A stretch of 64,000 bases of DNA from a phage, in the NCBI GenBank assembly GCA_014685065.1, contig GCA_014685065.1_3930.1; one strand, written 5' to 3'. Below are positions 1 through 64,000 of the stretch, one piece after another (the stretch's first letter is position 1; every line of letters starts with the position of its first letter). The notes under the pieces were generated by a model. It ran no database searches. It worked only from the letters and a program-made list of their open reading frames with translations, and had not been told where the DNA came from. Made by a program: the position numbers and the translations under genes.

Positions 1-516
1 AATGGTGAGTTTGGTACTCCAACTGGTATGCCGTGGCCTCGACATAAACAGGACATGCAAGAGTTTAAGAGACTCACTAAAAATAACTTAGTAGTGATGG
101 GTAATGAGACTTTTAAGACTCTGGGTAGTAAACCTCTACCAGAACGTGCAAACCTAATCTTAACAAATTCTGTACCATACTTAGGCATAGACTTTGGCAA
201 AGATGATGTAATGTATGCTAAAGCCAGTAAAGAGTCATTTGGAGCATTTTTGAAGTATCTTGATAGCTCTATTGATGAAGATGTCTTTGTAATTGGTGGT
301 GCAGGTGTCCTTGTCAATGCTTTACCGTATGCTGGTGTGGTATTCCATACAGTCTTCCATAAAGTTACTGAAGAGGCCACTGTGCATTTACCTTTTGAAA
401 ACTTCTTTGAGAAGCTGTATGATAGCCGTGTATTTGCAAAGGTACAGTCAAGGCCATCGGATGATGGTAAAGCAACCTTTGAAATTTATGTTCCACAAGT
501 AAAAGGACACTTTTGA
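1..516 (+). CDS. frd: dihydrofolate reductase (5' end outside window)
   Basis: Frame is open from nt 1 upstream of the first ATG (28); product has DHFR-like motifs (LPW..., VIGGA); sits directly upstream of thymidylate synthase as in T4-type phages. Confidence 0.7.
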   Translation, partial: NGEFGTPTGMPWPRHKQDMQEFKRLTKNNLVVMGNETFKTLGSKPLPERANLILTNSVPYLGIDFGKDDVMYAKASKESFGAFLKYLDSSIDEDVFVIGGAGVLVNALPYAGVVFHTVFHKVTEEATVHLPFENFFEKLYDSRVFAKVQSRPSDDGKATFEIYVPQVKGHF

Positions 517-517
517 T

Positions 518-1417
518 ATGTCACAAGCTGATTTGAGTTACAAAAATATCCTGAACCATGTTTTATCCGTTGGTGAACTGCGTACTACACGAACTGGAGA
601 TGTTATCTCTGCATTTGCTCCACCACAGTTTCGTTTTGATATGCGAACTGGTTTCCCACTCTTAACATCTAAACAGGTGTTTACACGGCAAGTTATTGGG
701 GAAGCTTTATGGTTCCTGAATGGTGAGAATAAACTTGGTGAACTTCGTTACCGTACTTGGGGTGAAAATGATGGGGAACGCTGGACTATCTGGTCAGATG
801 ATTTTAAACGCTGGTTAAGCTCTAATTATTCCTCTGAACAAGACTGGTTAGAGGATGCAGGTGGTAGAATCTACGGGGTTCAGTGGAGAAACTTTGAGGG
901 TCATGATGGTTGTGTTGTAGACCAGTTAGAGACCTTAGTAGCGAAGATGAAGGGTGATATCACAGACCGTTACATGCTTGTTAACGCTTGGAATGCAGCA
1001 GATATTGCAGCAAACTCAATGGCTTTAGCACCTTGTCATGTTCTGTTTCAGATTTATATCACCAACGAGGGTGAAGTTGACTTACAATGGTATCAGCGTT
1101 CTGTAGACACCTTTTTAGGACTTCCGTTTAACATTGCATCTTATGGTTTTATTCTGGAAGTTCTTTGCAAGATGACTGGATACACTCCACGGTACTTGAT
1201 AGGTGTCTTTGGAGATACTCAGATTTATCAGAACCATATGAAGCAGGTCTATGAACTGATGAACAATGAAGAGTTCCATGCACCAACTTTTGAGATTGGT
1301 ATCCCACTTAACACTTTAAGTGACCTAAAACATCTCACTGCAAGTGACTTTATCGGTGGAATTAACAACTACCAACATGCAGGAAAGATTGAAGCGCCTT
1401 TGTCAGTAGGTAAGTAA
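518..1417 (+). CDS. thyA: thymidylate synthase
   Basis: 299 aa; conserved TS motifs including active-site LAPCH and folate-binding region; ORF contiguous (no intron). Confidence 0.9.
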   Translation: MSQADLSYKNILNHVLSVGELRTTRTGDVISAFAPPQFRFDMRTGFPLLTSKQVFTRQVIGEALWFLNGENKLGELRYRTWGENDGERWTIWSDDFKRWLSSNYSSEQDWLEDAGGRIYGVQWRNFEGHDGCVVDQLETLVAKMKGDITDRYMLVNAWNAADIAANSMALAPCHVLFQIYITNEGEVDLQWYQRSVDTFLGLPFNIASYGFILEVLCKMTGYTPRYLIGVFGDTQIYQNHMKQVYELMNNEEFHAPTFEIGIPLNTLSDLKHLTASDFIGGINNYQHAGKIEAPLSVGK

Positions 1418-1419
1418 AA

Positions 1420-1460
1420 ACAAAAAAGGCTCCCGTCAAAAGGAGCCTTAAAATTTTATT
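1420..1460. terminator. bidirectional rho-independent terminator between convergent thyA and minus-strand genes
   Basis: Hairpin GGCTCC-CGTCAAAA-GGAGCC flanked by A-run upstream and T-run downstream, so a U-tract follows the stem on both strands. Confidence 0.6.
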
Positions 1461-1827
1461 TTTCAGTATTCTTTGTGTTCTTCTCAGTAATAGCTTGGAG
1501 GGCTGATACTGATTGAGCCAGATTATTCACACTGTCAGAGAATTTATCAAGAGTTTTGGTAAGTTTTGCGTTTTCACCCTTAACATTCTCTAACTGAACT
1601 TTCTGGTTCTCCATCCCTAGCTGAATCAGTCTCATGTCAGACTGTAAATCACGAATAGCTGAATAGTTACTTTTGGAATAATTATCTAGCTGCTGTAACT
1701 TTGTTGTGACAGACACTTCTTGTTTACCACTTGAAACTTGCATAGTGGTATACATCCCAATAACACTAAAAATACCAACTACAATTGCACCAATATTATT
1801 TTTAAAAGCTTCCTCTAGCCACTTCAT
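1456..1827 (-). CDS. membrane-anchored coiled-coil protein (possible lysis-timing/holin-like, uncertain)
   Basis: 123 aa; strong SD AGGGGGAGAAATAA before ATG; N-terminal TM segment then heptad-rich region; lies just after tail fibre genes. Confidence 0.5.
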   Translation of the reverse strand: MKWLEEAFKNNIGAIVVGIFSVIGMYTTMQVSSGKQEVSVTTKLQQLDNYSKSNYSAIRDLQSDMRLIQLGMENQKVQLENVKGENAKLTKTLDKFSDSVNNLAQSVSALQAITEKNTKNTEK

Positions 1828-2022
1828 TTATTTCTCCCCCTTAAAAGCTTTTTCTAAGTTATCTACGAACTCATCATCAATAGGTGTGTCTGTTTTACTC
1901 GCAAGGTATCTTGCAAGCTTAAAGAACACTTTCTCAATCATGTATTCACTTAGAAGGGATAAAATGAGTTTCCAGAAGAAGCTACCTAGATTTTTTAGAA
2001 GAATTGCTAGGATTGTAGGCAT
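1828..2022 (-). CDS. small membrane protein
   Basis: 64 aa; SD GAGGTGA before ATG; one hydrophobic helix and charged C-terminus. Confidence 0.45.
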   Translation of the reverse strand: MPTILAILLKNLGSFFWKLILSLLSEYMIEKVFFKLARYLASKTDTPIDDEFVDNLEKAFKGEK

Positions 2023-2101
2023 TTAATCACCTCATCAGCCAAGATGGTGAGAATACCCATAAAGAATATTAACACCATCTTAACAATCAGTCAACAAGGG
2101 A

Positions 2102-4486
2102 TTAAGCAGTTCTTACCCAAGCCATTAACTTGTAGAACTGGTTAGTAACACTAAATGCTGACCCAGAACCTGTACCACCAGTGTTACCACTGACTGTGTG
2201 GCTGTGAGCACCAATACCTACAGAGTGGGAATGGTCGCCAGCACCGCTTGTAGTACCAGACCATGTATGTGTATGGTTACCAGTTGTGTTAGTGTTAGGG
2301 AATTTATTGTCCCTTCTGTCAAGCCAGTCAAGTGTTCTAGGGAGACTGTTACCAACTGTTGTATAACCGTACAAAGCATCACCACCATTAACTAATAACA
2401 AACCTAAGTGGTGAGCGTGGTTACCAGCAGCACTTGTTGTACCACTTACAGAGTGAGCATGACCACCAGTACTGTTAGTTCCCTTCGTACCATAATCAAA
2501 AGATGAAGTGGTAGCAGAGAAACTATGGGTGTGTGATGGTAAGTTACCAACAGCTAACGTCACAGAATCTGAACCACCTGTTGTAGCAACATCTGAACCG
2601 TTTGCTGCTGCAATTCTGATAGTTCTACCAACACCATTGTTCAGGTACGTCCAAGTTAACCCAGGAAGTGCTGTATTAGGGTCAACATTGCTGTTAAACC
2701 ATGTCACAATACCTACTGGATAGATTTTATTAAGGTCTGTAGAGTCACTAATTGCTTCTGCAATCTTCTGGTCAGTCTCTGCTTTAGTATATGCACCAAG
2801 CTCATCAGGGGTTGGTTTCTGAGCTTCGTTGTAAACCTTAGACCATCCAGCCTCAAAACCAAGTCTGTCTCTGGCTGTTCTGTACCACATCCCACCATTT
2901 TTGTAATCAAACATTAATTGTGCAGCAGGTGTTGATGACAATGAATTAACGAACATGTGCGAAACTAAACGGCTTGCCCCACCACCTTTGATTGTCTCAA
3001 TATAGATTCCTGAAGGTTGATTCCAAGCTACGCCACCATCTTCTTCTCTTACTGTGCCTCTGGCTGCTGACCAGATATACTTCGCATCTGTTGCAGATTG
3101 AACGTAGTATCTAGCATCTAAGTTAGAGAAATCAGATGGTTGAACTTGACCAGTGATAGCAAGACTCTTGTTAGCCACAATTACTGATGGTTCAAGGGCA
3201 ATTTGAGTGCCAGAGTAGCTGTTGTTCCAAGTAACCACGTTGGAATTGTTTCCTCCTACACCAATCCACCATCTAGAGGTGTTTGCGGTGTCAACACCAC
3301 GGATATACAAAGGTTGATTTTGTGTTAAATTCTTTACAATCAACCCTTCATTGTTAGCAACAATAGTTTGTGTATTCGTGAAAGTATTAGACACATTAAG
3401 TTTAGGGAGATTACTCAAAGTTCCTGCTGGGATATATCTAGAATCTATATTAGTCCAATCAGACGGTTGAACTTGACCAGTGATTTGGACTGTTCTGCTC
3501 ATGGCAATGGTGTTACCTAGTGAGATTTGTGTGTTTGCTAAGTAGTTATAGATGTTTACAGTGTTTTCATCGGTATCATTACCAATATACCACTTACGAG
3601 TTCCATCTGATTTTTTTGCTTGGATATACAAAGCAGCAGTTGTATCTACATTTTGCAGAGTGATAGCATTAGCATTCTTCTTAACAACAAAGTTAGTGAA
3701 AATATTAGAGCCACTAAAAGTATTATCACCAGCCAACTGTGCAAATTTCTGATTAGCCACTGTCTGAGTAAAATATCTAGCATCTAAGTTAGAGAAATCC
3801 GAAGGTTGAACTTGACCCATAACTCTCAGTGTCTTATTAAACGATGCTGTTGCATCAAGTGTCAACATTGAGCCAGTGGCGTGATTGTACAAATAAACAT
3901 TAGTATTGTTTGCATTTCCTTGCCCAACATACCAAGTTTGCTGGTTATTAGCATCCCTACCTTGAATATATGAAGCACCTGCATTGGTTGCTTTCTTAAG
4001 GGTTAACTGCTCACCATCAGTTACAATTGCTTGCCTAATGCTGAAGTTATTTGTAACAGCAAGCCTTGCATATCTTGCATCATTCTCTTCATTAGTTCTC
4101 ATCCCAAGCTCATTAGGACTTGGCTTATTCAGAGTGTGGTAAACAGTTGCTGACCTTGAAGCATCTGCAATAGTTAGTTTAAGACCGTTTGCGTTAATTT
4201 TAAAAGTCTTTAAAACATCCCCGATAGTAATCTCAGAAGAACCTGTTGGGTCAAATACTGCCTTACCGCCATAGAGTAACTTAACAATCCCTAAGTCACC
4301 TGTCATAGTACTACCAGCAATCTGAACAAATCTCTCAAGTTTAAAAGATGCTAAGAAGTCTTGATAGGTCATTCGACGGTCTTCATCACCCAGCATTTCA
4401 GGTCTCTTTTTAACTCTGACATGAAGAAGGTCATCTGAACGGATTGTGTCGATTGAGTTTAATTGACTCAATTTGTAATCTGCCAT
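2102..4486 (-). CDS. long tail fibre protein (receptor-binding) with His-x-His metal-binding-type repeats
   Basis: 794 aa; three internal ~90-aa repeats (ITGQVQPSD[WF]xN[IL]D[SA]RY); C-terminal GNHTHTWSG...[18 protein letters not shown] HxH motifs; ends ...AWVRTA like the neighbouring fibre. Confidence 0.7.
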
Positions 4487-4499
4487 TATAAATTTTCCT

Positions 4500-4524
4500 C
4501 TTAAAAGGGGCTATAAAGCCCCTG
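4500..4524 (-). terminator. rho-independent terminator between the two tail fibre genes
   Basis: Minus-sense hairpin GGGGCT-TTAT-AGCCCC followed by UUUU, then SD AAGAGG of the next gene. Confidence 0.45.
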
Positions 4525-4532
4525 TAAAGAAA

Positions 4533-5720
4533 TTAAGCTGTTCTCTGCCATACATACAGTACGAAGGATGGCTGTTCAATGTTGAAAGCTTGTCCACCAC
4601 CAACACTGTTCGTGTTTCCACTATGCGTATGCTCAGAAGAAGAAACTGTCACAGTACCATTGTGCGTATGCGAACCAATACCAACTGTGTGACTGTGAGC
4701 ACCAATACCCACCATATGGTTGTGGTCACCAGTTGTGTTAGTGGTAACACTGAAAGAGTGGGTGTGCGCACCAGCGACTTCACAGACAACATCTGCTGAG
4801 TACCACGATTGGTCATTCCTTGAAGACCAGACCATTGCAGGTCTCTCCGACAGACCACCACCTGCTTCATAAGTCAATCTGTGGTTGTGAGCACCAGCAG
4901 CACTTGTTGACCCACTACCAACGTGATTGTGGTTACCAGTTGTGTTAGTGGTCTTTGTTCCATAGTCAAAAGAGTTGGTAGTCTTAGTTCCATAATCAAA
5001 AGCTGAGATTGAAACAGTTGCATTATGAGTATGACCACCACCACTAAGAGACACAGAGTGTGAGTGTTGAGGCATGTTATTAACTGACAAAGTGACAGTT
5101 GAAGCACCAAATACAGAACCTGCTGGCCTTGTATCAGAGTCATAACCAACCAACGCCCTACCTTTTGAAACTAACTCCCAAGTACCTCCACAAATTAAGT
5201 ATGTAGAAGGGTTTGCAGAGTTCATAGAAAGATGGATAGTACCTACTGGATAAGAAGCCTGAACAGCCTTGTACAAGTTATTTACTGCTCTTGCTGTAGC
5301 ATACTTATCTGCATCTTCATTATACAGGTTAGATGTTGTCCAGTTCTGAACATTACTTAAACCAACCTGTGCCTTAGTTGTATTGTGTGGGTTACTCTTG
5401 TCCTTGATATGTTGCTGGACAAGGTTATTAACCTCTTCTGAAGACATAATCTGTAGATTTGCTCTTGCCTCAGCTACATTAACAATATCTGATAAGTTAT
5501 TTGCAGCGACTAACTGAAGAGCATTAATAACATTATCTAAACCAATTTGTGTTTTAGTAACACCATGAGGGTTATTTTTTAGGCTTGAGTGTGGGGCAAG
5601 TAATTGCTCAAGAGTACATCTCTTATCCTCAATACCCTGCTTAAGATGGAAGATATCACTAAGGTCAATTGGTAAGGCTGCTTGAGGCAAGGCACTAATT
5701 TGAATTTCACCTACTGCCAT
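4533..5720 (-). CDS. tail fibre protein (second receptor-binding paralogue) with HxH repeats
   Basis: 395 aa; duplicated SAFDYGTKTTN unit; HSHSV, GNHNH, GAHNH, GAHTH, GDHNH, GAHSH, GSHTH motifs; C-terminus ...VWQRTA shared with the 794-aa fibre. Confidence 0.65.
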   Translation of the reverse strand: MAVGEIQISALPQAALPIDLSDIFHLKQGIEDKRCTLEQLLAPHSSLKNNPHGVTKTQIGLDNVINALQLVAANNLSDIVNVAEARANLQIMSSEEVNNLVQQHIKDKSNPHNTTKAQVGLSNVQNWTTSNLYNEDADKYATARAVNNLYKAVQASYPVGTIHLSMNSANPSTYLICGGTWELVSKGRALVGYDSDTRPAGSVFGASTVTLSVNNMPQHSHSVSLSGGGHTHNATVSISAFDYGTKTTNSFDYGTKTTNTTGNHNHVGSGSTSAAGAHNHRLTYEAGGGLSERPAMVWSSRNDQSWYSADVVCEVAGAHTHSFSVTTNTTGDHNHMVGIGAHSHTVGIGSHTHNGTVTVSSSEHTHSGNTNSVGGGQAFNIEQPSFVLYVWQRTA

Positions 5721-5722
5721 TA

Positions 5723-13738
<8,016 letters not shown>

Positions 13739-13739
<1 letters not shown>

Positions 13740-13978
13740 TACATTTTTCCTGCTCTTCTAAGTTCGTTGTAAGCAATTTCCTCTTTATACGACCTCTGAA
13801 TCTCAAGAAATTGTCTCAATGATAGTAAATCAGAGAATGTCATAGCAAAGAGTTGGTCAAGTGTTTCTTTACACCCTTCCATACCATAAATAGCAAGCAC
13901 AAATTTCATCTCGTCTGCTTCTTCATAGGTTGCCTCTACAGCAGCATCAGTTAGTGGTGTCTGTAGAGTGTTACCCAT
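13739..13978 (-). CDS. tail assembly chaperone C-terminal extension (reached by -1 frameshift from upstream ORF)
   Basis: 79-aa ORF in -1 frame relative to 13981-14379; no stop between slippery site and this ORF. Confidence 0.45.
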
Positions 13979-13980
13979 GT

Positions 13981-14379
13981 TTACTGAGAAGTTAGGCTTT
14001 TGAAAATGCTTGCTTCGAAAAAACTTCCGAAGTTTGCCTCCAGCGCAAATGCTAAGTAATCAATAAATTCACCGTAGTTTGCTTGGAAGTACGTATCAAT
14101 ATTAAGTGGGAAGTCGTCAACAGTTGCCCCTTGAAATAATAAGGTAGCCATCTCTTCAAGGTTAATTTCTTCAATTCTGTCAAAACAAGCTTCAACAAGC
14201 TCTTTAAATGGAACCATTGGAGCTTCCTTCTTACCCTTGTCAGTCAGACTTGATAGCATCTGTGCAAAGGTTGGAACAACAATTTTACCCAACTTCATAG
14301 ACATCTTAATACCATCTCTTGCCCCAAGCAGAACGATATTTACTTTCTTACCATTAATTACTCTAGATTCTGTTTTCAT
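13981..14379 (-). CDS. tail assembly chaperone
   Basis: 132 aa; between tube and tape measure genes; contains slippery heptamer near its 3' end. Confidence 0.5.
   Translation of the reverse strand: MKTESRVINGKKVNIVLLGARDGIKMSMKLGKIVVPTFAQMLSSLTDKGKKEAPMVPFKELVEACFDRIEEINLEEMATLLFQGATVDDFPLNIDTYFQANYGEFIDYLAFALEANFGSFFEASIFKSLTSQ
14017..14023 (-). other. candidate -1 programmed ribosomal frameshift site (U UUU UUC)
   Basis: Minus-sense AGT TTT TTC in frame of 13981-14379; -1 frame stays open into 13739-13978. Confidence 0.45.
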
Positions 14380-14402
14380 TGTGATTCCTTAATACTTTTA
14401 AA

Positions 14403-14441
14403 AGAAACAAAAAAGGGGAAGACCTTTTAAAGTCTCCCCCT
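14403..14441 (-). terminator. rho-independent terminator after tail tube gene
   Basis: Minus-sense hairpin GGGGGAGAC-TTTAAAAG-GTCTTCCCC followed by UUUUUUGUUUCUUU. Confidence 0.6.
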
Positions 14442-14452
14442 TATAGGATTTA

Positions 14453-14899
14453 TTAAACACTTGACGCTGGAATTGTAGAAGTGTAGTCTAGCTTCTCACA
14501 ACCAAAAATCCAAGTTTTAGAGTTCTGGTCACGACCAAGTTCAATCTGTGGTAATTCCTGCAACCAAGCATTAATACCAGTTGCCAGAACAGAGCCTGAT
14601 GGGTCGTAGATTACGAAGTTAGAAGAGATATCTTCTTCAAGTTCCATATTGTCTTGTTTAGCTTGAATTGCAGAAAGCATCTGGTTAGAGAGAGAAGTCT
14701 GCATTAACTCAATCTCAATAGTACCTGTCTTGTCTGCATTTCTTGTCAGAGCAACTTGACCACCTGCACCAACAACTGGTGTCACAAGCGGTGATGTTCT
14801 CTGTAGACGCAAGAATGAATCTGGGGCAAAGCCTTCAATGGCAATACCATTCCAGCTACATACAACGTCTTTAGGGGAATATTGCTGATACATAGCCAT
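14453..14899 (-). CDS. tail tube protein
   Basis: 148 aa; directly downstream of sheath gene, followed by strong terminator. Confidence 0.5.
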   Translation of the reverse strand: MAMYQQYSPKDVVCSWNGIAIEGFAPDSFLRLQRTSPLVTPVVGAGGQVALTRNADKTGTIEIELMQTSLSNQMLSAIQAKQDNMELEEDISSNFVIYDPSGSVLATGINAWLQELPQIELGRDQNSKTWIFGCEKLDYTSTIPASSV

Positions 14900-14914
14900 T
14901 CCAATTTACCTCTA

Positions 14915-16267
14915 TTATTCGTAAGCCACTGTACCTTTCAAGTCAACATCCAAGATAGCCCCTGCTAAGATACCTGCGAAGGTAACATCTTTCAGGATAC
15001 GAGCTTTCTTGTCTGCCAAAGCAACTTGAGAGGCTTTAGGAACATTAACTGTGTAAGATGACAGGAAGTTTCTGTTGACTGCTCTTTGTAGAGAGGTTTC
15101 AATGACTTGACGAATACGGGTAATACCAGTATCATCATAAGTAATCTTACCACCCTTCTGGTTAATTAGCAAGTCTCTCAGAGAAGTTTTCAGGTCTGAT
15201 TCTAACCAGTCAACGCCACGGACGATATCAATCCATTCCCCACCAGAAGTAATCCCTCTACGAACCACTGGAACACCACCATCAAGGTCAATAAAGTTAC
15301 AGTGACGTACATCTAAAGCAGACTTCTGAATACTTGTCAGAGGTCTCTGATTAGATGGTTGTAGAGAAGCTGCTACACCAGTTAGCTGAGCATTACCCCA
15401 AGCAATTGAACCTGCATCATATGGAGCACCATAAGCAATGTATGCCATCTCTGGGTAGTCTTCTGCTGCTGCGTGATGCCACAAGCAAACTGTACGAGTG
15501 TACATACTCTTAGCAAGCTGTGCTGGAACATCATTTGCACTGGCTAATTCTGTACCTTGCAGGGCTGTTACATCGGAGTTAGCTGTAAAGAAGATTTTCT
15601 TGCGAGCCTGAATCTCAGAAGCCATTGCTAAGACAAACTGTTGAGTTCTGTCTTCTGCTGCAATGAAATACCAGTCAGTAGAGTAAGCTTCGATAGCTGC
15701 CAGAGCAGTTGATGCTGTATCGGCAGTTGTACTTGCAATATACACAGTCTGTGCTGTAGTTGTTACTTTCACAAAGTCATTATCACCAGCTTTGGTAATA
15801 ATCATTGTGGCAGAGCCATTGCTACCAGTTACGTTCACAGAAACCTTATCTTTGATTGTTGGGTCAGCTTCAATCTGTGTTTTAAACTGTTGCAACACGT
15901 TTTCAGCAGTGTCTTCAGCTTGCGCTGTATACTGATATGGTTGAGAAATTCCACCGCCAGCAGCTACAGTAATTGAGTAGTCTGTACTTTCAGCAACGGC
16001 ATTAGGAATTGATACAGTGTACTGCATAGCACGTCTACCAATATAAAGCTGAGTTACTTTAGGAGTCTGACTCCAAAGTTGTTTAGCAGCCTTATATGCA
16101 GCAGAGTTTTCATCGAAATCTTCAGCAACTTCAGTTAAGGAAGTGTAACCACGGACTCTTTCTTCAAAGTTATCTGTTGAAGCTAAGAATAGTGGCAAAC
16201 CAAAACCTTCTCTTGTAGTTCCTGCGGTGTTCAATGTAATATCTACATTAACAATTGGATTCCACAT
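14915..16267 (-). CDS. tail sheath protein
   Basis: 450 aa; sheath-like C-terminal region (GGEWIDIVRGVDWL); sheath-tube-chaperone-tape measure order. Confidence 0.6.
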   Translation of the reverse strand: MWNPIVNVDITLNTAGTTREGFGLPLFLASTDNFEERVRGYTSLTEVAEDFDENSAAYKAAKQLWSQTPKVTQLYIGRRAMQYTVSIPNAVAESTDYSITVAAGGGISQPYQYTAQAEDTAENVLQQFKTQIEADPTIKDKVSVNVTGSNGSATMIITKAGDNDFVKVTTTAQTVYIASTTADTASTALAAIEAYSTDWYFIAAEDRTQQFVLAMASEIQARKKIFFTANSDVTALQGTELASANDVPAQLAKSMYTRTVCLWHHAAAEDYPEMAYIAYGAPYDAGSIAWGNAQLTGVAASLQPSNQRPLTSIQKSALDVRHCNFIDLDGGVPVVRRGITSGGEWIDIVRGVDWLESDLKTSLRDLLINQKGGKITYDDTGITRIRQVIETSLQRAVNRNFLSSYTVNVPKASQVALADKKARILKDVTFAGILAGAILDVDLKGTVAYE

Positions 16268-16867
16268 TTATTTTACCCCTTTGGAGTCTACATCTAGATG
16301 GATAGTATATTCTGGTGGCTCTTGTCCTTCTTCATAAACCAACTCACCATCAACAATGACACGCTCAATAATACTTCCACGTTCATCTTTCAGGACTGAA
16401 TTTTTTACAAGAGTTACAACAAGAGGCGCAGAATTTTCGAAATCTGTATTGAGATAAGTGTAGTCATTTGGGATGGCTCCAGTGTCTAGTACTGTAGCTC
16501 CTGTCTCTTCAAGAATTAAATCCCTGACTGAACTCATCTCTAATCGTTGTTTAAGCTCAAGCATAATACTGTGAGCACCTTTACCATTCACCGTAATTAA
16601 TACTGGAATCTGAAAAGCAATTCTGTAGCAAACTACATCATCCTCGACAAACTTATCAAGAACCCAACCATAAGGTGTTGCAGCATCTTGACAATATACG
16701 GTAATAAATGGCTGGTCAGGTTTTAAACCTTTGTCATTTGAGTTATCAGAAGGGTAAGCTCTAATTACATTCGGTCTATTATTTTTATCACGAGCTAGTC
16801 TGTGACCAATAACATCCACTAAGGTTCTAACTAGACCTTTTTCAAGTTCTGCTGTTTCTAACTGCAT
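16268..16867 (-). CDS. neck / tail completion protein (positional)
   Basis: 199 aa ORF between capsid and sheath genes. Confidence 0.4.
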   Translation of the reverse strand: MQLETAELEKGLVRTLVDVIGHRLARDKNNRPNVIRAYPSDNSNDKGLKPDQPFITVYCQDAATPYGWVLDKFVEDDVVCYRIAFQIPVLITVNGKGAHSIMLELKQRLEMSSVRDLILEETGATVLDTGAIPNDYTYLNTDFENSAPLVVTLVKNSVLKDERGSIIERVIVDGELVYEEGQEPPEYTIHLDVDSKGVK

Positions 16868-17243
16868 TCATTTTATCCCTTCTAATAATGATATATTCAT
16901 AATGGGACGTATGGGCTAATTGCTGTGACCAATCCATAGTCATAAATACTTCATACTCATGACCATCAATCATAACAATATCAGACTCATTCCACTCTAC
17001 ATCATCTGAAGTTCTAAGTTTATATGTGGTATACAGGATTCTTGTATCGGTAAGCCTAATACCTTCCGGTAAAGCAATCTGTGTACCATTCTTTACAGAA
17101 CCTTTGATATATGGCTGGATATTACCTTTACAGTTAACCTCTACAATATCTTGTGAAGCTACCCAATCACCATCATCATTGTAATAACCGTCTTCAGAGA
17201 CTTTACGCTTTACTACAAAGCTGTGTCTGTTTAAGAGTCTCAT
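16842..17243 (-). CDS. neck / tail completion protein (positional)
   Basis: 133 aa ORF overlapping neighbours. Confidence 0.4.
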   Translation of the reverse strand: MRLLNRHSFVVKRKVSEDGYYNDDGDWVASQDIVEVNCKGNIQPYIKGSVKNGTQIALPEGIRLTDTRILYTTYKLRTSDDVEWNESDIVMIDGHEYEVFMTMDWSQQLAHTSHYEYIIIRRDKMNAVRNSRT

Positions 17244-17722
17244 TTCTTAATACCCTTCTTAGTAGAAATTTTATAAGCAAGGTTATCTCTTAAGTCACCT
17301 GTCTCAACAAGAGGTGCGTTAAAGCCTTTTTTCTTGACTGTGGAAGGTGCGTTAGGAGGGAGGATAGCAGAATTACCAAAACCCCTTTTAATTGCCTTTT
17401 GAGTATTCTTTGCAAATGCTTCTAAGGTATTTGAAGGGTCTGTATTGAGACTGCTAAGTTGCTTATATAGATTCTTCTTAGTCTGCTCTAACAAGGTCTG
17501 TTTGTTTAGCATCATAGTGATTTCAAACAACCTACGATATACTTTACCAGAAGCTGAAGGAACCCCAATAACTTCTTGTAAATACATTAAAGCAGGATAA
17601 GAAAAACCAGAGCTATGTTGACCTTGTTCTTGAAAATACCCAACTTGAGCATTAGCCGTTTGCAAGTTCTTCATAGCCCCGACTAATTTTGCTCTCGCGG
17701 GGTGAATAACCCTTTTAACCAT
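17240..17722 (-). CDS. head-tail connector protein (positional)
   Basis: 160 aa ORF; ATGA start/stop overlap. Confidence 0.4.
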   Translation of the reverse strand: MVKRVIHPARAKLVGAMKNLQTANAQVGYFQEQGQHSSGFSYPALMYLQEVIGVPSASGKVYRRLFEITMMLNKQTLLEQTKKNLYKQLSSLNTDPSNTLEAFAKNTQKAIKRGFGNSAILPPNAPSTVKKKGFNAPLVETGDLRDNLAYKISTKKGIKK

Positions 17723-18171
17723 TATTCATCTCGCTCGATAATAAATACGCCATTAACACGGTTGCAGTAATCTCTGCCTTCGTATCTGGCAGCATCACCA
17801 TATTCTGTGTATTTCTTGACAGAGCAAGGATTTTGACGACGCATGTCAATATCACACTGATTAATACCACCTGCATAGGGTAGTCCTGAAACAGAGCTTT
17901 TAACAAGGTCGTCATAAACAGCTTTCAGAGATTTGAATCTGGAAGAGTTACGTAAATAAACACCACCAACCTTCTCATCTCCCATCTTGGCTACTTGAAA
18001 GAGTAAATATTTAAGAGCTTTGATGGCTGCTTTCTTTTCATCCTTTCCAGATTCTAGATAGAACCACTCTAGCACAGACTGTTCAATAAGAATTTCATCA
18101 TTATTGGTGTCTGTGCAGAGGATTCTTACTCTATCAAGAGGGTTATTGGCTGGGTCGCCTGTATAACACAT
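17722..18171 (-). CDS. head completion protein (positional)
   Basis: 149 aa ORF just downstream of major capsid gene. Confidence 0.4.
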   Translation of the reverse strand: MCYTGDPANNPLDRVRILCTDTNNDEILIEQSVLEWFYLESGKDEKKAAIKALKYLLFQVAKMGDEKVGGVYLRNSSRFKSLKAVYDDLVKSSVSGLPYAGGINQCDIDMRRQNPCSVKKYTEYGDAARYEGRDYCNRVNGVFIIERDE

Positions 18172-18192
18172 TAATAACCCTCCTTAAGAATA

Positions 18193-19296
18193 TTAGCCTT
18201 GAGCGTCAGCACGAACATCTACCAGCAACTGAGGACGAGTACAGTATGGCAGCATGTAAGAGTGAGCTTCGAAGTCAATACCTTCGTCACGGTCTTTTTC
18301 GTATTCGAATACGTATAGTTCCTGACCAAGTGTATTTGCATAACCCATCTTAGGACATGGGCCGTATGCAACTTCAAAGATGTTGTTAGCTTCACCCAAC
18401 ATAGATACGTTAGGGAAAGCGTGCCCTACACCAACGTCTGCACCAGCACCATCAATGCTAACCAGAGTATGAACCTTACCACGCTTGTCTTTAAACTTAC
18501 CGTTATACTGGACAAACTTAACGCCACCGTAGTAGAAAGTGTTCATGTGAGCCTGAACGCCGTCGGCACCACCAGTTCTCAGAGAACCAGTAATCTGTTG
18601 CCAAGCCAGCGGAGTCTGCTGTGCAAGATAAGCATCACGAATCTTAGGGTGCTTAGTCAGTTTGCTGAAGAATACACGGTCAACAACTACGTGAATTTCT
18701 TCACCGTTGATTACAGTGCCAGTCTTAGCTTCATCTTCCATGTGCATACGCAGTTCTTCAATAGAAGCGTCGATGTCAGCATTAGGGTTGTCAAGGTCGA
18801 AGTAAATAGTCTTCTTCTCAACGTCGAACTGCTTGTACAGGTCAGCGTACAGAGTACCACGAGCATCAACAACTTTACCCTTCAGAGCTTGCATAAACAG
18901 GAACTCACGAGTAATATCGAACTTGGTACGAATCTTCATCAGCTTCTTGGCACGTACTACAGCTTCAGTAGTCAGTTCGTTTGCAGTGCCTGGCTGACGT
19001 ACACCCTGAATCTCATCAGGAGTAATGCTTTCAACTTCTTTGAAGTACATCATTGGGAAGCTGATTTGACGAACACGCTCAGGTGCGCTAGTCTCTGCTT
19101 TACGGCTATCACGGTCTACCGCATCAAGCAAGCTAACATCCCAATCAGTCAAGTCCATAAGGAAAGTAGTTTGGGTGATTGGTGCTGAACGGAATAGACC
19201 TAAGTTGGAAATATACCCATAAGTATTTGGAATAGACTGGACTTCACCAGTCAGGTCAGCAAGGAAAAATCTGCTTTTTTCAGAATTAGTCAACAT
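18193..19296 (-). CDS. major capsid protein
   Basis: 367 aa; follows protease/scaffold gene; antisense 255-aa ORF inside it judged spurious. Confidence 0.6.
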   Translation of the reverse strand: MLTNSEKSRFFLADLTGEVQSIPNTYGYISNLGLFRSAPITQTTFLMDLTDWDVSLLDAVDRDSRKAETSAPERVRQISFPMMYFKEVESITPDEIQGVRQPGTANELTTEAVVRAKKLMKIRTKFDITREFLFMQALKGKVVDARGTLYADLYKQFDVEKKTIYFDLDNPNADIDASIEELRMHMEDEAKTGTVINGEEIHVVVDRVFFSKLTKHPKIRDAYLAQQTPLAWQQITGSLRTGGADGVQAHMNTFYYGGVKFVQYNGKFKDKRGKVHTLVSIDGAGADVGVGHAFPNVSMLGEANNIFEVAYGPCPKMGYANTLGQELYVFEYEKDRDEGIDFEAHSYMLPYCTRPQLLVDVRADAQG

Positions 19297-19329
19297 TGTA
19301 AAATTCTCCAGAATGTCTTATTATTGTTA

Positions 19330-19707
19330 TTACAGGCCAGTTGGTACGAAATCAATACCTTTAGCAGCCAGAGCTGTCTTGACTGCATCAGCATCAACAC
19401 CTGATTCAAGAGTAAGCAGGTCTTTTAGTTCTGCGTCACGGTAAATACCAACAACTTTCAACTGACCGTGGTAAGACAGTTGTAGGTCTGCGTAAAAGTT
19501 AACGATACATACAGAATCAGCCTGAGCTTCTTCCCCTGCTGCAACTTTAGTACCATCTGCTTTCAGGACTTCACCTACACGGTATTCTATTGAAGCAACT
19601 GGAGTGTACTCTTTGCGAGAGTGACCTGTTGGGGTAACCTGTTCCCAAAGAATGATATCATTCAGAGGTTCTCTTTTACCTAAGTGAGTAAAACCTTCAT
19701 ATGCCAT
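19330..19707 (-). CDS. hypothetical head protein (decoration/scaffold-associated)
   Basis: 125 aa ORF between protease/scaffold and capsid genes. Confidence 0.4.
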   Translation of the reverse strand: MAYEGFTHLGKREPLNDIILWEQVTPTGHSRKEYTPVASIEYRVGEVLKADGTKVAAGEEAQADSVCIVNFYADLQLSYHGQLKVVGIYRDAELKDLLTLESGVDADAVKTALAAKGIDFVPTGL

Positions 19708-19718
19708 TATTGTGTTCC

Positions 19719-21065
19719 TTATTTGATAAGAGATTTTAGAGCATTCTGGAGAGCCAGTTTGCGTTGTTCAGCGGTGTCTTCGGAAGCATTCTTAGCTGGT
19801 TCTTTTTCTTCTTCAACCAAATCAGCTTCGCCGTCATTACCCATTTCTTCCATAGCATTAGAATGTTCAAGAACAGCACCAGCAGTTTCTTTCAGCTTGG
19901 TAATTTCTGATTCTTTTTCTTCCATTGCAGAAGCATGGGACGCGATAGTTTCATTAAGTTTCTGGTTAGCACCTTCCATAGCATTCATAAACAGAACGCT
20001 CAGAGGGTTATCAAGACCAGCACCTAAAATAGTCGTTGCAGCTTCTTTTGCATCAAACCCAAAAGCTTCAGCAGAAGCAGAAATCTTATTAGTCAAATCT
20101 GACAAAGCAGCTTCCTGTTCTTTAGCTTTCATTTGAGCAACCTGAAGACGCAAAGCTTCTAGTTCTTGCTTTTCTTGTTCAGTCATTTCTTCACCTGAAT
20201 TGTTAACGTTTAAACTTACAGGAGCCTCTTCAGAACCTTGTAAGTAATTTAAGAAATCATCTTGAGACATGATTGAGTTAATTAAACCAAGTTCAAGAGC
20301 TTCCTGAGCAGAATAAACATTCGCCTCAGTATTCTTTACAGCTTCTTCAGAGAGATTACGAGATTCAGCTACAAAACCTGTAAAGGTTGCGTAGGTATCA
20401 TTAATTCTCTTTTGAAGTCTTTCTTTGCTTTCTTCTGAAAGTGCTTGGAATGGTGAACCCATACCTTTAAACTCACCAGCTTTGATGACGTTAATTGTTA
20501 CGCCATTCTTTTCAAATGCCTTAGTTAATTCCTGATGAACCATGATTACACCAATAGAACCAACATCTGCATCTGGTGATGCAATAATTTCTTCAGCAGA
20601 AGATGCAAGAGCGTATGCAGCGGAACAAGCGAACTCATCTACATAAGCAATAATTTTCTTTTGGCCTCTTGAAGCCATAATGTGACGTGCTAATTCAAAG
20701 CAACCTGAAGCTTCACCACCACCAGAATCGATGTGCAGAACAATAGTCTTGATTGACTCATCTGCTAAAGCTTCGTCAAAGCCTCTACGCAAACCTTCAT
20801 AAGAGCTTAATCCACCTGTACACATTGCATCAATGAATGTCATACGATGGGTTAAACCACCCATAATAGGGATAATAGCAATGTCATCTTTCACTTTTAA
20901 AAGACTTCTTGCTTCACCTTTGGGTTTATCAAAGTTTACTGCTGCTTGGACATCACCCAGCAATCTGTTATTCACATAAGTTGCTGCTGAGTGAGCTAAT
21001 GATTCAGTGGCTAGTAAAGGTTGGTTGAATAATCTATCAGCAAGTCTGAAGATATTCGAACTCAT
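19719..21065 (-). CDS. prohead protease (ClpP/S49 family) fused to scaffold-like coiled-coil domain
   Basis: 448 aa; N-terminal serine-protease motifs (LHIDSGGGEASG, IAYVDEFACSAAYALAS); C-terminal Glu/Lys/Ala-rich helical region. Confidence 0.65.
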   Translation of the reverse strand: MSSNIFRLADRLFNQPLLATESLAHSAATYVNNRLLGDVQAAVNFDKPKGEARSLLKVKDDIAIIPIMGGLTHRMTFIDAMCTGGLSSYEGLRRGFDEALADESIKTIVLHIDSGGGEASGCFELARHIMASRGQKKIIAYVDEFACSAAYALASSAEEIIASPDADVGSIGVIMVHQELTKAFEKNGVTINVIKAGEFKGMGSPFQALSEESKERLQKRINDTYATFTGFVAESRNLSEEAVKNTEANVYSAQEALELGLINSIMSQDDFLNYLQGSEEAPVSLNVNNSGEEMTEQEKQELEALRLQVAQMKAKEQEAALSDLTNKISASAEAFGFDAKEAATTILGAGLDNPLSVLFMNAMEGANQKLNETIASHASAMEEKESEITKLKETAGAVLEHSNAMEEMGNDGEADLVEEEKEPAKNASEDTAEQRKLALQNALKSLIK

Positions 21066-21076
21066 TTTTACTCACC

Positions 21077-21409
21077 CTATTTGTTTAAATCTACAGAGAC
21101 TGAAGAGATAACATAGATACCTTCTTCAGCGAAGAATTGAGGTTTGCTAAGAGCACCAGTTGCCACGCATTTATCGTTAGCATCCCACAAGCTATAGTGT
21201 GAGACCGTTGCAGAAGCTGGAACAGTAATATTAACTGTATCTTCTGAGGCAATTAAGCCATTATCCGGTTCAGAAAAATAAATAGCCACTGGCTGAGTAA
21301 CCTTATTTGCTGTAGGGTCTGCCGTTGGGTCTACATTGTGTAAAATAATAGTCGTTGGGGTTAGCGTGGCGAGGATTTTATTCTTACCATCAATAGTTAA
21401 TGTTCCCAT
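21077..21409 (-). CDS. hypothetical head-associated protein
   Basis: 110 aa ORF. Confidence 0.4.
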   Translation of the reverse strand: MGTLTIDGKNKILATLTPTTIILHNVDPTADPTANKVTQPVAIYFSEPDNGLIASEDTVNITVPASATVSHYSLWDANDKCVATGALSKPQFFAEEGIYVISSVSVDLNK

Positions 21410-21909
21410 TAATTAAACCTTACTTTTTGTTTAAGGACTGTTGAATGGTTACCAGATTCATCTACCACATTTACAATCATATCATATACTTTGCCTTTGA
21501 CAAGTACTTTGTAATCATTTTGTGAAAAAATGTATTCAAGTCTGTTTGTTTCTTTATTAACTGTCATTGGAGATTGAAATGCAGTGTCGAGGGTAATGAA
21601 AGCGGCTTCAATGCTATTAACATTGATACGTTTATTCTCGCAGTTATATAACTTTACACCCAAAAGGCATGAACTGTCAAATGGAATTTTAACAATTTCA
21701 CTACAATTTCCTAAAATAAACGGTTTTCCACTCATTGGTGCATCAAGTAACCTGCAAATAGTGAAAACGTCAGAGGTTCCACCATCACTTACATAACCTG
21801 AAAGGCTGACCCTTGAGCCAGCCTCTACAGATAATTTGTCAGTGATAATAAGAACACCTCTATACGAATGCACTCGTGTAGCATTTGAAATAGAGATAAC
21901 TTCAGCCAT
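21409..21909 (-). CDS. hypothetical head-associated protein
   Basis: 166 aa ORF; start overlaps portal stop. Confidence 0.4.
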   Translation of the reverse strand: MAEVISISNATRVHSYRGVLIITDKLSVEAGSRVSLSGYVSDGGTSDVFTICRLLDAPMSGKPFILGNCSEIVKIPFDSSCLLGVKLYNCENKRINVNSIEAAFITLDTAFQSPMTVNKETNRLEYIFSQNDYKVLVKGKVYDMIVNVVDESGNHSTVLKQKVRFN

Positions 21910-23384
21910 TATTTATTTGCCTTATTTGCTGTGCTTGGGTCTTTCGCTGAAGGTGTCTTTGCAGTACCTTCTCCAGCGGTCTTATAACCATCTCCTGAAC
22001 GGCTTTGACTATTTGGAGAAAGCTTTTCAGATACTGGCTGAGACTCATCAGCAGGAGGAAGACCAATATGCTCTCTAAGCTTGTTAGATAGCTCTTTGTC
22101 AACTTCCAAAGCACCTACTGCAACAGTCTTCTGGATATAAGAACCAATTGCTTCAAGGTCTGGAGTTTCGATATCATCATATGTGATTTGTACATGTTCT
22201 TCATCATCCCACATATTAAGAGCATAAGTCTGTGCAACTAAATCACGGTTAATTACGTTCTTAATTTGCTTCAGCAGAATATCCACTGACATTGCTAGTA
22301 AGCTTGTCTTAGAATCTGCAAGAGAGAATGAACCGTATTTTGACTGACCCATAGCAAGAACATCTGACATGAATGCCATCATAATCTGCTTGGAATATCT
22401 GTCAATAATAGAACCTGTATCATATGCTTTAGCACCCTGTCTAGAAACTAATGAGAACTCGAAAATATCCTCTTTAGTATCTGGGTCGATATATCTAGGC
22501 CAGATTAAACCTGCTCTATCATTAGCAATCATATCGTTAACAACAGTTTTGCAGTATTGTACGAAAGCTTTCTTTTCAGGTTCTGCATTTTCATCCAGAT
22601 AATCTGGTGGTAAACCAATCTTTGGCATACCTACCAAGTCTCTTGAAACACCAACGGCTTCGTACTCTTCAATCTGAACTTTATACTTCCACGGTACATA
22701 GGCATTAAGTAATGGTGAACGACCTTCTGGGTTTCCATATTCATCATCATACTTAAACAGCATGAATTTAGCTCGTGGAAGTTTTCTTGTTAGTGGCCTT
22801 TCTCCGAGATTAATTGCCCCAGCAATATGTGAAACATTTCTCAGATTCTGTCTAACACCAGTAACTTTTCTAAAGTCTTCGTCAAAATACCACTTATCAA
22901 GTGTTGATTGGTTTCTGATTGGTAATTTAGCCCATCCAATTAGACCATCATCAAATTTTGACTGGTACTTTCCTTTTTTACCCTGTCGCTTCTTATAAAC
23001 TTTCTCGTTAACACAGAACCCATAAGTGCAGAATGACATTACAGAATTAATAAAATCTGCCCAATCATGCTCCATGTCATCCATTAAAGAATTAAAGAAG
23101 TCTGCTCTTTCAAGCATTTTAGGGTCTTGCTCTTTTCCCTTTGGAGGTACGAATCTCCAGTTGACTTTTCTGACAAACATCTTAATAATATTTACAGATG
23201 CTGCTACAGCAGGGTCACGCATCATTAATTGGAAAGTTTTAATACTTTCAGGGAACCTTAGTGCCTGACGAGGTTCTTCATAGATTCTTCCATTCTTAAC
23301 CTTCAGACCCAAAGAACCTACTTCACCCATTCTAAATGGTGGTAAGCTTTCTTGTGTTTCTGTAATATCTGCCATTCTTCTCAC
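21909..23384 (-). CDS. portal protein
   Basis: 491 aa; immediately downstream of large terminase; acidic/basic C-terminal tail. Confidence 0.6.
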   Translation of the reverse strand: MRRMADITETQESLPPFRMGEVGSLGLKVKNGRIYEEPRQALRFPESIKTFQLMMRDPAVAASVNIIKMFVRKVNWRFVPPKGKEQDPKMLERADFFNSLMDDMEHDWADFINSVMSFCTYGFCVNEKVYKKRQGKKGKYQSKFDDGLIGWAKLPIRNQSTLDKWYFDEDFRKVTGVRQNLRNVSHIAGAINLGERPLTRKLPRAKFMLFKYDDEYGNPEGRSPLLNAYVPWKYKVQIEEYEAVGVSRDLVGMPKIGLPPDYLDENAEPEKKAFVQYCKTVVNDMIANDRAGLIWPRYIDPDTKEDIFEFSLVSRQGAKAYDTGSIIDRYSKQIMMAFMSDVLAMGQSKYGSFSLADSKTSLLAMSVDILLKQIKNVINRDLVAQTYALNMWDDEEHVQITYDDIETPDLEAIGSYIQKTVAVGALEVDKELSNKLREHIGLPPADESQPVSEKLSPNSQSRSGDGYKTAGEGTAKTPSAKDPSTANKANK

Positions 23385-23391
23385 CTAGCTA

Positions 23392-25008
23392 TCAACGTCT
23401 AAGCCCCTCATATGGGTTTCCTCTCACTAAATCTGTGTGAGCACCCATTGATGGTGGCTTGAATAATTTAACTTCGTTAAGACTGTTGAAAGCATCACTG
23501 GTAGCATCCACTTGGTCATCTTTAGTTTTACCGTCACCACAAAAGCCTTCAAGTTCTTGAAAGTAAGCTTCATTCCAACTACCTCTCAAGACTTTTACAA
23601 GTCCAGCTTCAGAAGCAGCAGAAAATCCCGCAAAGCGGGTAACTTTATCTTTATTTGTTGGTTTGGCTCTTGCTCGATAACCTTTCTCGGCAAGTTTCCT
23701 GATGAGGGATGTTGCGTAGGATTTACCAGCAGCGCCTGGGTCTTGAGGGATAAAAATACCAGTTCGCTTACCGTCACTTTCAGCAGTCAAATTAATTTGT
23801 GTTTCGACTCCAGAGGGTCTATCTCTAAATCTTACTACATCAATGATATAATAGCAACCGTCTTTTTTAGATTTACCCATCTTAACACCTGCTGTCCAGT
23901 CTGGATTAGGGTTAATCTCAGATGGTAAAGTTGCTGCTAAGTCCCATGCTCTAACATCAAATACATCTTCTGGGAGTGAATCAACAATTTCACACCATTG
24001 TCTTTGCCAATAGTTTGAACCTTCTGCACGAGCCTTCCAGTTACCGAAACGAAGTCTTGCAACGTTTACAGGAGTGTTGTTTTCCAACTTACCACGGTAC
24101 TTAGGCTCTAAGAAGTCAAGGATTGGGTTATCATCAATCGTACCAGAAATAAAGGTGTATGTTTGAGGAATCTCAAGGGGGAACATTTCAAGAATCTTGT
24201 CTCTCTCCCAATCAGAAACCATCACGCCATCGTGCATTACATACCAACGAATACGACCACATTTTTCAGGGTCTGGGTAGCCTTCTTCATCTAAGAATGG
24301 CTCTACCCAATCGTAAATAAAGTGGTCTCTGTCTGGGTTCATGGAAATCTTCATGTATGAATCGCCTTCAGCACCAGAACGTAGACGGGTTTGTAGGTAT
24401 GAAATCTGTGAAGCAGAGAAGTGTGTACCTTCGTCAAAGTAAATAGCTGAGTATTCAATACCCTGATGACCTTCAGCGTGCTTTTCAAGTTCTAGGTAGG
24501 TAAACTTGATAGTTGCCCCAGAAGGGAATGTGATAGTCATTTTCTGCTCGTGAGGAATCCCACCAAACTTACCAAATAGTTTCTTTGCAGCAGGCCATAA
24601 ACCACCTTGTAACTGTGTTGTATTTCGACGGAAATATACAGCATTATAGTTAGGGTCTTCAATAAATCTTAAAGAGTCCATTAACAATGCGGCAGTCTTA
24701 CCAGCACCAGCAGCACCACCATAGAGAACCAAGTCAGCATTAGTATTTAAAAAGACCTCTTGAGAACCCGGCTGAGGGGCTACATAGTTCTTATCAGTCA
24801 TCAATTTAAAGATAAGGCGAACTTGGTCTGGTGTGTATCTTAATAAAGTCAGAATTTGAGTTGGAAGGAATTTAGAGGGGTCTTTACCGAATGATTTAAT
24901 AATTTCTTTTACTTCATCAGAAAGCCCCAACTCTCCAGCTAGGACTTTCCTAACATCTTCCACTCGCTTCTGCTTAACAGCATTTAAGTCCATTAAGCGC
25001 CTCCGCAA
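23392..25008 (-). CDS. terminase large subunit
   Basis: 538 aa; Walker A (LVLYGGAAGAGKTAALL), Walker B-like (IYFDEGTHF) and C-terminal nuclease acidic motifs. Confidence 0.85.
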   Translation of the reverse strand: MRRRLMDLNAVKQKRVEDVRKVLAGELGLSDEVKEIIKSFGKDPSKFLPTQILTLLRYTPDQVRLIFKLMTDKNYVAPQPGSQEVFLNTNADLVLYGGAAGAGKTAALLMDSLRFIEDPNYNAVYFRRNTTQLQGGLWPAAKKLFGKFGGIPHEQKMTITFPSGATIKFTYLELEKHAEGHQGIEYSAIYFDEGTHFSASQISYLQTRLRSGAEGDSYMKISMNPDRDHFIYDWVEPFLDEEGYPDPEKCGRIRWYVMHDGVMVSDWERDKILEMFPLEIPQTYTFISGTIDDNPILDFLEPKYRGKLENNTPVNVARLRFGNWKARAEGSNYWQRQWCEIVDSLPEDVFDVRAWDLAATLPSEINPNPDWTAGVKMGKSKKDGCYYIIDVVRFRDRPSGVETQINLTAESDGKRTGIFIPQDPGAAGKSYATSLIRKLAEKGYRARAKPTNKDKVTRFAGFSAASEAGLVKVLRGSWNEAYFQELEGFCGDGKTKDDQVDATSDAFNSLNEVKLFKPPSMGAHTDLVRGNPYEGLRR

Positions 25009-25014
25009 ATAGAA

Positions 25015-25215
25015 TTATTCAGAGTCTGTAGCAGTCTCTTCTTTCTTAACTTCGAATTTAGCATCAACAGCATCAAGAAGTGCATCCATAGATGCCTCTT
25101 TAATATCAATACCTGTTGCTACAGATAATCTGTCTGCAATTGCCATGATAGTGTTCTGCATAAATTCCAGCTTTTTGTTAGCTTCATAAAGTTCTTTATA
25201 AACGGTCTCGCTCAT
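25015..25215 (-). CDS. hypothetical protein upstream of terminase (small-terminase candidate is unproven)
   Basis: 66 aa acidic ORF; SD GGAGAAAACATA before ATG. Confidence 0.4.
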   Translation of the reverse strand: MSETVYKELYEANKKLEFMQNTIMAIADRLSVATGIDIKEASMDALLDAVDAKFEVKKEETATDSE

Positions 25216-25249
25216 TATGTTTTCTCCAAATAATTAACCATGTTTCCCC

Positions 25250-25276
25250 TTAAAAAAGACGGCACAGAGACCGTCA
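25250..25276 (-). terminator. rho-independent terminator downstream of tRNA cluster
   Basis: Minus-sense hairpin GACGG-TCTCTGTG-CCGTC followed by UUUUUU. Confidence 0.5.
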
Positions 25277-25338
25277 AGGAGAAACCACAATGTACGTCAG
25301 AGACATACTGTATAAGTCTTCCTATAAAGTATAACTCT

Positions 25339-25401
25339 GTAAAAAAGCCCTGTCTAAAAATACTCTTCGGTAGCGAAAGGAAGAATACTTATAGCAGGGC
25401 A
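25339..25401 (-). terminator. long imperfect hairpin plus U-tract (terminator or processing site) after first tRNA
   Basis: Minus-sense GCCCTG...CAGGGC arms with internal AAGTATTCTTC/GAAGAGTATTT pairing, followed by UUUUUU. Confidence 0.45.
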
Positions 25402-25437
25402 TTATTATTATTTTAATTGAGAGAGAGTAAAATAACT

Positions 25438-25513
25438 TGGAGAATCCGAAGGGACTCGAACCCTTATAAACCTGTTTTGCAGACAGGCACATAGCCATTT
25501 CTGTCACGGATTC
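25438..25513 (-). tRNA. tRNA-Cys (anticodon GCA)
   Basis: Hand-folded cloverleaf: acceptor GAATCCG/CGGATTC, anticodon loop CTGCAAA, T-loop TTCGAGT, CCA encoded. Confidence 0.65.
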
Positions 25514-25517
25514 AAAT

Positions 25518-25610
25518 TGGAGGAAGATACCAGACTTGAACTGGTACACCGATTTCTCAGCTACTGGCAGTTTAGCAAACTGCTCCCTTACCTTTTAGGG
25601 TTAATCTTCC
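25518..25610 (-). tRNA. tRNA-Ser (anticodon GCU), class II
   Basis: 93 nt; acceptor GGAAGAT/ATCTTCC, anticodon loop TTGCTAA, long variable arm, T-loop TTCAAGT, CCA encoded. Confidence 0.6.
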
Positions 25611-25611
25611 A

Positions 25612-26346
25612 TTATTTCTGTAATGCGTTCTTCATTTCTGGTGTTGCAATAGTGTCAATTACACCAGTTTTACAGGCATCATCAAACCAGTCTGGTAAGA
25701 TACCTGCTAAGAACCCATTGATATTCGTTTTAAGGTACTCTGCAATAAGGGCAGCTTCTTCTTCAATCATCTGCACAACTTCATCTGCATAAGCTGTAAT
25801 CTTTGAGATACCTTCATTAATCTTACTGACAGCTTGGTTAGCTAAATCAGAAACAGTATCAAGACCCTTGTCAATAGCGTCTTGTAAGTCACTTAATACA
25901 TCGTTAACACTCTCTAGTGTACTGTTAATCGTATCAATAGCTTTTTGACCATATTCTGTAGCAACACCCATAATACCACTGAACGGTGTACAACCAACTT
26001 GTTCTCCTGCTGCACCCATAACATTGGAATATCCATTTGCTACCTGCATACGTGATGAAAACTCATCAATAGATTTTTGACCGTAGTCTGTCAGGGTCTT
26101 AGTAGTTGCTGTAGTGCTTGTAAGGCTTGTTGTAAAGCTGTTTAGAAGGACTGTTGTAAGTCCAGCAGCAACAAGTTTCTCCTGCATTGTAGGGTCTGTT
26201 ACAGAACTAATAGAGCTTACAAGTGATGTAGAAGCAGCTACGGTTCCACCGAGAACTGCTGCACCAGTAATAAGTGGGTTAGAAAACCCTTTACCGGTTT
26301 TTAAGAGATTAAAAATCTCCTTACCTTGTTCTGTCATCTCTTTCAT
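25612..26346 (-). CDS. hypothetical protein within tRNA cluster
   Basis: ORF track start 26409 overlaps tRNA-Phe; start moved to internal ATG (MKEMTEQ...); Ser/Thr-rich middle, helical C-terminus. Confidence 0.45.
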   Translation of the reverse strand: MKEMTEQGKEIFNLLKTGKGFSNPLITGAAVLGGTVAASTSLVSSISSVTDPTMQEKLVAAGLTTVLLNSFTTSLTSTTATTKTLTDYGQKSIDEFSSRMQVANGYSNVMGAAGEQVGCTPFSGIMGVATEYGQKAIDTINSTLESVNDVLSDLQDAIDKGLDTVSDLANQAVSKINEGISKITAYADEVVQMIEEEAALIAEYLKTNINGFLAGILPDWFDDACKTGVIDTIATPEMKNALQK

Positions 26347-26362
26347 TAAGCACCTTTGAAAT

Positions 26363-26439
26363 TGGTAGTCCAGTGGGATTTGAACCCTCTTCTCATGTTT
26401 TTCAGACACGCGCTTTAACCATATAAGCTACTTGGACTA
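26363..26439 (-). tRNA. tRNA-Phe (anticodon GAA)
   Basis: Acceptor TAGTCCA/TGGACTA, anticodon stem CGTGT/ACATG with loop CTGAAAA, T-loop TTCAAAT. Confidence 0.55.
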
Positions 26440-26444
26440 TAAAT

Positions 26445-26520
26445 TGGGGTGACCTACGGGATTTGAACCCGTATAGACCATGTTCACAGCATGGGTCATT
26501 GCCATTTATGATAAGGCCAC
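26445..26520 (-). tRNA. tRNA-His (anticodon GUG)
   Basis: Acceptor GTGGCCT/AGGTCAC, anticodon loop CTGTGAA, T-loop TTCAAAT, CCA encoded. Confidence 0.65.
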
Positions 26521-26551
26521 ATTTAAGGACTCTCGTAAGAACCCTTAGAAG

Positions 26552-26627
26552 TGGCAGCGGCATAAGGATTTGAACCTTAATAGGACAGCTTCAGAGACTG
26601 TTGCATTGCCAGTTATGCTATACCGCT
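26552..26627 (-). tRNA. tRNA-Gln (anticodon CUG)
   Basis: Acceptor AGCGGTA/TGCCGCT, D-stem GCAT/ATGC, anticodon loop CTCTGAA, T-stem TAAGG/CCTTA, CCA encoded. Confidence 0.6.
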
Positions 26628-26632
26628 AAATT

Positions 26633-26711
26633 TGGTACTCCATATCGGATTCGAACCGATACATAACACAGATTTTAAGTCTGGCCTCTCTGCCAATTGG
26701 AGTAATGGAGC
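26633..26711 (-). tRNA. tRNA with anticodon UAA (Leu-type) but class I architecture
   Basis: Acceptor GCTCCAT/ATGGAGT, A73, anticodon loop CTTAAAA, perfect T-arm ATCGG-TTCGAAT-CCGAT; short variable region. Confidence 0.45.
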
Positions 26712-26713
26712 AT

Positions 26714-26788
26714 TGGCGGGGGATGTTGGAATTGAACCAACTTCTTCGATTTCAAAGACCGAGGTTTTAACCTTGTAAACTAATCCCC
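26714..26788 (-). tRNA. tRNA-Gln (anticodon UUG)
   Basis: Anticodon stem TCGGT/ATCGA, loop CTTTGAA, T-arm GTTGG-TTCAATT-CCAAC, CCA encoded. Confidence 0.55.
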
Positions 26789-26797
26789 TTTAAATCT

Positions 26798-27355
26798 TTA
26801 CTTTCTCAGTGGATGAATAAAGAATGCCAACATAACTCTTTCCCTTGAGAATGCTCTTTCTTCTGGGACAACACTTTTTAGTTTCCATCCAATATAAATT
26901 CTCCAGTAAAACTGTTTACCAAAGACTTTAATTGATGGGATAAAAGCGAATAATCCCCAAGCATTACTGTTCCACATTAGGAGATAACCTGTCTGATTAT
27001 CTTCAGGGTCAGAACTTACGTTGATATTACCTTTCCACTTAGTAACATCTTTTACATCTCTTCCTAATACATGGTAAGAGAAGTTATAAGCTTTGTTTCT
27101 CCAGAGCCATCCGACTCTCTGCATGTAGACACCCAGCTTACCAATCTTTCTAATCTTAGCCCATCGTTCGATATGACCTTCGTCACCATCAATTGGATTG
27201 TCATATGTCTCCATCCATCTAAATCCGAAAGGTAAGTGGCCTTTCTTCTCACTGTAAAATGGAACTACGAAAGGTGCTAAGATAACTGCTAAGGTTGCTG
27301 CTAATGGTTCTAGCAAAGCTAGGAAAATCCATGAAGCATATTTTAAATATCTCAT
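26798..27355 (-). CDS. hypothetical membrane protein within tRNA cluster
   Basis: 185 aa; N-terminal hydrophobic segments, Trp-rich; sits exactly between two tRNAs. Confidence 0.5.
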   Translation of the reverse strand: MRYLKYASWIFLALLEPLAATLAVILAPFVVPFYSEKKGHLPFGFRWMETYDNPIDGDEGHIERWAKIRKIGKLGVYMQRVGWLWRNKAYNFSYHVLGRDVKDVTKWKGNINVSSDPEDNQTGYLLMWNSNAWGLFAFIPSIKVFGKQFYWRIYIGWKLKSVVPEERAFSRERVMLAFFIHPLRK

Positions 27356-27364
27356 CTAAATAGC

Positions 27365-27440
27365 CTCTTTAAATTGGCGCAGGATAAGGGATTCGAACCC
27401 CTATTAACAGCTTCGTAGACTGTTGCTCTATCCATTTGAA
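27365..27440 (-). tRNA. tRNA-Arg (anticodon ACG)
   Basis: Acceptor GCAGGAT/ATCCTGC, anticodon stem ACAGT/GCTGT, loop CTACGAA, T-loop TTCGAAT, CCA encoded. Confidence 0.65.
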
Positions 27441-27445
27441 CTAAT

Positions 27446-27523
27446 CCTGCAAAATTGGTGTTCCAAGACGGATTCGAACCGTCACTAGTACAAGGTTTGA
27501 GCTTGCATCCTCTGCCAATTGGG
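27446..27523 (-). tRNA. tRNA with anticodon CAA (Leu-type), class I architecture
   Basis: Acceptor GTTCCAG/TTGGAAC, A73, anticodon stem GCAAG/CTTGT, loop CTCAAAC, T-arm GACGG-TTCGAAT-CCGTC. Confidence 0.45.
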
Positions 27524-27524
27524 A

Positions 27525-27599
27525 TACTGGAACATGGTACTCACTAAAGGACTTGAACCTTTTTCTTCATCTTGTAAGGGTGGTGTTTTACCATATAAA
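27525..27599 (-). tRNA. tRNA, probable Val (anticodon UAC); weak anticodon stem
   Basis: Good acceptor, D and T arms (AAAGG-TTCAAGT-CCTTT); loop CTTACAA but anticodon stem has two C/A mismatches. Confidence 0.35.
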
Positions 27600-27604
27600 C
27601 TAAG

Positions 27605-27690
27605 CGAGTATGAAAGAGGTCTGAAGTTGTGCCGCTAACTCAACTCCGTGGAATTTGTTACGGTCTTCAGTTGACACCAGCGGTCTTTCA
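27605..27690 (-). repeat. structured spacer element (CUGAAGACCG family, copy e)
   Basis: Closing inverted repeat AGAGGTC...GACCTCT; internal CTGAAG...CTTCAG stem; contains ACGGTCTTCAG box shared with the other spacers. Confidence 0.4.
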
Positions 27691-27694
27691 CTTG

Positions 27695-27771
27695 ACCTCT
27701 GAATTGGTGCTGCTCACAGGACTCGAACCTGCATTTCCATCCTTACAAGGGATGTGTAATAGCCAATTATA
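27695..27771 (-). tRNA. tRNA-Thr (anticodon UGU)
   Basis: Acceptor GCTGCTT/GAGCAGC, anticodon stem CATCC/GGATG, loop CTTGTAA, CCA encoded. Confidence 0.65.
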
Positions 27772-27777
27772 CGAAAG

Positions 27778-27852
27778 CAGCATTGTTTGGAGCATCCAGA
27801 GGGAATCGAACCCTCAACCTCAGTTTGGAAGACTGTAATTTTCCCGTTTAAA
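27778..27852 (-). tRNA. tRNA-Gly (anticodon UCC)
   Basis: Acceptor GCATCCA/TGGATGC, anticodon loop CTTCCAA, T-arm GAGGG-TTCGATT-CCCTC. Confidence 0.6.
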
Positions 27853-27858
27853 CTATGG

Positions 27859-27934
27859 ATGCACTAATTGGTGGAGAAGCAGGGAATTGAACCCTGTACT
27901 TAAGTTTGCAAAACTTATGTTTTAACCATGTAAA
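27859..27934 (-). tRNA. tRNA-Ala (anticodon UGC)
   Basis: Anticodon stem TAAGT/ACTTA, loop TTTGCAA, T-arm CAGGG-TTCAATT-CCCTG, CCA encoded. Confidence 0.6.
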
Positions 27935-27940
27935 CTACAT

Positions 27941-28016
27941 CCCCAATGTTTGGTACAGGTGGAGGGAATTGAACCCATCGTCTTACTGATTAAGAGTCAG
28001 CCGCATAACCATTTTG
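27941..28016 (-). tRNA. tRNA-Lys (anticodon CUU)
   Basis: Acceptor GCAGGTG/CACCTGT, anticodon stem GCTGA/TCAGT, loop CTCTTAA, CCA encoded. Confidence 0.55.
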
Positions 28017-28023
28017 CTACACC

Positions 28024-28100
28024 TGCATTAATTTGGTACACCTAGAGAGATTCGAACTCACACTGAGCAGATTCTAAGTCTGCTGCCTCTACCAATTGGG
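28024..28100 (-). tRNA. tRNA with anticodon UAG (Leu-type), class I architecture
   Basis: Acceptor GCACCTA/TAGGTGT, A73, anticodon stem GCAGA/TCTGC, loop CTTAGAA, T-loop TTCGAAT. Confidence 0.45.
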
Positions 28101-28356
28101 CTATAGGTGCATTAAATCTTTTTAGAGAACTTCTAAGAACCTAAGCAACAAGGTTCCACAACAAGCTGTAATAACCTTAGAAGCCCTCTAAAAAGACCTA
28201 ATTTGGTCTTTGCATAGTCTTGTTTAATCCGGTGACTAGAACCTTTGGAGAGCTTGATATTATCTCTTCTCCGTGACACCTACTAGGTGCTTTACTGTGC
28301 GTGTACGACAATACACGAGGGATACCAAAGCAACATCCGAATGAAGCTTGGCTTTA

Positions 28357-28446
28357 AATCTTATTAGGCGGTAAGTAAAGGAGTCGAACCCTCACCGTAT
28401 CTCTACAGTGGCAACTGTTTTCAAGACAGTTTGGCTACCATTAGCC
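28357..28446 (-). tRNA. tRNA-Ser (anticodon UGA), class II
   Basis: ~90 nt; acceptor GGTAGGT/ACTTACC, perfect anticodon stem ACTGT/ACAGT, loop CTTGAAA, long variable arm; only CC of CCA encoded. Confidence 0.55.
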
Positions 28447-28459
28447 GCTACCTACCCCT

Positions 28460-28542
28460 AATAAGACTTTGGCATGGGACGGAGGAGTTGAACCACTTTG
28501 AAACGGTTTTGGAGGCCGTTGCTCATGCCTTAGAGTCTTAAC
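28460..28542 (-). tRNA. tRNA-like gene, possible Trp (anticodon CCA); atypical D-region and T-stem
   Basis: Perfect acceptor GTGGGAC/GTCCCAT with CCA; loop CTCCAAA; D-loop over-long and T-stem with mismatches, may be degenerate. Confidence 0.35.
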
Positions 28543-28684
28543 ATCGTCCCACACTATAATTCGAAGCTTACCGTATTTTCACAACACTGTAAAGCCCCTT
28601 CTCAGATTATTTACATGTTCTGGAAAACATGAGATACAGACCACCTCCTTACACGGAGACCCGATAAGGTCGTCTAAGCAATCT

Positions 28685-28761
28685 GCTAACTATTTGGCAC
28701 ACCCTACAGGATTCGAACCTGTAACTAACGATTTAGAAGACCGTTGCTCTATCCAATTGAA
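28685..28761 (-). tRNA. tRNA-Arg (anticodon UCU)
   Basis: Acceptor GCACCCT/AGGGTGT, anticodon stem ACGGT/ATCGT, loop CTTCTAA; D-arm near-identical to tRNA-Arg(ACG). Confidence 0.65.
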
Positions 28762-29008
28762 CTAAGGGTGCATTAATCTTTAAAGACTCTCTTAGAAAGC
28801 CCTTAAAGATGCCCACCTTATTAATCATACCGTGGGCGAGTACGCCAAATTCTTTGATGAGGGATTGGAAGACCTCACTGGTGTTTAGCCTATCAAGCTA
28901 CTGCCAGAAAAACATTGTCGTTTGCATTTATTTTAAATTTGCAAAATAGACGCTACGCAACGAAAACTAAGGTTACTATAAAGTGGTCACATCTCAATGT
29001 CAACAACT

Positions 29009-29084
29009 TTATTGAAATTGGTACTGTGAGAAGGATTCGAACCTTCTGCCTTTCGGTTATCAGCCGAATGCACATCCATATGTG
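29009..29084 (-). tRNA. tRNA-Ile (anticodon GAU)
   Basis: Acceptor GCTGTGA/TCACAGT, D-stem GCAC/GTGC, anticodon stem TTCGG/CCGAA, loop CTGATAA, CCA encoded. Confidence 0.65.
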
Positions 29085-29087
29085 CTT

Positions 29088-29573
29088 TCACAGCATTGTT
29101 ACCCCTTCGTGTACCTCTCTGTGGCAATTTGCACACAGTAATACACACTTATCAACTTCAGACTTCATTACCTCTATAGAGAAGTGTTTTTGTCCTACTG
29201 TGAAGTCCTTTGTATTAGGGTCTAAGTGGTGAAACTCTAAAGCCTTTATGCACTTATTGTATCCACAAATTGAGCAACAACCACCTTTGTAATCAACTAA
29301 AACCCTCTTAAGTTTGTCACGAGACTTTTTAACGTGTTGTGACTTCGCTTTCTTTTCTTCATCGGGGTTTTTGTATTGTTTCAGAATACCATTTGAAATA
29401 CATTCATCACAATACTTTCTTGATTTTGGTGTTTGTTTTCCACATGAATGACAAGAGCCTTCTTGTCTTCTTTTTGGATGACTCTTGTTGTTTACCCTTG
29501 CAGCACAAGAGCGTGAACAATATTTTCCGCCTTTAACGGCTTTGTTGTCACAATCTTTATTAGCACAAAACAT
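29088..29573 (-). CDS. HNH homing endonuclease with N-terminal Cys-rich zinc-finger repeats
   Basis: C-terminal HNH motif (CCSICGYN...LEFHHLDP...CVLLCANCHREVH); four CxxC-type pairs N-terminally; ORF-track start at 29732 would overlap tRNA-Met so start set at MFCANKDC. Confidence 0.7.
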   Translation of the reverse strand: MFCANKDCDNKAVKGGKYCSRSCAARVNNKSHPKRRQEGSCHSCGKQTPKSRKYCDECISNGILKQYKNPDEEKKAKSQHVKKSRDKLKRVLVDYKGGCCSICGYNKCIKALEFHHLDPNTKDFTVGQKHFSIEVMKSEVDKCVLLCANCHREVHEGVTML

Positions 29574-29589
29574 AATATCACCAACGAAT

Positions 29590-29666
29590 TGGAGGTTCAG
29601 ATGGGAATCGAACCCACATTCATAGGGCTTATGAGACCCCTGCATTACCTTATCTGCGACTGAACC
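29590..29666 (-). tRNA. tRNA-Met (anticodon CAU; elongator vs initiator vs Ile2 unresolved)
   Basis: Acceptor GGTTCAG/CTGAACC, anticodon stem GGGGT/GCCCT with G-U ends, loop CTCATAA, T-loop TTCGATT. Confidence 0.6.
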
Positions 29667-29670
29667 ATAT

Positions 29671-29746
29671 TGGTAGAAGTGGAGGGATTCGAACCCATCG
29701 CCTGTCAGATTAAAAGTCTGCCGCATCACCATTCTGCTACACTTCC
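29671..29746 (-). tRNA. tRNA-Lys (anticodon UUU)
   Basis: Anticodon loop CTTTTAA, T-arm similar to tRNA-Lys(CUU), CCA encoded. Confidence 0.6.
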
Positions 29747-29752
29747 ATTAAA

Positions 29753-29894
29753 ATTATCTTTGTAGATAAGCTATCCAGACTTGCTTAAGGTCTGTAGCGA
29801 TGTGCCTTGTTGGGTTTAAATCTAGAATTTACCCTTTCACTCTTTGTGGTCGCATACTCACAGGTAAGCTTAATAACTTATCTACAAAGATAAT
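29753..29894 (-). repeat. perfect 18-bp inverted repeat pair flanking a 106-bp core (hairpin RNA or MITE-like insertion)
   Basis: ATTATCTTTGTAGATAAG at 29753-29770 and exact reverse complement at 29877-29894; core holds CAGAC-TTGCTTAAG-GTCTG hairpin. Confidence 0.5.
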
Positions 29895-29895
29895 T

Positions 29896-30028
29896 ACCAG
29901 ACCGTTGTTTATCATCTTAAGTGCTACCATTACACCAACTCGACATCTGCCGAGTGAAGGAATCGAACCTTCGCCTTTTCTTTACCGGAGAAATAGATTG
30001 TTTAAGTTTTGCTGTAAACGGTCTTCTG
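29896..30028 (-). repeat. spacer element copy a (CCAGACC...GGTCTTCTG family) containing tRNA-like T-arm and D-arm in permuted order
   Basis: Closing stem AGACCGTT/AACGGTCT; internal GGCGAAGG-TTCGATT-CCTTC T-arm-like hairpin followed by GAGTTGGTGTAATGGTAGCAC D-arm-like segment. Confidence 0.4.
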
Positions 30029-30040
30029 TAAATTTGTTGA

Positions 30041-30116
30041 GCCAGACCAAGTTTTAAATTTTCAAAATTAAATTGGCTTGAAATTTCATACATTCTTGCT
30101 GTATTTGGTCTTCTGC
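30041..30116 (-). repeat. spacer element copy b (CCAGACC...GGTCTTCTG family)
   Basis: GCCAGACCAAG...TTGGTCTTCTG closing inverted repeat; conserved ACAGCAAG box in minus sense. Confidence 0.4.
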
Positions 30117-30202
30117 TCCTTTAAAGAATACTCGTAAGAACCCTTTAAGGGAGGGGCTAAATAGCCCTCTCAAAACATCATCTTGAAATACTTATTATAA
30201 TT

Positions 30203-30279
30203 TGGCGGTTACGAAGGGATTTGAACCCTCATCATCTCCCGTGACAGGGGAGTATTTTAACCAGTTAAACTACATAACC
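30203..30279 (-). tRNA. tRNA-Asp (anticodon GUC)
   Basis: Anticodon stem CTCCC/GGGAG, loop CTGTCAC, T-arm GAGGG-TTCAAAT-CCCTT, CCA encoded. Confidence 0.65.
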
Positions 30280-30285
30280 TTTATT

Positions 30286-30373
30286 TGGTGTGCCGTGTAG
30301 GAGTCGAACCTACCGAGTCTCAATGACAAGGGATTTACAGTCCCCACCGCTACCATCTACGGGATAACGACAC
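30286..30373 (-). tRNA. tRNA-Tyr (anticodon GUA), class II
   Basis: 88 nt; acceptor GTGTCGT/ACGGCAC, anticodon stem GGGGA/TCCCT, loop CTGTAAA, long variable arm, T-arm GTAGG-TTCGACT-CCTAC. Confidence 0.6.
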
Positions 30374-30442
30374 ATTTAATTTCTATTCAGGCTAAGGACT
30401 TGCACCTTACAAATCGGTGAGCAATCGCTTCTCTCCTAAATT

Positions 30443-30519
30443 TGGCGGTTAGTCAGGGATTCGAACCCTGTGCCATTCGCTTAACAGGCGACCGCACATA
30501 CCTTATGTGCTTCCTAACC
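30443..30519 (-). tRNA. tRNA-Asn (anticodon GUU)
   Basis: D-stem GCAC/GTGC, anticodon loop CTGTTAA, T-arm CAGGG-TTCGAAT-CCCTG, CCA encoded. Confidence 0.6.
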
Positions 30520-30529
30520 TTAATACATT

Positions 30530-30591
30530 GCCAGACCGTGTTTTTTCTTTTATCCGCAAAAAGTATTTTGTTGCTGAATACGGTCTTCTGC
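30530..30591 (-). repeat. spacer element copy c (CCAGACC...GGTCTTCTG family)
   Basis: GCCAGACCGTG...ATACGGTCTTCTG closing inverted repeat with ~45-nt structured loop. Confidence 0.4.
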
Positions 30592-30596
30592 AAAAT

Positions 30597-30672
30597 TGGA
30601 GGCGGGTGCAGGAGTCGAACCTGCCGATACCATGCTAATGAGACATGTGAGACGCCCTTTCTCTATACCCGC
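30597..30672 (-). tRNA. second CAU-anticodon tRNA (Met/fMet/Ile2 candidate)
   Basis: D-stem GAGA/TCTC, anticodon stem CATGT/GCATG, loop CTCATTA (unusual U at position 37), T-arm GCAGG-TTCGACT-CCTGC. Confidence 0.5.
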
Positions 30673-30683
30673 AATTCTTAATG

Positions 30684-30759
30684 ACCAGACCAAATCTCTT
30701 CTTTGTCCGATTTACCTTCAGATGAATAAGATTAAGTTTGCTGTAATTGGTCTTCTGTC
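30684..30759 (-). repeat. spacer element copy d (CCAGACC...GGTCTTCTG family)
   Basis: GACCAGACCAAA...ATTGGTCTTCTG closing inverted repeat; conserved ACAGCAAACTTAA box in minus sense. Confidence 0.4.
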
Positions 30760-30764
30760 AAAAC

Positions 30765-30842
30765 TGGCGTTCCAGAAGGGATTTGAACCCTCAAATATCC
30801 ACTTTGAAAGAGTGGTGACTTTACCATTTTGTCTACTGGAAC
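30765..30842 (-). tRNA. tRNA-Glu (anticodon UUC)
   Basis: Perfect acceptor GTTCCAG/CTGGAAC and anticodon stem CCACT/AGTGG, loop CTTTCAA, CCA encoded. Confidence 0.65.
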
Positions 30843-30849
30843 ATTAATT

Positions 30850-30929
30850 TGGTCTCCGTTGAAGGATTTGAACCCTCGACCCCTTGCTCCCAAAGCAAGT
30901 GCTGCTAAACCAAACTGAGCTAAACGGAG
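30850..30929 (-). tRNA. tRNA-Pro (anticodon UGG)
   Basis: Anticodon stem CTTGC/GCAAG, loop TTTGGGA; 3' half resembles bacterial tRNA-Pro (GGGGTCGAGGGTTCAAATCC); CCA encoded. Confidence 0.6.
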
Positions 30930-30954
30930 ATAAACTTTTCAAACTCTATGTAAC

Positions 30955-30986
30955 CACTTTAACATTATTTTTTAGTGGTTGTCAAG
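30955..30986 (-). promoter_or_regulatory. candidate sigma70-type promoter for the tRNA operon
   Basis: Minus-sense TTGACA-N17-TTAAAG with AT-rich upstream tract, ~25 nt before tRNA-Pro 5' end; AACCACT/AGTGGTT inverted repeat overlaps it. Confidence 0.35.
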
Positions 30987-31042
30987 AACTTTTTTAAAAT
31001 ATTTTTCAGTATCTTAGAAAAGCTCTCATTTCGTTTCTATGT

Positions 31043-31082
31043 AGAACATATTAAAGGGTATCAAACACATTGTCAATACCCT
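31043..31082. terminator. hairpin AAAGGGTAT...ATACCCTTT (terminator-like on plus strand)
   Basis: 9-bp perfect arms, T-run follows on plus strand; lies just downstream of the vWA gene stop. Confidence 0.3.
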
Positions 31083-31094
31083 TTTTAAAACTTT

Positions 31095-32510
31095 TTACCA
31101 GATGTAACGGTCAATCATTACTGCTTTGAGCATTACGCTGATTGGGTCAAACTTCTCACCACCAAGCAGAGCTTTTAAAGTGGCTGGAGAGAACCCTGAT
31201 ACCATTGCTACACCATTATCCTTAACAGATACTTCGCAAGTACCATTACGGTTTGCTAAGTACCAGAATACCAGTTGTGGCATTTTGTATCCAGCTTTTT
31301 TGTACTTACTACGAATCGCTTCAAAGTTTGTACGACCATTAGCTCCATCAACCTGATTGAACTCCATATCAGAGAAGATAATAAGCTTACTTGGCATATC
31401 TTTCTGAGTCAAGTTGTTTCTCTTACCTGTTTCAAGAATGCGGTCAAAAGCTGCTTGTAAGTTAGTTGAGCCATATTCAACGTGTCGCATCACCTGACGA
31501 TGACGGTTTCGTAAATCACCACTCAGTTCGATGAAGTGAGGGTTTGTCGAATAAACCATCAACTCATTCTTAAAGCAACCTGTATTGCGTTCTGCTACAT
31601 ACAAGGCAAGTGATACACCAATATCCAGAGCAGTAATGGAGCCAAAATTCACCCAAGACATTGAACTTGATACATCAGACATACACAAGATGTTTTCACC
31701 TTCTGCCATCCAGTTTGGTAGTGCTTTCCACTGCTCATTAGCAACATCTGCATTACCATACTTGACAGATTTAATCACATCGTATGGGTAAACAGCACCA
31801 GCGTTAATCTTAGTCTCACCTTTTGATAAGGACTCGATGTAAGCTTTGTAACGCTCTCCATCTTTACGGTTAAACAGTTTTTGGTAACGTGCAGCAGCAA
31901 GTGAAGGAATCTTACTGTAGTCAATCTTACCAAACTCATTAGCAGAGATTTTTTGCTCAACTGTATCAGATAGTGCAGACAACAGTGTGCGATACTCTTT
32001 CTCACTCAAGTTTGCAAACTTGCAGAAACGTTTTACAAACTGTTTGTGACGTGGTTTTACTCGTGGTAACCACTTAGCTGCTAAACCTGCTGTTGCAGGG
32101 TCTAGTAAAGCTGCTTCTAAATGTTTGAAGGCATCTGTCTCGAAACGAGTACCTACAAAGATTTTGAAGTCATCAAAGCGACCAAGCTCTGCAATCTTAT
32201 CCATAATGCGAAGAACCTGCGTAGGCTCTAAAACTTTATCTTCAATCGCTTGAAGTAAAACAGTTCGGAAAGCTTTACGCTCACCCATACCTTCTCGTAC
32301 ATCTCGCATATGCAGTAAAATACGAACTGCAACATCAACATCCTCATGCAAAGCTTTGTAGAACAAGTCTGGTAAGATTTCTACATTGCTACGGCTGGAA
32401 CCAGCAGCTTTGTAAAAGTCCACAAGAGCAGACATTGATGAAGTATGGTTTACAGCACCATTTTCAGTTCGACCTGCATGAAGGTGCGCATGTTTAAATA
32501 ATTCGCTCAT
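31095..32510 (-). CDS. von Willebrand factor A (vWA) domain protein with helical N-terminal domain
   Basis: 471 aa; MIDAS-like DxSxS motif (MSDVSSSMS) and downstream Thr/Asp positions (GSTNL, IIFSDMEF) typical of vWA. Confidence 0.55.
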   Translation of the reverse strand: MSELFKHAHLHAGRTENGAVNHTSSMSALVDFYKAAGSSRSNVEILPDLFYKALHEDVDVAVRILLHMRDVREGMGERKAFRTVLLQAIEDKVLEPTQVLRIMDKIAELGRFDDFKIFVGTRFETDAFKHLEAALLDPATAGLAAKWLPRVKPRHKQFVKRFCKFANLSEKEYRTLLSALSDTVEQKISANEFGKIDYSKIPSLAAARYQKLFNRKDGERYKAYIESLSKGETKINAGAVYPYDVIKSVKYGNADVANEQWKALPNWMAEGENILCMSDVSSSMSWVNFGSITALDIGVSLALYVAERNTGCFKNELMVYSTNPHFIELSGDLRNRHRQVMRHVEYGSTNLQAAFDRILETGKRNNLTQKDMPSKLIIFSDMEFNQVDGANGRTNFEAIRSKYKKAGYKMPQLVFWYLANRNGTCEVSVKDNGVAMVSGFSPATLKALLGGEKFDPISVMLKAVMIDRYIW

Positions 32511-32522
32511 ATTTTACTCTCT

Positions 32523-32560
32523 TCTCTCATTGTTGTTTGATGTGACAGACTTTAGAGCAA
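32523..32560 (-). promoter_or_regulatory. operator-like palindrome overlapping a TTGACA box upstream of the vWA gene
   Basis: TGACAGACT...AGTCTGTCA 9-bp perfect inverted repeat around CTATAAAGTTGCTCTAAAG; no U-tract. Confidence 0.35.
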
Positions 32561-32590
32561 CTTTATAGAGTCTGTCAACACCTTTTAAAA

Positions 32591-32962
32591 TTATTTTTTG
32601 AGGGTTGCAACAGCAGAGAACGTTGGTTTGTTATCTGTCTGAGACTGACCGCCGTTATCAGGGGTCTTCTTAGTGTCTGCTGCAATTGCTTTCATCTCAC
32701 CTGCTGAGTGAGTCATGATAGTTTTACCGACCTCAATCATACTCTTGATGGTTACGTCATCTGTGTTTAACCCGAACTCTGCAAGCTTAGCCGCGTCCCT
32801 TGTAACAATCGCCTCAAACAGCTTTGCAGCGAACTCAGCAGAATTATCAATGGTCAGTTGAGCTTTTACGAGTGAGCTTTTGTTACGAGAGCCTTTTGGT
32901 CTTCCAGATGGGTTTCCAGACTGGCCTTTTTTAAACTGGCCTTTGTTTGTTCTGTTTTTCAT
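32591..32962 (-). CDS. hypothetical protein with Gly/Pro-rich basic N-terminus
   Basis: 123 aa; SD AAGAGG before ATG; N-terminal GQSGNPSGRPKGSRNK motif. Confidence 0.5.
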   Translation of the reverse strand: MKNRTNKGQFKKGQSGNPSGRPKGSRNKSSLVKAQLTIDNSAEFAAKLFEAIVTRDAAKLAEFGLNTDDVTIKSMIEVGKTIMTHSAGEMKAIAADTKKTPDNGGQSQTDNKPTFSAVATLKK

Positions 32963-33190
32963 TGGTATGCCTCTTATAAGACCTCTTAAAAGGCTTTTAA
33001 GATAAAAGATAGATATCCAGAAAGATATCTGTTTAAATAGCCTTTTTAGAGGAACCTTTTAAGTTATCTTCTAAGTATTTATAAGCCTACACCTTGTCAA
33101 GTACTTTGTCAACAACTTTTTTAACTTGCAATAGTTCTTGACTTGTTGTATGGATTACTGTACCATCTTACTTAAAGCTGTAGGTCTGCC
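32963..33190. promoter_or_regulatory. divergent intergenic control region with two palindromes
   Basis: CTTAAAAG-G-CTTTTAAG and AGATATC-cagaaa-GATATCT inverted repeats; TTGTCA/TTGACT -35-like boxes on both strands. Confidence 0.35.
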
Positions 33191-33211
33191 TTGTTCTACA
33201 AAGGAGACTTA

Positions 33212-33373
33212 ATGAGAAAATCAAATAAACCGAAGAAAGGTAAGAATACCAATCACTGTAAGGAATCAAAAAGGGTAGAATTAATCTACTATTCGTCCTC
33301 TGAAATTGGTCTGTACCTGTTCTTTCAAAATTACAGAAGACAAGAGGATTATCTATGTGTAGTTCCCAATTAG
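33212..33373 (+). CDS. hypothetical small basic protein
   Basis: Start set at ATG preceded by SD AAAGGAGAC (track start 33191 lacks an RBS). Confidence 0.35.
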   Translation: MRKSNKPKKGKNTNHCKESKRVELIYYSSSEIGLYLFFQNYRRQEDYLCVVPN

Positions 33374-33588
33374 AAATCGCAGATATTATAGATTTATATC
33401 AAACTGCAAAGAGTCATGGCTATATAACCTCAATTGGAAAGAATAGTCACTATGATGCTTTGACTGGAATGTATTTCAGGGCAATGGCTCAATCTAGTGA
33501 ACAACACTTAATGGTTTCTTCCAGTGAGTTTACTTCGTTTCTCTATTGCAGCAAAATTATAAACCGCAGGAGAACTGAAAAATGTTAA
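33355..33588 (+). CDS. hypothetical protein
   Basis: 77 aa ORF overlapping neighbours on the plus-strand operon. Confidence 0.4.
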   Translation: MCSSQLEIADIIDLYQTAKSHGYITSIGKNSHYDALTGMYFRAMAQSSEQHLMVSSSEFTSFLYCSKIINRRRTEKC

Positions 33589-34172
33589 CAGTAAGTTTTA
33601 ATTACAATAGTGATGGCTCTGTATCAATTAATTCACCATATGCAAATGACCTGCTTAAAGAGCTAGTCAATCAGTGTGATAGAGGTCTTCACTATGTTCA
33701 AAATTCTTTTAAACAGAAGACTATTGCTAATAACTTGATGCGTGTAACAGTAACGGCATCGAATCAAAATTATGACTTTGATAGTGAAAGTCCGTACTCA
33801 TTAGTTGCGCTTGGAGAGAGCAGCCAATTCAAACTTGTTTGCCACGACTCAGAAACATTCCTTAAGGTATTTTCCAACCTTATCCATAATAATAAGTACA
33901 GCTACGTTGATGGTAGTGTAAATTTCTATCCAGCAAACTATACATGTTTGTTGGTTGATAATATGAGAAAAAGTAAGCAAGAGCCTACGGAAATTTCATT
34001 TGATGTGAACTCTAGTCCAGACGCAGAAACAAGTAAGAACTTTGATATGAGTTACGCATTGTCACTCAGTAAGAAATCCGAGTTCATTGATTATGTCAAT
34101 GGATTTGGTTTTAAGTTTGATGAGAGTATGAATCTTAAAAAACTTAAGAACCTACTTAAGACCAAAGCTTAA
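33582..34172 (+). CDS. hypothetical protein
   Basis: 196 aa ORF; start overlaps upstream stop. Confidence 0.5.
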   Translation: MLTVSFNYNSDGSVSINSPYANDLLKELVNQCDRGLHYVQNSFKQKTIANNLMRVTVTASNQNYDFDSESPYSLVALGESSQFKLVCHDSETFLKVFSNLIHNNKYSYVDGSVNFYPANYTCLLVDNMRKSKQEPTEISFDVNSSPDAETSKNFDMSYALSLSKKSEFIDYVNGFGFKFDESMNLKKLKNLLKTKA

Positions 34173-34219
34173 GTGTGAATAGGGGCTGATGCCCCTTTAA
34201 CTATTTATAAGGATATTTA

Positions 34220-34591
34220 ATGAAAGCTAAGAGTGCAAAAGACTTTTATTGCTTCCTACAATCCTATATCAATTCCGTGCAAAATGGTGAAAGATACAAC
34301 CTTAATGATGTTATCCCAACACCTTTGACATGGAGACTCAGTAAATGGCCTGAAGAAGACATTACACCAACAAGCAAACAACACACCTACAAACCTGAAA
34401 TCAATATTCCAGACTCTGAGAACCTATTATATCCAATGTTCCATATTGTTGGTCTTGGGAGATTCCTTATGGATATTCAGTATGTAATTGGTAAAGGTTA
34501 TAAGGTTAAAGGCATTGTTGTTGGTGATGTATCTCCACACCACAAAGGTTATTTTAGACTAAACGCACATTTAGAGGCTAAAAAGAAATGA
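34220..34591 (+). CDS. hypothetical protein (paralogue of N-terminal domain of next gene)
   Basis: 123 aa; shares motifs with 34588-35472 N-terminus (YKP, ELLY, FMDLQY.I..GK). Confidence 0.5.
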   Translation: MKAKSAKDFYCFLQSYINSVQNGERYNLNDVIPTPLTWRLSKWPEEDITPTSKQHTYKPEINIPDSENLLYPMFHIVGLGRFLMDIQYVIGKGYKVKGIVVGDVSPHHKGYFRLNAHLEAKKK

Positions 34592-35472
34592 TTAAAGCAA
34601 AGACTTACCCAGACTTTAAAGAGTTTGTGAAGGGCTTCATTGCAAACGTAAAGGCTGGTAAGAGATATGATTTTAGAACATATCAAGAGGCTATTTTACC
34701 ACTTACCTATAGTTCATATTGGCCTGAAGCTGATATTGCAGAAGTTGAGAAGTTTGACTATAAACCAGACTACAAAGTTCCATTTAGTGATGAATTGCTT
34801 TACAGTGTTGGTGCACAGATGAGAACTGCTGATTTCTTCATGGATTTGCAGTATGCAATCATCAATGGTAAAGATGTTGACACAATTTACTGTGAATGGT
34901 TGGCAAGAGTTAAGCCGTTCTCAATGTTGAATGCTAAGTTGAAAGATGTCATCACACCACCATCAATCACTCAGCAACCAACAAACCAAACAGTTAATGA
35001 GGGTGATACACTCACTCTAAGTGTTCTCGCAACTAACGCCACTGGATATCAGTGGAAGAAGGATGATGAGGATATCTCAAGTGCCACTTCTGCAACTTAC
35101 ACAAAACAGTCAGTAGCACCTTCTGATGCTGGCTCATACACTTGTGTTGTATCTGGAGAGGCTGGAACAAGTGTTACCTCAGATGCGGCAACAGTTACTG
35201 TGAATGCACTTCCAGTAATCACTCAACAGCCAGCAAATCAAGAAATCACTGAAGGTGAGACCTTAACGCTGAATGTTGTGGCTACTGGTGCAACAGGTTA
35301 TCAGTGGAAGAAAGGTGAGGAAGTCATCCCAGACGCAACTGCTGCAACTTACACCAAAGAAGGTGCAACCGCTGCTGATGCAGGAAGCTACACCTGTGTA
35401 GTTACTGGTGCAGGTGGCTCTGTAACATCTAATGCAGCAACAGTTACTGTTAACCCAGCAGGGGAGGCATAA
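34588..35472 (+). CDS. paralogue-domain protein fused to two tandem Ig-like domains
   Basis: 294 aa; C-terminal half has two ~85-aa repeats (ITQQP.NQ...GYQWKK...DAGSYTCVV.G..G.VTS.AATVTVN) with Ig I-set-like pattern. Confidence 0.55.
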   Translation: MIKAKTYPDFKEFVKGFIANVKAGKRYDFRTYQEAILPLTYSSYWPEADIAEVEKFDYKPDYKVPFSDELLYSVGAQMRTADFFMDLQYAIINGKDVDTIYCEWLARVKPFSMLNAKLKDVITPPSITQQPTNQTVNEGDTLTLSVLATNATGYQWKKDDEDISSATSATYTKQSVAPSDAGSYTCVVSGEAGTSVTSDAATVTVNALPVITQQPANQEITEGETLTLNVVATGATGYQWKKGEEVIPDATAATYTKEGATAADAGSYTCVVTGAGGSVTSNAATVTVNPAGEA

Positions 35473-35936
35473 TGCAACTCTCAAGAAAAGGTTTAGAAGC
35501 TATTAAGTTCTTTGAAGGTCTGAAGTTAGAGGCTTACGAAGACTCTGCCGGAATCCCAACAATCGGGTATGGTACAATCCGTATTGACGGAAAACCTGTT
35601 AAGATGGGTATGAAAATTACTGCTGAACAAGCTGAACAGTATCTTCTTGCAGATGTTGAAAAATTCGTTGCAGCAGTGAATAAAGCCATCAAGGTTCCAA
35701 CTTCTCAGAACGAGTTTGATGCACTTGTAAGTGAAACATACAACATTGGTATCACAGCTATGCAGGACTCTACATTTATCAAGCGCCACAACGCTGGTAA
35801 TAAGGTAGGTTGTGCAGAAGCTATGCAGTGGTGGAACAAGGTTACAGTCAAAGGTCAGAAGGTCACTTCAAACGGCCTGAAAAACAGACGTAGAATGGAA
35901 GCTGACATTTATCTTGACAGTGTATATCCAAAGTAA
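35472..35936 (+). CDS. endolysin, T4-lysozyme-like (GH24)
   Basis: 154 aa; N-terminal EG..L.AY.D..G..TIGYG catalytic motif of phage lysozymes. Confidence 0.75.
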   Translation: MQLSRKGLEAIKFFEGLKLEAYEDSAGIPTIGYGTIRIDGKPVKMGMKITAEQAEQYLLADVEKFVAAVNKAIKVPTSQNEFDALVSETYNIGITAMQDSTFIKRHNAGNKVGCAEAMQWWNKVTVKGQKVTSNGLKNRRRMEADIYLDSVYPK

Positions 35937-35944
35937 TATCTTCA

Positions 35945-35972
35945 TAGGCTCCTTCGGGAGCCTTTTTTATTT
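35945..35972 (+). terminator. rho-independent terminator after endolysin
   Basis: GGCTCC-TTCG-GGAGCC hairpin followed by TTTTTTATTTT. Confidence 0.65.
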
Positions 35973-35987
35973 TCTAAGGAGAAAACT

Positions 35988-36386
35988 ATGAAACTTTGGG
36001 CTAGTGACTTTGGAACTTTTAAGTACACTCGTAATGGCTCGCTTGTACGCATTGTCGGAAACAATGTGGTTTCAAGAGGTGACAAGGTGTATACACGGTT
36101 TACTGTAGAGCTTGTTGAGCTGTCTCCTATTGAGTCTGTTAACAATGGTCTGTTCAAGTTTGAGACTTACAATGTCAATGAACATGGACAATTCAACCCT
36201 CTTGGTGAAAGTGGACTTGATATTATTTCAGAACACCCATTGACAAAAGAGCAACTTGCAGGTTACTATAAAACTGTTCTGGAAAGGCAGTTAGCAACAC
36301 ATGAACAAGAAGCTAACTACCATCTACATCATTGCGAAACTTTAAGAGCAAAAATCGAACAAGCAGAGAGAGGTTTTTATGAATAA
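35988..36386 (+). CDS. hypothetical protein
   Basis: 132 aa; SD AAGGAGAAAA before ATG. Confidence 0.5.
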   Translation: MKLWASDFGTFKYTRNGSLVRIVGNNVVSRGDKVYTRFTVELVELSPIESVNNGLFKFETYNVNEHGQFNPLGESGLDIISEHPLTKEQLAGYYKTVLERQLATHEQEANYHLHHCETLRAKIEQAERGFYE

Positions 36387-36777
36387 AGATGTTAGAGATA
36401 TCCAAGTAAAAGTTGACACGTTTGGCCATGATGGTCGAGAAGATATAGGTTTTGCCGATGCAGTAATATACAAGTGCAACGGAGATTTATTCCTTCAGTT
36501 TACAGGGTCTGGAAGCACACTTCATCGAGTACGAGATGATGAAGATGGTTGTCCTGTATTTGGTTGGTTTGACAGGGAGTTCCCTCTTTACGCAATCCAC
36601 TACCCAGATGGTGGAGAAGACTGGACAACCCAATCCATCTTTGATGAGCTTAATGGTGTTCCAGTTGAGCAAGAAGAGCAAGAGCCTGTTGAACTTACCT
36701 TCACTTTTATCAAAGAAGAGAAAGTAGGTGACTTGTCAGTAACTGAAGCAATTCAAGTCTCACAGGTGATTCGTTAA
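36379..36777 (+). CDS. hypothetical acidic protein
   Basis: 132 aa ORF overlapping upstream stop. Confidence 0.5.
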   Translation: MNKDVRDIQVKVDTFGHDGREDIGFADAVIYKCNGDLFLQFTGSGSTLHRVRDDEDGCPVFGWFDREFPLYAIHYPDGGEDWTTQSIFDELNGVPVEQEEQEPVELTFTFIKEEKVGDLSVTEAIQVSQVIR

Positions 36778-37070
36778 TGAGTAAAGTGCAGGTTATTTTC
36801 CCTATTTGTGACTTCTCACTAGAGCGTGAACTTGACCTGTACGAAGAGATTACTGACGAAATTATCTGGTCGGTTGTAGAAGAGGCTATCAAGAAACTGT
36901 ATGGTGGCCTATTAAATCCATCAAGTAAAAAGCTCACTACTAAGCAAGTAGCTGATACGTACACTTCATATGATGCCTACAACAAGCCTTTTGAGAACAC
37001 CTGCTTTGACCTTATGGTAGGTAATAATAAAGTCAACTATTTCTTCGTCAGAGAGTTTAACGATGAGTAA
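36777..37070 (+). CDS. hypothetical protein
   Basis: 97 aa ORF, coupled starts/stops. Confidence 0.45.
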   Translation: MSKVQVIFPICDFSLERELDLYEEITDEIIWSVVEEAIKKLYGGLLNPSSKKLTTKQVADTYTSYDAYNKPFENTCFDLMVGNNKVNYFFVREFNDE

Positions 37071-37407
37071 GCTCCACGTCATAGTGTACAAAAACTTCTC
37101 AGATATCAAAGAGTCTTTAACAAATAAGCTTGACATGCAACGGAAAAGACTCTTTTTAATGTACGATATCGACAACTACGACCATCCTAAAGAGTTTAAC
37201 TACAAAGATGGTACAAAGGTTGTTGAGTTTGAAGACTCTGTAACGGTGTATGTCAAGCATGACTTACCAGCAAAGTATATAGGGATGTTAGAGTACTACA
37301 TATTCAAACATACTGGTATGCGTGGTGAATCTGTTAAGATATCTTCTATAGAAGTTTTTGAGAAACCTAACACACAACTTAAAAAGTATTTAATGAGGAA
37401 ACTGTAA
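37063..37407 (+). CDS. hypothetical protein
   Basis: 114 aa ORF. Confidence 0.45.
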   Translation: MSKLHVIVYKNFSDIKESLTNKLDMQRKRLFLMYDIDNYDHPKEFNYKDGTKVVEFEDSVTVYVKHDLPAKYIGMLEYYIFKHTGMRGESVKISSIEVFEKPNTQLKKYLMRKL

Positions 37408-37988
37408 TGTCCGAAGAGCAACAGAATATCACTCCACAAGTTACACTAGTCCAACACTTTGGAAACATTGAAGGGTGTGTTGCACTTTTTCAACCAAGTA
37501 TCAACTCTCCTGCAAAAGTTTGTAAGTTGACTATGAATATCAACAATATCAGTGTTTGTCTTGTTGATGAAGTTCAGTACTTCAAGTTCAATGACAGAGA
37601 AGTTGATGCAGCTTTGTTGAAGTATCGTGCAAATCTCGAAAAAGACATTGACCACAAAGAGCTTGTAACACTGTTTGGTGACCTTCACAAGCTTCTTGAA
37701 AAGGTTATGAAACGAACATACTACATGAACAATGGTTCAATCATCACCACTTTGATTTCACCATGTATTTCAGAGCCAATTTTAACTGATGACGGTGGAT
37801 ACTACGTGGTAGCATCAGCAGATTCTGATTGGTGGATGAAGAACACAGCACTTAAAACAGTGATTGAGGCTATCCGCGAACATATCCCTTCATTCAGCCC
37901 GTGGAAAGGTAAAAGTGATGATTTCATTGCACTGTTGAGTGAAGAGAGTAACAAGCGCAGTGCATTGCTGCCTAAAAAATACTCTTGA
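37407..37988 (+). CDS. hypothetical protein
   Basis: 193 aa ORF followed by terminator. Confidence 0.5.
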   Translation: MSEEQQNITPQVTLVQHFGNIEGCVALFQPSINSPAKVCKLTMNINNISVCLVDEVQYFKFNDREVDAALLKYRANLEKDIDHKELVTLFGDLHKLLEKVMKRTYYMNNGSIITTLISPCISEPILTDDGGYYVVASADSDWWMKNTALKTVIEAIREHIPSFSPWKGKSDDFIALLSEESNKRSALLPKKYS

Positions 37989-38011
37989 CCAAGTATACAA
38001 CACTTATTATG

Positions 38012-38045
38012 ATGGGAGCTATCGAGAGGTAGTTCCCTTTTTAGT
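38012..38045 (+). terminator. rho-independent terminator
   Basis: GGGAGCTA-TCGAGAGG-TAGTTCCC hairpin followed by TTTTTAG. Confidence 0.55.
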
Positions 38046-38071
38046 TTCTAGATAAGAGACATGGTGAAAGA

Positions 38072-38290
38072 ATGAAAAAGTTAACTACAGTTGAAGATTA
38101 CTACAAACTATCCCTGTTAGAGCAGTATCGCAGAAGCCAGAGTATCAGAAAATGCTATGGTAAAAACGCTGAAGGTGACTTTTACCGTTGCTATGATGCA
38201 GATTTAAATGGTGTAACACCTAGAGGGAAAGTCCTGCAAAGACTTGTTGACCTTGAGTGGAACAAAAGATTGAGAGGGGTTGGGAAATGA
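38072..38290 (+). CDS. hypothetical protein
   Basis: 72 aa; SD region GGTGAAAGA before ATG. Confidence 0.45.
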   Translation: MKKLTTVEDYYKLSLLEQYRRSQSIRKCYGKNAEGDFYRCYDADLNGVTPRGKVLQRLVDLEWNKRLRGVGK

Positions 38291-38790
38291 TTTACGAAGA
38301 AAGATACAAGATAGATTTTCAGGATACTCGCCATCACACTTCTTTAAGAGTGACGAAACCAAATGGAGAGACTGGTATCATAGCACATTTCGGTGGTGAT
38401 TATTGGTATGGTACAGGCTGCTTTGAAGGCTACACTCAAGAATACTTGAAAGCTTTCTACAGAGACTTTACAAATGACTACAACAGGGTTGTTGACGAAA
38501 AGAATAAGTGCATTAAGCATGAACACCATGCCAGAGGTTGTTTAAGTACGGTAATGGTACTGGCATTTTTCCTAGCAACATTACTAGCTGTATCAACAAT
38601 CAGTTCCATAGCTCAAGACTTAACCATTACACAGATTAATGCAAAGGTATATGATGTTTGGTACTTGTATGCTGTTCCTTTAGCTGGTATCATTATCTCA
38701 CTACTAAGATTCAGAGTTCATAAGAAACGACTTAAGGACTCGGAGATTAAACTTGAAGAGGTAAGTAAAGAATGCAACCTACAATTATAG
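38287..38790 (+). CDS. hypothetical membrane-anchored protein
   Basis: Start set at ATG overlapping upstream TGA (ATGA); two C-terminal hydrophobic helices. Confidence 0.45.
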   Translation: MIYEERYKIDFQDTRHHTSLRVTKPNGETGIIAHFGGDYWYGTGCFEGYTQEYLKAFYRDFTNDYNRVVDEKNKCIKHEHHARGCLSTVMVLAFFLATLLAVSTISSIAQDLTITQINAKVYDVWYLYAVPLAGIIISLLRFRVHKKRLKDSEIKLEEVSKECNLQL

Positions 38791-38866
38791 CTGTATGTGT
38801 TCGTTTTGCAATCGCTGAAATGATTAACAAGGCAATCTTGAAAGATGCCTATGGAGAGACTAAGTA

Positions 38867-39091
38867 ATGATTAAGACACCTGTACCAATTTTTGGATTTC
38901 CTTCTATTGAAGAGTTCAAAGTTTATCTTGACAAAAACTTCTACAATGAGCAACCTGTTACTCTGCTGAAGAGTGATTTATCAGAGCTTCTTGATATGGT
39001 TATCAAGGCAACTTCTGAGAAGGAACCTGAGCAGAAAGCTGAGAAGAAGACTAGTAAGAAATCCGATAAGAAGACTGAAAAGTCTGAGTAG
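38867..39091 (+). CDS. hypothetical protein with Lys/Glu-rich C-terminal tail
   Basis: 74 aa ORF. Confidence 0.45.
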   Translation: MIKTPVPIFGFPSIEEFKVYLDKNFYNEQPVTLLKSDLSELLDMVIKATSEKEPEQKAEKKTSKKSDKKTEKSE

Positions 39092-39144
39092 TAGCTTGAG
39101 GGGTTACTTGATAGCCCCTTTGTAGAAACTTAGAAGGTAGCGAA

Positions 39145-39573
39145 ATGAAAGAACTTATAGGTAAAGAGCTTGACGTTGTAGATGCAAAGACACAGAGGTA
39201 TATAGCTACTGTTAAGTTTCTTGGAATGAATGATGCAAGTGATGATTACCCTCTCAACTGCATAGTTTTAGATAAGTTTAAGGTTTGTGGTATTAATTTT
39301 AATGAGGATAACTTTATAAGCTTTGATAAGGACGGTTTCTGGCGTGGTAAGAACCATCCTCAAGCAAATGAGTTTGATATGCGTCTAGTGATACCACAAA
39401 AAGGTAAATCACAAAATGTAAAAGATATCCTTGTAGAAGCCTATGCAGAAGGTATAATAGATGTTGTGCATGATGTTGAAAAAGCTTTAAAGCTTGTTAT
39501 GCCACATTTAGAATCTGGAAAGCTGACTTTAGAGATGCTTAATAGGGTTATTCGGAGAGCTTATGAAAATTAA
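39145..39573 (+). CDS. hypothetical protein
   Basis: 142 aa; SD AAGGTAGCGAA before ATG. Confidence 0.5.
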   Translation: MKELIGKELDVVDAKTQRYIATVKFLGMNDASDDYPLNCIVLDKFKVCGINFNEDNFISFDKDGFWRGKNHPQANEFDMRLVIPQKGKSQNVKDILVEAYAEGIIDVVHDVEKALKLVMPHLESGKLTLEMLNRVIRRAYEN

Positions 39574-40027
39574 AGAAGTAGTGCAAAGAGCAATGCTTGA
39601 CAACTCAACTAAAGATGAGATGTACAAAGAGATTTGTGATAAGTTGAATTGCTCAAGACATGCTGCTAAGGTTCTTGTACATTGTTTTATCTGGGAATGC
39701 TCAGAAGCTTATATGAAACACGTAGCTTTTGAGAGTTCTCATTTACTCGGTGATGCAAAAATAGGTGTAGCACTAAAAGAGCCTGAGATGAAAACAGTAC
39801 CTAAAGTTGGTAATGTGTATAAACTAAAAAATTTTATTACAGGCGAGATTGTTGCAGAAGGTGAAGTGCAACAGGTTTATCATGATGGTAAATATCTGTT
39901 TAAGATATTCGAGTATGATAGTCGTTACAGACACTTATGTGGTATTACATTTTTAGTTTCAGAGGATGACATCATCAAGAACAATAGTAATAAATTCGCA
40001 GTACCAGAATATCAAGTTTTACGATAA
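39563..40027 (+). CDS. hypothetical protein
   Basis: 154 aa ORF overlapping upstream gene end. Confidence 0.5.
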   Translation: MKIKEVVQRAMLDNSTKDEMYKEICDKLNCSRHAAKVLVHCFIWECSEAYMKHVAFESSHLLGDAKIGVALKEPEMKTVPKVGNVYKLKNFITGEIVAEGEVQQVYHDGKYLFKIFEYDSRYRHLCGITFLVSEDDIIKNNSNKFAVPEYQVLR

Positions 40028-40589
40028 TGGTGTGATAGATATGGAAAAAGATAACTTAAAAGAAGTTGAAGGTAACTACTTAGTACTTGACTGGAAGGAT
40101 GTTCGGGAAGCACTCTCCGAAGAAAATCTTGACTGGTTCGAACAAATTATCTTTGCAGTACGGCATAACCGAGAAGTTGAAAATGGTAAAGAGCCACTTG
40201 AAGGAATCTTTGTAGAAAGGTCTTATCCATTCTATGAAGACACTTTGCAGAAAGTTAAAATGTACTTTAAACAGAAGAACCGTAAAGTGGTCACTATGGT
40301 ATCTCTTGGTGGACAGAGTATGTCTGTGATGGAAGATATCAACCCTAAGAGACCGAGTAAAGGCGTTTGTATAAAAATCACAGGTCATGAAGAGTATATC
40401 TCAGTGAATGACTTTAGTGCATTCTGTAATGGTTCTGCTGTCTTTAATGGGTTTCACTATGATATCCGAGTGTACCCAATCAAGGGAGATGATATCATGA
40501 TGCAGATATTCGATAACAATAATGGATTTACTCATTTTTATCAGACAACTAAGTCATCCCTAAAAACAGTTCTGGAAACACTGATTTAA
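39966..40589 (+). CDS. hypothetical protein (start uncertain; alternative ATG near 40041)
   Basis: 207 aa by ORF track, but first 25 codons overlap upstream gene; last gene of plus-strand operon. Confidence 0.45.
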   Translation: MTSSRTIVINSQYQNIKFYDNGVIDMEKDNLKEVEGNYLVLDWKDVREALSEENLDWFEQIIFAVRHNREVENGKEPLEGIFVERSYPFYEDTLQKVKMYFKQKNRKVVTMVSLGGQSMSVMEDINPKRPSKGVCIKITGHEEYISVNDFSAFCNGSAVFNGFHYDIRVYPIKGDDIMMQIFDNNNGFTHFYQTTKSSLKTVLETLI

Positions 40590-40597
40590 AATATCTT

Positions 40598-40632
40598 AAG
40601 AGCCTCCTTAATTGGGGGCTTTTTAATTTTTT
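40598..40632 (+). terminator. rho-independent terminator ending the plus-strand operon
   Basis: AGCCTCC-TTAATT-GGGGGCT hairpin followed by TTTTTAATTTTTT. Confidence 0.6.
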
Positions 40633-40639
40633 ATAAAAT

Positions 40640-42200
40640 TTTATCGGTTGTCCCAACCTCTGGGTCACCATCATATGTGAACAAAATATCTATCCTTCTT
40701 AACAACCTTTTTAATCTTACTCTCTATATAGTTATATAGTACTATATAGTATCTTAGTATCTATCTAGTGGTCTTAATAGCCCTCTATATAACCCTTCTA
40801 ACTAGCCTTCTAACAAGCCTTCTTAACAACCTATACAATCACCTTAACCATCTCTCTATACCCTCTTAGAAGCTCCTATACACCTCTTAATCTCTAGGTT
40901 AGATATGTTACCCTCTATAGGTGTTCACTAGGTATTACTAAGCCTCTATATAGACTGTTTTAACAAACTTAACAGGAATATCTTTACAGGCCTTATCTCA
41001 CAAGGTCTAACACGGTACTAACAAGGTATCTTATAAGCCTGTTTCTACCTGTATTTTTAAAAGACTGTATAGGTAATTATTCAGATTTTTAAAATTTTTA
41101 TAAAATAGGACTATCAAGTCATTTTTTAGGGTCTTTGAAGGAACTCAAAAATATCTGATTAGGATGTATATCTGCTTGGTAGCCCTTAACATCCCTGTAA
41201 CATCCCCTTTGCAGAATTTTAAAATATCCTTAACAATCTCTTAACAACTCTCTCAATCTCTTAACATCTCTTCAGAGGTCTTAACAGATTCTTAACATAA
41301 CTAACAAGGGCTTAACAGTTTCTTAACAGACGATACATGGTCTTTATAGTCTCTTAACAGATGACTAACAAGAGCTAACAAGTTAATTTTTAAGAGTTAT
41401 TTTGTTAAGATAATTAACAAGTTCCTAACAAGTGTTTAATCTTTTTAACAAGCTATTAACATGGTCACTATCTCTTTTCTTATCGTTCCCTTTCCTTTCT
41501 TAGTGAACTCTTAAACATACCTCTTAAAAGCTCTCTATAGCTCTGTATAGCCCCTTTTAAGCCTCTTCCTAGTAATTACACCCCAACTGTACAGATAGCT
41601 CTTTATAGGGCTTTACAGGAGCTTTTAAGGCTATGTCAAAGACTCTTACAAGGCTTTTACGTGGTCTTAACAGAGATTTAACAAGGGGCTAACAAGTTGC
41701 TAACAAGTGCCTTAAAAGCATAACTATGTAGGGATTGTTAAGAAATTGTTAAGAGAATGTTAAGGGGGCTAGCATTTACGTAACTTTGAAGATACATTTA
41801 CGTAACTTTTAAGCTACTTCAAAGTAACTTTATAACCCCTATAACATACTTTTTAGACACTATCAAGCCTTTTTAGATATTCACAAGAATACTAACGAGA
41901 CGATAAAGCTTACACCCTTATAAGATTCTTTTAAGTCTCTGGGAAGCTTTATAAAGGGCTTTTTAGGGTGAGTTAATGCAATCCCTTAAGTTAGGTTGAT
42001 AAGGCTGTTATAGAGCTTTATAGAGCGTTTAAACGGTTGCCCTTCCCTTTCGGGTTATGGGCTTATATTTAAGTTGATTTGATAAAAGGTTATAGAGTAG
42101 ACTATAGAGTTATTGCTTTTAAGGTATGAGATAGGTTCTATCGAATCAGTGGGAAGATTCTGGAAAGGAAAGGAAAGGGATTGTATAAGGATTCAATAGA
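40640..42200. repeat. ORF-free repeat-dense region (iteron-like CTTAACA arrays, TATAGAG boxes, tandem 15-mer)
   Basis: No ORF of 60 aa or more in 1.6 kb; at least 14 CTTAACA/CTAACAAG heptamers in 41221-41460, several ~11 bp apart; CCTCTATA(T)AG boxes; CATTTACGTAACTTT tandem at 41773/41795. Confidence 0.6.
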
Positions 42201-42202
42201 CG

Positions 42203-42230
42203 TAAAAAAGCCCCTTTAAATAGGGGCTGT
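42203..42230 (-). terminator. rho-independent terminator ending the minus-strand early cluster
   Basis: Perfect palindrome AGCCCCT-ATTTAA-AGGGGCT followed on minus strand by UUUUUU. Confidence 0.6.
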
Positions 42231-42266
42231 TCAGGTATCTGGGGCTATTTAGCCCCGTTGCGTCGA

Positions 42267-42515
42267 TTAGTTGTAACCTTGTTTATTGTAGTACAGGGAA
42301 ACAATCAAGTCACCCCAGTAATGATAGTGATGCTCGTCGTTTAATGCCTCTTTTACAGCATCTTTCCAGAAGTCATCAGTAGGGTTATAATCTGGAATAA
42401 CTTGTTTGATAACTGTCTTCACTAATGAAAAACACTCATCAGTTCCACCAATATCGAATTTAACGTCCAGAGTATAACAGCCATAGGCATTGACAGTTGC
42501 GCGGATAGTTGCCAT
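42267..42515 (-). CDS. hypothetical small protein (early cluster)
   Basis: 82 aa; preceded by type-A promoter/leader cassette and SD TAGGAGAT. Confidence 0.55.
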   Translation of the reverse strand: MATIRATVNAYGCYTLDVKFDIGGTDECFSLVKTVIKQVIPDYNPTDDFWKDAVKEALNDEHHYHYWGDLIVSLYYNKQGYN

Positions 42516-42607
42516 TTTAGAATCTCCTAGTTTAAGGGTTTTATTTAGTGGGGAGGTTATCGCCTCCCGTTGATTAGTAATTTACTGCATATTGGCGTAT
42601 GTTGCAA
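42516..42607 (-). promoter_or_regulatory. type-A cassette: promoter TTGCAA-N17-TAAATT plus conserved leader hairpin and SD
   Basis: Minus-sense -35/-10 at exact 17-bp spacing; transcribed hairpin CAACGGGAGG...CCTCCC; SD AGGAGAT. Confidence 0.55.
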
Positions 42608-42845
42608 GCCTTTTTTCGTTGTATTTTGTAAGAATCTCACAAGATACAACATCATACTTTGTGACAGCGTTGCCTTTGTCGAGGTCAAAAAAGCCAAACG
42701 CTTTACCATCTTTGAATCCGACAACTTCATAAGATTCTTTGATGATTTCACCATTGAATAAATCGCTTTCGATACGGTGAAACAGTGCTACATCTTCTTT
42801 GTCAGTTGCAATTTGTAAAAGTGTGGTTAATTCTACGTTTTCCAT
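42582..42845 (-). CDS. hypothetical small protein (early cluster)
   Basis: 87 aa; SD GGAG before ATG; type-A cassette upstream. Confidence 0.55.
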   Translation of the reverse strand: MENVELTTLLQIATDKEDVALFHRIESDLFNGEIIKESYEVVGFKDGKAFGFFDLDKGNAVTKYDVVSCEILTKYNEKRLATYANMQ

Positions 42846-42937
42846 CTTGATAACTCCAGTTTAGGACTTTATTTAGTGGGGAAGGTCATTCCCTCCCCGT
42901 TGATTGACAATTTACAGACTTTTTATTGTCTCGTCAA
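42846..42937 (-). promoter_or_regulatory. type-A cassette: promoter TTGACG-N17-TAAATT plus leader hairpin and SD
   Basis: Hairpin GGGGAGGGAATGACCTTCCCC in leader; same layout as other type-A copies. Confidence 0.55.
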
Positions 42938-43442
42938 TATCTTTTTCAATGTCTTTTAAAGTTTTTTCTAAGTTCTTGATATTGAAGGATAAACCTTCAC
43001 CGAGAGTCTTAGAGTAACCACTAGGACGTAAATTATACAGTTTAATTTCTTCCACTTTAAAGAGACTAACTAACTCACCGTTTACATCATAAGCCATTGA
43101 AACAGTATTTGCAGGTGCATTGTAAAACTTGTTTAGTGACTTGATAGAACGTTCATAAGCCATTTTATAACCGTTTAAAAGGCTTTTAACGTGGTTGTGA
43201 ACGTTTTTACACTCATCTAAGTAAATCTCTAAGAATAACGGTAATAATTCCGCTACAGCTTGCATAAAGTGAGAGACTACAACGGTTGAAACATTACGAC
43301 GATGAACGTAATAAGCCCCGTTTTCTGATTTGGTGATTGTTGCGAAATGTACCCCATTACAACGGAATTCGTATGTATCTTTTACAGGCTTAGACATTAC
43401 AGCATTTGAACGAATGAAGTTGATAGCTTGAAATTTGTTCAT
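42912..43442 (-). CDS. hypothetical protein (early cluster)
   Basis: 176 aa; type-A cassette upstream. Confidence 0.55.
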   Translation of the reverse strand: MNKFQAINFIRSNAVMSKPVKDTYEFRCNGVHFATITKSENGAYYVHRRNVSTVVVSHFMQAVAELLPLFLEIYLDECKNVHNHVKSLLNGYKMAYERSIKSLNKFYNAPANTVSMAYDVNGELVSLFKVEEIKLYNLRPSGYSKTLGEGLSFNIKNLEKTLKDIEKDIDETIKSL

Positions 43443-43530
43443 TTTAGAATCTCCAGTTTAGGACTTTATTTAGTGGGGAGGTTATTGCCTTCCCGTTGAT
43501 TAGTAATTTACTTGTTTTGATAGTTGATTG
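43443..43530 (-). promoter_or_regulatory. type-A cassette: promoter TTGCAA-N17-TAAATT plus leader hairpin and SD
   Basis: Conserved ACTAATCAACGGGAAGG...CCTCCCCACTAAATAAAG leader. Confidence 0.55.
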
Positions 43531-43662
43531 CAAGTAATTTTTTGAGCTTATCTATAAAGAATCTTTTAAGTGAATCCCTTTTAGATAAACCCCCTCGAAC
43601 AAAGTTACCAATGTCAAGGGGTATTGTCAACATTTTTTTAAAAGTTTTTTGTAAGTTATTGA

Positions 43663-44004
43663 TTAACTGATGAATATTTTTTCAGGTTTTACATAGCTGA
43701 TACGTTGGTTTTTTAGCAGGTCATCCCAGATTAACGCGGCGATATGGGCATAACCGGATTCACGTAAAAGCTTCATTGTTTTACTTCTCGTTTCAAAACG
43801 GCTTGCGTAGTACTCACTATTTAAAACCGTTTTATTCCCTTCGTTATCTACATGGATAATCTGCATCACTTGAAAGGGGCTTGTGTCCTCGCCTTTGTTC
43901 CACTGTTCAAAGTATTTTAGGCACTGCATAGGTGACATCTTATCACTTACTTGAGTTGACCAAGATGCGCCAGCTTTATCGGTAATTACGGTTACATAAG
44001 CCAT
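43663..44004 (-). CDS. hypothetical protein (early cluster)
   Basis: 113 aa; type-A cassette upstream; followed downstream by 160-bp spacer with tandem TTGACA boxes. Confidence 0.55.
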   Translation of the reverse strand: MAYVTVITDKAGASWSTQVSDKMSPMQCLKYFEQWNKGEDTSPFQVMQIIHVDNEGNKTVLNSEYYASRFETRSKTMKLLRESGYAHIAALIWDDLLKNQRISYVKPEKIFIS

Positions 44005-44100
44005 TTTTGAATCTCCTAGTTTAAGGACTTTATTTAGTGGGGAAGGTCATTCCCTCCCCGTTGATTGACAATTTACAGACTTTTATCAGGCTTGTCTAGT
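44005..44100 (-). promoter_or_regulatory. type-A cassette: promoter TAGACA-N17-TAAATT plus leader hairpin and SD
   Basis: Same conserved leader as other type-A copies. Confidence 0.5.
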
Positions 44101-44329
44101 CTTTTTCAATGATAATTTCATATTGACCGTCAACACTGTCGAAATAGATTCCGTCGTCATCTTCTGTCTTAAAGTAACATTGTATATCATCACTAGCGGG
44201 ATAGTCTTGTCTTGCTATCTGGCAAACTTGAATAGCATTTTCTTTACTTCCTGTAAACTCTTCAAGCCCTTTAAAATCGCATGAATGACCGTTACAAATA
44301 GAAAGGATGAGGTAAACGGTTGTAAGCAT
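44096..44329 (-). CDS. hypothetical small Cys-containing protein (early cluster)
   Basis: 77 aa; preceded by hairpin AGCCCCTTACAGGGGCT + UUUU and GGGAGG SD. Confidence 0.5.
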   Translation of the reverse strand: MLTTVYLILSICNGHSCDFKGLEEFTGSKENAIQVCQIARQDYPASDDIQCYFKTEDDDGIYFDSVDGQYEIIIEKD

Positions 44330-44339
44330 GATTTAAGCC

Positions 44340-44365
44340 TCCCAAAAGCCCCTGTAAGGGGCTAA
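44340..44365 (-). terminator. weak terminator/attenuator hairpin
   Basis: Minus-sense AGCCCCT-TACA-GGGGCT then UUUUGGGAGG (short U-tract). Confidence 0.35.
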
Positions 44366-44395
44366 ATAGTGTTTATAAGGTGATTGCATAGGTTT

Positions 44396-44938
44396 TTAGA
44401 AAAAGCTCTTTAAATCCTCTTCTGCGATGTTTCCTGTCAGTGTATCCATGATGTCACAAAAAACCTGAATATTGTCCGACTGTTGAACACTTTTAGCAAG
44501 TAGTTCTAATGTCTCATCAAGATAGTTCATATTTGGGTTATCCAGTGAAGGAAGACAAAAAGGCGAATACATAGCGTTAAACTCTGTTGTATAGACCTTT
44601 TTAATCCAGTTTACATCAAAGTACTCTGTAAAACTTGCTACACTCGACATATTATCACAAGAATAATCATCATTTAGCTCATCATCTGGAATATCGAGTT
44701 CTAAGATAACAATATTTTGGGTTTTCATCTGGAAGGCCGCCGTAATAGTGGCGTTCCCTAGAGCTTGCTGAATGCCCTCCGATGTTATCTCTTCATCATC
44801 GTCGCCATAGATTTTATTTTCTGGATACACGTAAAAATTGCCGTCCATATCCGAACAATTCCATGCGCCTGATGGTTTATCACCGTTATTAATCAGGTTG
44901 AGGAAATTTTCTTGAGTAGTTCCGTGATAACATTTCAT
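44396..44938 (-). CDS. hypothetical acidic protein (early cluster)
   Basis: 180 aa; type-B cassette upstream. Confidence 0.55.
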   Translation of the reverse strand: MKCYHGTTQENFLNLINNGDKPSGAWNCSDMDGNFYVYPENKIYGDDDEEITSEGIQQALGNATITAAFQMKTQNIVILELDIPDDELNDDYSCDNMSSVASFTEYFDVNWIKKVYTTEFNAMYSPFCLPSLDNPNMNYLDETLELLAKSVQQSDNIQVFCDIMDTLTGNIAEEDLKSFF

Positions 44939-45023
44939 TTTTGAATCTCCAGTTTAGGATTTAGTGGTAAAGCTCTTTATCTGAGGCTTAAGTTATCAAC
45001 TTTTAAGCCCCTTGTAAAGTACT
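44939..45023 (-). promoter_or_regulatory. type-B cassette: conserved palindrome + AGATAAAGAGCTTTACC box + SD
   Basis: GGGGCTTAA...TTAAGCC(T)C inverted repeat with variable loop, then conserved box and TGGAGATTC SD; TTTACA -35-like hexamer upstream. Confidence 0.45.
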
Positions 45024-45227
45024 TTATTTGTTATTTTTGACAACTTTTAAAACTGCAAGATAGCCTAAGCAATAAGAATCACCGAAGAGAGTCCTACCCA
45101 TGAAAGAATCCTCTTTGATATCCTTTGCAGTGACAGTTTTTTCTACGCCGTGGGAAAGGACTATATCACCAACTTTGATATCTTTGATGTGTGTAGTTTC
45201 AATGGTTAAACCATTAATAATATCCAT
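45024..45227 (-). CDS. hypothetical small protein (early cluster)
   Basis: 67 aa; type-A cassette upstream. Confidence 0.5.
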   Translation of the reverse strand: MDIINGLTIETTHIKDIKVGDIVLSHGVEKTVTAKDIKEDSFMGRTLFGDSYCLGYLAVLKVVKNNK

Positions 45228-45330
45228 TTTCAGAATCTCCAGTTTAGGACTTTATTTAGTGGGGGAGGTCATTCCCTCCCCGTTGATGTGTAATTTAGAC
45301 TATCTAAAAATCAGTGTCAACAAAAATTTT
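45228..45330 (-). promoter_or_regulatory. type-A cassette: consensus promoter TTGACA-N17-TAAATT plus leader hairpin and SD
   Basis: Exact TTGACA -35; leader hairpin GGGGAGGGAATGACCTCCCCC. Confidence 0.6.
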
Positions 45331-45735
45331 TTATAGTTCTGCATAAATTGCATCGCAGATATTACGGAAATCGTGATTTGCCAAATTACGCTGCAACCAA
45401 GTGGCGAAAAAGTCAGCGATTGCAAAGTTAGCATCATACTCGACAGATAACCACACTTTAACAGCAAATCGGAACATTTTCAAATCTAACTCTTTATTCA
45501 TTACCTTAGATTTGCCTAACATGTCGGCCATTTCATGTTGTGCACCGTCTAGCGTGATACCTGCTGCAACGTCAGTCAATGAGTTTTTTACGCTTTCAAC
45601 GTCTAAGATAACACTTTGAATCTTCCCAATAATGTTTTGCAGTGTTTCATCTGGTGCTGATGACGTGATAACATTAATCCGGTTAACGGTCAAACGTGCT
45701 TTTAAAATTGATAATTCACGGTTATTAATAGCCAT
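45331..45735 (-). CDS. hypothetical protein (early cluster)
   Basis: Start set at ATG (MAINN...) after SD TTGGAGAAC; ORF-track start is a TTG inside the SD. Confidence 0.5.
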   Translation of the reverse strand: MAINNRELSILKARLTVNRINVITSSAPDETLQNIIGKIQSVILDVESVKNSLTDVAAGITLDGAQHEMADMLGKSKVMNKELDLKMFRFAVKVWLSVEYDANFAIADFFATWLQRNLANHDFRNICDAIYAEL

Positions 45736-45821
45736 TTTTAAGTTCTCCAATTTAGGATTTAGTGGTAAAGCTCTTTATCTGGGGCTTACTTTATCGAACT
45801 ATAAGCCCCTTGTAAAGTACT
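45736..45821 (-). promoter_or_regulatory. type-B cassette
   Basis: GGGGCTTATAGTTCGATAAAGTAAGCCCC palindrome + AGATAAAGAGCTTTACC + SD. Confidence 0.45.
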
Positions 45822-46094
45822 TTACATTAAATGCAGTTTTTTGCCTTTTACTATAATGTAACTCGATGCGCTATTGCTTTGCAAATCTTGATAAATTCTG
45901 CGTAAACGTCCTTCGTAGTATACTTTCCAACTGGTTGGAATCTTTTTCCCGTATCCTGTAGCAGTTTTTTGGAGTCCTGCAACTTGCCAATTTAAGATGT
46001 GTTGCTCAGCCCGTAAATCTTCAAAGCACATCACACCGTCTACATAGTGACGCAAGGTGACATTTAAGGTGCGACCATTGTTAGTAGTGTACAT
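45822..46094 (-). CDS. hypothetical protein (early cluster)
   Basis: Start set at ATG (MYTTNNG...) after SD AGGAGC; track start is GTG overlapping upstream small ORF. Confidence 0.5.
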   Translation of the reverse strand: MYTTNNGRTLNVTLRHYVDGVMCFEDLRAEQHILNWQVAGLQKTATGYGKKIPTSWKVYYEGRLRRIYQDLQSNSASSYIIVKGKKLHLM

Positions 46095-46119
46095 TTTAAA
46101 AGCTCCTAGTTTAAGGGTT

Positions 46120-46278
46120 TTATTTTGACAGTTCACTAATTAAGACATCAAAGATTATATCATTATCTGCTACAGTTGCAACACCAGTGATATAATCAAT
46201 TTCTAGGATAACAACAACTTTCGTACATAAACCGTCATCTATATCATTCCAGACAACTTTATCACCTGCACAAAACAT
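46120..46278 (-). CDS. unlisted small ORF (~52 aa) with its own type-A cassette
   Basis: ATG preceded by TGGAGATTCTGAAA leader and full type-A promoter; below the 60-aa track cutoff. Confidence 0.45.
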   Translation of the reverse strand: MFCAGDKVVWNDIDDGLCTKVVVILEIDYITGVATVADNDIIFDVLISELSK

Positions 46279-46375
46279 TTTCAGAATCTCCAGTTTAGGA
46301 CTTTATTTAGTGGGGAAGGTCATTCCCTCCCCGTTGATGTGTAATTTAATCTATCTAAAAATCAGTGTCAACAGT
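46279..46375 (-). promoter_or_regulatory. type-A cassette: consensus promoter TTGACA-N17-TAAATT plus leader hairpin and SD
   Basis: Near-identical to cassette at 45228-45330. Confidence 0.6.
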
Positions 46376-46700
46376 TTTGTTTTCGTTTGCTCAATTCTTG
46401 AACAATTACAACGTAGTAGTCTTTTAAGTCACTGACATTTAAAGCATTTATCAGAGAATTATAATCATCAACTAACTGAAAATTATCTTTGAAGATGTCA
46501 CTTATCTGATAGGTTTTCGCTTTATATCTGAAGCTCATCTCTAGCCGCTTTATTTGCTCATCACTTAAACGCCCTAGAAAGCTTTCTACAAGGCTATTGC
46601 TAACCTGCTGGGTGGTTGCCTTATTTGCTAGATTATAGGCTTTATATGCCTTATATAGAGCGAAAATGGCAATGATTGCAGTGATACCAGTCATTAACAT
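46368..46700 (-). CDS. hypothetical membrane-anchored protein (early cluster)
   Basis: 110 aa; N-terminal hydrophobic helix. Confidence 0.5.
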   Translation of the reverse strand: MLMTGITAIIAIFALYKAYKAYNLANKATTQQVSNSLVESFLGRLSDEQIKRLEMSFRYKAKTYQISDIFKDNFQLVDDYNSLINALNVSDLKDYYVVIVQELSKRKQNC

Positions 46701-46990
46701 GGTGTTTCCTCTTTACGTGATACTTTGCCACTTACAGATATCTCATAAGATTCTAATAAATCGCTTTTAGACTTTACAGGACTTTTAAAAGTATCATCGT
46801 ATATATTAACTTGCAATACAGGTTTTTTATACTCCCTGCAACTATTCCATAAGCAAATTACTACACGACGGCCTTTTATTTTGCCATGTAACCATTCCAT
46901 AACATCATGACTATTTCTTGATGTCTCGATAAAATCAATTTTATTGAGTAATTTGCTAAGGTTTTCCCTAACTTTATTTGATAATTTCAT
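46694..46990 (-). CDS. hypothetical basic protein (early cluster)
   Basis: 98 aa; type-B cassette upstream. Confidence 0.5.
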   Translation of the reverse strand: MKLSNKVRENLSKLLNKIDFIETSRNSHDVMEWLHGKIKGRRVVICLWNSCREYKKPVLQVNIYDDTFKSPVKSKSDLLESYEISVSGKVSRKEETPC

Positions 46991-47081
46991 TTTTGAATCT
47001 CCTAGTTTAAGGGTTAATTTGATAAATCTCTTTATCTGGGGCTATCATATCCGCTTGTTAGCCCCGTGTAAAGAAATCTAT
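46991..47081 (-). promoter_or_regulatory. type-B cassette (variant)
   Basis: GGGGCTAACAAGCGGATATGATAGCCCC palindrome + AGATAAAGAGATTTATC + SD TAGGAGATTC. Confidence 0.4.
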
Positions 47082-47594
47082 TTAGTTCTTAAAGATATTC
47101 ATCACTGAATCTTTTAATGCTTCCAAGCGCTCTAATACTTCAGATTCTGCGTCTGCGTTGTTCACTTCCTCTTTTAGCCTGTCATCTAAATCATCGCCGT
47201 CACTGTAGCACCAATCGAAAGCGTAACCAATATAAAAACTTTCTAAAACAGTGCTGCCATTTGCATCTACAACTTTCGCGGCAATGTTATATTCTGAAGC
47301 CTCTAAATCTCTTTCTAGTTCTTTCTGTAAGCTGATGTAAGCCTCTTTTGATGGATTTGCCCGGCCTTGTTTTGCATAGTCACTTGAAAGCTGTTTAAGG
47401 CTGTAATGTAAAGGGATTGCATATTTAAATTCATTACGCTGACAGCTAGGATTTTTAATCGTCACACCGCCTTGATGGTCATCTGTAAATTCCCAATTAT
47501 CAAGATTATGGCTTGCTTCAAAGCAATTGACAGCTTCATAAATAATAGTGAATTTTTCTTTTACAACTTCAAAGGTAGCGTCTACAGTTTTCAT
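47082..47594 (-). CDS. hypothetical acidic protein (early cluster)
   Basis: 170 aa, Asp/Glu-rich C-terminus; type-B cassette upstream. Confidence 0.55.
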   Translation of the reverse strand: MKTVDATFEVVKEKFTIIYEAVNCFEASHNLDNWEFTDDHQGGVTIKNPSCQRNEFKYAIPLHYSLKQLSSDYAKQGRANPSKEAYISLQKELERDLEASEYNIAAKVVDANGSTVLESFYIGYAFDWCYSDGDDLDDRLKEEVNNADAESEVLERLEALKDSVMNIFKN

Positions 47595-47679
47595 TTTTGA
47601 ATCTCCAGTTTAGGATTGATTGGTAAAGCTCTTTATCTGGGGCTTAAGGTATCAGCTTTTAAGCCCCCTGTAAAGTACT
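47595..47679 (-). promoter_or_regulatory. type-B cassette
   Basis: GGGGGCTTAAAAGCTGATACCTTAAGCCCC palindrome + AGATAAAGAGCTTTACC + SD. Confidence 0.45.
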
Positions 47680-47973
47680 TTATTTGTTAATTTTCAGCTT
47701 TGCATAACTTCTCATTGTACGAATGGGGGATGTTAATGCTACGCGTCTAATGTATGCCTTTTTCGTGTATACATTTGTCTTCCCGATAGTGTTTACACAT
47801 GTAAAAAGGTTTATCGGTGAATTTTTTAACTTCAACTGTTTATCAACCTTCACGCCCCACCTTACAGCAGATTGTTTTCCATTGTCAACCACTTTCCCGC
47901 ATAACTTTTTAGCCATAACGCGAGCGTCATCACGAGTCTTTGCAGTAATTACAACGTTTTTGATAATAGCCAT
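47680..47973 (-). CDS. hypothetical basic protein (early cluster)
   Basis: Start set at ATG (MAIIKN...) after SD TTGGAGAAC; track start is a TTG inside the SD. Confidence 0.5.
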   Translation of the reverse strand: MAIIKNVVITAKTRDDARVMAKKLCGKVVDNGKQSAVRWGVKVDKQLKLKNSPINLFTCVNTIGKTNVYTKKAYIRRVALTSPIRTMRSYAKLKINK

Positions 47974-48058
47974 TTTTAAGTTCTCCAATTTAGGATTTAG
48001 TGGTAAAGCTCTTTATCTGGGCTTACTTTATCGAACTATAAGCCCCTTGTAAAGTTCT
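47974..48058 (-). promoter_or_regulatory. type-B cassette
   Basis: Near-identical to copy at 45736-45821. Confidence 0.45.
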
Positions 48059-48442
48059 TTATTTGTTAATTTTGAAGATAGTTACATAACCATCGCTGCC
48101 GATGATTTGTGATGCTCCAGCTTTTTCTACTTGATAGCCCATATTTTCAAGATGATAAACAGCATCATCATAACCATATGCGCCACCCTGATAACGTCTC
48201 TTATCGCATTTTATCAGGTTTTTACCACGTCCAGCAAGTGCATTCAGTACAGCTTTTTCACTTGATAGTGTGCCATCTAACATGGTTGCCGTGTAATGGT
48301 TGATTCTATTCCCGTTTACATCATACTTAAAATTGAATGCGTGAACAACGATAATGTTACCTTTAAAATTTTCATCAAGTGACTTCTCCAGTGCGTTGCG
48401 AAAGTTGTCTTTGTTGATGAATTTAGGTGCACGATATGCCAT
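48059..48442 (-). CDS. hypothetical protein (early cluster)
   Basis: 127 aa; type-B cassette upstream. Confidence 0.55.
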   Translation of the reverse strand: MAYRAPKFINKDNFRNALEKSLDENFKGNIIVVHAFNFKYDVNGNRINHYTATMLDGTLSSEKAVLNALAGRGKNLIKCDKRRYQGGAYGYDDAVYHLENMGYQVEKAGASQIIGSDGYVTIFKINK

Positions 48443-48532
48443 TTTTGAATCTCCTAGTTTAAGGGTTAATTTGGTAAAGCTCTTTATCTGGGGCTTACTT
48501 TATCGAACTATAAGCCCCATGTAAAGTACTTT
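48443..48532 (-). promoter_or_regulatory. type-B cassette
   Basis: GGGGCTTATAGTTCGATAAAGTAAGCCCC palindrome + AGATAAAGAGCTTTACC + SD TAGGAGATTC. Confidence 0.45.
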
Positions 48533-48754
48533 TTATTTATCGTAATAGTAAATCGCTGTTTGCCTTGTAAAATTCTTAGTATTTCTTGTAAGGTAGCAAT
48601 TAGAGTTTATAGCTGTTTCTACATAGTTGCAATAGTCAGCTTCTGATATTCTAGACCATACGCCACAAATTTGCATGTAAAAACGTTTTACCTTTGTGTT
48701 AACGTTAGTTGTAACCATCAATTCACGACTGTAAAGCATTATTTCGCGCTCCAT
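48533..48754 (-). CDS. hypothetical small protein (early cluster)
   Basis: 73 aa; overlaps upstream ORF by 16 nt; weak SD. Confidence 0.35.
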   Translation of the reverse strand: MEREIMLYSRELMVTTNVNTKVKRFYMQICGVWSRISEADYCNYVETAINSNCYLTRNTKNFTRQTAIYYYDK

Positions 48755-48927
48755 TTCTCAAAGAGTTCAGCAGGGAAACGTTCGCTATACCCTTTTAAGG
48801 AAAAAGTATTATCTTTGTGGATAGCTTCCACCTGATAAACCTTATAAGAGCGTATAGTTAGCATTTTGTAAGAGTATTCGTGCTTAATGTTAACCTCATC
48901 GCCAACTTTAATTTTTCTTGATGCCAT
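48739..48927 (-). CDS. hypothetical small protein, first gene of early cluster
   Basis: 62 aa; type-A cassette upstream. Confidence 0.5.
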   Translation of the reverse strand: MASRKIKVGDEVNIKHEYSYKMLTIRSYKVYQVEAIHKDNTFSLKGYSERFPAELFEKWSAK

Positions 48928-49035
48928 TTTTGAATCTCCAGTTTAGGATTTTATTTAGTGGGGAAGGTCATTCCCTCCCCGTTGATGTAAATATTAGATA
49001 ACCACGTTCAAAGAGTCAATAAAAATTTTAAAAAT
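48928..49035 (-). promoter_or_regulatory. type-A cassette: promoter TTGACT-N17-TAATAT plus leader hairpin and SD
   Basis: First cassette of the cluster; leader CAACGGGGAGGGAATGACCTTCCCC. Confidence 0.55.
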
Positions 49036-49129
49036 ATTTTTGGCAAAACTGTAATGAAACGGGTGCGCACGACTACCACAAAACAGAACGCAAATCAAGA
49101 ATTATTTTTCAATCCGCTACAAATTTTTC

Positions 49130-49400
49130 TCTTGACTTTTGGGGAGAGGGGGAGTAAGAGGGGGAGAGGGGTTGGGCTGGCTGTCTATAAAAACCTACCT
49201 GCACAATTCTAAAATGATTTTTCTTGCCCGACCTGAGCGGGGTCTGCACGTTTTGAAAATGAAAAAGCTCTTTGGAGATTACCTGCACAGTTTGAAAATG
49301 AATTTTCTCTTTGGAGTTCAAAATTTTCTCTATAGATTTCTCTACAGAACTCTACCTGCACAAATCTGAAATGAAAAAGCCCTCCTTACCTGAAAAATTT
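49130..49400. repeat. G-rich polypurine tract followed by four direct repeats of a ~22-bp box
   Basis: GGGGAGAGGGGGAGTAAGAGGGGGAGAGGGG at ~49142-49172; ACCTGCACA..T.TGAAAATGA-type box at ~49197, 49239, 49282, 49353. Confidence 0.5.
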
Positions 49401-49447
49401 ACCAGATAAGAAAGGCTTAGGCTATTGTGAATATCCTACAGAGTTTC

Positions 49448-50233
49448 TTAGTTCTTTGCGTCTAAGAAGGTAACTTCTGGTGAAGAGAAGATTGCCTCAA
49501 TACCCTCATCAGTTCTTGCATAGATATAAGCTTCTGCATCACTACCAAATGTTACAGCAATTCTGTGATTGCTCTTTGACAGGTGGGTAACTAGAGCGTT
49601 ACTTAGAGACATCTTTTCAACCGGAGGGTTACTTTGATGTGTCTTACCTTTTCTTCGTCTGAAGAGGGTAACTGCGTTATCTGTGAACACTGCTACACCT
49701 GCAAAGTATTCTGGTTCACAGTAGTTCTTCCAACCTGAGAGTAACTTGTGGTACATCTCTCCTTCATAGACATATAGATAAACATCTACACTCTTCATCA
49801 CCTGATTGATGATAACTGTGACGGCTTGAGGGTCAAGTCCACCGATACCTGCACCAATCATAGGTAAACCAACTTTCTTCAACTGATTAACTTCACAGTA
49901 TCTGTTAAGTTGCTTCAAAGACGACTCTAAAGCACTGTATCGGGCATCTTTACCAGTCTTAAGCTGAGTGTAAAGGTTAGCTATACGACCTTGTTTTAAG
50001 CGTGCTACAGAGAAATTACCTAGTAAATTCTCACAGGGTTTGTGACCTATACCACCTGCATAGAGATAAACTTCTGTATCGGTCTCATATGCTTTTGGGT
50101 AAAGTTTAGAAATCTTGTCAGCGATACCTGCACCCATTAGGTTCATGCAGTTACAACCATGACCAATGATGTCAAACTTACCTTTATCAAATGCAGCAAA
50201 GATATCACCATTGATGATTTTTACAATACCCAT
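49448..50233 (-). CDS. macro-domain protein (TARG1/DarG-like ADP-ribose hydrolase fold) with C-terminal extension
   Basis: 261 aa; N-terminal 150 aa has macro-domain signatures (IINGDIF, DIIGHGCNCMNLMGAGIA, LPMIGAGIGGLD) resembling TARG1-type macrodomains. Confidence 0.55.
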   Translation of the reverse strand: MGIVKIINGDIFAAFDKGKFDIIGHGCNCMNLMGAGIADKISKLYPKAYETDTEVYLYAGGIGHKPCENLLGNFSVARLKQGRIANLYTQLKTGKDARYSALESSLKQLNRYCEVNQLKKVGLPMIGAGIGGLDPQAVTVIINQVMKSVDVYLYVYEGEMYHKLLSGWKNYCEPEYFAGVAVFTDNAVTLFRRRKGKTHQSNPPVEKMSLSNALVTHLSKSNHRIAVTFGSDAEAYIYARTDEGIEAIFSSPEVTFLDAKN

Positions 50234-50434
50234 TTAGCATCTCTCCCAAGATTCTTTATCTTCTGAAGGTTTTACACGTTGCCCCTCATGGTCTACCCAG
50301 ATGCACCCACAACCTTCACAGATTACTGGCATTGCATAACCAGCTTTAAAATCATCTTCAGTGATAAGACCTTTTAAGTCACCTGTATCACGTCCGAACA
50401 TTTCGATAGAACAGTCTTTACAGAAGTCAGCCAT
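50234..50434 (-). CDS. small Cys-rich (zinc-binding-like) protein
   Basis: Start set at MADFCKDC... after SD AAGAGG; CxxC ... CEGCGC pattern. Confidence 0.4.
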   Translation of the reverse strand: MADFCKDCSIEMFGRDTGDLKGLITEDDFKAGYAMPVICEGCGCIWVDHEGQRVKPSEDKESWERC

Positions 50435-50654
50435 GAATAATTGCCTCTTGAATGATGATACCTTTACCACAACGACTTTTAAAGTCTTCCAATGGTTCAG
50501 AGATGAAGCCACGTAAGCAGTCAGTGAATACTAAGTTCTTCCTGTAAGCTATCACATCATTTGCTGTAAATGGGATGACCTCATTTCGTCCAATGAATAC
50601 TGCTGACCTTATAAGTTTTCGTGTCTTTTTATCTCTGGCTAGTATTACTTTCAT
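50427..50654 (-). CDS. hypothetical small protein
   Basis: 75 aa ORF coupled to neighbours. Confidence 0.4.
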   Translation of the reverse strand: MKVILARDKKTRKLIRSAVFIGRNEVIPFTANDVIAYRKNLVFTDCLRGFISEPLEDFKSRCGKGIIIQEAIIHG

Positions 50655-50955
50655 AGTTTACCTTCTCAGTTAGTTCATATAAATCAACATGCTCAATACT
50701 GTCAATGTTGATATCAATCTTTTTGAAACGCTCCATCACTTCGTTATCAGTCATCCATATCAGACACCAATGATTCTGGATGGATTCTTCAAGAAGGTCA
50801 ACACAATCTTTAAAGGTTTTTGTATCACTCCTTGTTCCTACTACTGCGATTGTTCCATATAGCCACTTACCATTGCCATAAGATACTTGTGCTACGCCAA
50901 CTTCTTTACCTTTCTCATAGTAAACGGCTACAAAGTCTCTTCCATTAATCTGCAT
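50629..50955 (-). CDS. hypothetical protein
   Basis: 108 aa ORF. Confidence 0.45.
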   Translation of the reverse strand: MQINGRDFVAVYYEKGKEVGVAQVSYGNGKWLYGTIAVVGTRSDTKTFKDCVDLLEESIQNHWCLIWMTDNEVMERFKKIDINIDSIEHVDLYELTEKVNYESNTSQR

Positions 50956-50957
50956 AG

Positions 50958-51227
50958 TTACTTCCTCGTTTTAAGAACTGCTAAGATTTCTTTAGAATCT
51001 GGTAAGAACCATGTGTAGTGATTCTCTTTGATTTCTGGATGAGTGTCAACCTTTATTTTGCAATCTTTACCAACATGTTTAAGCTGTGCTGTGACACCTT
51101 GCATAAAGATATGGCACATCACATTATCCATAATGGTTGGTGAGAAATCAATTCGCATATAAGTCTCTTTTGGTCGTGGTAACAGTAAGTACCCTTCTAC
51201 GTAAAAAGTATCTTGATTCTCTGTCAT
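50958..51227 (-). CDS. hypothetical protein
   Basis: 89 aa ORF. Confidence 0.45.
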   Translation of the reverse strand: MTENQDTFYVEGYLLLPRPKETYMRIDFSPTIMDNVMCHIFMQGVTAQLKHVGKDCKIKVDTHPEIKENHYTWFLPDSKEILAVLKTRK

Positions 51228-51493
51228 TGCTGCTTATTCCCTAATAAAATCATGTCAATAAGGTTGTTAGCTTTGATTGTGCACTGGTAAAAGCCGTCAC
51301 GATAGAACTCAAGGGCTGCTGCTACATCGCTGCCTGTGTTGCCTTTGATGATATACCGTGATTCTTCTTGGGTGTACTTATCACCCTCACTTACTTGGGA
51401 GTTTTTGAATGTACTGCTCACTTTGTTCGTTGAACACCCTGACATAGTTATCAGTAACACAAACATTATAAAACTCTGGCTTAGTTTTTTCAT
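51224..51493 (-). CDS. putative outer-membrane lipoprotein (o-spanin candidate)
   Basis: 89 aa; signal peptide with lipobox-like ITMSGC; starts inside the preceding TM-protein gene in another frame (overlapped spanin layout). Confidence 0.4.
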   Translation of the reverse strand: MKKLSQSFIMFVLLITMSGCSTNKVSSTFKNSQVSEGDKYTQEESRYIIKGNTGSDVAAALEFYRDGFYQCTIKANNLIDMILLGNKQQ

Positions 51494-51734
51494 ATGTTAG
51501 TACCTCTTTTGTATGCTTATTCTTAGCAAGCACATCTTTCAAATCATTTTTGTAATTGGTGCTGAGTGTGGCTAAACCTTCCTGATAAGCATCTTTAGCA
51601 ACACTTATTAGTTTCTCATTATTTAGCTCAGTTTCAGCAACTTGATAGTCTCTGTAAGAGTATCCTCCCCAGACACCTGCACCAACTAAGAAAACAATTA
51701 TGAAAGTAGCTTGACAGAACTCTTTAAATGTCAT
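51387..51734 (-). CDS. putative i-spanin (N-terminal TM helix plus helical periplasmic domain)
   Basis: 115 aa; TM segment FIIVFLVGAGVWGGY then coiled-coil-like sequence; overlaps lipoprotein ORF. Confidence 0.4.
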   Translation of the reverse strand: MTFKEFCQATFIIVFLVGAGVWGGYSYRDYQVAETELNNEKLISVAKDAYQEGLATLSTNYKNDLKDVLAKNKHTKEVLTYEKTKPEFYNVCVTDNYVRVFNEQSEQYIQKLPSK

Positions 51735-51749
51735 TTAACAATCTCCTAA

Positions 51750-51776
51750 AATGAAAAAGGCTCCCGAAGGAGCCTG
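51750..51776 (-). terminator. rho-independent terminator
   Basis: Minus-sense GGCTCC-TTCG-GGAGCC followed by UUUUUCAUUUU. Confidence 0.6.
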
Positions 51777-51786
51777 TATCTTAACC

Positions 51787-52251
51787 TTAACCGAGGACTT
51801 TAGCAAGGATATTCGCAGCCATCGAAGAAGCTTTTGCAGCAGCAACTACGCCAGCTTTGACAGTGCTATCCTTAATAGCAGATACCGTTGCAGCATCAGT
51901 AAAGAGATAAGTGATTGTTTTAGAACCACTTGTAAAGGAAAGCATAAGAGTAGTTTCCAGATTGAAAGAGCGATACGGAGCACCTTCTTTAACGATACCT
52001 TCAGCACCTAACTCTGAAGCCTTGCCCATATCATAGATAGTCATCAGGTTTTCTTTGTGTGCAGTAGTTGAACCAGCACCTTTTACGTGTTTTTTAACAT
52101 TCAATAATGCACGATATTCACGAATGCTGCCATCAGCTTTTACATTAACAGCACGAAAAATTTTACCTTCAAAGTTACCTTGAATCATTTTACGAACTAT
52201 TGCAGATTTGTTTACCGTATCGTCCAGTGCTACCGTAATGATATTGTTCAT
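51787..52251 (-). CDS. hypothetical protein
   Basis: 154 aa; followed by terminator. Confidence 0.5.
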   Translation of the reverse strand: MNNIITVALDDTVNKSAIVRKMIQGNFEGKIFRAVNVKADGSIREYRALLNVKKHVKGAGSTTAHKENLMTIYDMGKASELGAEGIVKEGAPYRSFNLETTLMLSFTSGSKTITYLFTDAATVSAIKDSTVKAGVVAAAKASSMAANILAKVLG

Positions 52252-52261
52252 AAGTTTTCTC

Positions 52262-52957
52262 TCAATGTTTAACTAACATGGTTTTAATGTGTGGAAGGAT
52301 TCTGTTCACCTTCTGCACATTCTTCTCTGTGTCTTCTATAAAACATACTATATTAAAGTAAGGCAGGATGCAAGACTGAATCATCCTCACTTTCAAACTT
52401 TCTGCACTTATAGAGTTAGTTCCAAAACCACGCATAAAAAGCATGTAGTCATGCTCTATGTTATGCCTTAAAAACATCTCAGTAGGTATTCTCTGAGATT
52501 CACCTCTCGCTGTCAAGAGTCCAATGGCAGCATGATTAGCAATTGCATCAATAATACTAAAAACATACGTTGGTTTTGCTCTTACAGAGTCAAGAAGATT
52601 AGTGTACTGTGAGAATGACCCATCAGTCAATTCCGTTGAGCAATCTTCGTGATTAAAATTTGTAAGAACACCATCAATATCTGCTAAGATGAGGTTACCT
52701 TTTTCTACAAGGTCTTTATTGACTATGACTAAACTATCACGACTTACCCCTATAGCTTGCCCAGTCTCTTTATCTACAGCATTCACAATTGGCTCTGATG
52801 TGTGGAACTCTTCAAGTGAACATACAACTTCTCTTGCAGTGTCTTCAAAATCCCTACACTGTTCTGGAGTCCATACACAGGAATCAAGACCTAACTCATG
52901 AGGATGTAAGTCATAAGCATGACACAGTACTTCATCAGACTTTCTTAATTTTTTCAT
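52262..52957 (-). CDS. HAD-superfamily phosphatase-like protein
   Basis: 231 aa; motif ILADIDGVLTNF resembles HAD motif I (DxDG[VT]). Confidence 0.4.
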   Translation of the reverse strand: MKKLRKSDEVLCHAYDLHPHELGLDSCVWTPEQCRDFEDTAREVVCSLEEFHTSEPIVNAVDKETGQAIGVSRDSLVIVNKDLVEKGNLILADIDGVLTNFNHEDCSTELTDGSFSQYTNLLDSVRAKPTYVFSIIDAIANHAAIGLLTARGESQRIPTEMFLRHNIEHDYMLFMRGFGTNSISAESLKVRMIQSCILPYFNIVCFIEDTEKNVQKVNRILPHIKTMLVKH

Positions 52958-53483
52958 GATTTACCTTAGAAATGTTTGTTGCAAATTCACATTGAGCAAT
53001 TACTTTCATGTTGTTATAGACATCTTGAGAATACTTCTTAGCTTTAGGGATTCTGTACGAATACCCAGCATTATATGATGCTAAAACTTTTTGTAAAGTC
53101 TTCTTTGACTTTGGCTGACCATGCACCTTTGTCCAAAACTCAAGCTCTTTGTGAGTTTCCTTCGCAGCATAATCAAAGTCTCTTAAGAGTTTCTTTTTAG
53201 CCACATTAGGGCTAATTTTGTTACGCTTTACAACAGTCTTCAAGTGATTCTGGAAAATACCATAATCATGTGTCTTTTTATTCTCTACCTTCAGACCTAA
53301 CTCTGACTCTTGTAAGGCTATAGCAGCTAGAGTGATACCCCAACCTTTACCCATGTTGTTCTCACCATACTGGTAAGCTTTTAACATGTTTACTTTTTGG
53401 CTAATTGATAGCTCTGGGCAGTCAACTGCATAAGATAAGTGTGCTGTAAACATTAAGCACAAACCTAGAATCAATTTCTTCAT
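52935..53483 (-). CDS. secreted lytic transglycosylase-like (lysozyme-like fold) protein
   Basis: 182 aa; N-terminal signal peptide; catalytic-type ALQESELG and DYGIFQ motifs typical of SLT domains. Confidence 0.45.
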   Translation of the reverse strand: MKKLILGLCLMFTAHLSYAVDCPELSISQKVNMLKAYQYGENNMGKGWGITLAAIALQESELGLKVENKKTHDYGIFQNHLKTVVKRNKISPNVAKKKLLRDFDYAAKETHKELEFWTKVHGQPKSKKTLQKVLASYNAGYSYRIPKAKKYSQDVYNNMKVIAQCEFATNISKVNHEKIKKV

Positions 53484-53583
53484 TGGTTCTCCTGTTTAGT
53501 TTATCGTGACAACAATTATACAGCACTCTGCACAAAATACAAATAAAAAAGGCCGCCGAAGCAGCCTTTTAAGAAATTACTTA

Positions 53584-54693
53584 TTAGATTTCACGTTTAC
53601 GCTGAGAGATAAGTTCACCAGCAGTGCCAACGATGACATGCAAAGCTTCAGTCTTGCCATTCCATGCTTTCAGTACTTTACGTTGATTATCAACGATTGC
53701 TGCAACTTCATAACGAGACGAGCGCATCTTCATATCGTTGTAATCAGTTGGTACGGATACAACGTCTCGTGGATGGACACGAACCTTCAGAATTGTATCA
53801 CCTGAGAAGTAACGAACATAATCCCAAGCACCAACGTGAAGACCTTGAGAGCAAGTCACGTTACGGTTATTATCAACCATCCAACGTGGCATTTCTACAA
53901 TGTTACCCAAATCATTAGGTACTTTGCAGGTGCGGGAGTCAACCAGCTTGCCTTCACGAGTAGAGACTTTCTTCCAACCAATGATGTAGCCTTCTTCATC
54001 AATTTCAACATCAAGGTGAGATATGAATCCCCAAAGTTGTTCTACAGAATCTTTAGATGGGTTTTCCATCAGTTTTTCGAAGAACATTACAAGTCGTTCA
54101 AAACCTTTATCACCAGTCTTCATCATGTGAAGGATACGGTCAACCAGAGTAGAACGCATCTCAACAGCACCGTAGAATAGCTTATCACCTTTGATTGTGA
54201 TAGCTCCCTGCGTGAAGTTTTCGATAGACTTACGAATGTTCATCAGTTCAAAGGCTTTCTTGAACTCACCTTTCACAACATGAACTACAATCTCTTGATA
54301 GTTCGGATGAGTAGACTCAACAATTTCAGATTCTGGACCGTAAGTCATAATTACAGAGTCGCCAGTAATCATGTACTCAATCTTGTCATCTTTCTGCATA
54401 GCTTCGTGCAGTTTATTTACTGGAGCTTTCTGTACAGAATCTTTAACAACCTTTTTAACTGGCTTGTCAGCTTTCTTTTTAAAGGTCTTAGCAACTTGCT
54501 TCAAAGTCTTCGTAGCTGGTTTAGAAGCTACCTTTTTCTTACCTTTTAAGGTTGCTTCATGACGCTCTACAGCACGACCAACTGAACGGGTTGAAGTATT
54601 GAACTTCTGTGCGATAGCTGTTTTAGTCAGCTTACCTTCTTTAACCAGTTCGTAAATTTCTGCGTCAATCTGTGCTTTAGTTTTAGTAGTCAT
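53584..54693 (-). CDS. rIIB: rIIB-like protein
   Basis: 369 aa directly downstream of rIIA-like gene; Lys-rich N-terminal region; assignment mainly by synteny. Confidence 0.4.
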   Translation of the reverse strand: MTTKTKAQIDAEIYELVKEGKLTKTAIAQKFNTSTRSVGRAVERHEATLKGKKKVASKPATKTLKQVAKTFKKKADKPVKKVVKDSVQKAPVNKLHEAMQKDDKIEYMITGDSVIMTYGPESEIVESTHPNYQEIVVHVVKGEFKKAFELMNIRKSIENFTQGAITIKGDKLFYGAVEMRSTLVDRILHMMKTGDKGFERLVMFFEKLMENPSKDSVEQLWGFISHLDVEIDEEGYIIGWKKVSTREGKLVDSRTCKVPNDLGNIVEMPRWMVDNNRNVTCSQGLHVGAWDYVRYFSGDTILKVRVHPRDVVSVPTDYNDMKMRSSRYEVAAIVDNQRKVLKAWNGKTEALHVIVGTAGELISQRKREI

Positions 54694-54772
54694 CTTATTA
54701 CTCTCTCTTGTTAGTTAATAAATCATTTTGTGAGGTTATTCTAAGGGGCTTTGAAGCCCCTTGTCAAATACT
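54694..54772 (-). promoter_or_regulatory. candidate promoter with hairpin in the spacer (TTGACA-N17-TTAGAAT)
   Basis: Minus-sense TTGACA, then AGGGGCTTCAAAGCCCC palindrome as 17-bp spacer, then TTAGAAT; upstream of rIIB-like gene. Confidence 0.4.
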
Positions 54773-57139
54773 TTAATCGTAAATTGTAGTCCCTTCTGGA
54801 ACACACTTCACATCAAAGCCTAAGAACTTACTCACTTCAATAGGTGACACTTTATTCCAATCTAAATGAGAAAGCAAGAAGTTCTCTTGTTTTCTTTTTG
54901 AAAGGTAGTTTGTCACCTTAATGACCATGCGGTCACCAGCTTTCTTAATTTTCTTGTACAGCTTTGTATCATTGTCAAGGCATTCTTTCAAAGTTTGCAA
55001 TCTACTAACAGTGTAAGTGTATGCAAACGGTGCAGCAACGTATTGGATTTTACCGAACATTGCCTCTACAGCCTCTTCATTACCTTCTAGGAAGATAGTT
55101 TTGTTTGTATCCCGTGAATAGCAATAACCACGAGAAATCTTCCTATTATTGAATGTAAAGTTTCTGGCAATAATCCAGCTACTTGTAAGGTCAAGAACAC
55201 CATTCATGTAGATGCGTGTCATATACCTGTTATGATTAATCCAATGAACATCAGTTAAGCTGTCATTCAAGAGCTTCTCATCTACTTCAATCCAGTCTTC
55301 TGGTATCTTTTTCCAATTTGCTTTTCGGAAAACATAGACTGTCTTTCCAATAACATTAGCAACTGACTTAGCTACATCTTCTGGGGATGAGCAAAAACAT
55401 CTACCATCAACTGTGTCGCCTACTGCCTTGATATAAAGCTGAGACTCTTCAATTGTGTCTAAGTCCTCTGACACCTCTTTGTAGGAGGCTACACCTTCTG
55501 CTGGAACAGCTTTCCAGAGTTTTACAACACCTCTTACAGCTTCTTTACGCTGGTAATGGTGTTCCTTATCAGACATTTTCACAATCTTTAACAAGCTTTT
55601 ATCAAGTTTGTGCAGATTGATTAAGTCATCTAACTCTTTTTCAGTCGAGAATACAAAGACAATACCATTGTATCTGTGAAACAGACTAGACTCACTTGCA
55701 TAGTCTCGACATGCACCACGCAAGATTTGGTTACGCCCAACAGTCTTCTCAGTGCCATTTTTATTTCGACGGTCATTAATCACGAACAAAAACTGTCCAA
55801 TCTGGCTTTTGCGCATTGCACCAAAGATGTTGAACATGCTTGCCTCTTGAGTGTAGGATAGTGCTGTTGCACGAATCTTACTCTCTAAAGAGTTAAACTT
55901 GACATAAGCAACTGGGTCATAAAGATAATCTACTTTAGGGATATTGTTCCCGTTCCTATCAACCTTAATATTACCTTTACCGTCACGTTCGTAAATGACT
56001 GAGCCGTCTTCTGCGTAGATAATTCCACGACGAATGTTTAGCAATTCTTCTTCCAGAGAATCAAGCTTAACGCCACCCCACTCTAGCTTTGGACACACAG
56101 CATTAAACATCTCTCGTGAGTTCAAACGTAACTCAGCATAAGCCTGTGCAGCATCCATGAGTGTAGGTTGGCTATTAACTTTCTTGATAACATCCTTTGT
56201 AATGGCTTCAGTTATCTTTTTAGTAGCCTCAATGATAACATTTTTTGTCGTGTCATTCATCTGCAATGCTTCACGAGAAGCTGCAATAGCAACTGAACCA
56301 ATAGGCATGTAGATGTTTACAAGGTCTACGCTCCTACGGAAAAACTCTGGCAAGACTTTGAAGAAATCATCACCAAGTAACGCTTCCATGTTCACTGGAT
56401 AGGCAATGTTACCCATCACCACATTAAACTCTGTCCTGTTATCACTAGAACGCCAGCTGTGCTTATGAATCATGGCATCATAAACACCTTCTTCACGGGC
56501 AATTACGTTCATATCTGCTAATACATCGTCGTACTCAATATTACTTTCTGGTTTTACAGTGAAGTATGAGTACACATTCCCAGCTTCTTCAAAGAACTTT
56601 GAGATACGGTGGTCAGCAACTGCCACACGTACAGCTAAACCATTAGGTTCTTTTGTTTGGTTAGTTGTCAGCTTAGTTACTTGAGGGATACCATTCTCAA
56701 GATAAACAGAGTACTTATTAACAACACCGTCAACATAACTAGATACTGTGAATGACTGAGCAATTGCAAATGGTGACTTTGAGCCGATACCCATTGCACC
56801 AATGTAGTCATTAGAGTCATTCTTCGTAGAAGCTCCATAGTTTAGGTACAAACTCATAACTTTATCATGAGTCAATCCAGTTCCAAAATCACGAACTTCG
56901 AAGTAAGGCTCAAAACGAGTAGGTAAATGCACATGGAATGGGATGTTCTCTTTTCCAGCTTCTTTCTGAGCATCTACTGCGTTACATGACAGTTCACGAA
57001 TCACTGCCCTTTCTTTAAAGGTATATACACCAGAACTCAAAAGGCTGAACATCTCAGGTGTCATTGTAATCTGTGCTTGAGACGTCTCTAAAGAAGTTGA
57101 ACTCTTAATCACTTCTGCGTGGTCATTTACCATGCGCAT
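54773..57139 (-). CDS. rIIA: rIIA-like protein with GHKL-type ATPase N-terminus
   Basis: 788 aa; N-terminal Bergerat-fold N-box-like motif (VIRELSCNAVDA) and G-rich loop (GAMGIGSKSPF). Confidence 0.55.
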   Translation of the reverse strand: MRMVNDHAEVIKSSTSLETSQAQITMTPEMFSLLSSGVYTFKERAVIRELSCNAVDAQKEAGKENIPFHVHLPTRFEPYFEVRDFGTGLTHDKVMSLYLNYGASTKNDSNDYIGAMGIGSKSPFAIAQSFTVSSYVDGVVNKYSVYLENGIPQVTKLTTNQTKEPNGLAVRVAVADHRISKFFEEAGNVYSYFTVKPESNIEYDDVLADMNVIAREEGVYDAMIHKHSWRSSDNRTEFNVVMGNIAYPVNMEALLGDDFFKVLPEFFRRSVDLVNIYMPIGSVAIAASREALQMNDTTKNVIIEATKKITEAITKDVIKKVNSQPTLMDAAQAYAELRLNSREMFNAVCPKLEWGGVKLDSLEEELLNIRRGIIYAEDGSVIYERDGKGNIKVDRNGNNIPKVDYLYDPVAYVKFNSLESKIRATALSYTQEASMFNIFGAMRKSQIGQFLFVINDRRNKNGTEKTVGRNQILRGACRDYASESSLFHRYNGIVFVFSTEKELDDLINLHKLDKSLLKIVKMSDKEHHYQRKEAVRGVVKLWKAVPAEGVASYKEVSEDLDTIEESQLYIKAVGDTVDGRCFCSSPEDVAKSVANVIGKTVYVFRKANWKKIPEDWIEVDEKLLNDSLTDVHWINHNRYMTRIYMNGVLDLTSSWIIARNFTFNNRKISRGYCYSRDTNKTIFLEGNEEAVEAMFGKIQYVAAPFAYTYTVSRLQTLKECLDNDTKLYKKIKKAGDRMVIKVTNYLSKRKQENFLLSHLDWNKVSPIEVSKFLGFDVKCVPEGTTIYD

Positions 57140-57167
57140 AATACTTTCCTCTCAGTTTACTGTTAAA

Positions 57168-57344
57168 TTACTTATTAAACATTTTACCAGAACCACCACA
57201 CATAGGGCAACATCCTGCCCTTATGTACCCCTCTCCATTACAGTAGTCACATTTTTTGTGCTCTGCAAAGTACTTACAAAGGAGGTAAACAAATACTGCT
57301 ACACTACCAAGTGACAGCAAAATTTCTATCCAATATGCTTGCAT
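57168..57344 (-). CDS. unlisted small membrane-anchored zinc-ribbon protein (~58 aa)
   Basis: Minus-strand ATG after SD GAGAGGTGA; N-terminal TM helix, then CDYCNGEG ... CCPMCGGSG (CxxCxGxG x2); antisense to track ORF 57132-57314. Confidence 0.4.
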   Translation of the reverse strand: MQAYWIEILLSLGSVAVFVYLLCKYFAEHKKCDYCNGEGYIRAGCCPMCGGSGKMFNK

Positions 57345-57673
57345 GACTCACCTCTCATATTCTTGTAAAGGATAAAGCTTCTGTCATGAACGATACTTGT
57401 AGACACTGCAAAGTTACTTTCAAGCATCTGTTTGTTTGGATTGTAGAAGCTTCCTTTAAACTCGTCAAGTGCAAATTGGTGATTGTCTGGAAGACCTTTT
57501 ACGCAGACCTTTATTGTGATTGCTGCTGCAATCTTACCAGTCAGTTCTTCTTTAGCTGCTACTAAAATTTTGTTAAGGAACTTATGACCATTTTCAGGTT
57601 TCTTAATATTCTCCCAACGTTCTTCTAAGACAATGTTGATATTCATCTCTTTGATTTTCATAGTTTTCACCAA
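57326..57673 (-). CDS. hypothetical protein
   Basis: 115 aa ORF. Confidence 0.45.
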   Translation of the reverse strand: MVKTMKIKEMNINIVLEERWENIKKPENGHKFLNKILVAAKEELTGKIAAAITIKVCVKGLPDNHQFALDEFKGSFYNPNKQMLESNFAVSTSIVHDRSFILYKNMRGESCKHIG

Positions 57674-58014
57674 GTCCAGTTAACGAGTATACCATCAAAA
57701 CCTTTTGCTAAAGGTACACCCTCATGTTCATAAAACTCAGGATTAACTTCGAATCCACGATTTTCAATATACTCTATCATGTATTTCATTACAAAGCTAA
57801 TCTCTTCATAGTCATCTGGGTCTCTGCCAAAGAATTGTTCTATGACAAACATACCTTCTTTTGTAGCAAATTGGCAGTGGTGATTGTAGATACCTTCACA
57901 AAACTTTTCAAACTTTTCTTTACCGAGAACTTCAAGGATGTCTGTATAGGCAACTTGTAAGTATTTTGGTTGCACAGGTTTCTTGTTAAACCATATAGAA
58001 AGGCTATCCATCAT
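57667..58014 (-). CDS. hypothetical protein
   Basis: 115 aa ORF. Confidence 0.45.
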   Translation of the reverse strand: MMDSLSIWFNKKPVQPKYLQVAYTDILEVLGKEKFEKFCEGIYNHHCQFATKEGMFVIEQFFGRDPDDYEEISFVMKYMIEYIENRGFEVNPEFYEHEGVPLAKGFDGILVNWTW

Positions 58015-58024
58015 CTTCTCCAGA

Positions 58025-58050
58025 AATTAAAAAGGCTCCCGTAGGAGCCT
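58025..58050 (-). terminator. rho-independent terminator after nadV
   Basis: Minus-sense GGCTCC-TACG-GGAGCC followed by UUUUUAAUUU. Confidence 0.6.
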
Positions 58051-58064
58051 CTTATCATATACTT

Positions 58065-59846
58065 TTAAAGCTGCTTGTCAATATTATTTCGAATATCACC
58101 AAGCGTTGTGTAACCGAACTGCTCAGAGTCACTAAAGACTAAACGTAAAGCACAAGCTGGGTGGTCAAGTGCATCTGCAAAACTCTGGAATCCATAGCCA
58201 TCTACAGCTTTCAGCTTATCACCATCCCACATAGGTGCTACACCACCAAAGGCAGATTTCTTAACACCACTATCTGTTTTAGGGTCTTTTGCAAGCATAA
58301 TCTCTTTACCACCAATGCTTGCAAGAGTTGCTTTGACAGCAAATGCAAAGGTGTCACGAGTCATGTACTGGTAAGTGTAAGAGCCTACACCAAACACTAC
58401 GTTAGAGCTTGCAAAACCCATTTCATACAGACGCTTCAGGATTTCGTTTGCACGTTCCAGCGTGATAGAGTCGCCATAGATAAGTCCGATATGCTCATCC
58501 AGTACCTTAAACCCTTTAGAGTTAATAGTTCCCCCAAAGATGCTGTACAGTGTCTTAATAGTTCCATCAATCTCCGCTACAGGGCGTGTTACAACGTTTG
58601 CAGAGCCAACCATATAAGCATTCTTCAACATCACTGTATCAGCAACTTCAAAGTCTTCTCTGTCAACAACCATTTCGTAGCCTTCTGACAGTAGCCATCC
58701 AGCAATACCATAGTTGACGTTTTCAAGCTTCATGTTCAGAACAGCATTCAACATTGTGTCACTGGCTTCCAGCTTGCTTAGGTGCTCGTAATAAGCCTTC
58801 TTAGCACATTCTAAGTGGATTGCTTTATAACCTGTGACAATATGTACAGGGTCTCCAGAGTCAGGACGAATTACCAGTTTACCGTCACGTTCCATAATTT
58901 CTTTACGAAGTGCTGGTAAGATTTCTGACACAGTTCTCCAGAAGTTATAAGTATCTGAAACAATACTTGCAATACCAGTTGGGTAAGTTTCTGTTAAGAA
59001 ACGACGGAAGGTTTGTAACTCACCTTTAAAGCGTCTTTCTTCTTCAATCAACTCATTACCACCTTCCCAAGCAATGTTTGCACACATTACAGAGTGCTCA
59101 GTGGCTGGTACAGAGCTACCAATATCAGAGATTGGGTAAGACTGTCCATAGATTCGTTTAGCCGTATACACAGCAGGGAAGCTATCAGTTCCTTTAAAGC
59201 TGGTTAAGTGACCTACAGCATTAAATGCGTCATCAGTAAAGCCGGACATACCACGCATAGCAAAGTCGTGGCACTGATAAGGTAAATGTAGGTCGTTGTC
59301 ACAAGTAAGGTCAGCCCACTTCTTACAGATGCGTTTGTAATGCAATGCAATAGTTGCAATGGTACAAGCTTTCCAAATCTCAGCAGAGAAAGCATCTTCC
59401 AGATAACCTGCTACCCAATGGAAACCTGAAACAGTGTTCTGGAAAACAATCATCGGAACACGCATAGGGACAACTGTGCCTTCTTCTACAGCGTATACTT
59501 CAACTGGTAGATAACCTAAGTCGTGAAGTGCTTCCCAATGCTCTCGACCGATAGCATCTTTGCCCAGAACACCATTCATGACTTCTAAGATTTCGTCAAT
59601 TGCTTCTTTTTTGTCACGTTCAAAGAACGTAGCATTCCAGTGGTCTATCAAGTAATCTTTAACGAAACGTTGAATACCAAAAGCTACTACACCATCAATT
59701 GCTAAGGGGCTGTTAAACCATTTGTCACTACGTGGTGTCAGGTTGAACATCAAGTACTCTGTTGCACTAGGGTACTGGTAAACATGACCAGATTTGTAAG
59801 CATCCGCGTTTAAACCTGCTGGTACTGCATAAAGTGATTTAGTCAT
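58065..59846 (-). CDS. nadV: nicotinamide phosphoribosyltransferase (NAMPT/NadV family)
   Basis: 593 aa; N-terminal DAYKSGH...YP motif and length typical of NAMPT; adjacent to PRPP synthetase. Confidence 0.7.
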   Translation of the reverse strand: MTKSLYAVPAGLNADAYKSGHVYQYPSATEYLMFNLTPRSDKWFNSPLAIDGVVAFGIQRFVKDYLIDHWNATFFERDKKEAIDEILEVMNGVLGKDAIGREHWEALHDLGYLPVEVYAVEEGTVVPMRVPMIVFQNTVSGFHWVAGYLEDAFSAEIWKACTIATIALHYKRICKKWADLTCDNDLHLPYQCHDFAMRGMSGFTDDAFNAVGHLTSFKGTDSFPAVYTAKRIYGQSYPISDIGSSVPATEHSVMCANIAWEGGNELIEEERRFKGELQTFRRFLTETYPTGIASIVSDTYNFWRTVSEILPALRKEIMERDGKLVIRPDSGDPVHIVTGYKAIHLECAKKAYYEHLSKLEASDTMLNAVLNMKLENVNYGIAGWLLSEGYEMVVDREDFEVADTVMLKNAYMVGSANVVTRPVAEIDGTIKTLYSIFGGTINSKGFKVLDEHIGLIYGDSITLERANEILKRLYEMGFASSNVVFGVGSYTYQYMTRDTFAFAVKATLASIGGKEIMLAKDPKTDSGVKKSAFGGVAPMWDGDKLKAVDGYGFQSFADALDHPACALRLVFSDSEQFGYTTLGDIRNNIDKQL

Positions 59847-59891
59847 CTTTTAATCTCTCTCAAAATGGGGCTTTTAAGCCCCTATAAACTC

Positions 59892-60788
59892 TCAATCAAG
59901 GTTTGCTACAGTAACTTGACTGTAATGTGTTAAGCCACGTTCTTTAGCTTCGCCTAAAGAGTTTGTAGTGTAAATATGGTCGATACCATTGTCAAGAAGG
60001 TTTTCAACATCTTTAGAGAAGATACCATGTGTTACATAAAGCTCTACACGTTTTGCACCTGCTTCACGTAGGTGTTTAGCTGCCTCTACGAAGGTTCGAC
60101 CACCATCACAGATATCATCAAGAATCATGACGGTTTTATCGGTCAAATCAACATCGTCAAGGATTCGCATACCAGTGATTTCTCCAGTCTTAAGATTTCG
60201 CACCTTAGACATTGTGATATATGGTTTATCAACCTCTTTAGCAGTCTCTGCAATCTTCTTAGAAGCACCTGCATCTGGGGCTACTAAGTAATCAATCAGA
60301 GGGTCATTTGCGTAATGGACTGCAATCTCCTTTTGAGGAATACTCTGGAAGCAATTGAAAAGGTTATCTGGAACGTAACTATGAGGGTCAACTGCACAGA
60401 CTGCATCAAAACCCATTGCATTAACCTGTTGTGCAAACACTTTCAAAGCTGCTGCATCACCTTTAAACATGTGACGGTCGTAACGTGCATTTGGCAAATA
60501 GTAAAAGATAGCAGTCTTCATAGCAAACTTATGAGGTACTAAATCATCAATTGCCTCTTTAGCAAGTGCCACAGCAAATAATGTGTCTTTGTCATAACCC
60601 TTTATAATCATAATCACGTTGTTGATGGATGATGCAGCATAAGCAGTAAAATCAACAAACTCTGGTGAAAAATGTCCACCAATCTCACCAGAAGGAAATT
60701 GGACGATGTTAAACTCTTCTTCGTGAGTCCCTTTAGTTGGTGAATGAACTGTAACACGGATAGATGTTTTCATAGTTTTCTCTCTCAA
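59892..60788 (-). CDS. prs: ribose-phosphate pyrophosphokinase (PRPP synthetase)
   Basis: 298 aa; PRPP-binding motif ILDDICDGGRT and VAPDAGASKK loop aligned to Prs family. Confidence 0.7.
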   Translation of the reverse strand: MREKTMKTSIRVTVHSPTKGTHEEEFNIVQFPSGEIGGHFSPEFVDFTAYAASSINNVIMIIKGYDKDTLFAVALAKEAIDDLVPHKFAMKTAIFYYLPNARYDRHMFKGDAAALKVFAQQVNAMGFDAVCAVDPHSYVPDNLFNCFQSIPQKEIAVHYANDPLIDYLVAPDAGASKKIAETAKEVDKPYITMSKVRNLKTGEITGMRILDDVDLTDKTVMILDDICDGGRTFVEAAKHLREAGAKRVELYVTHGIFSKDVENLLDNGIDHIYTTNSLGEAKERGLTHYSQVTVANLD

Positions 60789-61063
60789 TCAAAAGTTACG
60801 TTTGTTACTGCCATTGCAGATTTGCATTTTACAGGGTCTACAACGTGGTAAAGTACACTACAGTTACCTGTGCTGTCTGGTACAGGCTTTACCCATTGAT
60901 GCTTTATAGTTGGCTCTCCTAAGTCTTTGTAAGAACCATCTGTAAAGTTGTTTACCATCTCAAGTGCAATTGGTTCTGGAACATGACTACGTATCATGTA
61001 CATCTCACAACCGTTACCACCTTCACTGACTAATGGTAAAATCTCCCACTTTTCTTTAGCCAT
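60785..61063 (-). CDS. hypothetical protein
   Basis: 92 aa ORF coupled to prs. Confidence 0.45.
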   Translation of the reverse strand: MAKEKWEILPLVSEGGNGCEMYMIRSHVPEPIALEMVNNFTDGSYKDLGEPTIKHQWVKPVPDSTGNCSVLYHVVDPVKCKSAMAVTNVTFD

Positions 61064-61571
61064 TGTAAGTTGCCCTATAAACTGTCTCGAATTTCAACAG
61101 GAGAGATATTGCCAAATCTGTATAGTTATTGTCAAGCACATCTGGCATATTATTTTTGATATATTTCTCTTGCTCTTCGTAGGTCATCTTAGGGGTGCTT
61201 AGAAGGTTATCCCCTTGCTTCTGGTTATCAAGTTTAGTCTGAATAAACCAGTTTGCACAGTGATGCTCACCACCCTTTGTAACAGGTTTGTGGTGGCCTA
61301 ATGTGAAGGATTGACTACCTGTGTATCTGCAAAGTTTATTGAGCACTGCAATGGTGTTCTTAACAACAAAACATTCATACAGGTTATCTATAGTGTAGTG
61401 TGGGTAATAACGGAATAGTGCTCTTTCACGAGTACTTTCACGATTCCAGAGAATCATGTGATTGGAGTTTGAGGGGTCGTATTGGTGGGAGTCAATGAAC
61501 TCTTGACGTTCCTCAAAGCTGAGTCTTAGCACTGACATTGCAGCAGAACGTTTCAGGTTTGACAGATACAT
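61056..61571 (-). CDS. HNH-family endonuclease-like protein
   Basis: 171 aa; HNH-like core LGHHKPVTKGGEHHCANWFIQTKLDNQKQGD. Confidence 0.4.
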   Translation of the reverse strand: MYLSNLKRSAAMSVLRLSFEERQEFIDSHQYDPSNSNHMILWNRESTRERALFRYYPHYTIDNLYECFVVKNTIAVLNKLCRYTGSQSFTLGHHKPVTKGGEHHCANWFIQTKLDNQKQGDNLLSTPKMTYEEQEKYIKNNMPDVLDNNYTDLAISLLLKFETVYRATYNG

Positions 61572-61623
61572 ATTATCTCCAAAATAAAAAAGGGAACCTT
61601 TACAGTTCCCCTATAGTATCTGT

Positions 61624-61944
61624 TTACTGAGCTACTTTCAAGATGCTTGTGAATGAAATCTCACTCTCATCCATAAACTCTTTTGCTTCTCCAGTCACTT
61701 TTACAAAGTTATCTAGGCAGATAATCTTCTTATCTTTCTTGCTGTAAGTTAGCTTAACCTTTTCAATATCTTTCTTAGAGCTTTTCTCTTCATTAAAGAG
61801 CTTTACAGCTTCTTTGAATGGAAGGTATGAGCCATCATCATCACTAATAAAACCTGTGCCGCAATAGTAGAAGTTGTATTCTTTAGCCATAAACTGGCAC
61901 AGTACGAAAATCTGTAATTTGCGAGTGTTATAAACTTTGCTCAT
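61624..61944 (-). CDS. hypothetical protein
   Basis: 106 aa ORF. Confidence 0.45.
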   Translation of the reverse strand: MSKVYNTRKLQIFVLCQFMAKEYNFYYCGTGFISDDDGSYLPFKEAVKLFNEEKSSKKDIEKVKLTYSKKDKKIICLDNFVKVTGEAKEFMDESEISFTSILKVAQ

Positions 61945-61946
61945 GA

Positions 61947-62228
61947 TTATTTAGCCTTCTTATTACGTTTACGGTTACGAGCTTTTTTAGCTGCACGTTT
62001 AATTGCTGCTGCACCAGTTGGTCGATGTGCTTGTTTTTTACCACCTTTGCCACGGCCTACGTAGATGTAAGGTTGCTGTTCAATTTGGCTTGTAAGAACT
62101 TGTGCAACTGCTGAAGCATCTACACCAACCTGCTTTCCAGTCATAGAAATAATTGCTGCTGCTTTTGCCAGTGCCTTCAAGAAGCCAGCTTTCATATTAC
62201 CTAAAATTCCCATTTTAGTCTCTCTCAT
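61947..62228 (-). CDS. hypothetical protein with highly basic C-terminal tail
   Basis: 93 aa; C-terminus KRAAKKARNRKRNKKAK. Confidence 0.45.
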   Translation of the reverse strand: MRETKMGILGNMKAGFLKALAKAAAIISMTGKQVGVDASAVAQVLTSQIEQQPYIYVGRGKGGKKQAHRPTGAAAIKRAAKKARNRKRNKKAK

Positions 62229-62548
62229 TAAAGTTTAATACAGAACTTATGAAGTTCTTCTTCAGTAACTGCGACAACTTTATCATCAACACGTAAGTTT
62301 GTCGCGTAAAAATTTGAGAAATGTGCTTTGTGTTTTACTTTAAATACTCCAGCAGCCTCAATACATTTCAATGCTTCCATACCAGTGGAGTCAAACAGAC
62401 TTTTAGTATAGACTTTCCACTCTTCAATGGTTTCTGGATTTACTTTGTAACTACCAAATAGTGACATGTTACAGTACGACATAACAAACTCACAGCGTTT
62501 GAATCCACCGCTACTCTGCTCTCCATTGACAGTCACCTTGCCAGCCAT
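62228..62548 (-). CDS. hypothetical protein (start set at MAGKV...)
   Basis: Track ORF 62228-62629 overlaps nrdG; shorter start reduces overlap to ~38 nt. Confidence 0.35.
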   Translation of the reverse strand: MAGKVTVNGEQSSGGFKRCEFVMSYCNMSLFGSYKVNPETIEEWKVYTKSLFDSTGMEALKCIEAAGVFKVKHKAHFSNFYATNLRVDDKVVAVTEEELHKFCIKL

Positions 62549-62996
62549 ATTCTTTTCTCCACAAGTTTTGGTTGTCTGAACCACGATATGGTTTATTCGT
62601 TGGTTTAGAAGCATCATACTTACCATCAATCACCACGTCAACATATTTCATAACATCTAAGTGGATTTTTTCGTGCAGTTGAAAACCTGTCCAAAGCCAT
62701 ATAGACTTTTCTGGATAAACAGTTTTAATACGCTTGCATATGTTGGTAACCTCTTGAATATTTCTATCATCCAGAGGCTCTCCACCGAGTATTGACAACC
62801 CACTGATGGCCTCATCATCCATTAACTTAATAATACCGTAGAGGTTTGCATAAGTAAACTCTTTACCAGCATTAAACTTCCAAGACTCCCTATTAAAGCA
62901 GCCTTCACAGTGATGCTTACAACCAGCTACGAAGAGGCTTACACGAACCCCTTCACCATTAGCTGTGTCAAATGGTCGAATCTCCATGTAATTCAT
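62511..62996 (-). CDS. nrdG: anaerobic ribonucleotide reductase activating protein (radical SAM)
   Basis: 161 aa; CxxxCxxC-type cluster region (GCKHHCEGC) and glycine-rich SAM motif (ILGGEP). Confidence 0.7.
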   Translation of the reverse strand: MNYMEIRPFDTANGEGVRVSLFVAGCKHHCEGCFNRESWKFNAGKEFTYANLYGIIKLMDDEAISGLSILGGEPLDDRNIQEVTNICKRIKTVYPEKSIWLWTGFQLHEKIHLDVMKYVDVVIDGKYDASKPTNKPYRGSDNQNLWRKEYGWQGDCQWRAE

Positions 62997-63005
62997 CTAG
63001 TTACC

Positions 63006-63305
63006 TCACCAATACATATAAGTGTTCTTAGCAGCTTTCTTCGGAGACTTACTGTCAATGTCAAAGTCTTCATCTAAGAAGGATGTCTTAGAAAGCTGCC
63101 TTATTTGTGTTCTTGTAAGACGTTTAGTAGCCTTCTTAATCTCTCTACAAGGCTGACTTGTGAAGTCGTAAAAGCCACCTTTTCTGGACATCATATCAGA
63201 GTGGTAGTAGACCTCTGAAGCATTTTCTCTGTTACGTACCTCATTTCTCCACTCATAAAATCCATGAACGTTCTTTAAACCTTTTCTTCGAATTGTTTTA
63301 CTCAT
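63006..63305 (-). CDS. hypothetical protein
   Basis: 99 aa ORF. Confidence 0.45.
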   Translation of the reverse strand: MSKTIRRKGLKNVHGFYEWRNEVRNRENASEVYYHSDMMSRKGGFYDFTSQPCREIKKATKRLTRTQIRQLSKTSFLDEDFDIDSKSPKKAAKNTYMYW

Positions 63306-63697
63306 TCAAACACCACCTGACAAGGAACCTGTTTAGTAATAAATTCTTCACAGTGCTCTTTAATGAAGTTTTGTAATGGTACACAATCTTGTGCGCAAGT
63401 CATTAGCATAATGTACTCTGGATTCATGATGTTTTCAAGACTGTAGAAGACAATATCGTTAGATAGTTCATGACCGTCTTCTTCAGACCAAGTTCCAGTG
63501 ACTACAGCTAATTTGTCAAGCAATTCATTAGGCAATGCTACACCATCTTCTACAGAATCACTTAGAACGTTGTCGTCTATATACAATGTGAAGACCGTGT
63601 GGAATGTTGAATATCTTACGTGATTCTTTTCACAAGAGCCACACTCTGAGGCATAGTCTTTAATCCACTCTAACTGTTTTTGACTCAACTTAATCAT
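63302..63697 (-). CDS. hypothetical Cys-containing protein
   Basis: 131 aa ORF, ATGA coupling. Confidence 0.45.
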   Translation of the reverse strand: MIKLSQKQLEWIKDYASECGSCEKNHVRYSTFHTVFTLYIDDNVLSDSVEDGVALPNELLDKLAVVTGTWSEEDGHELSNDIVFYSLENIMNPEYIMLMTCAQDCVPLQNFIKEHCEEFITKQVPCQVVFE

Positions 63698-63894
63698 AAT
63701 TTCACCTTAGTTGGTAATGCACTGAATGCTATAGCTAACCCTAAAAATGGTTTGAAGCATGACCATAAATCCATCTGACCATGATATGATAAACTCCATT
63801 GTGGGTCTGAAAAACCCCATACCATAACACTAACCCCAAAGAAGAAGACTAGAATATGGAGTATGTATATCAACGCTTTTGATATCTTAAGCAT
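63694..63894 (-). CDS. small membrane protein
   Basis: 66 aa; two hydrophobic helices. Confidence 0.4.
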   Translation of the reverse strand: MLKISKALIYILHILVFFFGVSVMVWGFSDPQWSLSYHGQMDLWSCFKPFLGLAIAFSALPTKVKL

Positions 63895-64000
63895 TTTAAC
63901 TTACCTTTCAATTCACAATAAGAGAGTCCTAAAAAGAACCCTAGTAAGACAGAACCTATGAACAACCCAATAATACTCTCTGCCATATCTAACATCCAAT

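Follow-up and report, generated by a model that had tools for sequence, protein, structure and literature searches.

Fibres with a gp37-Type Tip

The distal segment of the four-protein long tail fibre of phage T4 is gp37, which needs gp38 and gp57A to fold. Its HxH sites form buried, octahedral iron sites in the stem, each built from one HxH of each of three chains (PMC6116203). Mutagenesis maps the receptor contacts to a tip subdomain (residues 932-959) that lies between the HxH arrays, supporting a structural role for the HxH motifs and a receptor role for the head; T4 function requires the iron-binding H929 and H931, and the C-terminus is part of the collar domain D10 (PMC6957217). In the crystal structure of gp12, the short fibre of T4, a single HxH binds zinc and no iron array is present (PMC6116203), so that iron coordination by HxH arrays, originally attributed to both T4 fibre tips, applies to gp37 and not to gp12.

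In 2015, the fibre pair of the VpaE1 type was recognised as homologous to the T4 gp37 adhesin. VpaE1 gp74/gp75 and gp52/gp53 of the Mooglevirus Sf14 are orthologous pairs of ∼390 and 780-792 amino acids (aa), in the same order as the pair described here. In Bas63 (Escherichia phage JohannRWettstein; Sci Adv 2025, PMC12609058), cryo-EM reveals that both fibres have a collar, an HxH needle, and a head, at a density that its authors consider too poor for side chains. The arrangement reported below is real but ordinary; it is already known, because it has been published for VpaE1 (2015), Sf14, and Bas63 (2025).

Identity of the Phage and Domain Plan of the Fibres

The source phage is a Felixounavirus, a FelixO1-like myophage of Escherichia coli. 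The window, meaning the whole 64-kb stretch of DNA analysed (∼73% of a genome of ∼88 kb), is ∼93% identical in DNA to E. coli Felixounavirus genomes, in which both fibre genes are annotated as tail fibres. The two open reading frames, which occupy exactly the positions first reported for them (Table 1), encode a short tail fibre (STF) and a long tail fibre (LTF), each a single-protein fibre, unlike that of T4. They lie directly downstream of the genes for two proteins of the solved Bas63 baseplate (9NDY), wedge protein 1 (chain 9NDY_J, E 2.3e-181) and the LTF-platform protein (chain 9NDY_S, 'LTF platform protein (gp025)', E 1.2e-63), both matched over their full length. The gp025-type platform is where the long fibre attaches in the Bas63 cryo-EM structure (PMC12609058). 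As in Bas63, the order is wedge 2, wedge 1, LTF platform, STF, LTF; it is identical in Alf5, Mushroom, SP2, SUSP1, Sf14, and wV8 as well, and the order at the fibre locus is kept across Felixounavirus, Suspvirus, and Mooglevirus.

It is very probable that the STF and LTF are trimers with a gp37-type tip, buried HxH metal sites, and a hypervariable head that recognises the host. Each fibre would be a homotrimer in which a genus-conserved N-terminal domain binds the baseplate and the C-terminal part forms a tip like that of T4 gp37. Within the tip, each chain would leave a collar similar to those of gp10 and gp12, descend a thin needle, form the distal head, and ascend again to end in the collar, a path that would account for the conservation of the extreme C-terminus. 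One HxH from each of the three chains would build one buried six-histidine metal site (iron in T4), and these sites would keep the needle in register and stiffen it without touching the host. Host recognition would fall to the head between the two HxH arrays, an exchangeable cassette with conserved His-box sequence on either side. Three gp37_trimer repeats and a domain of the P2/Mu/P1 type are present in the LTF in addition.

Table 1. Features of the fibre locus, with positions in the window
Feature	Position	Strand	Basis or remark
STF gene, 395 aa	4533..5720	-	ORF; orthologue of Bas63 gp26
STF aa 1-140: conserved N-terminal domain, putatively baseplate-binding, and helix-and-turn rod	5301..5720	-	Role from Bas63 cryo-EM
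STF aa 141-217: collar domain (gp10 C-terminal / gp37 collar fold)	5070..5300	-	Pfam PF21939 Gp10_C
STF aa 218-280: putative descending needle strand, HxH 219, 230, 264, 278	4881..5069	-	Aligns to T4 gp37 stem 882-931
STF aa 281-316: head (predicted receptor-binding) segment, RLTYEAGGGLSERPAMVWSSRNDQSWYSADVVCEVA	4773..4880	-	Most variable part of STF
STF aa 317-378: putative ascending needle strand, HxH 319, 333, 342, 351, 364	4587..4772	-	T4 gp37 spacing
STF aa 379-395: conserved C-terminal strand ending VWQRTA	4536..4586	-	Predicted by homology to return to collar
LTF gene, 794 aa	2102..4486	-	ORF; orthologue of Bas63 gp27
LTF aa 1-124: conserved N-terminal domain, putatively baseplate-binding, attaching to LTF-platform trimer	4115..4486	-	Role from Bas63 cryo-EM
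LTF aa 125-452: three tandem repeats of ∼110 aa (125-230, 231-343, 344-452)	3131..4114	-	Pfam PF20744 gp37_trimer
LTF aa 461-583: P2 gpH / Mu gpS / P1 S-type domain (Pfam gp37_C)	2738..3106	-	Pfam PF12604
LTF aa 586-650: collar domain	2537..2731	-	Aligns to STF and T4 collars
LTF aa 651-692: putative descending needle strand, HxH 652, 676, 690 (690 as HAHH)	2411..2536	-
LTF aa 693-735: head (predicted receptor-binding) segment	2282..2410	-	Hypervariable
LTF aa 736-775: putative ascending needle strand, HxH 738, 752, 761	2162..2281	-
LTF aa 776-794: conserved C-terminal strand ending AWVRTA	2105..2161	-
LTF-platform protein, 100 aa	5723..6025	-	Orthologue of Bas63 gp025
Baseplate wedge protein 1, 285 aa	6025..6882	-	Orthologue of Bas63 gp024
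GC-rich hairpin, 7-bp stem, 4-nt loop, then UUUU	4506..4523	-	MFE -16.8 kcal/mol, z-score -2.0

The homologies and the domain map were computed. The STF matches phrog_2097 (tail fiber; E 3.8e-136), and the LTF matches phrog_4277 over its full length with 1330 bits. Both N-terminal domains are well conserved, the STF domain at 75-98% identity across six Ounavirinae and Bas63 and that of the LTF at 73-98% among relatives. The STF collar scores 67.8 bits against Gp10_C (E 2.4e-18, cut-off 27) and also matches chains of T4 gp10 (2FKK and 5HX2, both near E 2e-5). The LTF collar falls below that cut-off with 22.9 bits; it aligns to the STF collar inside a blastp HSP of E 2e-37 and is 66-100% identical among relatives. 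The C-terminal strands show 82-100% (STF) and 74-100% (LTF) identity among relatives, and AWVRTA is the C-terminal end of 119 of 120 LTF homologues.

The Bas63 fibres gp26 and gp27 share this domain plan with the STF and LTF and are 76% and 69% identical to them overall. Identity reaches 98% over the N-terminal 60 aa of the STF and 96% over aa 1-124 of the LTF, in contrast to 12-25% in the heads. The Sf14 proteins are more distant (49% for the LTF, ∼68% for the STF), and in the Sf14 LTF the HxH motifs number only four and the insert that forms the head is much longer.

The description of STF and LTF as paralogues holds for their C-terminal ∼250 aa (LTF 549-794 versus STF 130-395, 34% identity, E 2e-37) and not for the N-terminal parts, which have no detectable similarity. 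Even the tips are as distant from each other as each is from T4 (36-38%), which argues against recent paralogy. The STF was also considered as a homologue of T4 gp12 and rejected in that role: it is a gp37-tip protein, 'short' by length only, and PDB sequence matches at E up to 1 include no gp12 chain for either fibre.

HxH Arrays and the Predicted Needle

Both proteins are rich in HxH toward their ends, as originally observed, with six motifs in the LTF and nine in the STF. Shuffling the same proteins in 5000 trials gave on average 0.35 motifs (never more than 3) and 1.4 (never more than 6), respectively. The individual motifs first singled out are all present: GNHTHTWSG at LTF aa 736, a further quoted stretch at LTF aa 750, and GAHNH (aa 276) and GSHTH (aa 349) in the STF. 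Among homologues, the HxH histidines are invariant or at least 90% conserved.

Phmmer searches of the PDB align the T4 gp37 tip (2XGF) to LTF aa 647-773 (E 3e-21) and to STF aa 146-367 (E 2e-26), and by sequence the two C-termini are gp37-type tips. The resemblance to T4 takes in the collar, FDYGTK units, the HxH register of 14, 9, and 9 residues, a head segment free of histidine between the arrays, and the ending VR(L/T)A. Expressed as successive HxH spacings, with slashes setting off the His-free insert, T4 has 32, 14 / 37 / 14, 9, 9; the LTF has 24, 14 / 48 / 14, 9; and the STF has 11, 34, 14 / 41 / 14, 9, 9, 13. The STF ascending strand therefore repeats the 14, 9, 9 series that T4 gp37 has at positions 966/980/989/998. 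The differences from T4 are also clear: the relationship is confined to the last ∼210-250 aa (36-38% identity), and gp37 has seven HxH motifs rather than six or nine. If each HxH makes one site, the LTF would hold six metal ions' worth of sites (three descending and three ascending), the STF nine (four and five), and T4 seven (three and four). Relative to Bas63, the LTF has the same number of motifs, with an extra histidine at the head-proximal site in both phages (HAHH in the window, HHNH in Bas63), whereas the Bas63 STF has seven to the nine here, pointing to a longer needle in the window STF.

For both fibres we infer metal binding and a trimeric needle from homology and from the low-resolution cryo-EM of orthologues. 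An AlphaFold2 (AF2) monomer of the STF (pLDDT 67, pTM 0.31, head below 50) places β-strands on either side of a low-confidence stretch at aa 278-312, which weakly supports a hairpin with a distal insert; a fold search of the PDB with this model gave no significant match, and the monomer model of the LTF tip was unusable (pLDDT 38.7).

Two further details of the tips had been reported from the start. A shared extreme C-terminus is indeed present (MAWVRTA in the LTF, YVWQRTA in the STF), but T4 gp37, which ends NYIVRLA, has it too, and by homology it would return to the collar rather than lie at the distal end. The STF duplication is exact for FDYGTKTTN, found at aa 241 and 251 with a period of 10 (aa 241-259, window 4944-5000, within the descending strand), and not for the longer SAFDYGTKTTN, which occurs once. 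The DNA copies differ at four synonymous sites, and T4 gp37 shows the two-unit arrangement as well, which suggests that the duplication is old. The descending strand of the LTF contains a single FDYGTK unit.

Repeats and a Second Module in the Long Fibre

Three tandem repeats do occur in the LTF, although they are 106-113 aa long rather than the ∼90 aa first estimated. They are 33-42% identical in pairs, and each ends in GQVQPSD. The Pfam gp37_trimer family matches the LTF in three stretches (E 1.6e-62, 208 bits, cut-off 21.7), one unit per repeat, the best of them covering 86 aa of the 95-position model. A weak match links the repeats to the C-terminal region of T7 gp17 (4A0T, E 9e-4). The repeat cores vary among relatives.

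Beyond the repeats, the gp37_C family (PF12604) matches LTF aa 484-583 (E 3.9e-15, 56.2 bits, cut-off 22.5), and aa 477-576 align to residues 331-427 of Mu S' (8JU3) at E 1.5e-20. This family takes in P2 gpH, Mu gpS, and P1 S, and the fibres of P2, P1, and L-413C match the domain at 42-47% identity (tblastn). In the window LTF, the domain is internal and is followed by the T4-type tip. Identity over aa 461-583 ranges from 15 to 79% among relatives, and LTF variants of ∼855 aa have an unrelated segment of ∼140 aa in place of aa 472-551; the region is a second swappable module.

Head Variability and Cassette Sharing

The head is the part of the tip that changes. Among relatives, computed identities are 2-25% in the heads, as opposed to 48-83% in the needle and 66-100% in the collar and at the C-terminus. 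As fractional identity, the STF head scores 0.26-0.34 in 72 homologues and 0.06-0.25 against seven reference phages, against which the LTF head scores 0.02-0.16. At least 31 STF head types occur among 68 STF representatives. From this pattern, the likely receptor-binding elements are the heads, LTF aa 693-735 and STF aa 281-316. Variability in the LTF is also high in the repeats and at aa 461-560, so host contacts may reach beyond the head.

Heads cross the boundaries of genes and genera. At the amino acid level, the LTF head matches that of gp37 from Tequatrovirus AV122 (OR352952) with 100% identity, and window 2205-2508 (304 nt) is 91% identical in DNA to AV122 gp37. The two proteins share 90% identity over LTF aa 657-765; the remainder of AV122 gp37 is T4-like (62% to T4 gp37 over the full length) and bears no relation to the Felixounavirus LTF, its tip has eight HxH motifs, and a gp38 chaperone gene adjoins it. 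Over 56 nt of the LTF ascending strand (window 2196-2251), the DNA matches T4 gene 37 at 93% identity. In the phage collection, the STF head type of the window is found in ∼32 Felixounavirus-like records at 91% amino acid identity or higher, and its sole other match there is gp37 of the T-even phage VR7 (46%). T4-type heads stand at the STF position in some phages and at the LTF position in others, and the Salmonella phages Mushroom and SP2 each carry STF and LTF heads that are nearly the same (85-87% DNA identity).

The odds are about even that these cases, in which cassette sharing is a computed result, reflect one shared pool of gp37-type heads that serve as specificity cassettes, with recombination at the HxH-coding His-box DNA moving them among T-even gp37, Felixounavirus LTF, and STF genes, even within one phage. 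Were this so, receptor specificity could be read off the head type alone; the LTF would bind the ligand of AV122, and the STF would carry a head type essentially confined, in the collection searched, to Felixounavirus-like records.

Predicted Receptors of the Two Fibres

The receptor mechanism of Felix O1 has been described as elusive. AV122 fails on waaR and waaC LPS mutants and needs distal outer-core sugars (PMC10844046). Given the identity of the heads, the LPS outer core is the predicted ligand of the LTF, although the LPS dependence of AV122 could instead come from its short fibres rather than its gp37 head. A search for sequence similarity between the two heads of the window found none, so the STF and LTF most likely recognise different surface structures. 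The dual receptor specificity originally proposed is thus plausible for this phage. It is no general rule, because the two fibres of Mushroom or SP2 carry nearly one head.

Those same two phages, which show that the genus tolerates two fibres with one head type, lend some weight to a different reading, that both fibres bind one receptor redundantly or cooperatively, for example the LPS core, with the STF acting after the LTF. The Felixounaviruses characterised so far, all of which depend on LPS, are consistent with it. This reading is nevertheless unlikely for the phage studied here, given the dissimilar heads and their different distributions: the LTF head is shared with the gp37 of a T-even phage, in contrast to the narrow range of the STF type.

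A sheath-bound STF that serves mainly as a brace or trigger, and not mainly in receptor binding, is less probable still. The suggestion draws on the resting Bas63 virion, in which the STF head rests on the tail sheath (PMC12609058), and the head may have a role in fibre retraction or signalling. However, the retracted long fibres of T4 likewise rest against the tail. Sheath proteins are highly conserved, and most structural proteins diverge little more than 5% across the genus, whereas no segment of the STF varies more than its head. A conserved contact within the virion leaves that variability unexplained; diversifying selection by host surfaces explains it.

That the HxH stretches and the shared extreme C-terminus themselves form the receptor-binding surface, with histidines in host recognition, as originally supposed, is very improbable: the arrays do sit in the tip region that binds the receptor in T4, and two of its histidines are essential, but the T4 histidines are buried with iron on the three-fold axis, the receptor phenotypes map to surface residues between the arrays (PMC6116203, PMC6957217), conservation within the tip is highest at the HxH histidines and the C-terminal strand, where a specificity determinant in phages of different hosts should show the reverse, and the C-terminus would lie back at the collar, far from the distal end.

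Folding and Flanking Sequences

A tblastn search of the window found no homologue of T4 gp38 (best E 3.9), and no Mu-type chaperone has been reported in the Ounavirinae. The route by which the STF and LTF fold may differ from that of T4, since the window is without a gp38 homologue.

Two open reading frames downstream of the fibre genes are without known function. A GC-rich hairpin (Table 1) follows the STF stop codon and precedes the ribosome-binding site of the LTF (GAGG, 4497-4500); in phage wV8, a Rho-independent terminator is annotated at the corresponding position.

Genomic setting of the two fibre genes

The two fibre genes are adjacent, separated by 46 nt, and lie next to genes for baseplate components. 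The Escherichia coli Felixounavirus genomes LMP25, P54 and KhF2, which share ~93% DNA identity with the window, have both genes annotated as tail fibres, and one public contig encodes two proteins 100% identical to them. The gene directly upstream gives a full-length match to the long tail fibre platform protein gp025 of the solved Bas63 baseplate (9NDY, E 1.2e-63), and the second upstream gene gives one to its wedge protein 1, gp024 (E 2.3e-181). In Bas63, the next genes encode gp26 and gp27, with which our proteins share 76% and 69% identity, respectively, rising to 98% and 96% in the N-terminal domains. The order of wedge, platform, short fibre, long fibre, a 64-aa ORF, a 123-aa ORF, and convergent thymidylate synthase and dihydrofolate reductase genes is identical in Alf5, Mushroom, SP2 and wV8 (Felixounavirus), SUSP1 (Suspvirus) and Sf14 (Mooglevirus). 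Taken together, the baseplate matches, the Bas63 identities and the shared gene order identify the two genes, by homology, as those for the short (STF) and long (LTF) tail fibres of Felixounavirus.

The two fibres are named inconsistently from record to record. In the Bas63 record MZ501086.1, bas63_0026 (2000-3148 of the locus), which the cryo-EM paper describes as the short fibre, is labelled 'long tail fiber protein' and gp27 'tail fiber protein', and the Sf14 paper names both fibres 'long'.

Features of the fibre locus and of the two fibre tips (nucleotide positions in the window; residue positions, aa, mapped from T4 gp37)
Feature	Coordinates	Strand	Remark
Dihydrofolate reductase gene	28-516	+	162 aa; converges on fibre operon
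Thymidylate synthase gene	518-1417	+	299 aa; converges on fibre operon
Hairpin	1426-1449		terminator-like on both strands; between thymidylate synthase gene and fibre/small-ORF operon
123-aa ORF	1456-1827	-	downstream of LTF, after 64-aa ORF
64-aa ORF	1828-2022	-	directly downstream of LTF
LTF gene	2102-4486	-	794 aa
GC-rich hairpin	4506-4523	-	AGGGGCU-UUAU-AGCCCCU then UUUU; between STF stop codon (4533-4535) and LTF start codon (4486)
STF gene	4533-5720	-	395 aa
tRNA gene cluster	25438-30929	-	26 genes
Collar	LTF aa 586-650; STF aa 141-217		
Descending needle	LTF aa 651-692; STF aa 218-280		
Head	LTF aa 693-735; STF aa 281-316		
Ascending needle	LTF aa 736-775; STF aa 317-378		
Collar-return strand	LTF aa 776-794; STF aa 379-395		

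Architecture of the tips

Both C-termini are tips of the T4 gp37 type, which bears out the original comparison with T4 fibre tips: they match the sequence of the T4 gp37 receptor-binding tip structure, 2XGF (E 3e-21 for LTF, 2e-26 for STF). In STF, the collar is also recognized as Pfam Gp10_C (67.8 bits) and resembles T4 gp10 chains; the match for the LTF collar is weaker. The motifs quoted in the original prediction are each present in the protein to which they were ascribed, and the His-x-His (HxH) motifs number six in LTF and nine in STF. In 5000 shuffles of each protein, the mean and maximum were 0.35 and 3 for LTF and 1.4 and 6 for STF, so the enrichment is not due to chance. The HxH register is identical in T4 gp37, LTF and STF. 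Compared with T4 gp37, STF has one more HxH site in each of the descending and ascending arrays. In LTF, the final ascending site and one of the FDYGTK units are missing. The C-terminal W(V/Q)RTA common to LTF and STF has ...VRLA as its counterpart in T4.

HxH motifs and segment identities of the tips (arrays are given as descending / ascending and spacings as descending / gap / ascending; identities are those of the window proteins to six reference phages of three genera and Bas63)
Property	LTF	STF	T4 gp37
HxH positions	652, 676, 690 / 738, 752, 761	219, 230, 264, 278 / 319, 333, 342, 351, 364	883, 915, 929 / 966, 980, 989, 998
HxH spacing	24, 14 / 48 / 14, 9	11, 34, 14 / 41 / 14, 9, 9, 13	32, 14 / 37 / 14, 9, 9
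Collar identity	66-100%	74-87%	
Needle-strand identity	48-83%	56-77%	
Head identity	2-16%	6-25%	
C-terminal-strand identity	74-100%	82-100%	

Published work on T4 gives these segments their likely meaning. In T4 gp37, the stem comprises residues 882-931 plus 960-1009, the tip subdomain residues 932-959, and the collar domain takes in the C-terminus. Phenotypes specific to a receptor map to residues on the surface of the tip subdomain, and function requires the iron-binding histidines (PMC6957217). One octahedral iron site is built from one HxH of each of the three chains and is believed to keep the trimer in register and stiffen it; gp12, the short fibre of T4, has just one HxH, which is zinc-bound in the crystal (PMC6116203).

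The AlphaFold2 monomer of STF, from a 59-sequence alignment, reached pLDDT 67.4 and pTM 0.31; pLDDT in the head was below 50, and a monomer cannot test an intertwined trimer. Beta-strands flank a disordered stretch at 278-312 in this model. A Foldseek search of the PDB with this weak model returned no significant match (best E 0.13); the long beta-hairpins drew pore-forming toxins, and only the collar resembled T4 gp10, weakly. The model of LTF aa 460-794 (pLDDT 38.7) was too low in confidence for use.

Repeats and the relationship of the two fibres

The three LTF repeats noted originally are tandem (aa 125-230, 231-343 and 344-452), are 33-42% identical in pairs and each close with GQVQPSD; Pfam recognizes them as three gp37_trimer units (E 1.6e-62). 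The 'exact duplication' noted in STF is that of the peptide FDYGTKTTN, at aa 241 and 251; its DNA copies differ by four synonymous changes. Those changes, and a two-unit state common to T4 gp37 and 39 of the 72 STF homologues, rule out a recent duplication. The presence of the pair in T4 gp37 marks it as an old feature of the needle.

Similarity between LTF and STF is confined to the last ~250 residues (34% identity, E 2e-37), and sequence comparison of their N-terminal parts detects no relationship. Compared in pairs, the tips of LTF, STF and T4 share 36-38% identity, and their DNA is alike only in short His-box stretches, which excludes a recent in-genome duplication of the tip. The fibres are paralogous, as first described, only in the sense that their tips belong to one module family; they are not recent paralogues.

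Conserved needles and variable heads

Sequence variation is concentrated in the head, the segment between the two HxH arrays. Across the 72 STF homologues, identity to the window STF dips to 0.26-0.34 at aa 281-320 and is higher on either side, and each HxH histidine is either invariant or conserved to at least 90%. A conserved scaffold in the HxH needle and a specificity element in the head would be expected to give this pattern. The original prediction had taken the HxH arrays for the binding surface; the conserved histidines and hypervariable heads reverse that assignment and make the arrays the likely scaffold. Metal binding, a trimeric needle and a receptor role for the head are predictions that rest on T4 homology, low-resolution cryo-EM of the orthologues and the variability pattern. 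The dual specificity suggested for the two fibres is plausible as a prediction.

LTF also varies in the cores of its three repeats and at aa 461-560, a region that matches the fibre domain of P2 gpH, Mu gpS and P1 S (PF12604, E 3.9e-15; 8JU3, E 1.5e-20). A subgroup of LTFs of ~840-856 aa (homologues P0156, P0195 and others, including wV8 and Mushroom) has an unrelated segment of ~140 aa in place of aa 472-551, the P2/Mu-type domain, and keeps the N-terminal 471 aa and the tip (tip 91% identical). In this region, ahead of the tip, LTF has a second exchangeable module. Together, the domain match and the replacement show LTF to be a mosaic, made up of an Ounavirinae anchor, the repeats, the P2/Mu-type domain and a tip of the T4 type.

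Heads as mobile cassettes

Exchangeable adhesin segments flanked by conserved His boxes are a long-standing idea for T-even phages, reportedly due to Tetart et al. (1996/1998). The 68 STF representatives have at least 31 head types between them. A head of the T4 type (YIEAWNGTG...) is carried by some STFs (homologues P0016 and P0017) and by some LTFs (P0220, phage L27). In the Salmonella Felixounaviruses Mushroom (L004, 384-4120) and SP2 (L005, 388-3940), the STF and LTF heads within one phage are nearly the same; the DNA of the two genes is 85-87% identical over 78-195 nt, and the head GGRYGGDSIGGKQRVQVSGTNQ is present in both SP2 fibres. These identities suggest that heads are exchanged between the fibre genes of one genome, and that both fibres of those phages share a single receptor. 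In the window, the LTF and STF heads are unrelated.

The window LTF head is found, with 100% amino acid identity, in gp37 of the Tequatrovirus AV122 (L009, 3359-6562, minus strand). Over LTF aa 657-765 the proteins share 90% identity, and over window 2205-2508 (304 nt) the DNA shares 91%; outside the shared stretch, AV122 gp37 is T4-like and is followed by a gp38 gene. T4 DNA shares with the window LTF only a 56-nt His-box stretch (93% identity). The AV122 match suggests that a specificity cassette has recently passed between Straboviridae and Ounavirinae. No T4 gp38-like chaperone was found within the 64-kb window. The STF head type occurs in ~32 Felixounavirus-like records of the phage collection at ≥91% amino acid identity, and its only other match there is gp37 of the T-even phage VR7 (46%). 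Overall, the heads behave in these comparisons as modular, mobile cassettes, some shared with T-even phages.

A Felixounavirus-type LTF tip with 88% DNA identity also occurs at 85953-86558 of GU169904.1, 'Staphylococcus phage SA1', which is probably a mixed or misassigned record.

AV122 provides a clue to the LTF ligand. Its gp37 is the predicted adhesin, and waaR and waaC LPS mutants of ECOR4 are not infected (PMC10844046). Given the identical head, we infer that the window LTF head recognizes distal outer-core LPS, as a specific prediction for this phage.

Relation to published work

The observation is confirmed and its interpretation partly supported; the finding repeats what is already published for a close relative. 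For VpaE1, both fibre proteins were described in 2015 as homologues of the T4 gp37 adhesin (PMC4690856). The 2025 Bas63 paper described STF and LTF with collar, HxH needle and head, counted the HxH motifs, and placed high variability at the tips and LTF repeats (PMC12609058). Current understanding is unchanged because this architecture is already published for close relatives. Our search of the Felixounavirus host-range-mutant literature found nothing mapping receptors to either fibre; it yielded only variant calls in the 'gp37-like' fibre of a Salmonella phage, at aa 497 and 534 and with no defined receptor.

Three points seem to be additions: nine HxH motifs in STF versus seven in Bas63, nine being the commonest count among homologues (range 6 to 11); one head exactly common to the window LTF and a T-even phage; and within-genome head sharing in some Salmonella phages. 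All are incremental and fit the His-box view of exchangeable adhesins. FelixO1-like phages are in use for typing, biocontrol and therapy of Salmonella and E. coli, and the predicted receptor-determining part is the head of ~35-45 residues between the His arrays, not the arrays themselves. The conserved His-box flanks mark the swap points and therefore offer a rational boundary for fibre engineering.

Surrounding features

The GC-rich hairpin between the fibre genes adjoins the LTF ribosome-binding site on its upstream side, and the equivalent site is annotated as a Rho-independent terminator in the wV8 record. This hairpin could make LTF expression lower than that of STF; the number of long fibres on a Bas63 virion ranges from 0 to 6. 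A promoter scan of the fibre region gave fewer sites than in shuffles.

The 64-aa and 123-aa proteins have, by eye, an apparently hydrophobic N-terminal stretch and belong to PHROG families without assigned function; their position is kept in all Ounavirinae examined. SUSP1 and Sf14 annotations call the 123-aa ORF a 'putative holin', and the Sf14 paper reports gp55 ('Holin or lysozyme') in virions by mass spectrometry. Both proteins may have a role in fibre assembly. The convergent arrangement of the dihydrofolate reductase and thymidylate synthase genes is annotated in all relatives examined. Elsewhere in the window, the tRNA cluster includes two tRNA-Met, three tRNA-Leu and two each for Gln, Arg, Lys and Ser; 26 tRNAs are also reported for the related phage Sf14.

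What the first reader, a model, noticed from the sequence alone, without database searches (positions are those of the whole stretch)
13739..14379. Tail assembly chaperone pair with a canonical -1 slippery heptamer
The upstream chaperone ORF contains U UUU UUC (plus coordinates 14017-14023, minus strand). Shifting -1 there gives an uninterrupted frame into the downstream 79-aa ORF, which would produce a long fusion chaperone analogous to lambda G/GT and P2 E/E'.
Basis: partly seen in the sequence, partly recalled or inferred. Interest (0 to 1): 0.45.

Follow-up and report, generated by a model that had tools for sequence, protein, structure and literature searches.

The report
Felix O1 tail chaperone frameshift site
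This is the standard programmed -1 frameshift that lets a Felix O1-type phage make a short and a long tail-assembly chaperone from one gene pair; it is real and strongly conserved, but already annotated in near-identical phages, so it is ordinary.

Summary
On the minus strand, T TTT TTC lies at 14023-14017 in the X XXY YYZ phase of the 132-aa ORF (13981-14379), 36 nt before its stop. The -1 frame is open from there to the stop at 13739, through the 79-aa ORF, which predicts a 213-aa fusion.

The window is a Felixounavirus, and its chaperone is 100% identical to Felix O1 ORF158. The pair sits between the tail tube gene and the tape measure gene. The upstream ORF matches Pfam Phage_TAC_15, and both ORFs match PHROG tail-assembly-chaperone families.

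The heptamer sits at the same Phe-Phe position in all 58 related loci examined (T TTT TTT in one), down to 26% protein identity and up to 65% G+C. Each has an 80-123 aa -1 extension. Several lineages have no start codon ahead of the conserved extension. Synonymous variation is zero at the heptamer codons, against about 0.52 codon identity elsewhere.

I found no significant or conserved downstream RNA structure. An upstream GGAGG is present but is not conserved across the family.

The frameshift is already annotated as a joined CDS in Salmonella phage Meda (97.5% identical) and in Citrobacter phage Michonne, and it is stated in the Moogle and Michonne genome announcements. I found no experimental demonstration.

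Verdict: interpretation supported, already known, low interest.

The parts
14915..16267 (-). Tail sheath gene (450 aa). Context only: it marks the start of the tail module.
   Evidence: phrog_205 tail sheath, 1.6e-123; Pfam DUF3383. Annotated as tail sheath in the Meda and Michonne records.
14453..14899 (-). Tail tube / virion structural protein gene (148 aa), directly upstream of the chaperone pair.
   Evidence: phrog_280, 1.2e-47; Pfam KPP10_Orf10. It lies between the sheath gene and the chaperone gene.
14403..14442 (-). Intrinsic-terminator-like hairpin (13 bp stem, 6 G-C pairs) plus a T run, between the tube gene and the chaperone gene.
   Evidence: Terminator scan. A 'terminator' feature is annotated at the equivalent place in the Meda and Michonne records.
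13981..14379 (-). Tail assembly chaperone ORF, the zero-frame product (132 aa, lambda gpG-like role). It has its own Shine-Dalgarno sequence, AAGGA, at 14390-14386.
   Evidence: Pfam PF21822 Phage_TAC_15, 71 bits against a cut-off of 22; phrog_1613, 2.9e-48. 100% identical to Felix O1 ORF158. Sequence read.
14037..14041 (-). Internal Shine-Dalgarno-like GGAGG, 13 nt 5' of the heptamer. A possible dnaX-type stimulator; this is speculative.
   Evidence: Built from the minority codons CTG (14% of Leu) and GAG (33% of Glu). Only 5 GGAGG occur inside about 42 kb of coding sequence. It is replaced by GAA codons in the Erwinia, Hafnia, Yersinia and phiTE lineages, and codons 109-118 show no excess synonymous conservation.
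14017..14023 (-). Slippery heptamer T TTT TTC (U UUU UUC), in X XXY YYZ phase, 36 nt before the zero-frame stop.
   Evidence: Present in 58/58 related loci, as T TTT TTT in Alteromonas phage PT11-V22. Synonymous identity is 1.00 at its three codons. Michonne's annotated slippage coordinate falls inside the homologous heptamer.
13981..14016 (-). Dual-coding overlap. The zero frame reads EASIFKSLTSQ* and the -1 frame reads RSKHFQKPNFSV.
   Evidence: Synonymous identity is 0.78, peaking at 0.94, against 0.52 for the body of the gene. For the Erwinia phages, blastn aligned only query 346-386, around the slip site, at 92.7% identity.
13739..14017 (-). The -1-frame extension (92 aa plus stop; lambda T-like part). 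It includes the 79-aa ORF called at 13739-13978. Its stop overlaps the tape measure ATG by one base (TAATG).
   Evidence: phrog_4963 'tail assembly chaperone', 2.8e-55. No Shine-Dalgarno sequence lies before the ATG at 13978, and that ATG is not conserved in other lineages. The extension is conserved as protein among Ounavirinae-like lineages.
11511..13739 (-). Tape measure protein gene (742 aa), directly downstream.
   Evidence: Pfam TMP_3, 2.2e-17; phrog_4036.

Best explanation
The two ORFs are the tail assembly chaperone pair of a Felix O1-type myovirus.

Most ribosomes translate the 132-aa chaperone and stop at 13981. A minority slip back one base on U UUU UUC (14023-14017), where the P-site UUU and A-site UUC tRNAs re-pair on UUU UUU. 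These ribosomes then read CGA AGC... in the -1 frame to the stop at 13739, which makes a 213-aa fusion protein.

By analogy with lambda gpG/gpGT and P2 E/E+E', the shared N-terminal part would bind the tape measure protein. The frameshift-only C-terminal part would recruit the tube protein. This would set a fixed low ratio of long to short chaperone for tail assembly.

Shown here:
- the sequence anatomy
- the family assignment
- family-wide selection on the heptamer and on the -1 frame
- the lack of an independent start in many lineages

Inferred:
- that the shift is ribosomal
- its efficiency
- the binding partners
- the requirement for tail assembly

No downstream RNA stimulator appears to be involved.
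For: - Anatomy and phase.
- Gene order sheath, tube, chaperone pair, tape measure.
- Family: Pfam Phage_TAC_15 at 71 bits (cut-off 22); phrog_1613 and phrog_4963, both labelled tail assembly chaperone.
- The heptamer is in phase at the homologous Phe-Phe position in 12/12 GenBank loci. These include Vequintavirinae at 26-28% identity and an Alteromonas phage, with -1 extensions of 92-123 aa.
- It is also present in 46/46 IMG/VR loci, with extensions of 80-103 aa.
- It is retained in relatives of 57-65% G+C, where third-position T is only 0.08-0.19 and TTC is the preferred Phe codon.
- Synonymous codon identity is 1.00 at the heptamer codons and 0.78 (peak 0.94) in the overlap, against 0.52 upstream.
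- No ATG, GTG or TTG precedes the conserved part of the extension in phiEa21-4, Alteromonas PT11-V22, phiTE, L042, L048, L051, L052 and L055. The window's own ATG has no Shine-Dalgarno sequence.
- Annotated as a joined CDS, 'Tape measure chaperone frameshift product', in Meda and as 'ribosomal slippage (47149)' in Michonne. Stated in PMC4319497 and PMC4591319.
- U_UU.U_UU.C is frameshift-prone in E. coli without a stimulator, and H_HH.U_UU.Y motifs are among the most efficient (PMC4066793).
Against: - I found no experimental demonstration (junction peptide or reporter assay) for Felix O1-type phages. The 2010 Felix O1 genome and proteome paper does not mention a frameshift.
- No stimulatory element is established. 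The 94 nt from the heptamer onward fold no better than shuffles (z = -0.22). The consensus structure across 8 lineages is essentially nil (-0.11 kcal/mol). No Rfam family matches.
- In this particular genome the downstream ORF has an ATG 2 nt after the upstream stop, so re-initiation cannot be excluded from this sequence alone.
- The Phe-Phe residues are themselves conserved, so part of the heptamer's conservation is amino-acid constraint. The synonymous-site result argues that this is not the whole story.
Confidence: 0.9

Rival explanations
1. These are two ordinary, independently translated genes. The 79-aa ORF would be initiated at its own ATG (13978), for example by termination-reinitiation coupling at UAAACAUG, and the heptamer would be incidental.
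For: - The ATG at 13978 lies 2 nt after the upstream stop.
- Most GenBank records annotate two separate CDSs, for example Felix O1 ORF158/ORF159 and radambza.
Against: - No Shine-Dalgarno sequence lies upstream of that ATG.
- The ATG is absent or displaced in other lineages. phiEa21-4, Alteromonas PT11-V22, phiTE and the high-G+C contigs have no start codon before the conserved core.
- The -1 frame is open from the heptamer in 58/58 loci.
- Synonymous sites are frozen at the heptamer.
Confidence: 0.04
2. The same 213-aa fusion would be made by transcriptional slippage. RNA polymerase would add one U in the U6 run, rather than the ribosome slipping.
For: - The site is a homopolymeric T6 run (T7 in the Alteromonas phage).
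- A one-base insertion gives the identical protein.
- A weak hairpin plus U run was flagged just upstream, at 14043-14027.
Against: - From general knowledge, efficient transcriptional slippage normally needs longer runs, about 7-9 or more.
- The run is held at exactly six T followed by C in 57 of 58 loci rather than lengthening.
- The motif is always in the X XXY YYZ phase and is a measured ribosomal -1 shifter in E. coli.
- This reading cannot be excluded by sequence alone.
Confidence: 0.05
3. The slippery-looking heptamer and the downstream ORF in the -1 frame co-occur by chance, and no fusion is made.
For: In a 39% G+C genome, in-phase XXXYYYZ heptamers are common: 67 in long ORFs, about 0.5 expected per 132 codons. 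One-base gene overlaps automatically place the next gene in the -1 frame.
Against: - Conserved in 58/58 loci across 26-100% identity and 39-65% G+C.
- Zero synonymous variation at the site.
- TTTTTTC is otherwise avoided on the coding strand.
Confidence: 0.01

Closest known systems
Annotated tape-measure-chaperone frameshift of Felix O1-like phages: Salmonella phage Meda MH586731 (AXY86324.1), Citrobacter phages Michonne NC_028247 (YP_009177317.1) and Moogle
   Same: It is the same genes, the same heptamer and the same -1 extension. Meda is 97.5% identical in DNA and carries a two-piece joined CDS spanning exactly the equivalent of 14379-13739. Michonne's slippage coordinate falls within the homologous TTTTTTC. 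The frameshift is described in PMC4319497 and PMC4591319.
   Different: Nothing of substance differs. The window's chaperone is the Felix O1 allele, 100% identical to ORF158, whose own GenBank record and 2010 paper do not annotate the frameshift.
Phage lambda gpG/gpGT (Levin et al. 1993; Xu, Hendrix and Duda 2004, 2013, 2014)
   Same: - Two overlapping ORFs lie between the major tail gene and the tape measure gene.
[quoted passage not shown]
- The long product is made only by frameshifting.
- No RNA structure is evident.

The role is as summarised in PMC5009743.
   Different: - The slippery sequence differs. Lambda uses G GGA AAG (from memory) and this phage uses U UUU UUC.
- The protein family differs. 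This one is Pfam Phage_TAC_15, and no sequence similarity to lambda gpG was shown.
- This phage has a contractile tail (myovirus), not a siphovirus tail.
- The efficiency here is unknown.
Phage P2 E/E+E' (Christie et al. 2002, from memory)
   Same: A myovirus chaperone pair between the tube gene and the tape measure gene, with a -1 frameshift on a T-rich run.
   Different: The protein family is unrelated as far as was tested. In P2 the extension has been shown genetically and biochemically, and here it has not.
E. coli dnaX -1 frameshift (A AAA AAG with an upstream Shine-Dalgarno sequence and a downstream hairpin)
   Same: In this window a GGAGG lies 13 nt 5' of the heptamer, within the spacing reported (from memory) to stimulate -1 shifts.
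   Different: - There is no downstream hairpin.
- The Shine-Dalgarno-like element is not conserved in several lineages.
- The outcome differs: here the shift extends the product, while in dnaX it truncates it.

Membership tests
Conserved tail-assembly-chaperone -1 frameshift (lambda G/GT type; Xu, Hendrix and Duda 2004) | Two ORFs located between the major tail (tube) gene and the tape measure gene. | tested here: met
   Order on the minus strand: sheath 14915-16267, tube 14453-14899, 132-aa ORF, 79-aa ORF, tape measure 11511-13739.
Conserved tail-assembly-chaperone -1 frameshift (lambda G/GT type; Xu, Hendrix and Duda 2004) | [quoted passage not shown] | tested here: met
   T TTT TTC at 14023-14017, 36 nt before the stop. 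The -1 frame is open for 92 codons, to 13739.
Conserved tail-assembly-chaperone -1 frameshift (lambda G/GT type; Xu, Hendrix and Duda 2004) | The downstream part lacks its own translation initiation signals. | tested here: met
   No Shine-Dalgarno sequence lies before the ATG at 13978. In 8 of the 17 lineages checked there is no start codon at all before the conserved core.
Conserved tail-assembly-chaperone -1 frameshift (lambda G/GT type; Xu, Hendrix and Duda 2004) | The slip site and the two-frame arrangement are conserved among homologues. | tested here: met
   58/58 loci. Synonymous identity is 1.00 at the heptamer against 0.52 background. The site is retained in relatives of 57-65% G+C.
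Conserved tail-assembly-chaperone -1 frameshift (lambda G/GT type; Xu, Hendrix and Duda 2004) | The fusion protein is actually made at a low fixed ratio. Both products are needed for tail assembly and are absent from virions. | not testable with these tools
   This needs proteomics, reporter assays and genetics. I found no such data for Felix O1-type phages.
Pfam PF21822 Phage_TAC_15 | A whole-protein score above the curated gathering threshold. | tested here: met
   71 bits against a cut-off of 22, E = 1.7e-19, covering profile positions 1-124 of 127.
PHROG 4963 (frameshift-extension part of the chaperone) | A full-length match of the 79-aa ORF to the family profile. | tested here: met
   E = 2.8e-55, positions 1-79 of 79.
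dnaX-type stimulated -1 frameshift | An upstream Shine-Dalgarno-like element at about 10-14 nt. | tested here: inconclusive
   GGAGG is present 13 nt upstream in the window and is rare inside genes. It is not conserved in the Erwinia, Hafnia, Yersinia and phiTE lineages, and codons 109-118 show no excess synonymous conservation.
dnaX-type stimulated -1 frameshift | A stable stem-loop or pseudoknot 5-9 nt 3' of the heptamer. | tested here: not met
   z-score -0.22 against shuffles. Consensus fold -0.11 kcal/mol with no covariation. No relevant Rfam match.

The most novel reading that the evidence does not exclude
Two readings remain open.

First, the U UUU UUC site embedded in the N-[FY]-x-x-F-F motif may be an essentially universal feature of the whole Phage_TAC_15 family that needs no RNA stimulator. 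It spans Ounavirinae, Vequintavirinae, an Alteromonas myovirus and uncultured relatives of 57-65% G+C. The extension domain behind it has diverged beyond BLASTP recognition between three lineage groups. Many deposited records still miss the frameshift, including Felix O1 itself, phiEa21-4, FV3, phiTE and PT11-V22.

Second, in the Felix O1 branch specifically, the internal GGAGG 13 nt upstream may tune the shift in the manner of dnaX.
Probability: 0.3. Interest if true: 0.2.

Novelty: already known. Interest (0 to 1): 0.1.

Why it matters
The practical value is annotation. Felix O1 and most of its roughly 300 sequenced relatives are deposited with two separate small ORFs, or with the second one missing, and they should carry a joined ribosomal-slippage CDS of 213 aa. 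Biologically it is one more well-supported instance of the conserved tail-chaperone frameshift. It is a clean case of an apparently stimulator-free U UUU UUC site held invariant across a wide range of G+C content. It does not open a new question.

Tried and rejected
- Downstream stimulatory RNA. Folding the 94 nt from the heptamer onward gave z = -0.22. The hairpin about 48 nt downstream is too far away and is not kept in Michonne. The consensus fold of 8 lineages gave no structure and no covariation. Rejected.
- Rfam scan of 13500-14600 at E <= 1. It returned only two chance hits far below the gathering scores.
- Upstream Shine-Dalgarno-like GGAGG as a conserved stimulator. It is locally striking but not conserved across the family. 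I kept it only as speculation.
- PDB sequence-profile search with the chaperone alignment. It found nothing significant. The best hits were a designed helical repeat protein and coronavirus nsp8 at E of about 0.01-0.04, and a phage-like 'ORF19' (5ir0) at E = 0.25.
- The search for related loci with the 9-sequence alignment failed because no stretch was conserved enough. I repeated it with 6 closer sequences.
- The second heptamer with a long -1 extension, A AAG GGG at 10729-10723. It turned out to be the Shine-Dalgarno sequence of the next gene, whose ATG is at 10714.
- I deliberately did not run the large protein-database searches or structure prediction, because the answer would not change the verdict.

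Full report
**What is in the sequence.** Reading the minus strand, the 132-aa ORF (14379-13981) ends ...GCA AAC TTC GGA AGT TTT TTC GAA GCA AGC ATT TTC AAA AGC CTA ACT TCT CAG TAA. The run TTTTTTC occupies 14023-14017. Its first T is the third base of the Ser codon, so the motif is in the canonical X XXY YYZ phase: P-site UUU, A-site UUC.

Translating from the heptamer in the -1 phase gives FFRSKHFQKPNFSVNMGNTLQ...RRAGKM* with no stop until 13739. This is the frame of the 79-aa ORF (13978-13739). The stop of that ORF overlaps the ATG of the next gene by one base. A -1 shift would therefore give a 121 + 92 = 213-aa fusion.

**What the genes are.** The window is a Felixounavirus. A 1.45-kb query around the site is 99.7% identical to Felixounavirus LF110P1 and 99.6-99.7% identical to phages XTG1 and KhF1, and 295 phage records match it. 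The 132-aa protein is 100% identical to Felix O1 ORF158.

The minus-strand order is as follows:
- tail sheath (14915-16267; phrog_205, 1.6e-123)
- tube or virion structural protein (14453-14899; phrog_280)
- a terminator-like hairpin (14442-14413)
- the 132-aa ORF (Pfam Phage_TAC_15, 71 bits against a cut-off of 22; phrog_1613, 2.9e-48)
- the 79-aa ORF (phrog_4963 'tail assembly chaperone', 2.8e-55)
- the tape measure protein (11511-13739; Pfam TMP_3; phrog_4036)

This is the position where tailed phages carry their frameshifted chaperone pair.

**Is it more than chance?** Within this one genome the case is only moderate. Long ORFs contain 67 in-phase XXXYYYZ heptamers in 16,844 codons, about 0.5 per 132 codons. 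However, only two of them open a long -1 frame. The other is A AAG GGG at 10729-10723, which is simply the Shine-Dalgarno sequence of the following gene. TTTTTTC itself is depleted: 12 in the window against 30.1 +/- 5.5 in shuffles, with only two on the coding strand.

The decisive evidence is comparative.
- In 12 GenBank loci the heptamer sits at the homologous Phe-Phe position, and the -1 frame stays open for 92-123 codons. In all except phiTE it ends at or within a few tens of nucleotides of the tape measure gene start. These loci span Felixounavirus, Suspvirus, Mooglevirus, Kolesnikvirus, a Hafnia phage, a Yersinia phage, an Alteromonas phage, and the Vequintavirinae phages phiTE and FV3 at 26-30% protein identity. 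The Alteromonas phage has T TTT TTT.
- All 46 IMG/VR loci recovered with the chaperone alignment show the same arrangement. They include contigs of 57-65% G+C, where third-position T is only 0.08-0.19 and TTC is the preferred Phe codon.
- In a nucleotide alignment of nine lineages, G TTT TTT is the only invariant run.
- For the Erwinia phages, blastn aligned only a 41-nt island around the slip site, at 92.7% identity.
- In a codon alignment of nine lineages, synonymous codon identity is 0.52 for codons 1-108 and 0.54 for the ten codons before the site. It is 1.00 (108 of 108 pairs) at the three heptamer codons, and 0.78 with a peak of 0.94 in the dual-coded overlap.

**Can the downstream part be made on its own?** In the window, the ATG at 13978 has no Shine-Dalgarno sequence. 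In phiEa21-4, Alteromonas PT11-V22, phiTE and several uncultured lineages there is no ATG, GTG or TTG before the conserved core of the extension. The phiEa21-4 record accordingly leaves that stretch unannotated.

The extension is conserved as protein within three groups: Ounavirinae-like lineages (E down to 1e-29), Vequintavirinae, and the high-G+C contigs. It is not detectably conserved between the groups. The N-terminal chaperone domain and the slip site are shared by all. This fits an extension that co-evolves with its partner, by analogy the tube protein.

**Stimulatory elements.** The 94 nt from the heptamer onward fold no better than shuffled sequence (z = -0.22). A consensus fold over eight lineages has essentially no energy and no covariation. 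Rfam gives nothing relevant.

One local feature is a GGAGG at 14041-14037, 13 nt 5' of the heptamer. It is built from minority codons (CTG 14%, GAG 33%), and only five GGAGG lie inside about 42 kb of coding sequence. From memory, this spacing is the range that stimulates -1 shifting in dnaX. However, the Erwinia, Hafnia, Yersinia and phiTE lineages have GAA there, and the ten upstream codons show no excess synonymous conservation. It is at best a lineage-specific modulator, and I treat it as speculation.

U_UU.U_UU.C is among the motifs that shift at more than 0.1% in E. coli without any stimulator, and H_HH.U_UU.Y motifs are among the most efficient there (PMC4066793). A stimulator-free, low-level shift is therefore plausible. 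The review PMC5009743 describes low-level -1 frameshifting and a 30:1 product ratio for lambda G/GT.

**Mechanism, and what is inferred.** Shown: the anatomy, the family membership, purifying selection on the heptamer and on the -1 frame, and the dependence of the extension on upstream translation in many lineages. Inferred from the lambda G/GT paradigm as reviewed in PMC5009743: tandem tRNA slippage on U UUU UUC, a low fixed ratio of the 213-aa product to the 132-aa product, the N-terminal part binding the tape measure protein, the extension recruiting tube subunits, and neither product remaining in virions.

Transcriptional slippage on the U6 run would give the identical protein and cannot be excluded by sequence. 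I rate it unlikely (about 0.05), because the run is short and is held at six T plus C rather than lengthening.

**Comparison with what is known.** This exact frameshift is already in the public record. Salmonella phage Meda (97.5% identical over the pair) carries a two-piece joined CDS, 'Tape measure chaperone frameshift product', spanning the equivalent of 14379-13739. Citrobacter phage Michonne carries 'ribosomal slippage (47149)', a coordinate that falls inside the homologous TTTTTTC.

[quoted passage not shown] 2004 (PMC4591319).

The original Felix O1 record and paper do not annotate it. Most records list two separate ORFs. I found no experimental verification in the searchable literature.

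**Verdict.** It is a known kind of element and is already annotated for this very phage group, so novelty is 'already known' and interest is low (0.1). The residual value is correcting annotation across Ounavirinae and Vequintavirinae records, and a tidy example of an invariant, apparently stimulator-free U UUU UUC site across a wide range of G+C content.

Noticed in passing
window 10723-10729 (minus strand): An in-phase A AAG GGG heptamer lies 9 nt before the stop of the 265-aa gene after the tape measure, and its -1 frame runs into the next gene (10373-10714). On reading the sequence, it is the Shine-Dalgarno sequence (AAGGGGA, 7 nt before the ATG at 10714) of that next gene. The -1 relationship follows from the one-base TAATG overlap. 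It is not a recoding candidate.
   Followed up: yes
window 14403-14442 (minus strand): A strong terminator-like hairpin (13-bp stem, AAGGGGGAGAC/GTCTTCCCCTT) plus a T run sits between the tube gene and the chaperone gene. The equivalent place is annotated 'terminator' in the Meda and Michonne records. It may lower transcription of the chaperone and tape measure genes relative to the sheath and tube genes.
   Followed up: partly
window, whole; coding (minus) strand copies at 14017-14023 and 21524-21530: TTTTTTC is strongly depleted in the window: 12 observed against 30.1 +/- 5.5 in dinucleotide-preserving shuffles. Only two copies are on the minus strand, where most genes lie. The second copy is out of the X XXY YYZ phase in the 166-aa ORF at 21409-21909.
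   Followed up: partly
window 14027-14043 (minus strand): A weak hairpin (6 pairs including G-U pairs, CTGGAG/CTTCGG) lies immediately 5' of the U run and was flagged by the terminator scan. It overlaps the GGAGG element. It did not look conserved in phiEa21-4 on inspection of the alignment.
   Followed up: partly
L004 1270-1505 (Erwinia phage phiEa21-4); L008, L009, L010 (Alteromonas PT11-V22, phiTE, FV3); L005 (Felix O1): The deposited annotations miss the frameshift. phiEa21-4 leaves the extension region unannotated. PT11-V22, phiTE and FV3 call only a short 'hypothetical protein' from an internal start. Felix O1 lists ORF158 and ORF159 separately. All of them carry the in-phase heptamer and an open -1 frame.
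   Followed up: yes
GenBank MG065664.1 (hit H47) and MG065666.1 / MG065672.1 (hits H139, H140): Records labelled 'Campylobacter phage' (A132, A12a, A141) match this region. A132 is 97.7% identical in DNA to this enterobacterial Felixounavirus. A12a and A141 match the chaperone protein at the same 28.9% identity and coordinates as the rV5-like E. coli phages. The host labels look doubtful.
   Followed up: no
GenBank KT184313-KT184316 (phages KhF1-3, XTG1), region equivalent to window 13500-14950: These records annotate a 'direct repeat sequence4 posible binding site of StbAB' feature within the tube, chaperone and tape measure region. I did not examine it.
   Followed up: no

What the first reader, a model, noticed from the sequence alone, without database searches (positions are those of the whole stretch)
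25438..30929. 27-gene tRNA cluster whose anticodons appear to cover all 20 amino acids
Hand folding of minus-strand sequences gives cloverleaf candidates with anticodons for Cys, Ser(x2), Phe, His, Gln(x2), Arg(x2), Thr, Gly, Ala, Lys(x2), Ile, Met/CAU(x2), Asp, Tyr, Asn, Glu and Pro, plus Leu-type(x3), Val and Trp candidates that are less canonical. A full amino-acid set would make the phage largely independent of host tRNA pools. Most encode the 3' CCA.
Basis: partly seen in the sequence, partly recalled or inferred. Interest (0 to 1): 0.55.

Follow-up and report, generated by a model that had tools for sequence, protein, structure and literature searches.

The report
Phage tRNA cluster hiding Y-like RNAs
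The tRNA gene cluster is real but already known for Felix O1-type phages; among its genes sit an unannotated odd tryptophan-type tRNA and four small RNAs of a previously undescribed family that travels with a Ro60-like protein gene in many unrelated phages.

Summary
The window comes from a Felixounavirus. Rfam's tRNA model accepts 24, including all three Leu and the Val candidates.

The 27th candidate (Trp, 28470-28552) fails both detectors. It is nevertheless a conserved cloverleaf with anticodon CCA, G73 and compensatory changes in all four helices. It carries about 8 extra bases between the acceptor and D stems and is not annotated as a tRNA in any of the 60 records listed.

The cluster itself is published (Felix O1: 22 tRNAs; Sf14: 26 tRNAs for 19 amino acids). 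"Independence from host tRNA pools" is overstated, because the set reads 75-90% of the window's codons and misses GGU/GGC.

The new part lies in the gaps between tRNAs. Four RNA modules (A-D, 29894-30760) share a covarying stem, AG...CUG ends and a UWCAGCAA motif, and D encloses a permuted tRNA-like domain arranged as in YrlA. The upstream gene (31095-32510, DUF2828) folds like Ro60. A covariance model built only from other phages finds A-C at E 2e-5 to 3e-8. It finds 72 same-strand hits at DUF2828 loci and none in controls. The modules also resemble Dictyostelium Class I RNAs, below Rfam's threshold.

The parts
25438..30929 (-). tRNA gene cluster: 26 ARAGORN tRNAs. Cys 25438-25513, Ser(GCU) 25518-25610, Phe 26363-26438, His 26445-26520, Gln(CUG) 26552-26627, Leu(UAA) 26633-26711, Gln(UUG) 26714-26789, Arg(ACG) 27375-27450, Leu(CAA) 27456-27533, Val 27535-27609, Thr 27705-27781, Gly 27788-27862, Ala 27869-27944, Lys(CUU) 27951-28026, Leu(UAG) 28034-28110, Ser(UGA) 28367-28456, Arg(UCU) 28695-28771, Ile 29019-29094, CAU 29590-29666, Lys(UUU) 29671-29746, Asp 30203-30279, Tyr 30286-30373, Asn 30443-30519, CAU 30597-30673, Glu 30765-30842, Pro 30850-30929.
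   Evidence: ARAGORN. Rfam tRNA accepts 24 of 26 at its gathering score. The same set in the same order is found in Felixounavirus, Suspvirus and Mooglevirus genomes.
28470..28552 (-). Non-canonical tRNA(Trp)-like gene. It has a 7-bp acceptor stem, a 10-nt connector (GAUGUUAAGA) where tRNAs have 2 nt, a 3-bp D stem with a GG-containing loop, an anticodon stem with C31.A39, anticodon loop CUCCAAA, a weak T stem (U.U in this window), G73 and an encoded CCA.
   Evidence: The alignment of 11 variants gives 19 pairs with 99.5% of cells paired and 8 pairs changed on both sides. Slid controls give 31-51% paired and 0 such pairs. The element is present in 236 phage records and is not annotated as a tRNA in any of the 60 listed. 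It is 55/84 identical to E. coli tRNATrp and shares the block GAGCAxCGGxCUCCAAAACCG.
30682..30760 (-). Module A: short stem-CAGCAA RNA (core 30686-30753, AGACCAA|UUACAGCAA...UUGGUCU|G), with an extra outer helix UGAC/GUCA and an AGA bulge.
   Evidence: Model R1, built without Felix-like sequences, scores it 36.3 bits, E 1.9e-7. The terminal stem covaries. The ends are conserved and the interior is divergent across genera.
30528..30593 (-). Module B: short stem-CAGCAA RNA (core 30532-30586).
   Evidence: R1 scores it 39.4 bits, E 2.7e-8. The outer helix changes UUGC/GCAA to UUAC/GUAA in a compensatory way. Rfam Dicty_Class_I_RNA scores it 24.0 bits, below the gathering score of 41.5.
30039..30118 (-). 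Module C: short stem-CAGCAA RNA (core 30043-30111).
   Evidence: R1 scores it 29.1 bits, E 1.9e-5. Alignment; stem statistics.
29894..30031 (-). Module D: long stem-CAGCAA RNA enclosing a permuted tRNA-like domain. The order is V hairpin, T arm GAAGG-UUCGAUU-CCUUC, a closed 7-bp acceptor-like hairpin ACUCGGC-AGAU-GUCGAGU, then D arm GUG-UAAUGGUAG-CAC.
   Evidence: 26 pairs with 99.3% of cells paired; 3 pairs of the acceptor-like stem are changed on both sides (CUCG/CGAG, CACG/CGUG, CCCUUC/GAAGGG). Rfam tRNA gives a partial hit of 23.8 bits. The order of elements matches YrlA as described in PMC4201824.
31095..32510 (-). Gene for a 471-aa Ro60-fold protein (Pfam DUF2828 + DUF7788), immediately upstream of the cluster on the same strand.
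   Evidence: Pfam hits. AlphaFold2 model with mean pLDDT 89.7. The 12 best Foldseek matches in the PDB are all Ro60/Rsr/phage Ro60, E 5e-8 to 2e-6, TM 0.44-0.67. The Bas63 homologue gp130 was called Ro60-like and a counter of the Ppl defence (PMC11482910).
30956..31076 (-). Two sigma-70-like promoters between the Ro60-like gene and tRNA-Pro: TTGACA-17-TAATAT at 31076-31048 and TTGACA-18-TAAAGT at 30985-30956.
   Evidence: Consensus scan, 10 of 12 matches each. These are predictions only; the total number of such sites in the region is no higher than in shuffles.
28975..29003 (-). Internal sigma-70-like promoter TTGACA-17-TATAGT after tRNA-Ile. It is followed by a roughly 190-nt highly conserved leader before tRNA-Arg(UCU).
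   Evidence: 11 of 12 matches. Conservation and a compensatory hairpin UGAGG/CCUCA to CAGGG/CCCUG.
25612..26346 (-). ORF inside the cluster (DUF7217), annotated as a putative membrane protein in relatives.
   Evidence: Pfam 1.6e-88; annotation of phage garuso.
26798..27355 (-). ORF inside the cluster (DUF7338).
   Evidence: Pfam 4.3e-62.
29088..29573 (-). ORF inside the cluster between the CAU tRNA and tRNA-Ile, annotated as an HNH endonuclease in relatives and absent at this site in Mooglevirus genomes.
   Evidence: Annotation of garuso_99. Met and Ile are adjacent in 3HA14 and Moogle. No Pfam hit.

Best explanation
The locus is the tRNA operon of a Felix O1-type phage.

(1) Standard tRNAs. 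It encodes 26 tRNAs, mostly with U34 or G34, one or two per codon box. They match the A/U-ending codons of the 39% G+C phage genome. They most likely top up or replace host tRNAs during infection, either as codon compensation or as insurance against host tRNA depletion or cleavage. They do not make translation autonomous.

(2) Trp-like gene. A 27th gene is a derived tRNATrp. It keeps the anticodon loop CUCCAAA, G73, a G1.U72 or A1-U72 first pair and an encoded CCA, but has about 8 extra bases between the acceptor and D stems. Its structure is under selection, so it is made and used as an RNA. I infer, without proof, that it is a working tRNATrp.

(3) Stem-CAGCAA RNAs. Four further RNAs sit between the tRNA genes. 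They belong to a family defined here: 5'-AG, a 6-8 bp covarying stem, UWCAGCAA exactly 10 nt from the AG, a variable A/U-rich body of about 35 nt or a larger insert, the 3' stem strand, then CU-G. The family lies next to, and on the same strand as, DUF2828 genes in many unrelated phages. The DUF2828 protein has the Ro60 fold.

The most likely mechanism, by analogy with Ro60 and Y RNAs, is that the stem plus CAGCAA motif is the handle bound by the Ro60-like protein. The variable body would then recruit or mimic a partner; in module D this body is a tRNA-like domain arranged as in YrlA. The result would be phage ribonucleoprotein particles acting in RNA surveillance or counter-defence, made from the same transcripts as the tRNAs.

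Shown here: the sequences, the structures through covariation, the genomic association and the protein fold. Inferred: expression, processing, protein binding and biological role.
For: tRNAs:
- ARAGORN and Rfam detections.
- The region is 94-97% identical to Felix O1, KEP3 and garuso.
- The same set and order occur in three genera.
- Codon usage is rich in A/U-ending codons (AGA 41% of Arg, UUA 30% of Leu, CCA 52% of Pro), and the set covers 75-90% of codons.
- The cluster is published: PMC3185647 (22 tRNAs) and PMC12482277 (26 tRNAs, 19 amino acids).

Trp-like gene:
- Covariation statistics.
- A third anticodon-stem variant with CCA kept in Pectobacterium phage Arno162.
- Similarity to the verified E. 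coli tRNATrp sequence.

RNA family:
- The terminal stem is 100% paired, with 5 of 11 pairs changed on both sides.
- A regex search finds 56 units on the gene strand, 1 on the other strand and 1.4 in shuffles, in 39 of 75 DUF2828 loci. None lies inside the gene and most lie within 700 nt of it.
- The AG-to-CAGCAA spacing is 10 nt in 52 of 54 units and U sits at -2 in 50 of 54. Neither was imposed by the search.
- Model R1, built from non-Felix units, finds only A, B and C as significant hits in the 64-kb window.
- R1 finds nothing better than E 0.08 in 814 kb of unrelated viral DNA.
- R1 finds 72 hits, all on the gene strand, in 47 loci. These include Listeria LMSP-25, Mycobacterium Krypton555, Campylobacter F371, Vibrio KVP40 and Aeromonas LAh_9.
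- Arno162 has the homologous tRNA cluster but neither a DUF2828 gene nor any R1 hit.

Protein: Ro60 fold.
Against: - No expression, processing, aminoacylation or binding data exist for this phage.
- The Trp-like gene fails both tRNA detectors. Its 10-nt connector has no precedent that I could check. The window's copy has an extra U.U mismatch in the T stem that most relatives lack.
- The Ro60-like protein matches neither Pfam TROVE nor any PDB sequence.
- The modules lack the GNCGAA/CGAA motif of known bacterial and phage Y RNAs.
- Rfam YrlA does not hit module D at E<=10.
- 28 of the 75 IMG/VR DUF2828 loci show no unit, even with the model.
- DUF2828 genes are also usually near tRNA genes, so linkage to tRNA operons rather than to the protein is not fully excluded.
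- The promoter predictions are no more numerous than chance.
Confidence: 0.72

Rival explanations
1. One reading: a complete 20-amino-acid tRNA set makes the phage largely independent of host tRNA pools.
For: There are anticodons for 19 amino acids plus a Trp-like gene. Nearly every codon box has a reader, and coverage reaches 90% of codons if U34 reads three codons.
Against: Coverage is only 75% under strict wobble. There is no reader for GGU/GGC, which is 5% of all codons and includes the commonest Gly codon, nor for ACC, GUC, GCC, CUC, UCC, CCC or CGG. The Trp gene is non-canonical. Bas63 tRNA genes were reported as mostly non-essential. Host synthetases and modification enzymes are still required (inference).
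Confidence: 0.2
2. The Trp-like element is a decaying tRNA pseudogene with no function.
For: ARAGORN and Rfam reject it. It has an 8-nt insertion, a C.A mismatch next to the anticodon loop and an imperfect T stem. Felix O1-type genomes are known to hold 'pseudo' tRNAs.
Against: 8 of 19 pairs show changes on both sides and 99.5% of cells stay paired across Felixounavirus, Suspvirus, Mooglevirus and a Pectobacterium phage. The anticodon CCA, G73, the CCA end and the inserted decamer are invariant or nearly so. It is retained in 236 records.
Confidence: 0.2
3. Modules A-D are only spacers or processing signals of the tRNA operon (for example RNase III or RNase E sites, or attenuators) and have nothing to do with the Ro60-like protein.
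For: They lie between tRNA genes on the same strand. DUF2828 genes are generally near tRNA genes, so co-location could be indirect.
Against: Arno162 has the homologous tRNA cluster but no module and no DUF2828 gene. In other phages the units form tandem arrays that abut the DUF2828 gene rather than tRNAs: LAh_9 has 11 hits, and LMSP-25 has three directly upstream. An invariant single-stranded CAGCAA at a fixed distance from the stem points to sequence-specific recognition. Module D carries a complete tRNA-like fold.
Confidence: 0.15
4. The tRNA cluster is mainly a counter-defence device: spare tRNAs that keep translation going when host anticodon nucleases or tRNA-depleting systems fire. Codon compensation would be secondary.
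For: The idea is proposed for phage tRNAs in general (PMC10264068, listed and cited). Several tRNA positions hold very different alleles with the same anticodon in closely related phages (Leu UAG, Pro, Ile), which looks like diversifying exchange. The neighbouring Ro60-like gene counters a defence system in Bas63.
Against: The Sf14 study judged nuclease evasion unlikely for that host. The anticodon set also fits the phage's codon bias well. Nothing here tests cleavage resistance.
Confidence: 0.35

Closest known systems
tRNA gene clusters of Felix O1-like phages (Ounavirinae): Felix O1 with 22 tRNAs (PMC3185647) and Shigella phage Sf14 with 26 tRNAs for 19 amino acids (PMC12482277)
   Same: It is the same locus. 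The region is 94-97% identical in DNA, with the same anticodons in the same order and the same flanking genes: terminase on one side and the DUF2828 gene on the other.
   Different: Nothing essential differs for the 26 genes. The published counts do not include the Trp-like gene or the four modules.
E. coli tRNATrp (sequence verified)
   Same: Both have the anticodon loop CUCCAAA, G73, a 7-bp acceptor stem and nearly the same bases from the D-stem 3' strand through the anticodon stem. The first pair is A1-U72 in most relatives.
   Different: The phage gene has a 10-nt instead of a 2-nt connector between the acceptor and D stems, a 3-bp D stem, C31.A39 instead of U31-A39, a weak T stem, and G1.U72 in this window.
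Bacterial class II tRNALeu
   Same: Both have A73, a 3-bp D stem and an 11-nt D loop CCAAUUGGYAGAG like that of E. coli tRNALeu. The E. coli loop is quoted from memory and was not verified here.
   Different: The phage genes have no long variable arm: the loop is 4-7 nt and total length 77-79 nt. KVP40's two Leu tRNAs are also 77 nt.
Ro60 / Rsr / phage Ro60 (TROVE proteins) with Y RNAs, including YrlA (PMC4201824) and Thermus phage phiLo Yrl1/2 (PMC12135203)
   Same: The protein has the same ring-plus-vWA fold. The small RNAs are encoded next to the protein gene, close their ends in a stem, and come in several copies per genome. One of them carries a tRNA-like domain in the order V, T arm, acceptor-like hairpin, D arm. 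The long unit of mycobacteriophage Krypton555 scores 38.3 bits against Rfam YrlA (E 2.7e-5), below that family's gathering score of 69.
   Different: The protein family is DUF2828/DUF7788, with no TROVE hit and 12-15% identity to solved Ro60 structures. The conserved RNA motif is UWCAGCAA at a fixed 10 nt from a 5' AG, not GNCGAA/CGAA. Module D is not found by Rfam YrlA. The modules are embedded in a tRNA operon.
Class I RNAs of dictyostelid amoebae (Rfam RF01414; PMC7919456)
   Same: Both are about 60 nt long. Both have a 5' (A)AG, a short covarying stem joining the two ends, the motif (CC)UUACAGCAA directly after the 5' stem strand, a variable A/U-rich body, and a 3' stem strand ending in C followed by UG.
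   Different: Phage units score 12.8-24 bits against a gathering score of 41.5. The spacing differs by one base. Class I RNAs are reported as unique to Dictyostelia and bind the RRM protein Rnp1A/CIBP. No link to a Ro60-like protein is known.

Membership tests
tRNA (Rfam RF00005 / ARAGORN) | Cloverleaf that scores above the curated threshold | tested here: met
   24 of 27 candidates score 33-66 bits against a gathering score of 29. ARAGORN accepts 26. Not met for the Trp-like gene, and at RF00005 not met for Tyr and the CAU tRNA at 30597-30673.
   Leu x3 score 43.6, 47.5 and 58.9 bits and Val 55.8 bits, so all four are accepted. Trp is rejected; its best score is 21.3 bits against tRNA-Sec.
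tRNATrp | Anticodon CCA in a 7-nt loop, and G73 | tested here: met
   The loop CUCCAAA (UUCCAAC in some relatives) and G73 are present. CCA and G73 are invariant in 11 variants.
tRNATrp | Canonical tRNA core geometry (2-nt connector at positions 8-9, 4-bp D stem, 5-bp T stem) | tested here: not met
   The connector is 10 nt, the D stem is 3 bp, and the T stem has 3-4 pairs plus mismatches.
tRNATrp | Aminoacylation by TrpRS and use on the ribosome | not testable with these tools
   This needs biochemistry or charged-tRNA sequencing.
Class II tRNALeu | Long variable arm | tested here: not met
   The variable loops are 4, 5 and 7 nt. The same holds in all seven genomes compared.
Class II tRNALeu | A73 discriminator and a Leu-type D arm | tested here: met
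   All three genes end in A-CCA and have a 3-bp D stem with the loop CAAUUGGYAGA.
Bacterial initiator tRNAfMet | Mismatch at 1:72, G2-C71 and C3-G70, and three G-C pairs next to the anticodon loop | tested here: inconclusive
   The CAU tRNA at 30597-30673 has Y1xC72 in all seven genomes and shares bases 2-6 (GCGGG, with the matching CCCGC on the 3' side) with E. coli tRNAfMet. It lacks the three G-C pairs and has U37 and U73.
Felix O1-type (Ounavirinae) tRNA cluster | Sequence identity and synteny with published genomes | tested here: met
   207 records cover at least 80% of the 6.4-kb query. Gene order is identical.
Ro60 / TROVE proteins | HEAT-repeat ring plus vWA fold | tested here: met
   The 12 best PDB matches are all Ro60 family members over the full length, E 5e-8 to 2e-6. 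The model has mean pLDDT 89.7.
Ro60 / TROVE proteins | Sequence membership (Pfam TROVE, or similarity to solved Ro60) | tested here: not met
   Pfam reports DUF2828 and DUF7788 only. phmmer against PDB sequences finds nothing at E<=1.
YrlA / bacterial Y RNA (Rfam RF02553) | Score against the family model | tested here: not met
   No YrlA hit at E<=10 on the window region. Krypton555's long unit scores 38.3 bits, below the gathering score of 69.
YrlA / bacterial Y RNA (Rfam RF02553) | Architecture: ends closed by a stem, enclosing a V hairpin, T arm, acceptor-like hairpin and D arm; encoded next to a Ro-type gene | tested here: met
   Module D has 26 pairs with 99.3% of cells paired and a covarying acceptor-like stem. 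It lies about 1.1 kb downstream of the Ro60-fold gene on the same strand.
YrlA / bacterial Y RNA (Rfam RF02553) | GNCGAA(N)G motif near the 5' end | tested here: not met
   The 5' region reads CAGAAGACCGUUUACAGCAA, with no GNCGAA (motif taken).
Dictyostelium Class I RNA (Rfam RF01414) | Score at or above the gathering score of 41.5 bits | tested here: not met
   Scores are 24.0 (B), 19.7 (A) and 12.8 (D) bits, and 23.1 bits for a Listeria phage unit. None of 11 further loci reaches the gathering score.
Stem-CAGCAA RNAs next to DUF2828 genes (family defined here, model R1) | Significant score against a model built without Felix-like sequences | tested here: met
   B scores 39.4 bits (E 2.7e-8), A 36.3 bits (1.9e-7) and C 29.1 bits (1.9e-5). 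D matches only partly (13.5 bits) because of its insert. There is no other significant hit in the 64 kb. Controls are clean.
Stem-CAGCAA RNAs next to DUF2828 genes (family defined here, model R1) | Physical binding to the DUF2828 protein | not testable with these tools
   This needs RIP-seq, EMSA or a structure.

The most novel reading that the evidence does not exclude
The stem-CAGCAA RNAs are the Y-RNA equivalents of the DUF2828 branch of Ro60-like proteins. On this reading the Class I RNAs of dictyostelid amoebae, whose function is still unknown and which are thought unique to that group, belong to the same RNA class. They would be recognised through the same AG-stem-UUACAGCAA...CUG handle. 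DUF2828 proteins occur in eukaryotes and giant viruses as well as in phages, and one of the four proteins pulled down with Class I RNA (DDB_G0281243) is still uncharacterised.
Probability: 0.15. Interest if true: 0.9.

Novelty: new variant of a known kind. Interest (0 to 1): 0.62.

Why it matters
The tRNA cluster as such adds nothing new. Three points go beyond the literature I could reach.

1. A conserved tRNATrp-like gene with an expanded core would complete the amino-acid set of these phages. It is missed by standard annotation: none of the 60 records listed annotates it as a tRNA.

2. Concrete RNA partners are proposed for a very common phage protein family. DUF2828 is found in 710 phage records in the collection searched. 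One member (Bas63 gp130) was reported to counter the Ppl defence system, and its authors could only guess that "some tRNA genes are possibly Y RNAs". The coordinates and the model given here make that guess directly testable.

3. The same RNA grammar appears in Dictyostelium Class I RNAs, an abundant RNA class without a known mechanism. If the link is real, it offers a protein family to test there.

Tried and rejected
- ARAGORN at lowered thresholds gave a different, poor fold for the Trp-like gene (4-base 'anticodon' AGCA). I rejected it in favour of the covariation-supported fold.
- Rfam YrlA, Y_RNA and tmRNA were searched. There is no YrlA or Y_RNA hit in the window. The weak tmRNA hits at 28772-28961 (15.9 bits) were not pursued.
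- IMG/VR scans for GGGACGAYGTTAAGA and AGAAGACCNNNWWCAGCAA returned mostly chance matches. Only Felix-like contigs had complete elements. The other loci were reused as negative controls.
- The V hairpin of module D could not be aligned consistently between Felixounavirus and Mooglevirus, so it was left out of the pair counts.
- Three further regex 'units' in the window (2564-2617, 12810-12906, 19249-19384) lie in coding sequence, lack the UW context and are not found by R1. I judged them chance matches.
- A possible fifth Y-like stem at about 28640-28690 (AGACGACC...GGUGGUCU) was seen by eye only and was not tested.
- I could not test whether Dictyostelium has a DUF2828 protein or whether DDB_G0281243 is one. 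The AlphaFold-database fold library was unavailable, the 2011 pull-down paper is not held, and literature searches for DUF2828 and DDB_G0281243 gave nothing relevant.
- The identity of the two CAU tRNAs (initiator, elongator Met or lysidine-Ile) could not be settled from sequence.

Full report
**What the window is.** The 6.4 kb around the finding is 94-97% identical to many Felix O1-type phages (KEP3, garuso, Felix O1 itself). 207 records cover at least 80% of the query. The region lies between the large terminase gene and a 471-codon gene annotated in relatives as a vWFA, RNA-binding or DUF2828 protein.

**The observation.** Rfam's tRNA model at its curated threshold accepts 24 of them. Tyr (30286-30373) and one CAU tRNA (30597-30673) fall below that model. 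Felix O1's own paper likewise lists its homologues as 'pseudo (Tyr)' and as Met with a Cove score of 28.9. Twenty-five of the 26 genes encode CCA; Ser(UGA) ends GCC followed by T. The same set in the same order is present in Felixounavirus, Suspvirus and Mooglevirus genomes.

**It is already known.** Felix O1 was described with 22 tRNAs (PMC3185647). [quoted passage not shown]

**The Leu-type genes.** All three are 77-79 nt long with a variable loop of 4-7 nt, so they have a class I shape rather than the long variable arm of bacterial tRNALeu. They keep A73, a 3-bp D stem and an 11-nt D loop CAAUUGGYAGA. The two Leu tRNAs of Vibrio phage KVP40 are also 77 nt. From memory, and not tested here, E. 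coli LeuRS does not need the long arm, so a Leu identity remains plausible.

**The Trp candidate.** The only sequence with a CCA anticodon in a tRNA-like context is 28470-28552(-). ARAGORN and Rfam reject it. Alignment with relatives shows a cloverleaf with the following parts:

- a 7-bp acceptor stem;
- a 10-nt connector GAUGUUAAGA where tRNAs have two bases;
- a 3-bp D stem with a GG-containing loop;
- an anticodon stem closed by C31.A39 and the loop CUCCAAA;
- a 5-nt variable loop and an imperfect T stem;
- G73 and CCA.

Eleven distinct variants were collected from three genera, IMG/VR contigs and Pectobacterium phage Arno162. They give 19 pairs with 99.5% of cells paired and 8 pairs changed on both sides. 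Examples are the D stem CUC/GAG changing to CAC/GUG, and the anticodon stem AACGG/CCGUU changing to GUAAG/CUUAC or GUAGG/CCUAC. Sliding the 3' partners gives 31-51% paired and no such pair. The single unpaired cell is this window's own U.U in the T stem, a minority variant.

I checked my remembered E. coli tRNATrp sequence against 5,426 genomes. It matches at 100%, with a median of one copy per genome. The phage gene shares 55 of 84 aligned positions with it, including the block GAGCAxCGGxCUCCAAAACCG. The element occurs in 236 phage records and is not annotated as a tRNA in any of the 60 listed. It is a selected, structured RNA derived from tRNATrp. Whether it is charged and decodes UGG cannot be decided here.

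**The interpretation.** Over 74 long ORFs of the window (16,640 codons, 38.8% G+C), the anticodon set reads 75% of codons under strict wobble. It reads 90% if U34 in four-codon boxes also reads U-ending codons. GGU/GGC, ACC, GUC, GCC, CUC, UCC, CCC, CGG, and possibly AUA and UGG, have no reader. The set fits the phage's preference for A/U-ending codons, as the Felix O1 paper already argued. In Bas63, a close relative, the tRNA genes were mostly non-essential on four laboratory hosts. 'Largely independent of host tRNA pools' is too strong; supplementation or insurance is the better reading.

**What else is in the cluster.** The gaps between tRNA genes are not empty. Four elements (A 30682-30760, B 30528-30593, C 30039-30118, D 29894-30031, all on the minus strand) share one design: 5' N4-AGA-AGACCNN-UWACAGCAA, a variable interior, then NNGGUCU-G-N4 3'. 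Across genera the two ends are nearly invariant, while the interior changes in sequence and length. On 16 sequences of A, B and C, the 11 pairs of the bulged terminal helix are 100% paired, and 5 of them are changed on both sides. Slid controls give 19-46% paired. G.U pairs occur only in the tRNA-strand reading.

Module D encloses a hairpin, a perfect T arm (GAAGG-UUCGAUU-CCUUC), a closed 7-bp acceptor-like hairpin and a D arm. On 11 variants, 99.3% of cells pair. The acceptor-like stem has three versions: CUCG/CGAG, CACG/CGUG and CCCUUC/GAAGGG. This order is the one described for bacterial YrlA Y RNAs (PMC4201824).

**The neighbouring protein.** The gene at 31095-32510 matches Pfam DUF2828 and DUF7788, not TROVE. 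It has no sequence match in the PDB. An AlphaFold2 model built on 44 homologues has mean pLDDT 89.7. Its 12 best Foldseek matches in the PDB are all Ro60 proteins over their full length: Xenopus and human Ro60, Deinococcus Rsr and Thermus phage phiLo Ro60, with E 5e-8 to 2e-6 and TM 0.44-0.67. The PhageMaP preprint on Bas63 reached the same structural conclusion for gp130. [quoted passage not shown]

**Is the link general?** Homologues of the protein occur in 710 phage records from many host groups. I took 75 IMG/VR loci with homologues of 38-47% identity. A simple search for 'AG, stem of at least 6 bp, 2-4 bases, CAGCAA..., stem, CU, G' gave these counts:

| Sequence searched | Units found |
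|---|---|
| DUF2828 loci, gene strand | 56 |
| DUF2828 loci, other strand | 1 |
| Shuffled DUF2828 loci | 1.4 |
| 1.12 Mb of unrelated viral contigs, both strands | 17 (mostly long, coding-like) |

The 56 units are spread over 39 loci. None lies inside the gene, and about 45 lie within 700 nt of it. Two features were not imposed by the search: the AG-to-CAGCAA distance is 10 nt in 52 of 54 distinct units, and the base two positions before CAGCAA is U in 50 of 54. Lengths are bimodal, around 59 nt and 90-158 nt, and several of the long units hold T, acceptor-like and D arms.

I then built a covariance model (R1) from 31 short units, none from Felix-like phages.

| Sequence searched with R1 | Result |
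|---|---|
| The 64-kb window | Only B (39.4 bits, E 2.7e-8), A (36.3 bits, 1.9e-7) and C (29.1 bits, 1.9e-5) are significant; D's 5' part gives a partial hit |
| 814 kb of unrelated viral loci | Best hit E 0.08 |
| 940 kb of DUF2828 loci | 72 hits at E<=0.01, all on the gene strand, in 47 loci |

The loci with hits include several named phages:

- Aeromonas LAh_9 has 11 hits, most in a tandem array abutting the gene.
- Listeria LMSP-25 has three units directly upstream.
- Campylobacter F371 has two units directly upstream.
- Mycobacterium Krypton555 has units directly downstream. Its long unit scores 38.3 bits against Rfam YrlA.
- KVP40 has a unit inside its tRNA cluster, plus a UUUUACAGCAA about 20 nt before the gene's start codon.

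Pectobacterium phage Arno162 is a useful natural control. It has the homologous tRNA cluster, including the Trp-like gene. It has no DUF2828 homologue in 99% of its genome and no R1 hit.

**Comparison with known families.** Phage Ro60 proteins with Y-like RNAs are known (mycobacteriophages, phiLo). Those RNAs are defined by a CGAA-type motif. The modules here lack that motif, and Rfam YrlA does not find module D. The only Rfam family that repeatedly turns up is Dicty_Class_I_RNA, always below its gathering score of 41.5 bits: 24.0 bits for B, 19.7 for A, 12.8 for D, and 23.1 for a Listeria phage unit. It was absent at the gathering score in 11 further loci.

The published definition of Class I RNAs is as follows: about 60 nt, a 5' (A)AG, a short covarying stem joining the ends, an 11-nt motif (CCUUACAGCAA in the Rfam consensus) next to the 5' stem strand, a variable remainder, and a 3' ...CUGU whose C pairs with the 5' G. 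That is the same grammar as the phage family. I treat this as a resemblance, not as membership.

Class I RNAs are reported as unique to Dictyostelia and bind Rnp1A/CIBP. One co-purifying protein, DDB_G0281243, is uncharacterised. DUF2828 proteins exist in plants and in mimivirus-like sequences. I could not test Dictyostelium.

**Verdict.** The finding as written is correct but ordinary, and its interpretation is overstated. Two additions are worth following up: an overlooked, structurally odd tRNATrp-like gene, and a new widespread class of Y-like RNAs tied to DUF2828 Ro60-fold proteins, four of which sit inside this cluster. The sequences, structures and associations are shown here. Expression, binding and function are inferred.

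Noticed in passing
L004 (Aeromonas phage LAh_9, NC_048776.1) 7520-7960, also 6829-6974 and 3921-3974: There is a tandem array of stem-CAGCAA units directly upstream of the DUF2828 gene, with 11 R1 hits in the locus. Parts of the array overlap the annotated start of the gene and small annotated ORFs.
   Followed up: partly
L004 5334-5450 and 190-305: These are tRNA-shaped RNAs (Rfam tRNA 53.9 and 47.7 bits). In the first, inspected directly, the anticodon loop is replaced by an insert of about 50 nt that contains UUACAGCAA. A gene for RNA ligase 2 lies in the same locus.
   Followed up: no
L003 (Vibrio phage KVP40) about 7920-8000: A T-arm-like hairpin CACGGGUUCAAAUCCGUG and then UUUUACAGCAA lie in the leader of the DUF2828 gene, about 20 nt before its start codon. 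This could be a site for autoregulation.
   Followed up: no
window 29752-29892 (-): A long conserved hairpin lies just downstream of module D. Its inner stem changes CAGAC/GUCUG to CAAACC/GGUUUG between genera, around a loop UUAAGCAA or UUUAGCAA.
   Followed up: partly
window 28772-28968 (-): A leader of about 190 nt between a strong promoter-like site and tRNA-Arg(UCU) is more conserved across genera than many of the tRNAs. It has a compensatory hairpin and weak Rfam tmRNA hits (15.9 bits), and contains a 9-codon ORF, MQTTMFFWQ.
   Followed up: no
window 26521-26551, 28111-28190, 28775-28810, 30130-30165 (-): A repeated hairpin of the form UUAAAGGGUUCUUACGAGUAUUCUUUAA precedes several tRNA groups. 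It may be a processing or regulatory signal.
   Followed up: no
window 26445-26520 (-): tRNA-His has G1-C72 and C73, but the base at -1 is T in all seven genomes compared. The G-1 that E. coli tRNAHis carries (quoted from memory) is therefore not encoded.
   Followed up: no
window 30597-30673 (-): This CAU tRNA shares bases 2-6 (GCGGG, with the matching CCCGC on the 3' side) with E. coli initiator tRNA and has a conserved Y1xC72 mismatch. It lacks the three G-C pairs of the anticodon stem and has U37 and U73. Rfam tRNA does not detect it even at E<=10.
   Followed up: partly
window 28034-28110, 30850-30929, 29019-29094 (-) compared with L001, L005, L006, L007, L008: Leu(UAG), Pro(UGG) and Ile(GAU) each occur as two or more very different alleles with the same anticodon at the same position. 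The alleles are distributed without regard to genus. In garuso the Arg(UCU) gene is replaced by a different sequence. This looks like cassette exchange between short conserved spacers (AAU...CCAAAUU).
   Followed up: partly
L002, L005, L006, L007, after tRNA-Arg(UCU); L005 after the Trp-like gene: These relatives carry extra tRNA-like genes of about 120-190 nt. They have good acceptor and T arms and large internal inserts. They are absent from this window.
   Followed up: no
window 30374-30442 (-): A 69-nt element between tRNA-Asn and tRNA-Tyr is conserved in Felixounavirus, Suspvirus and 3HA14 but absent from Moogle and HP1. It contains a T-arm-like AAGG-UGCAAGU-CCUU.
   Followed up: no
L320 (Listeria phage LMSP-25) 1428-1979: A ROOL RNA match (88.5 bits, just under the gathering score of 99.1, E 7e-17) lies in the same neighbourhood as tRNAs, the DUF2828 gene and an RtcB-type ligase gene.
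   Followed up: no
L286 11715-12132: A phage-encoded tmRNA (88 bits) and a run of tRNA genes lie downstream of a DUF2828 gene in an IMG/VR contig.
   Followed up: no
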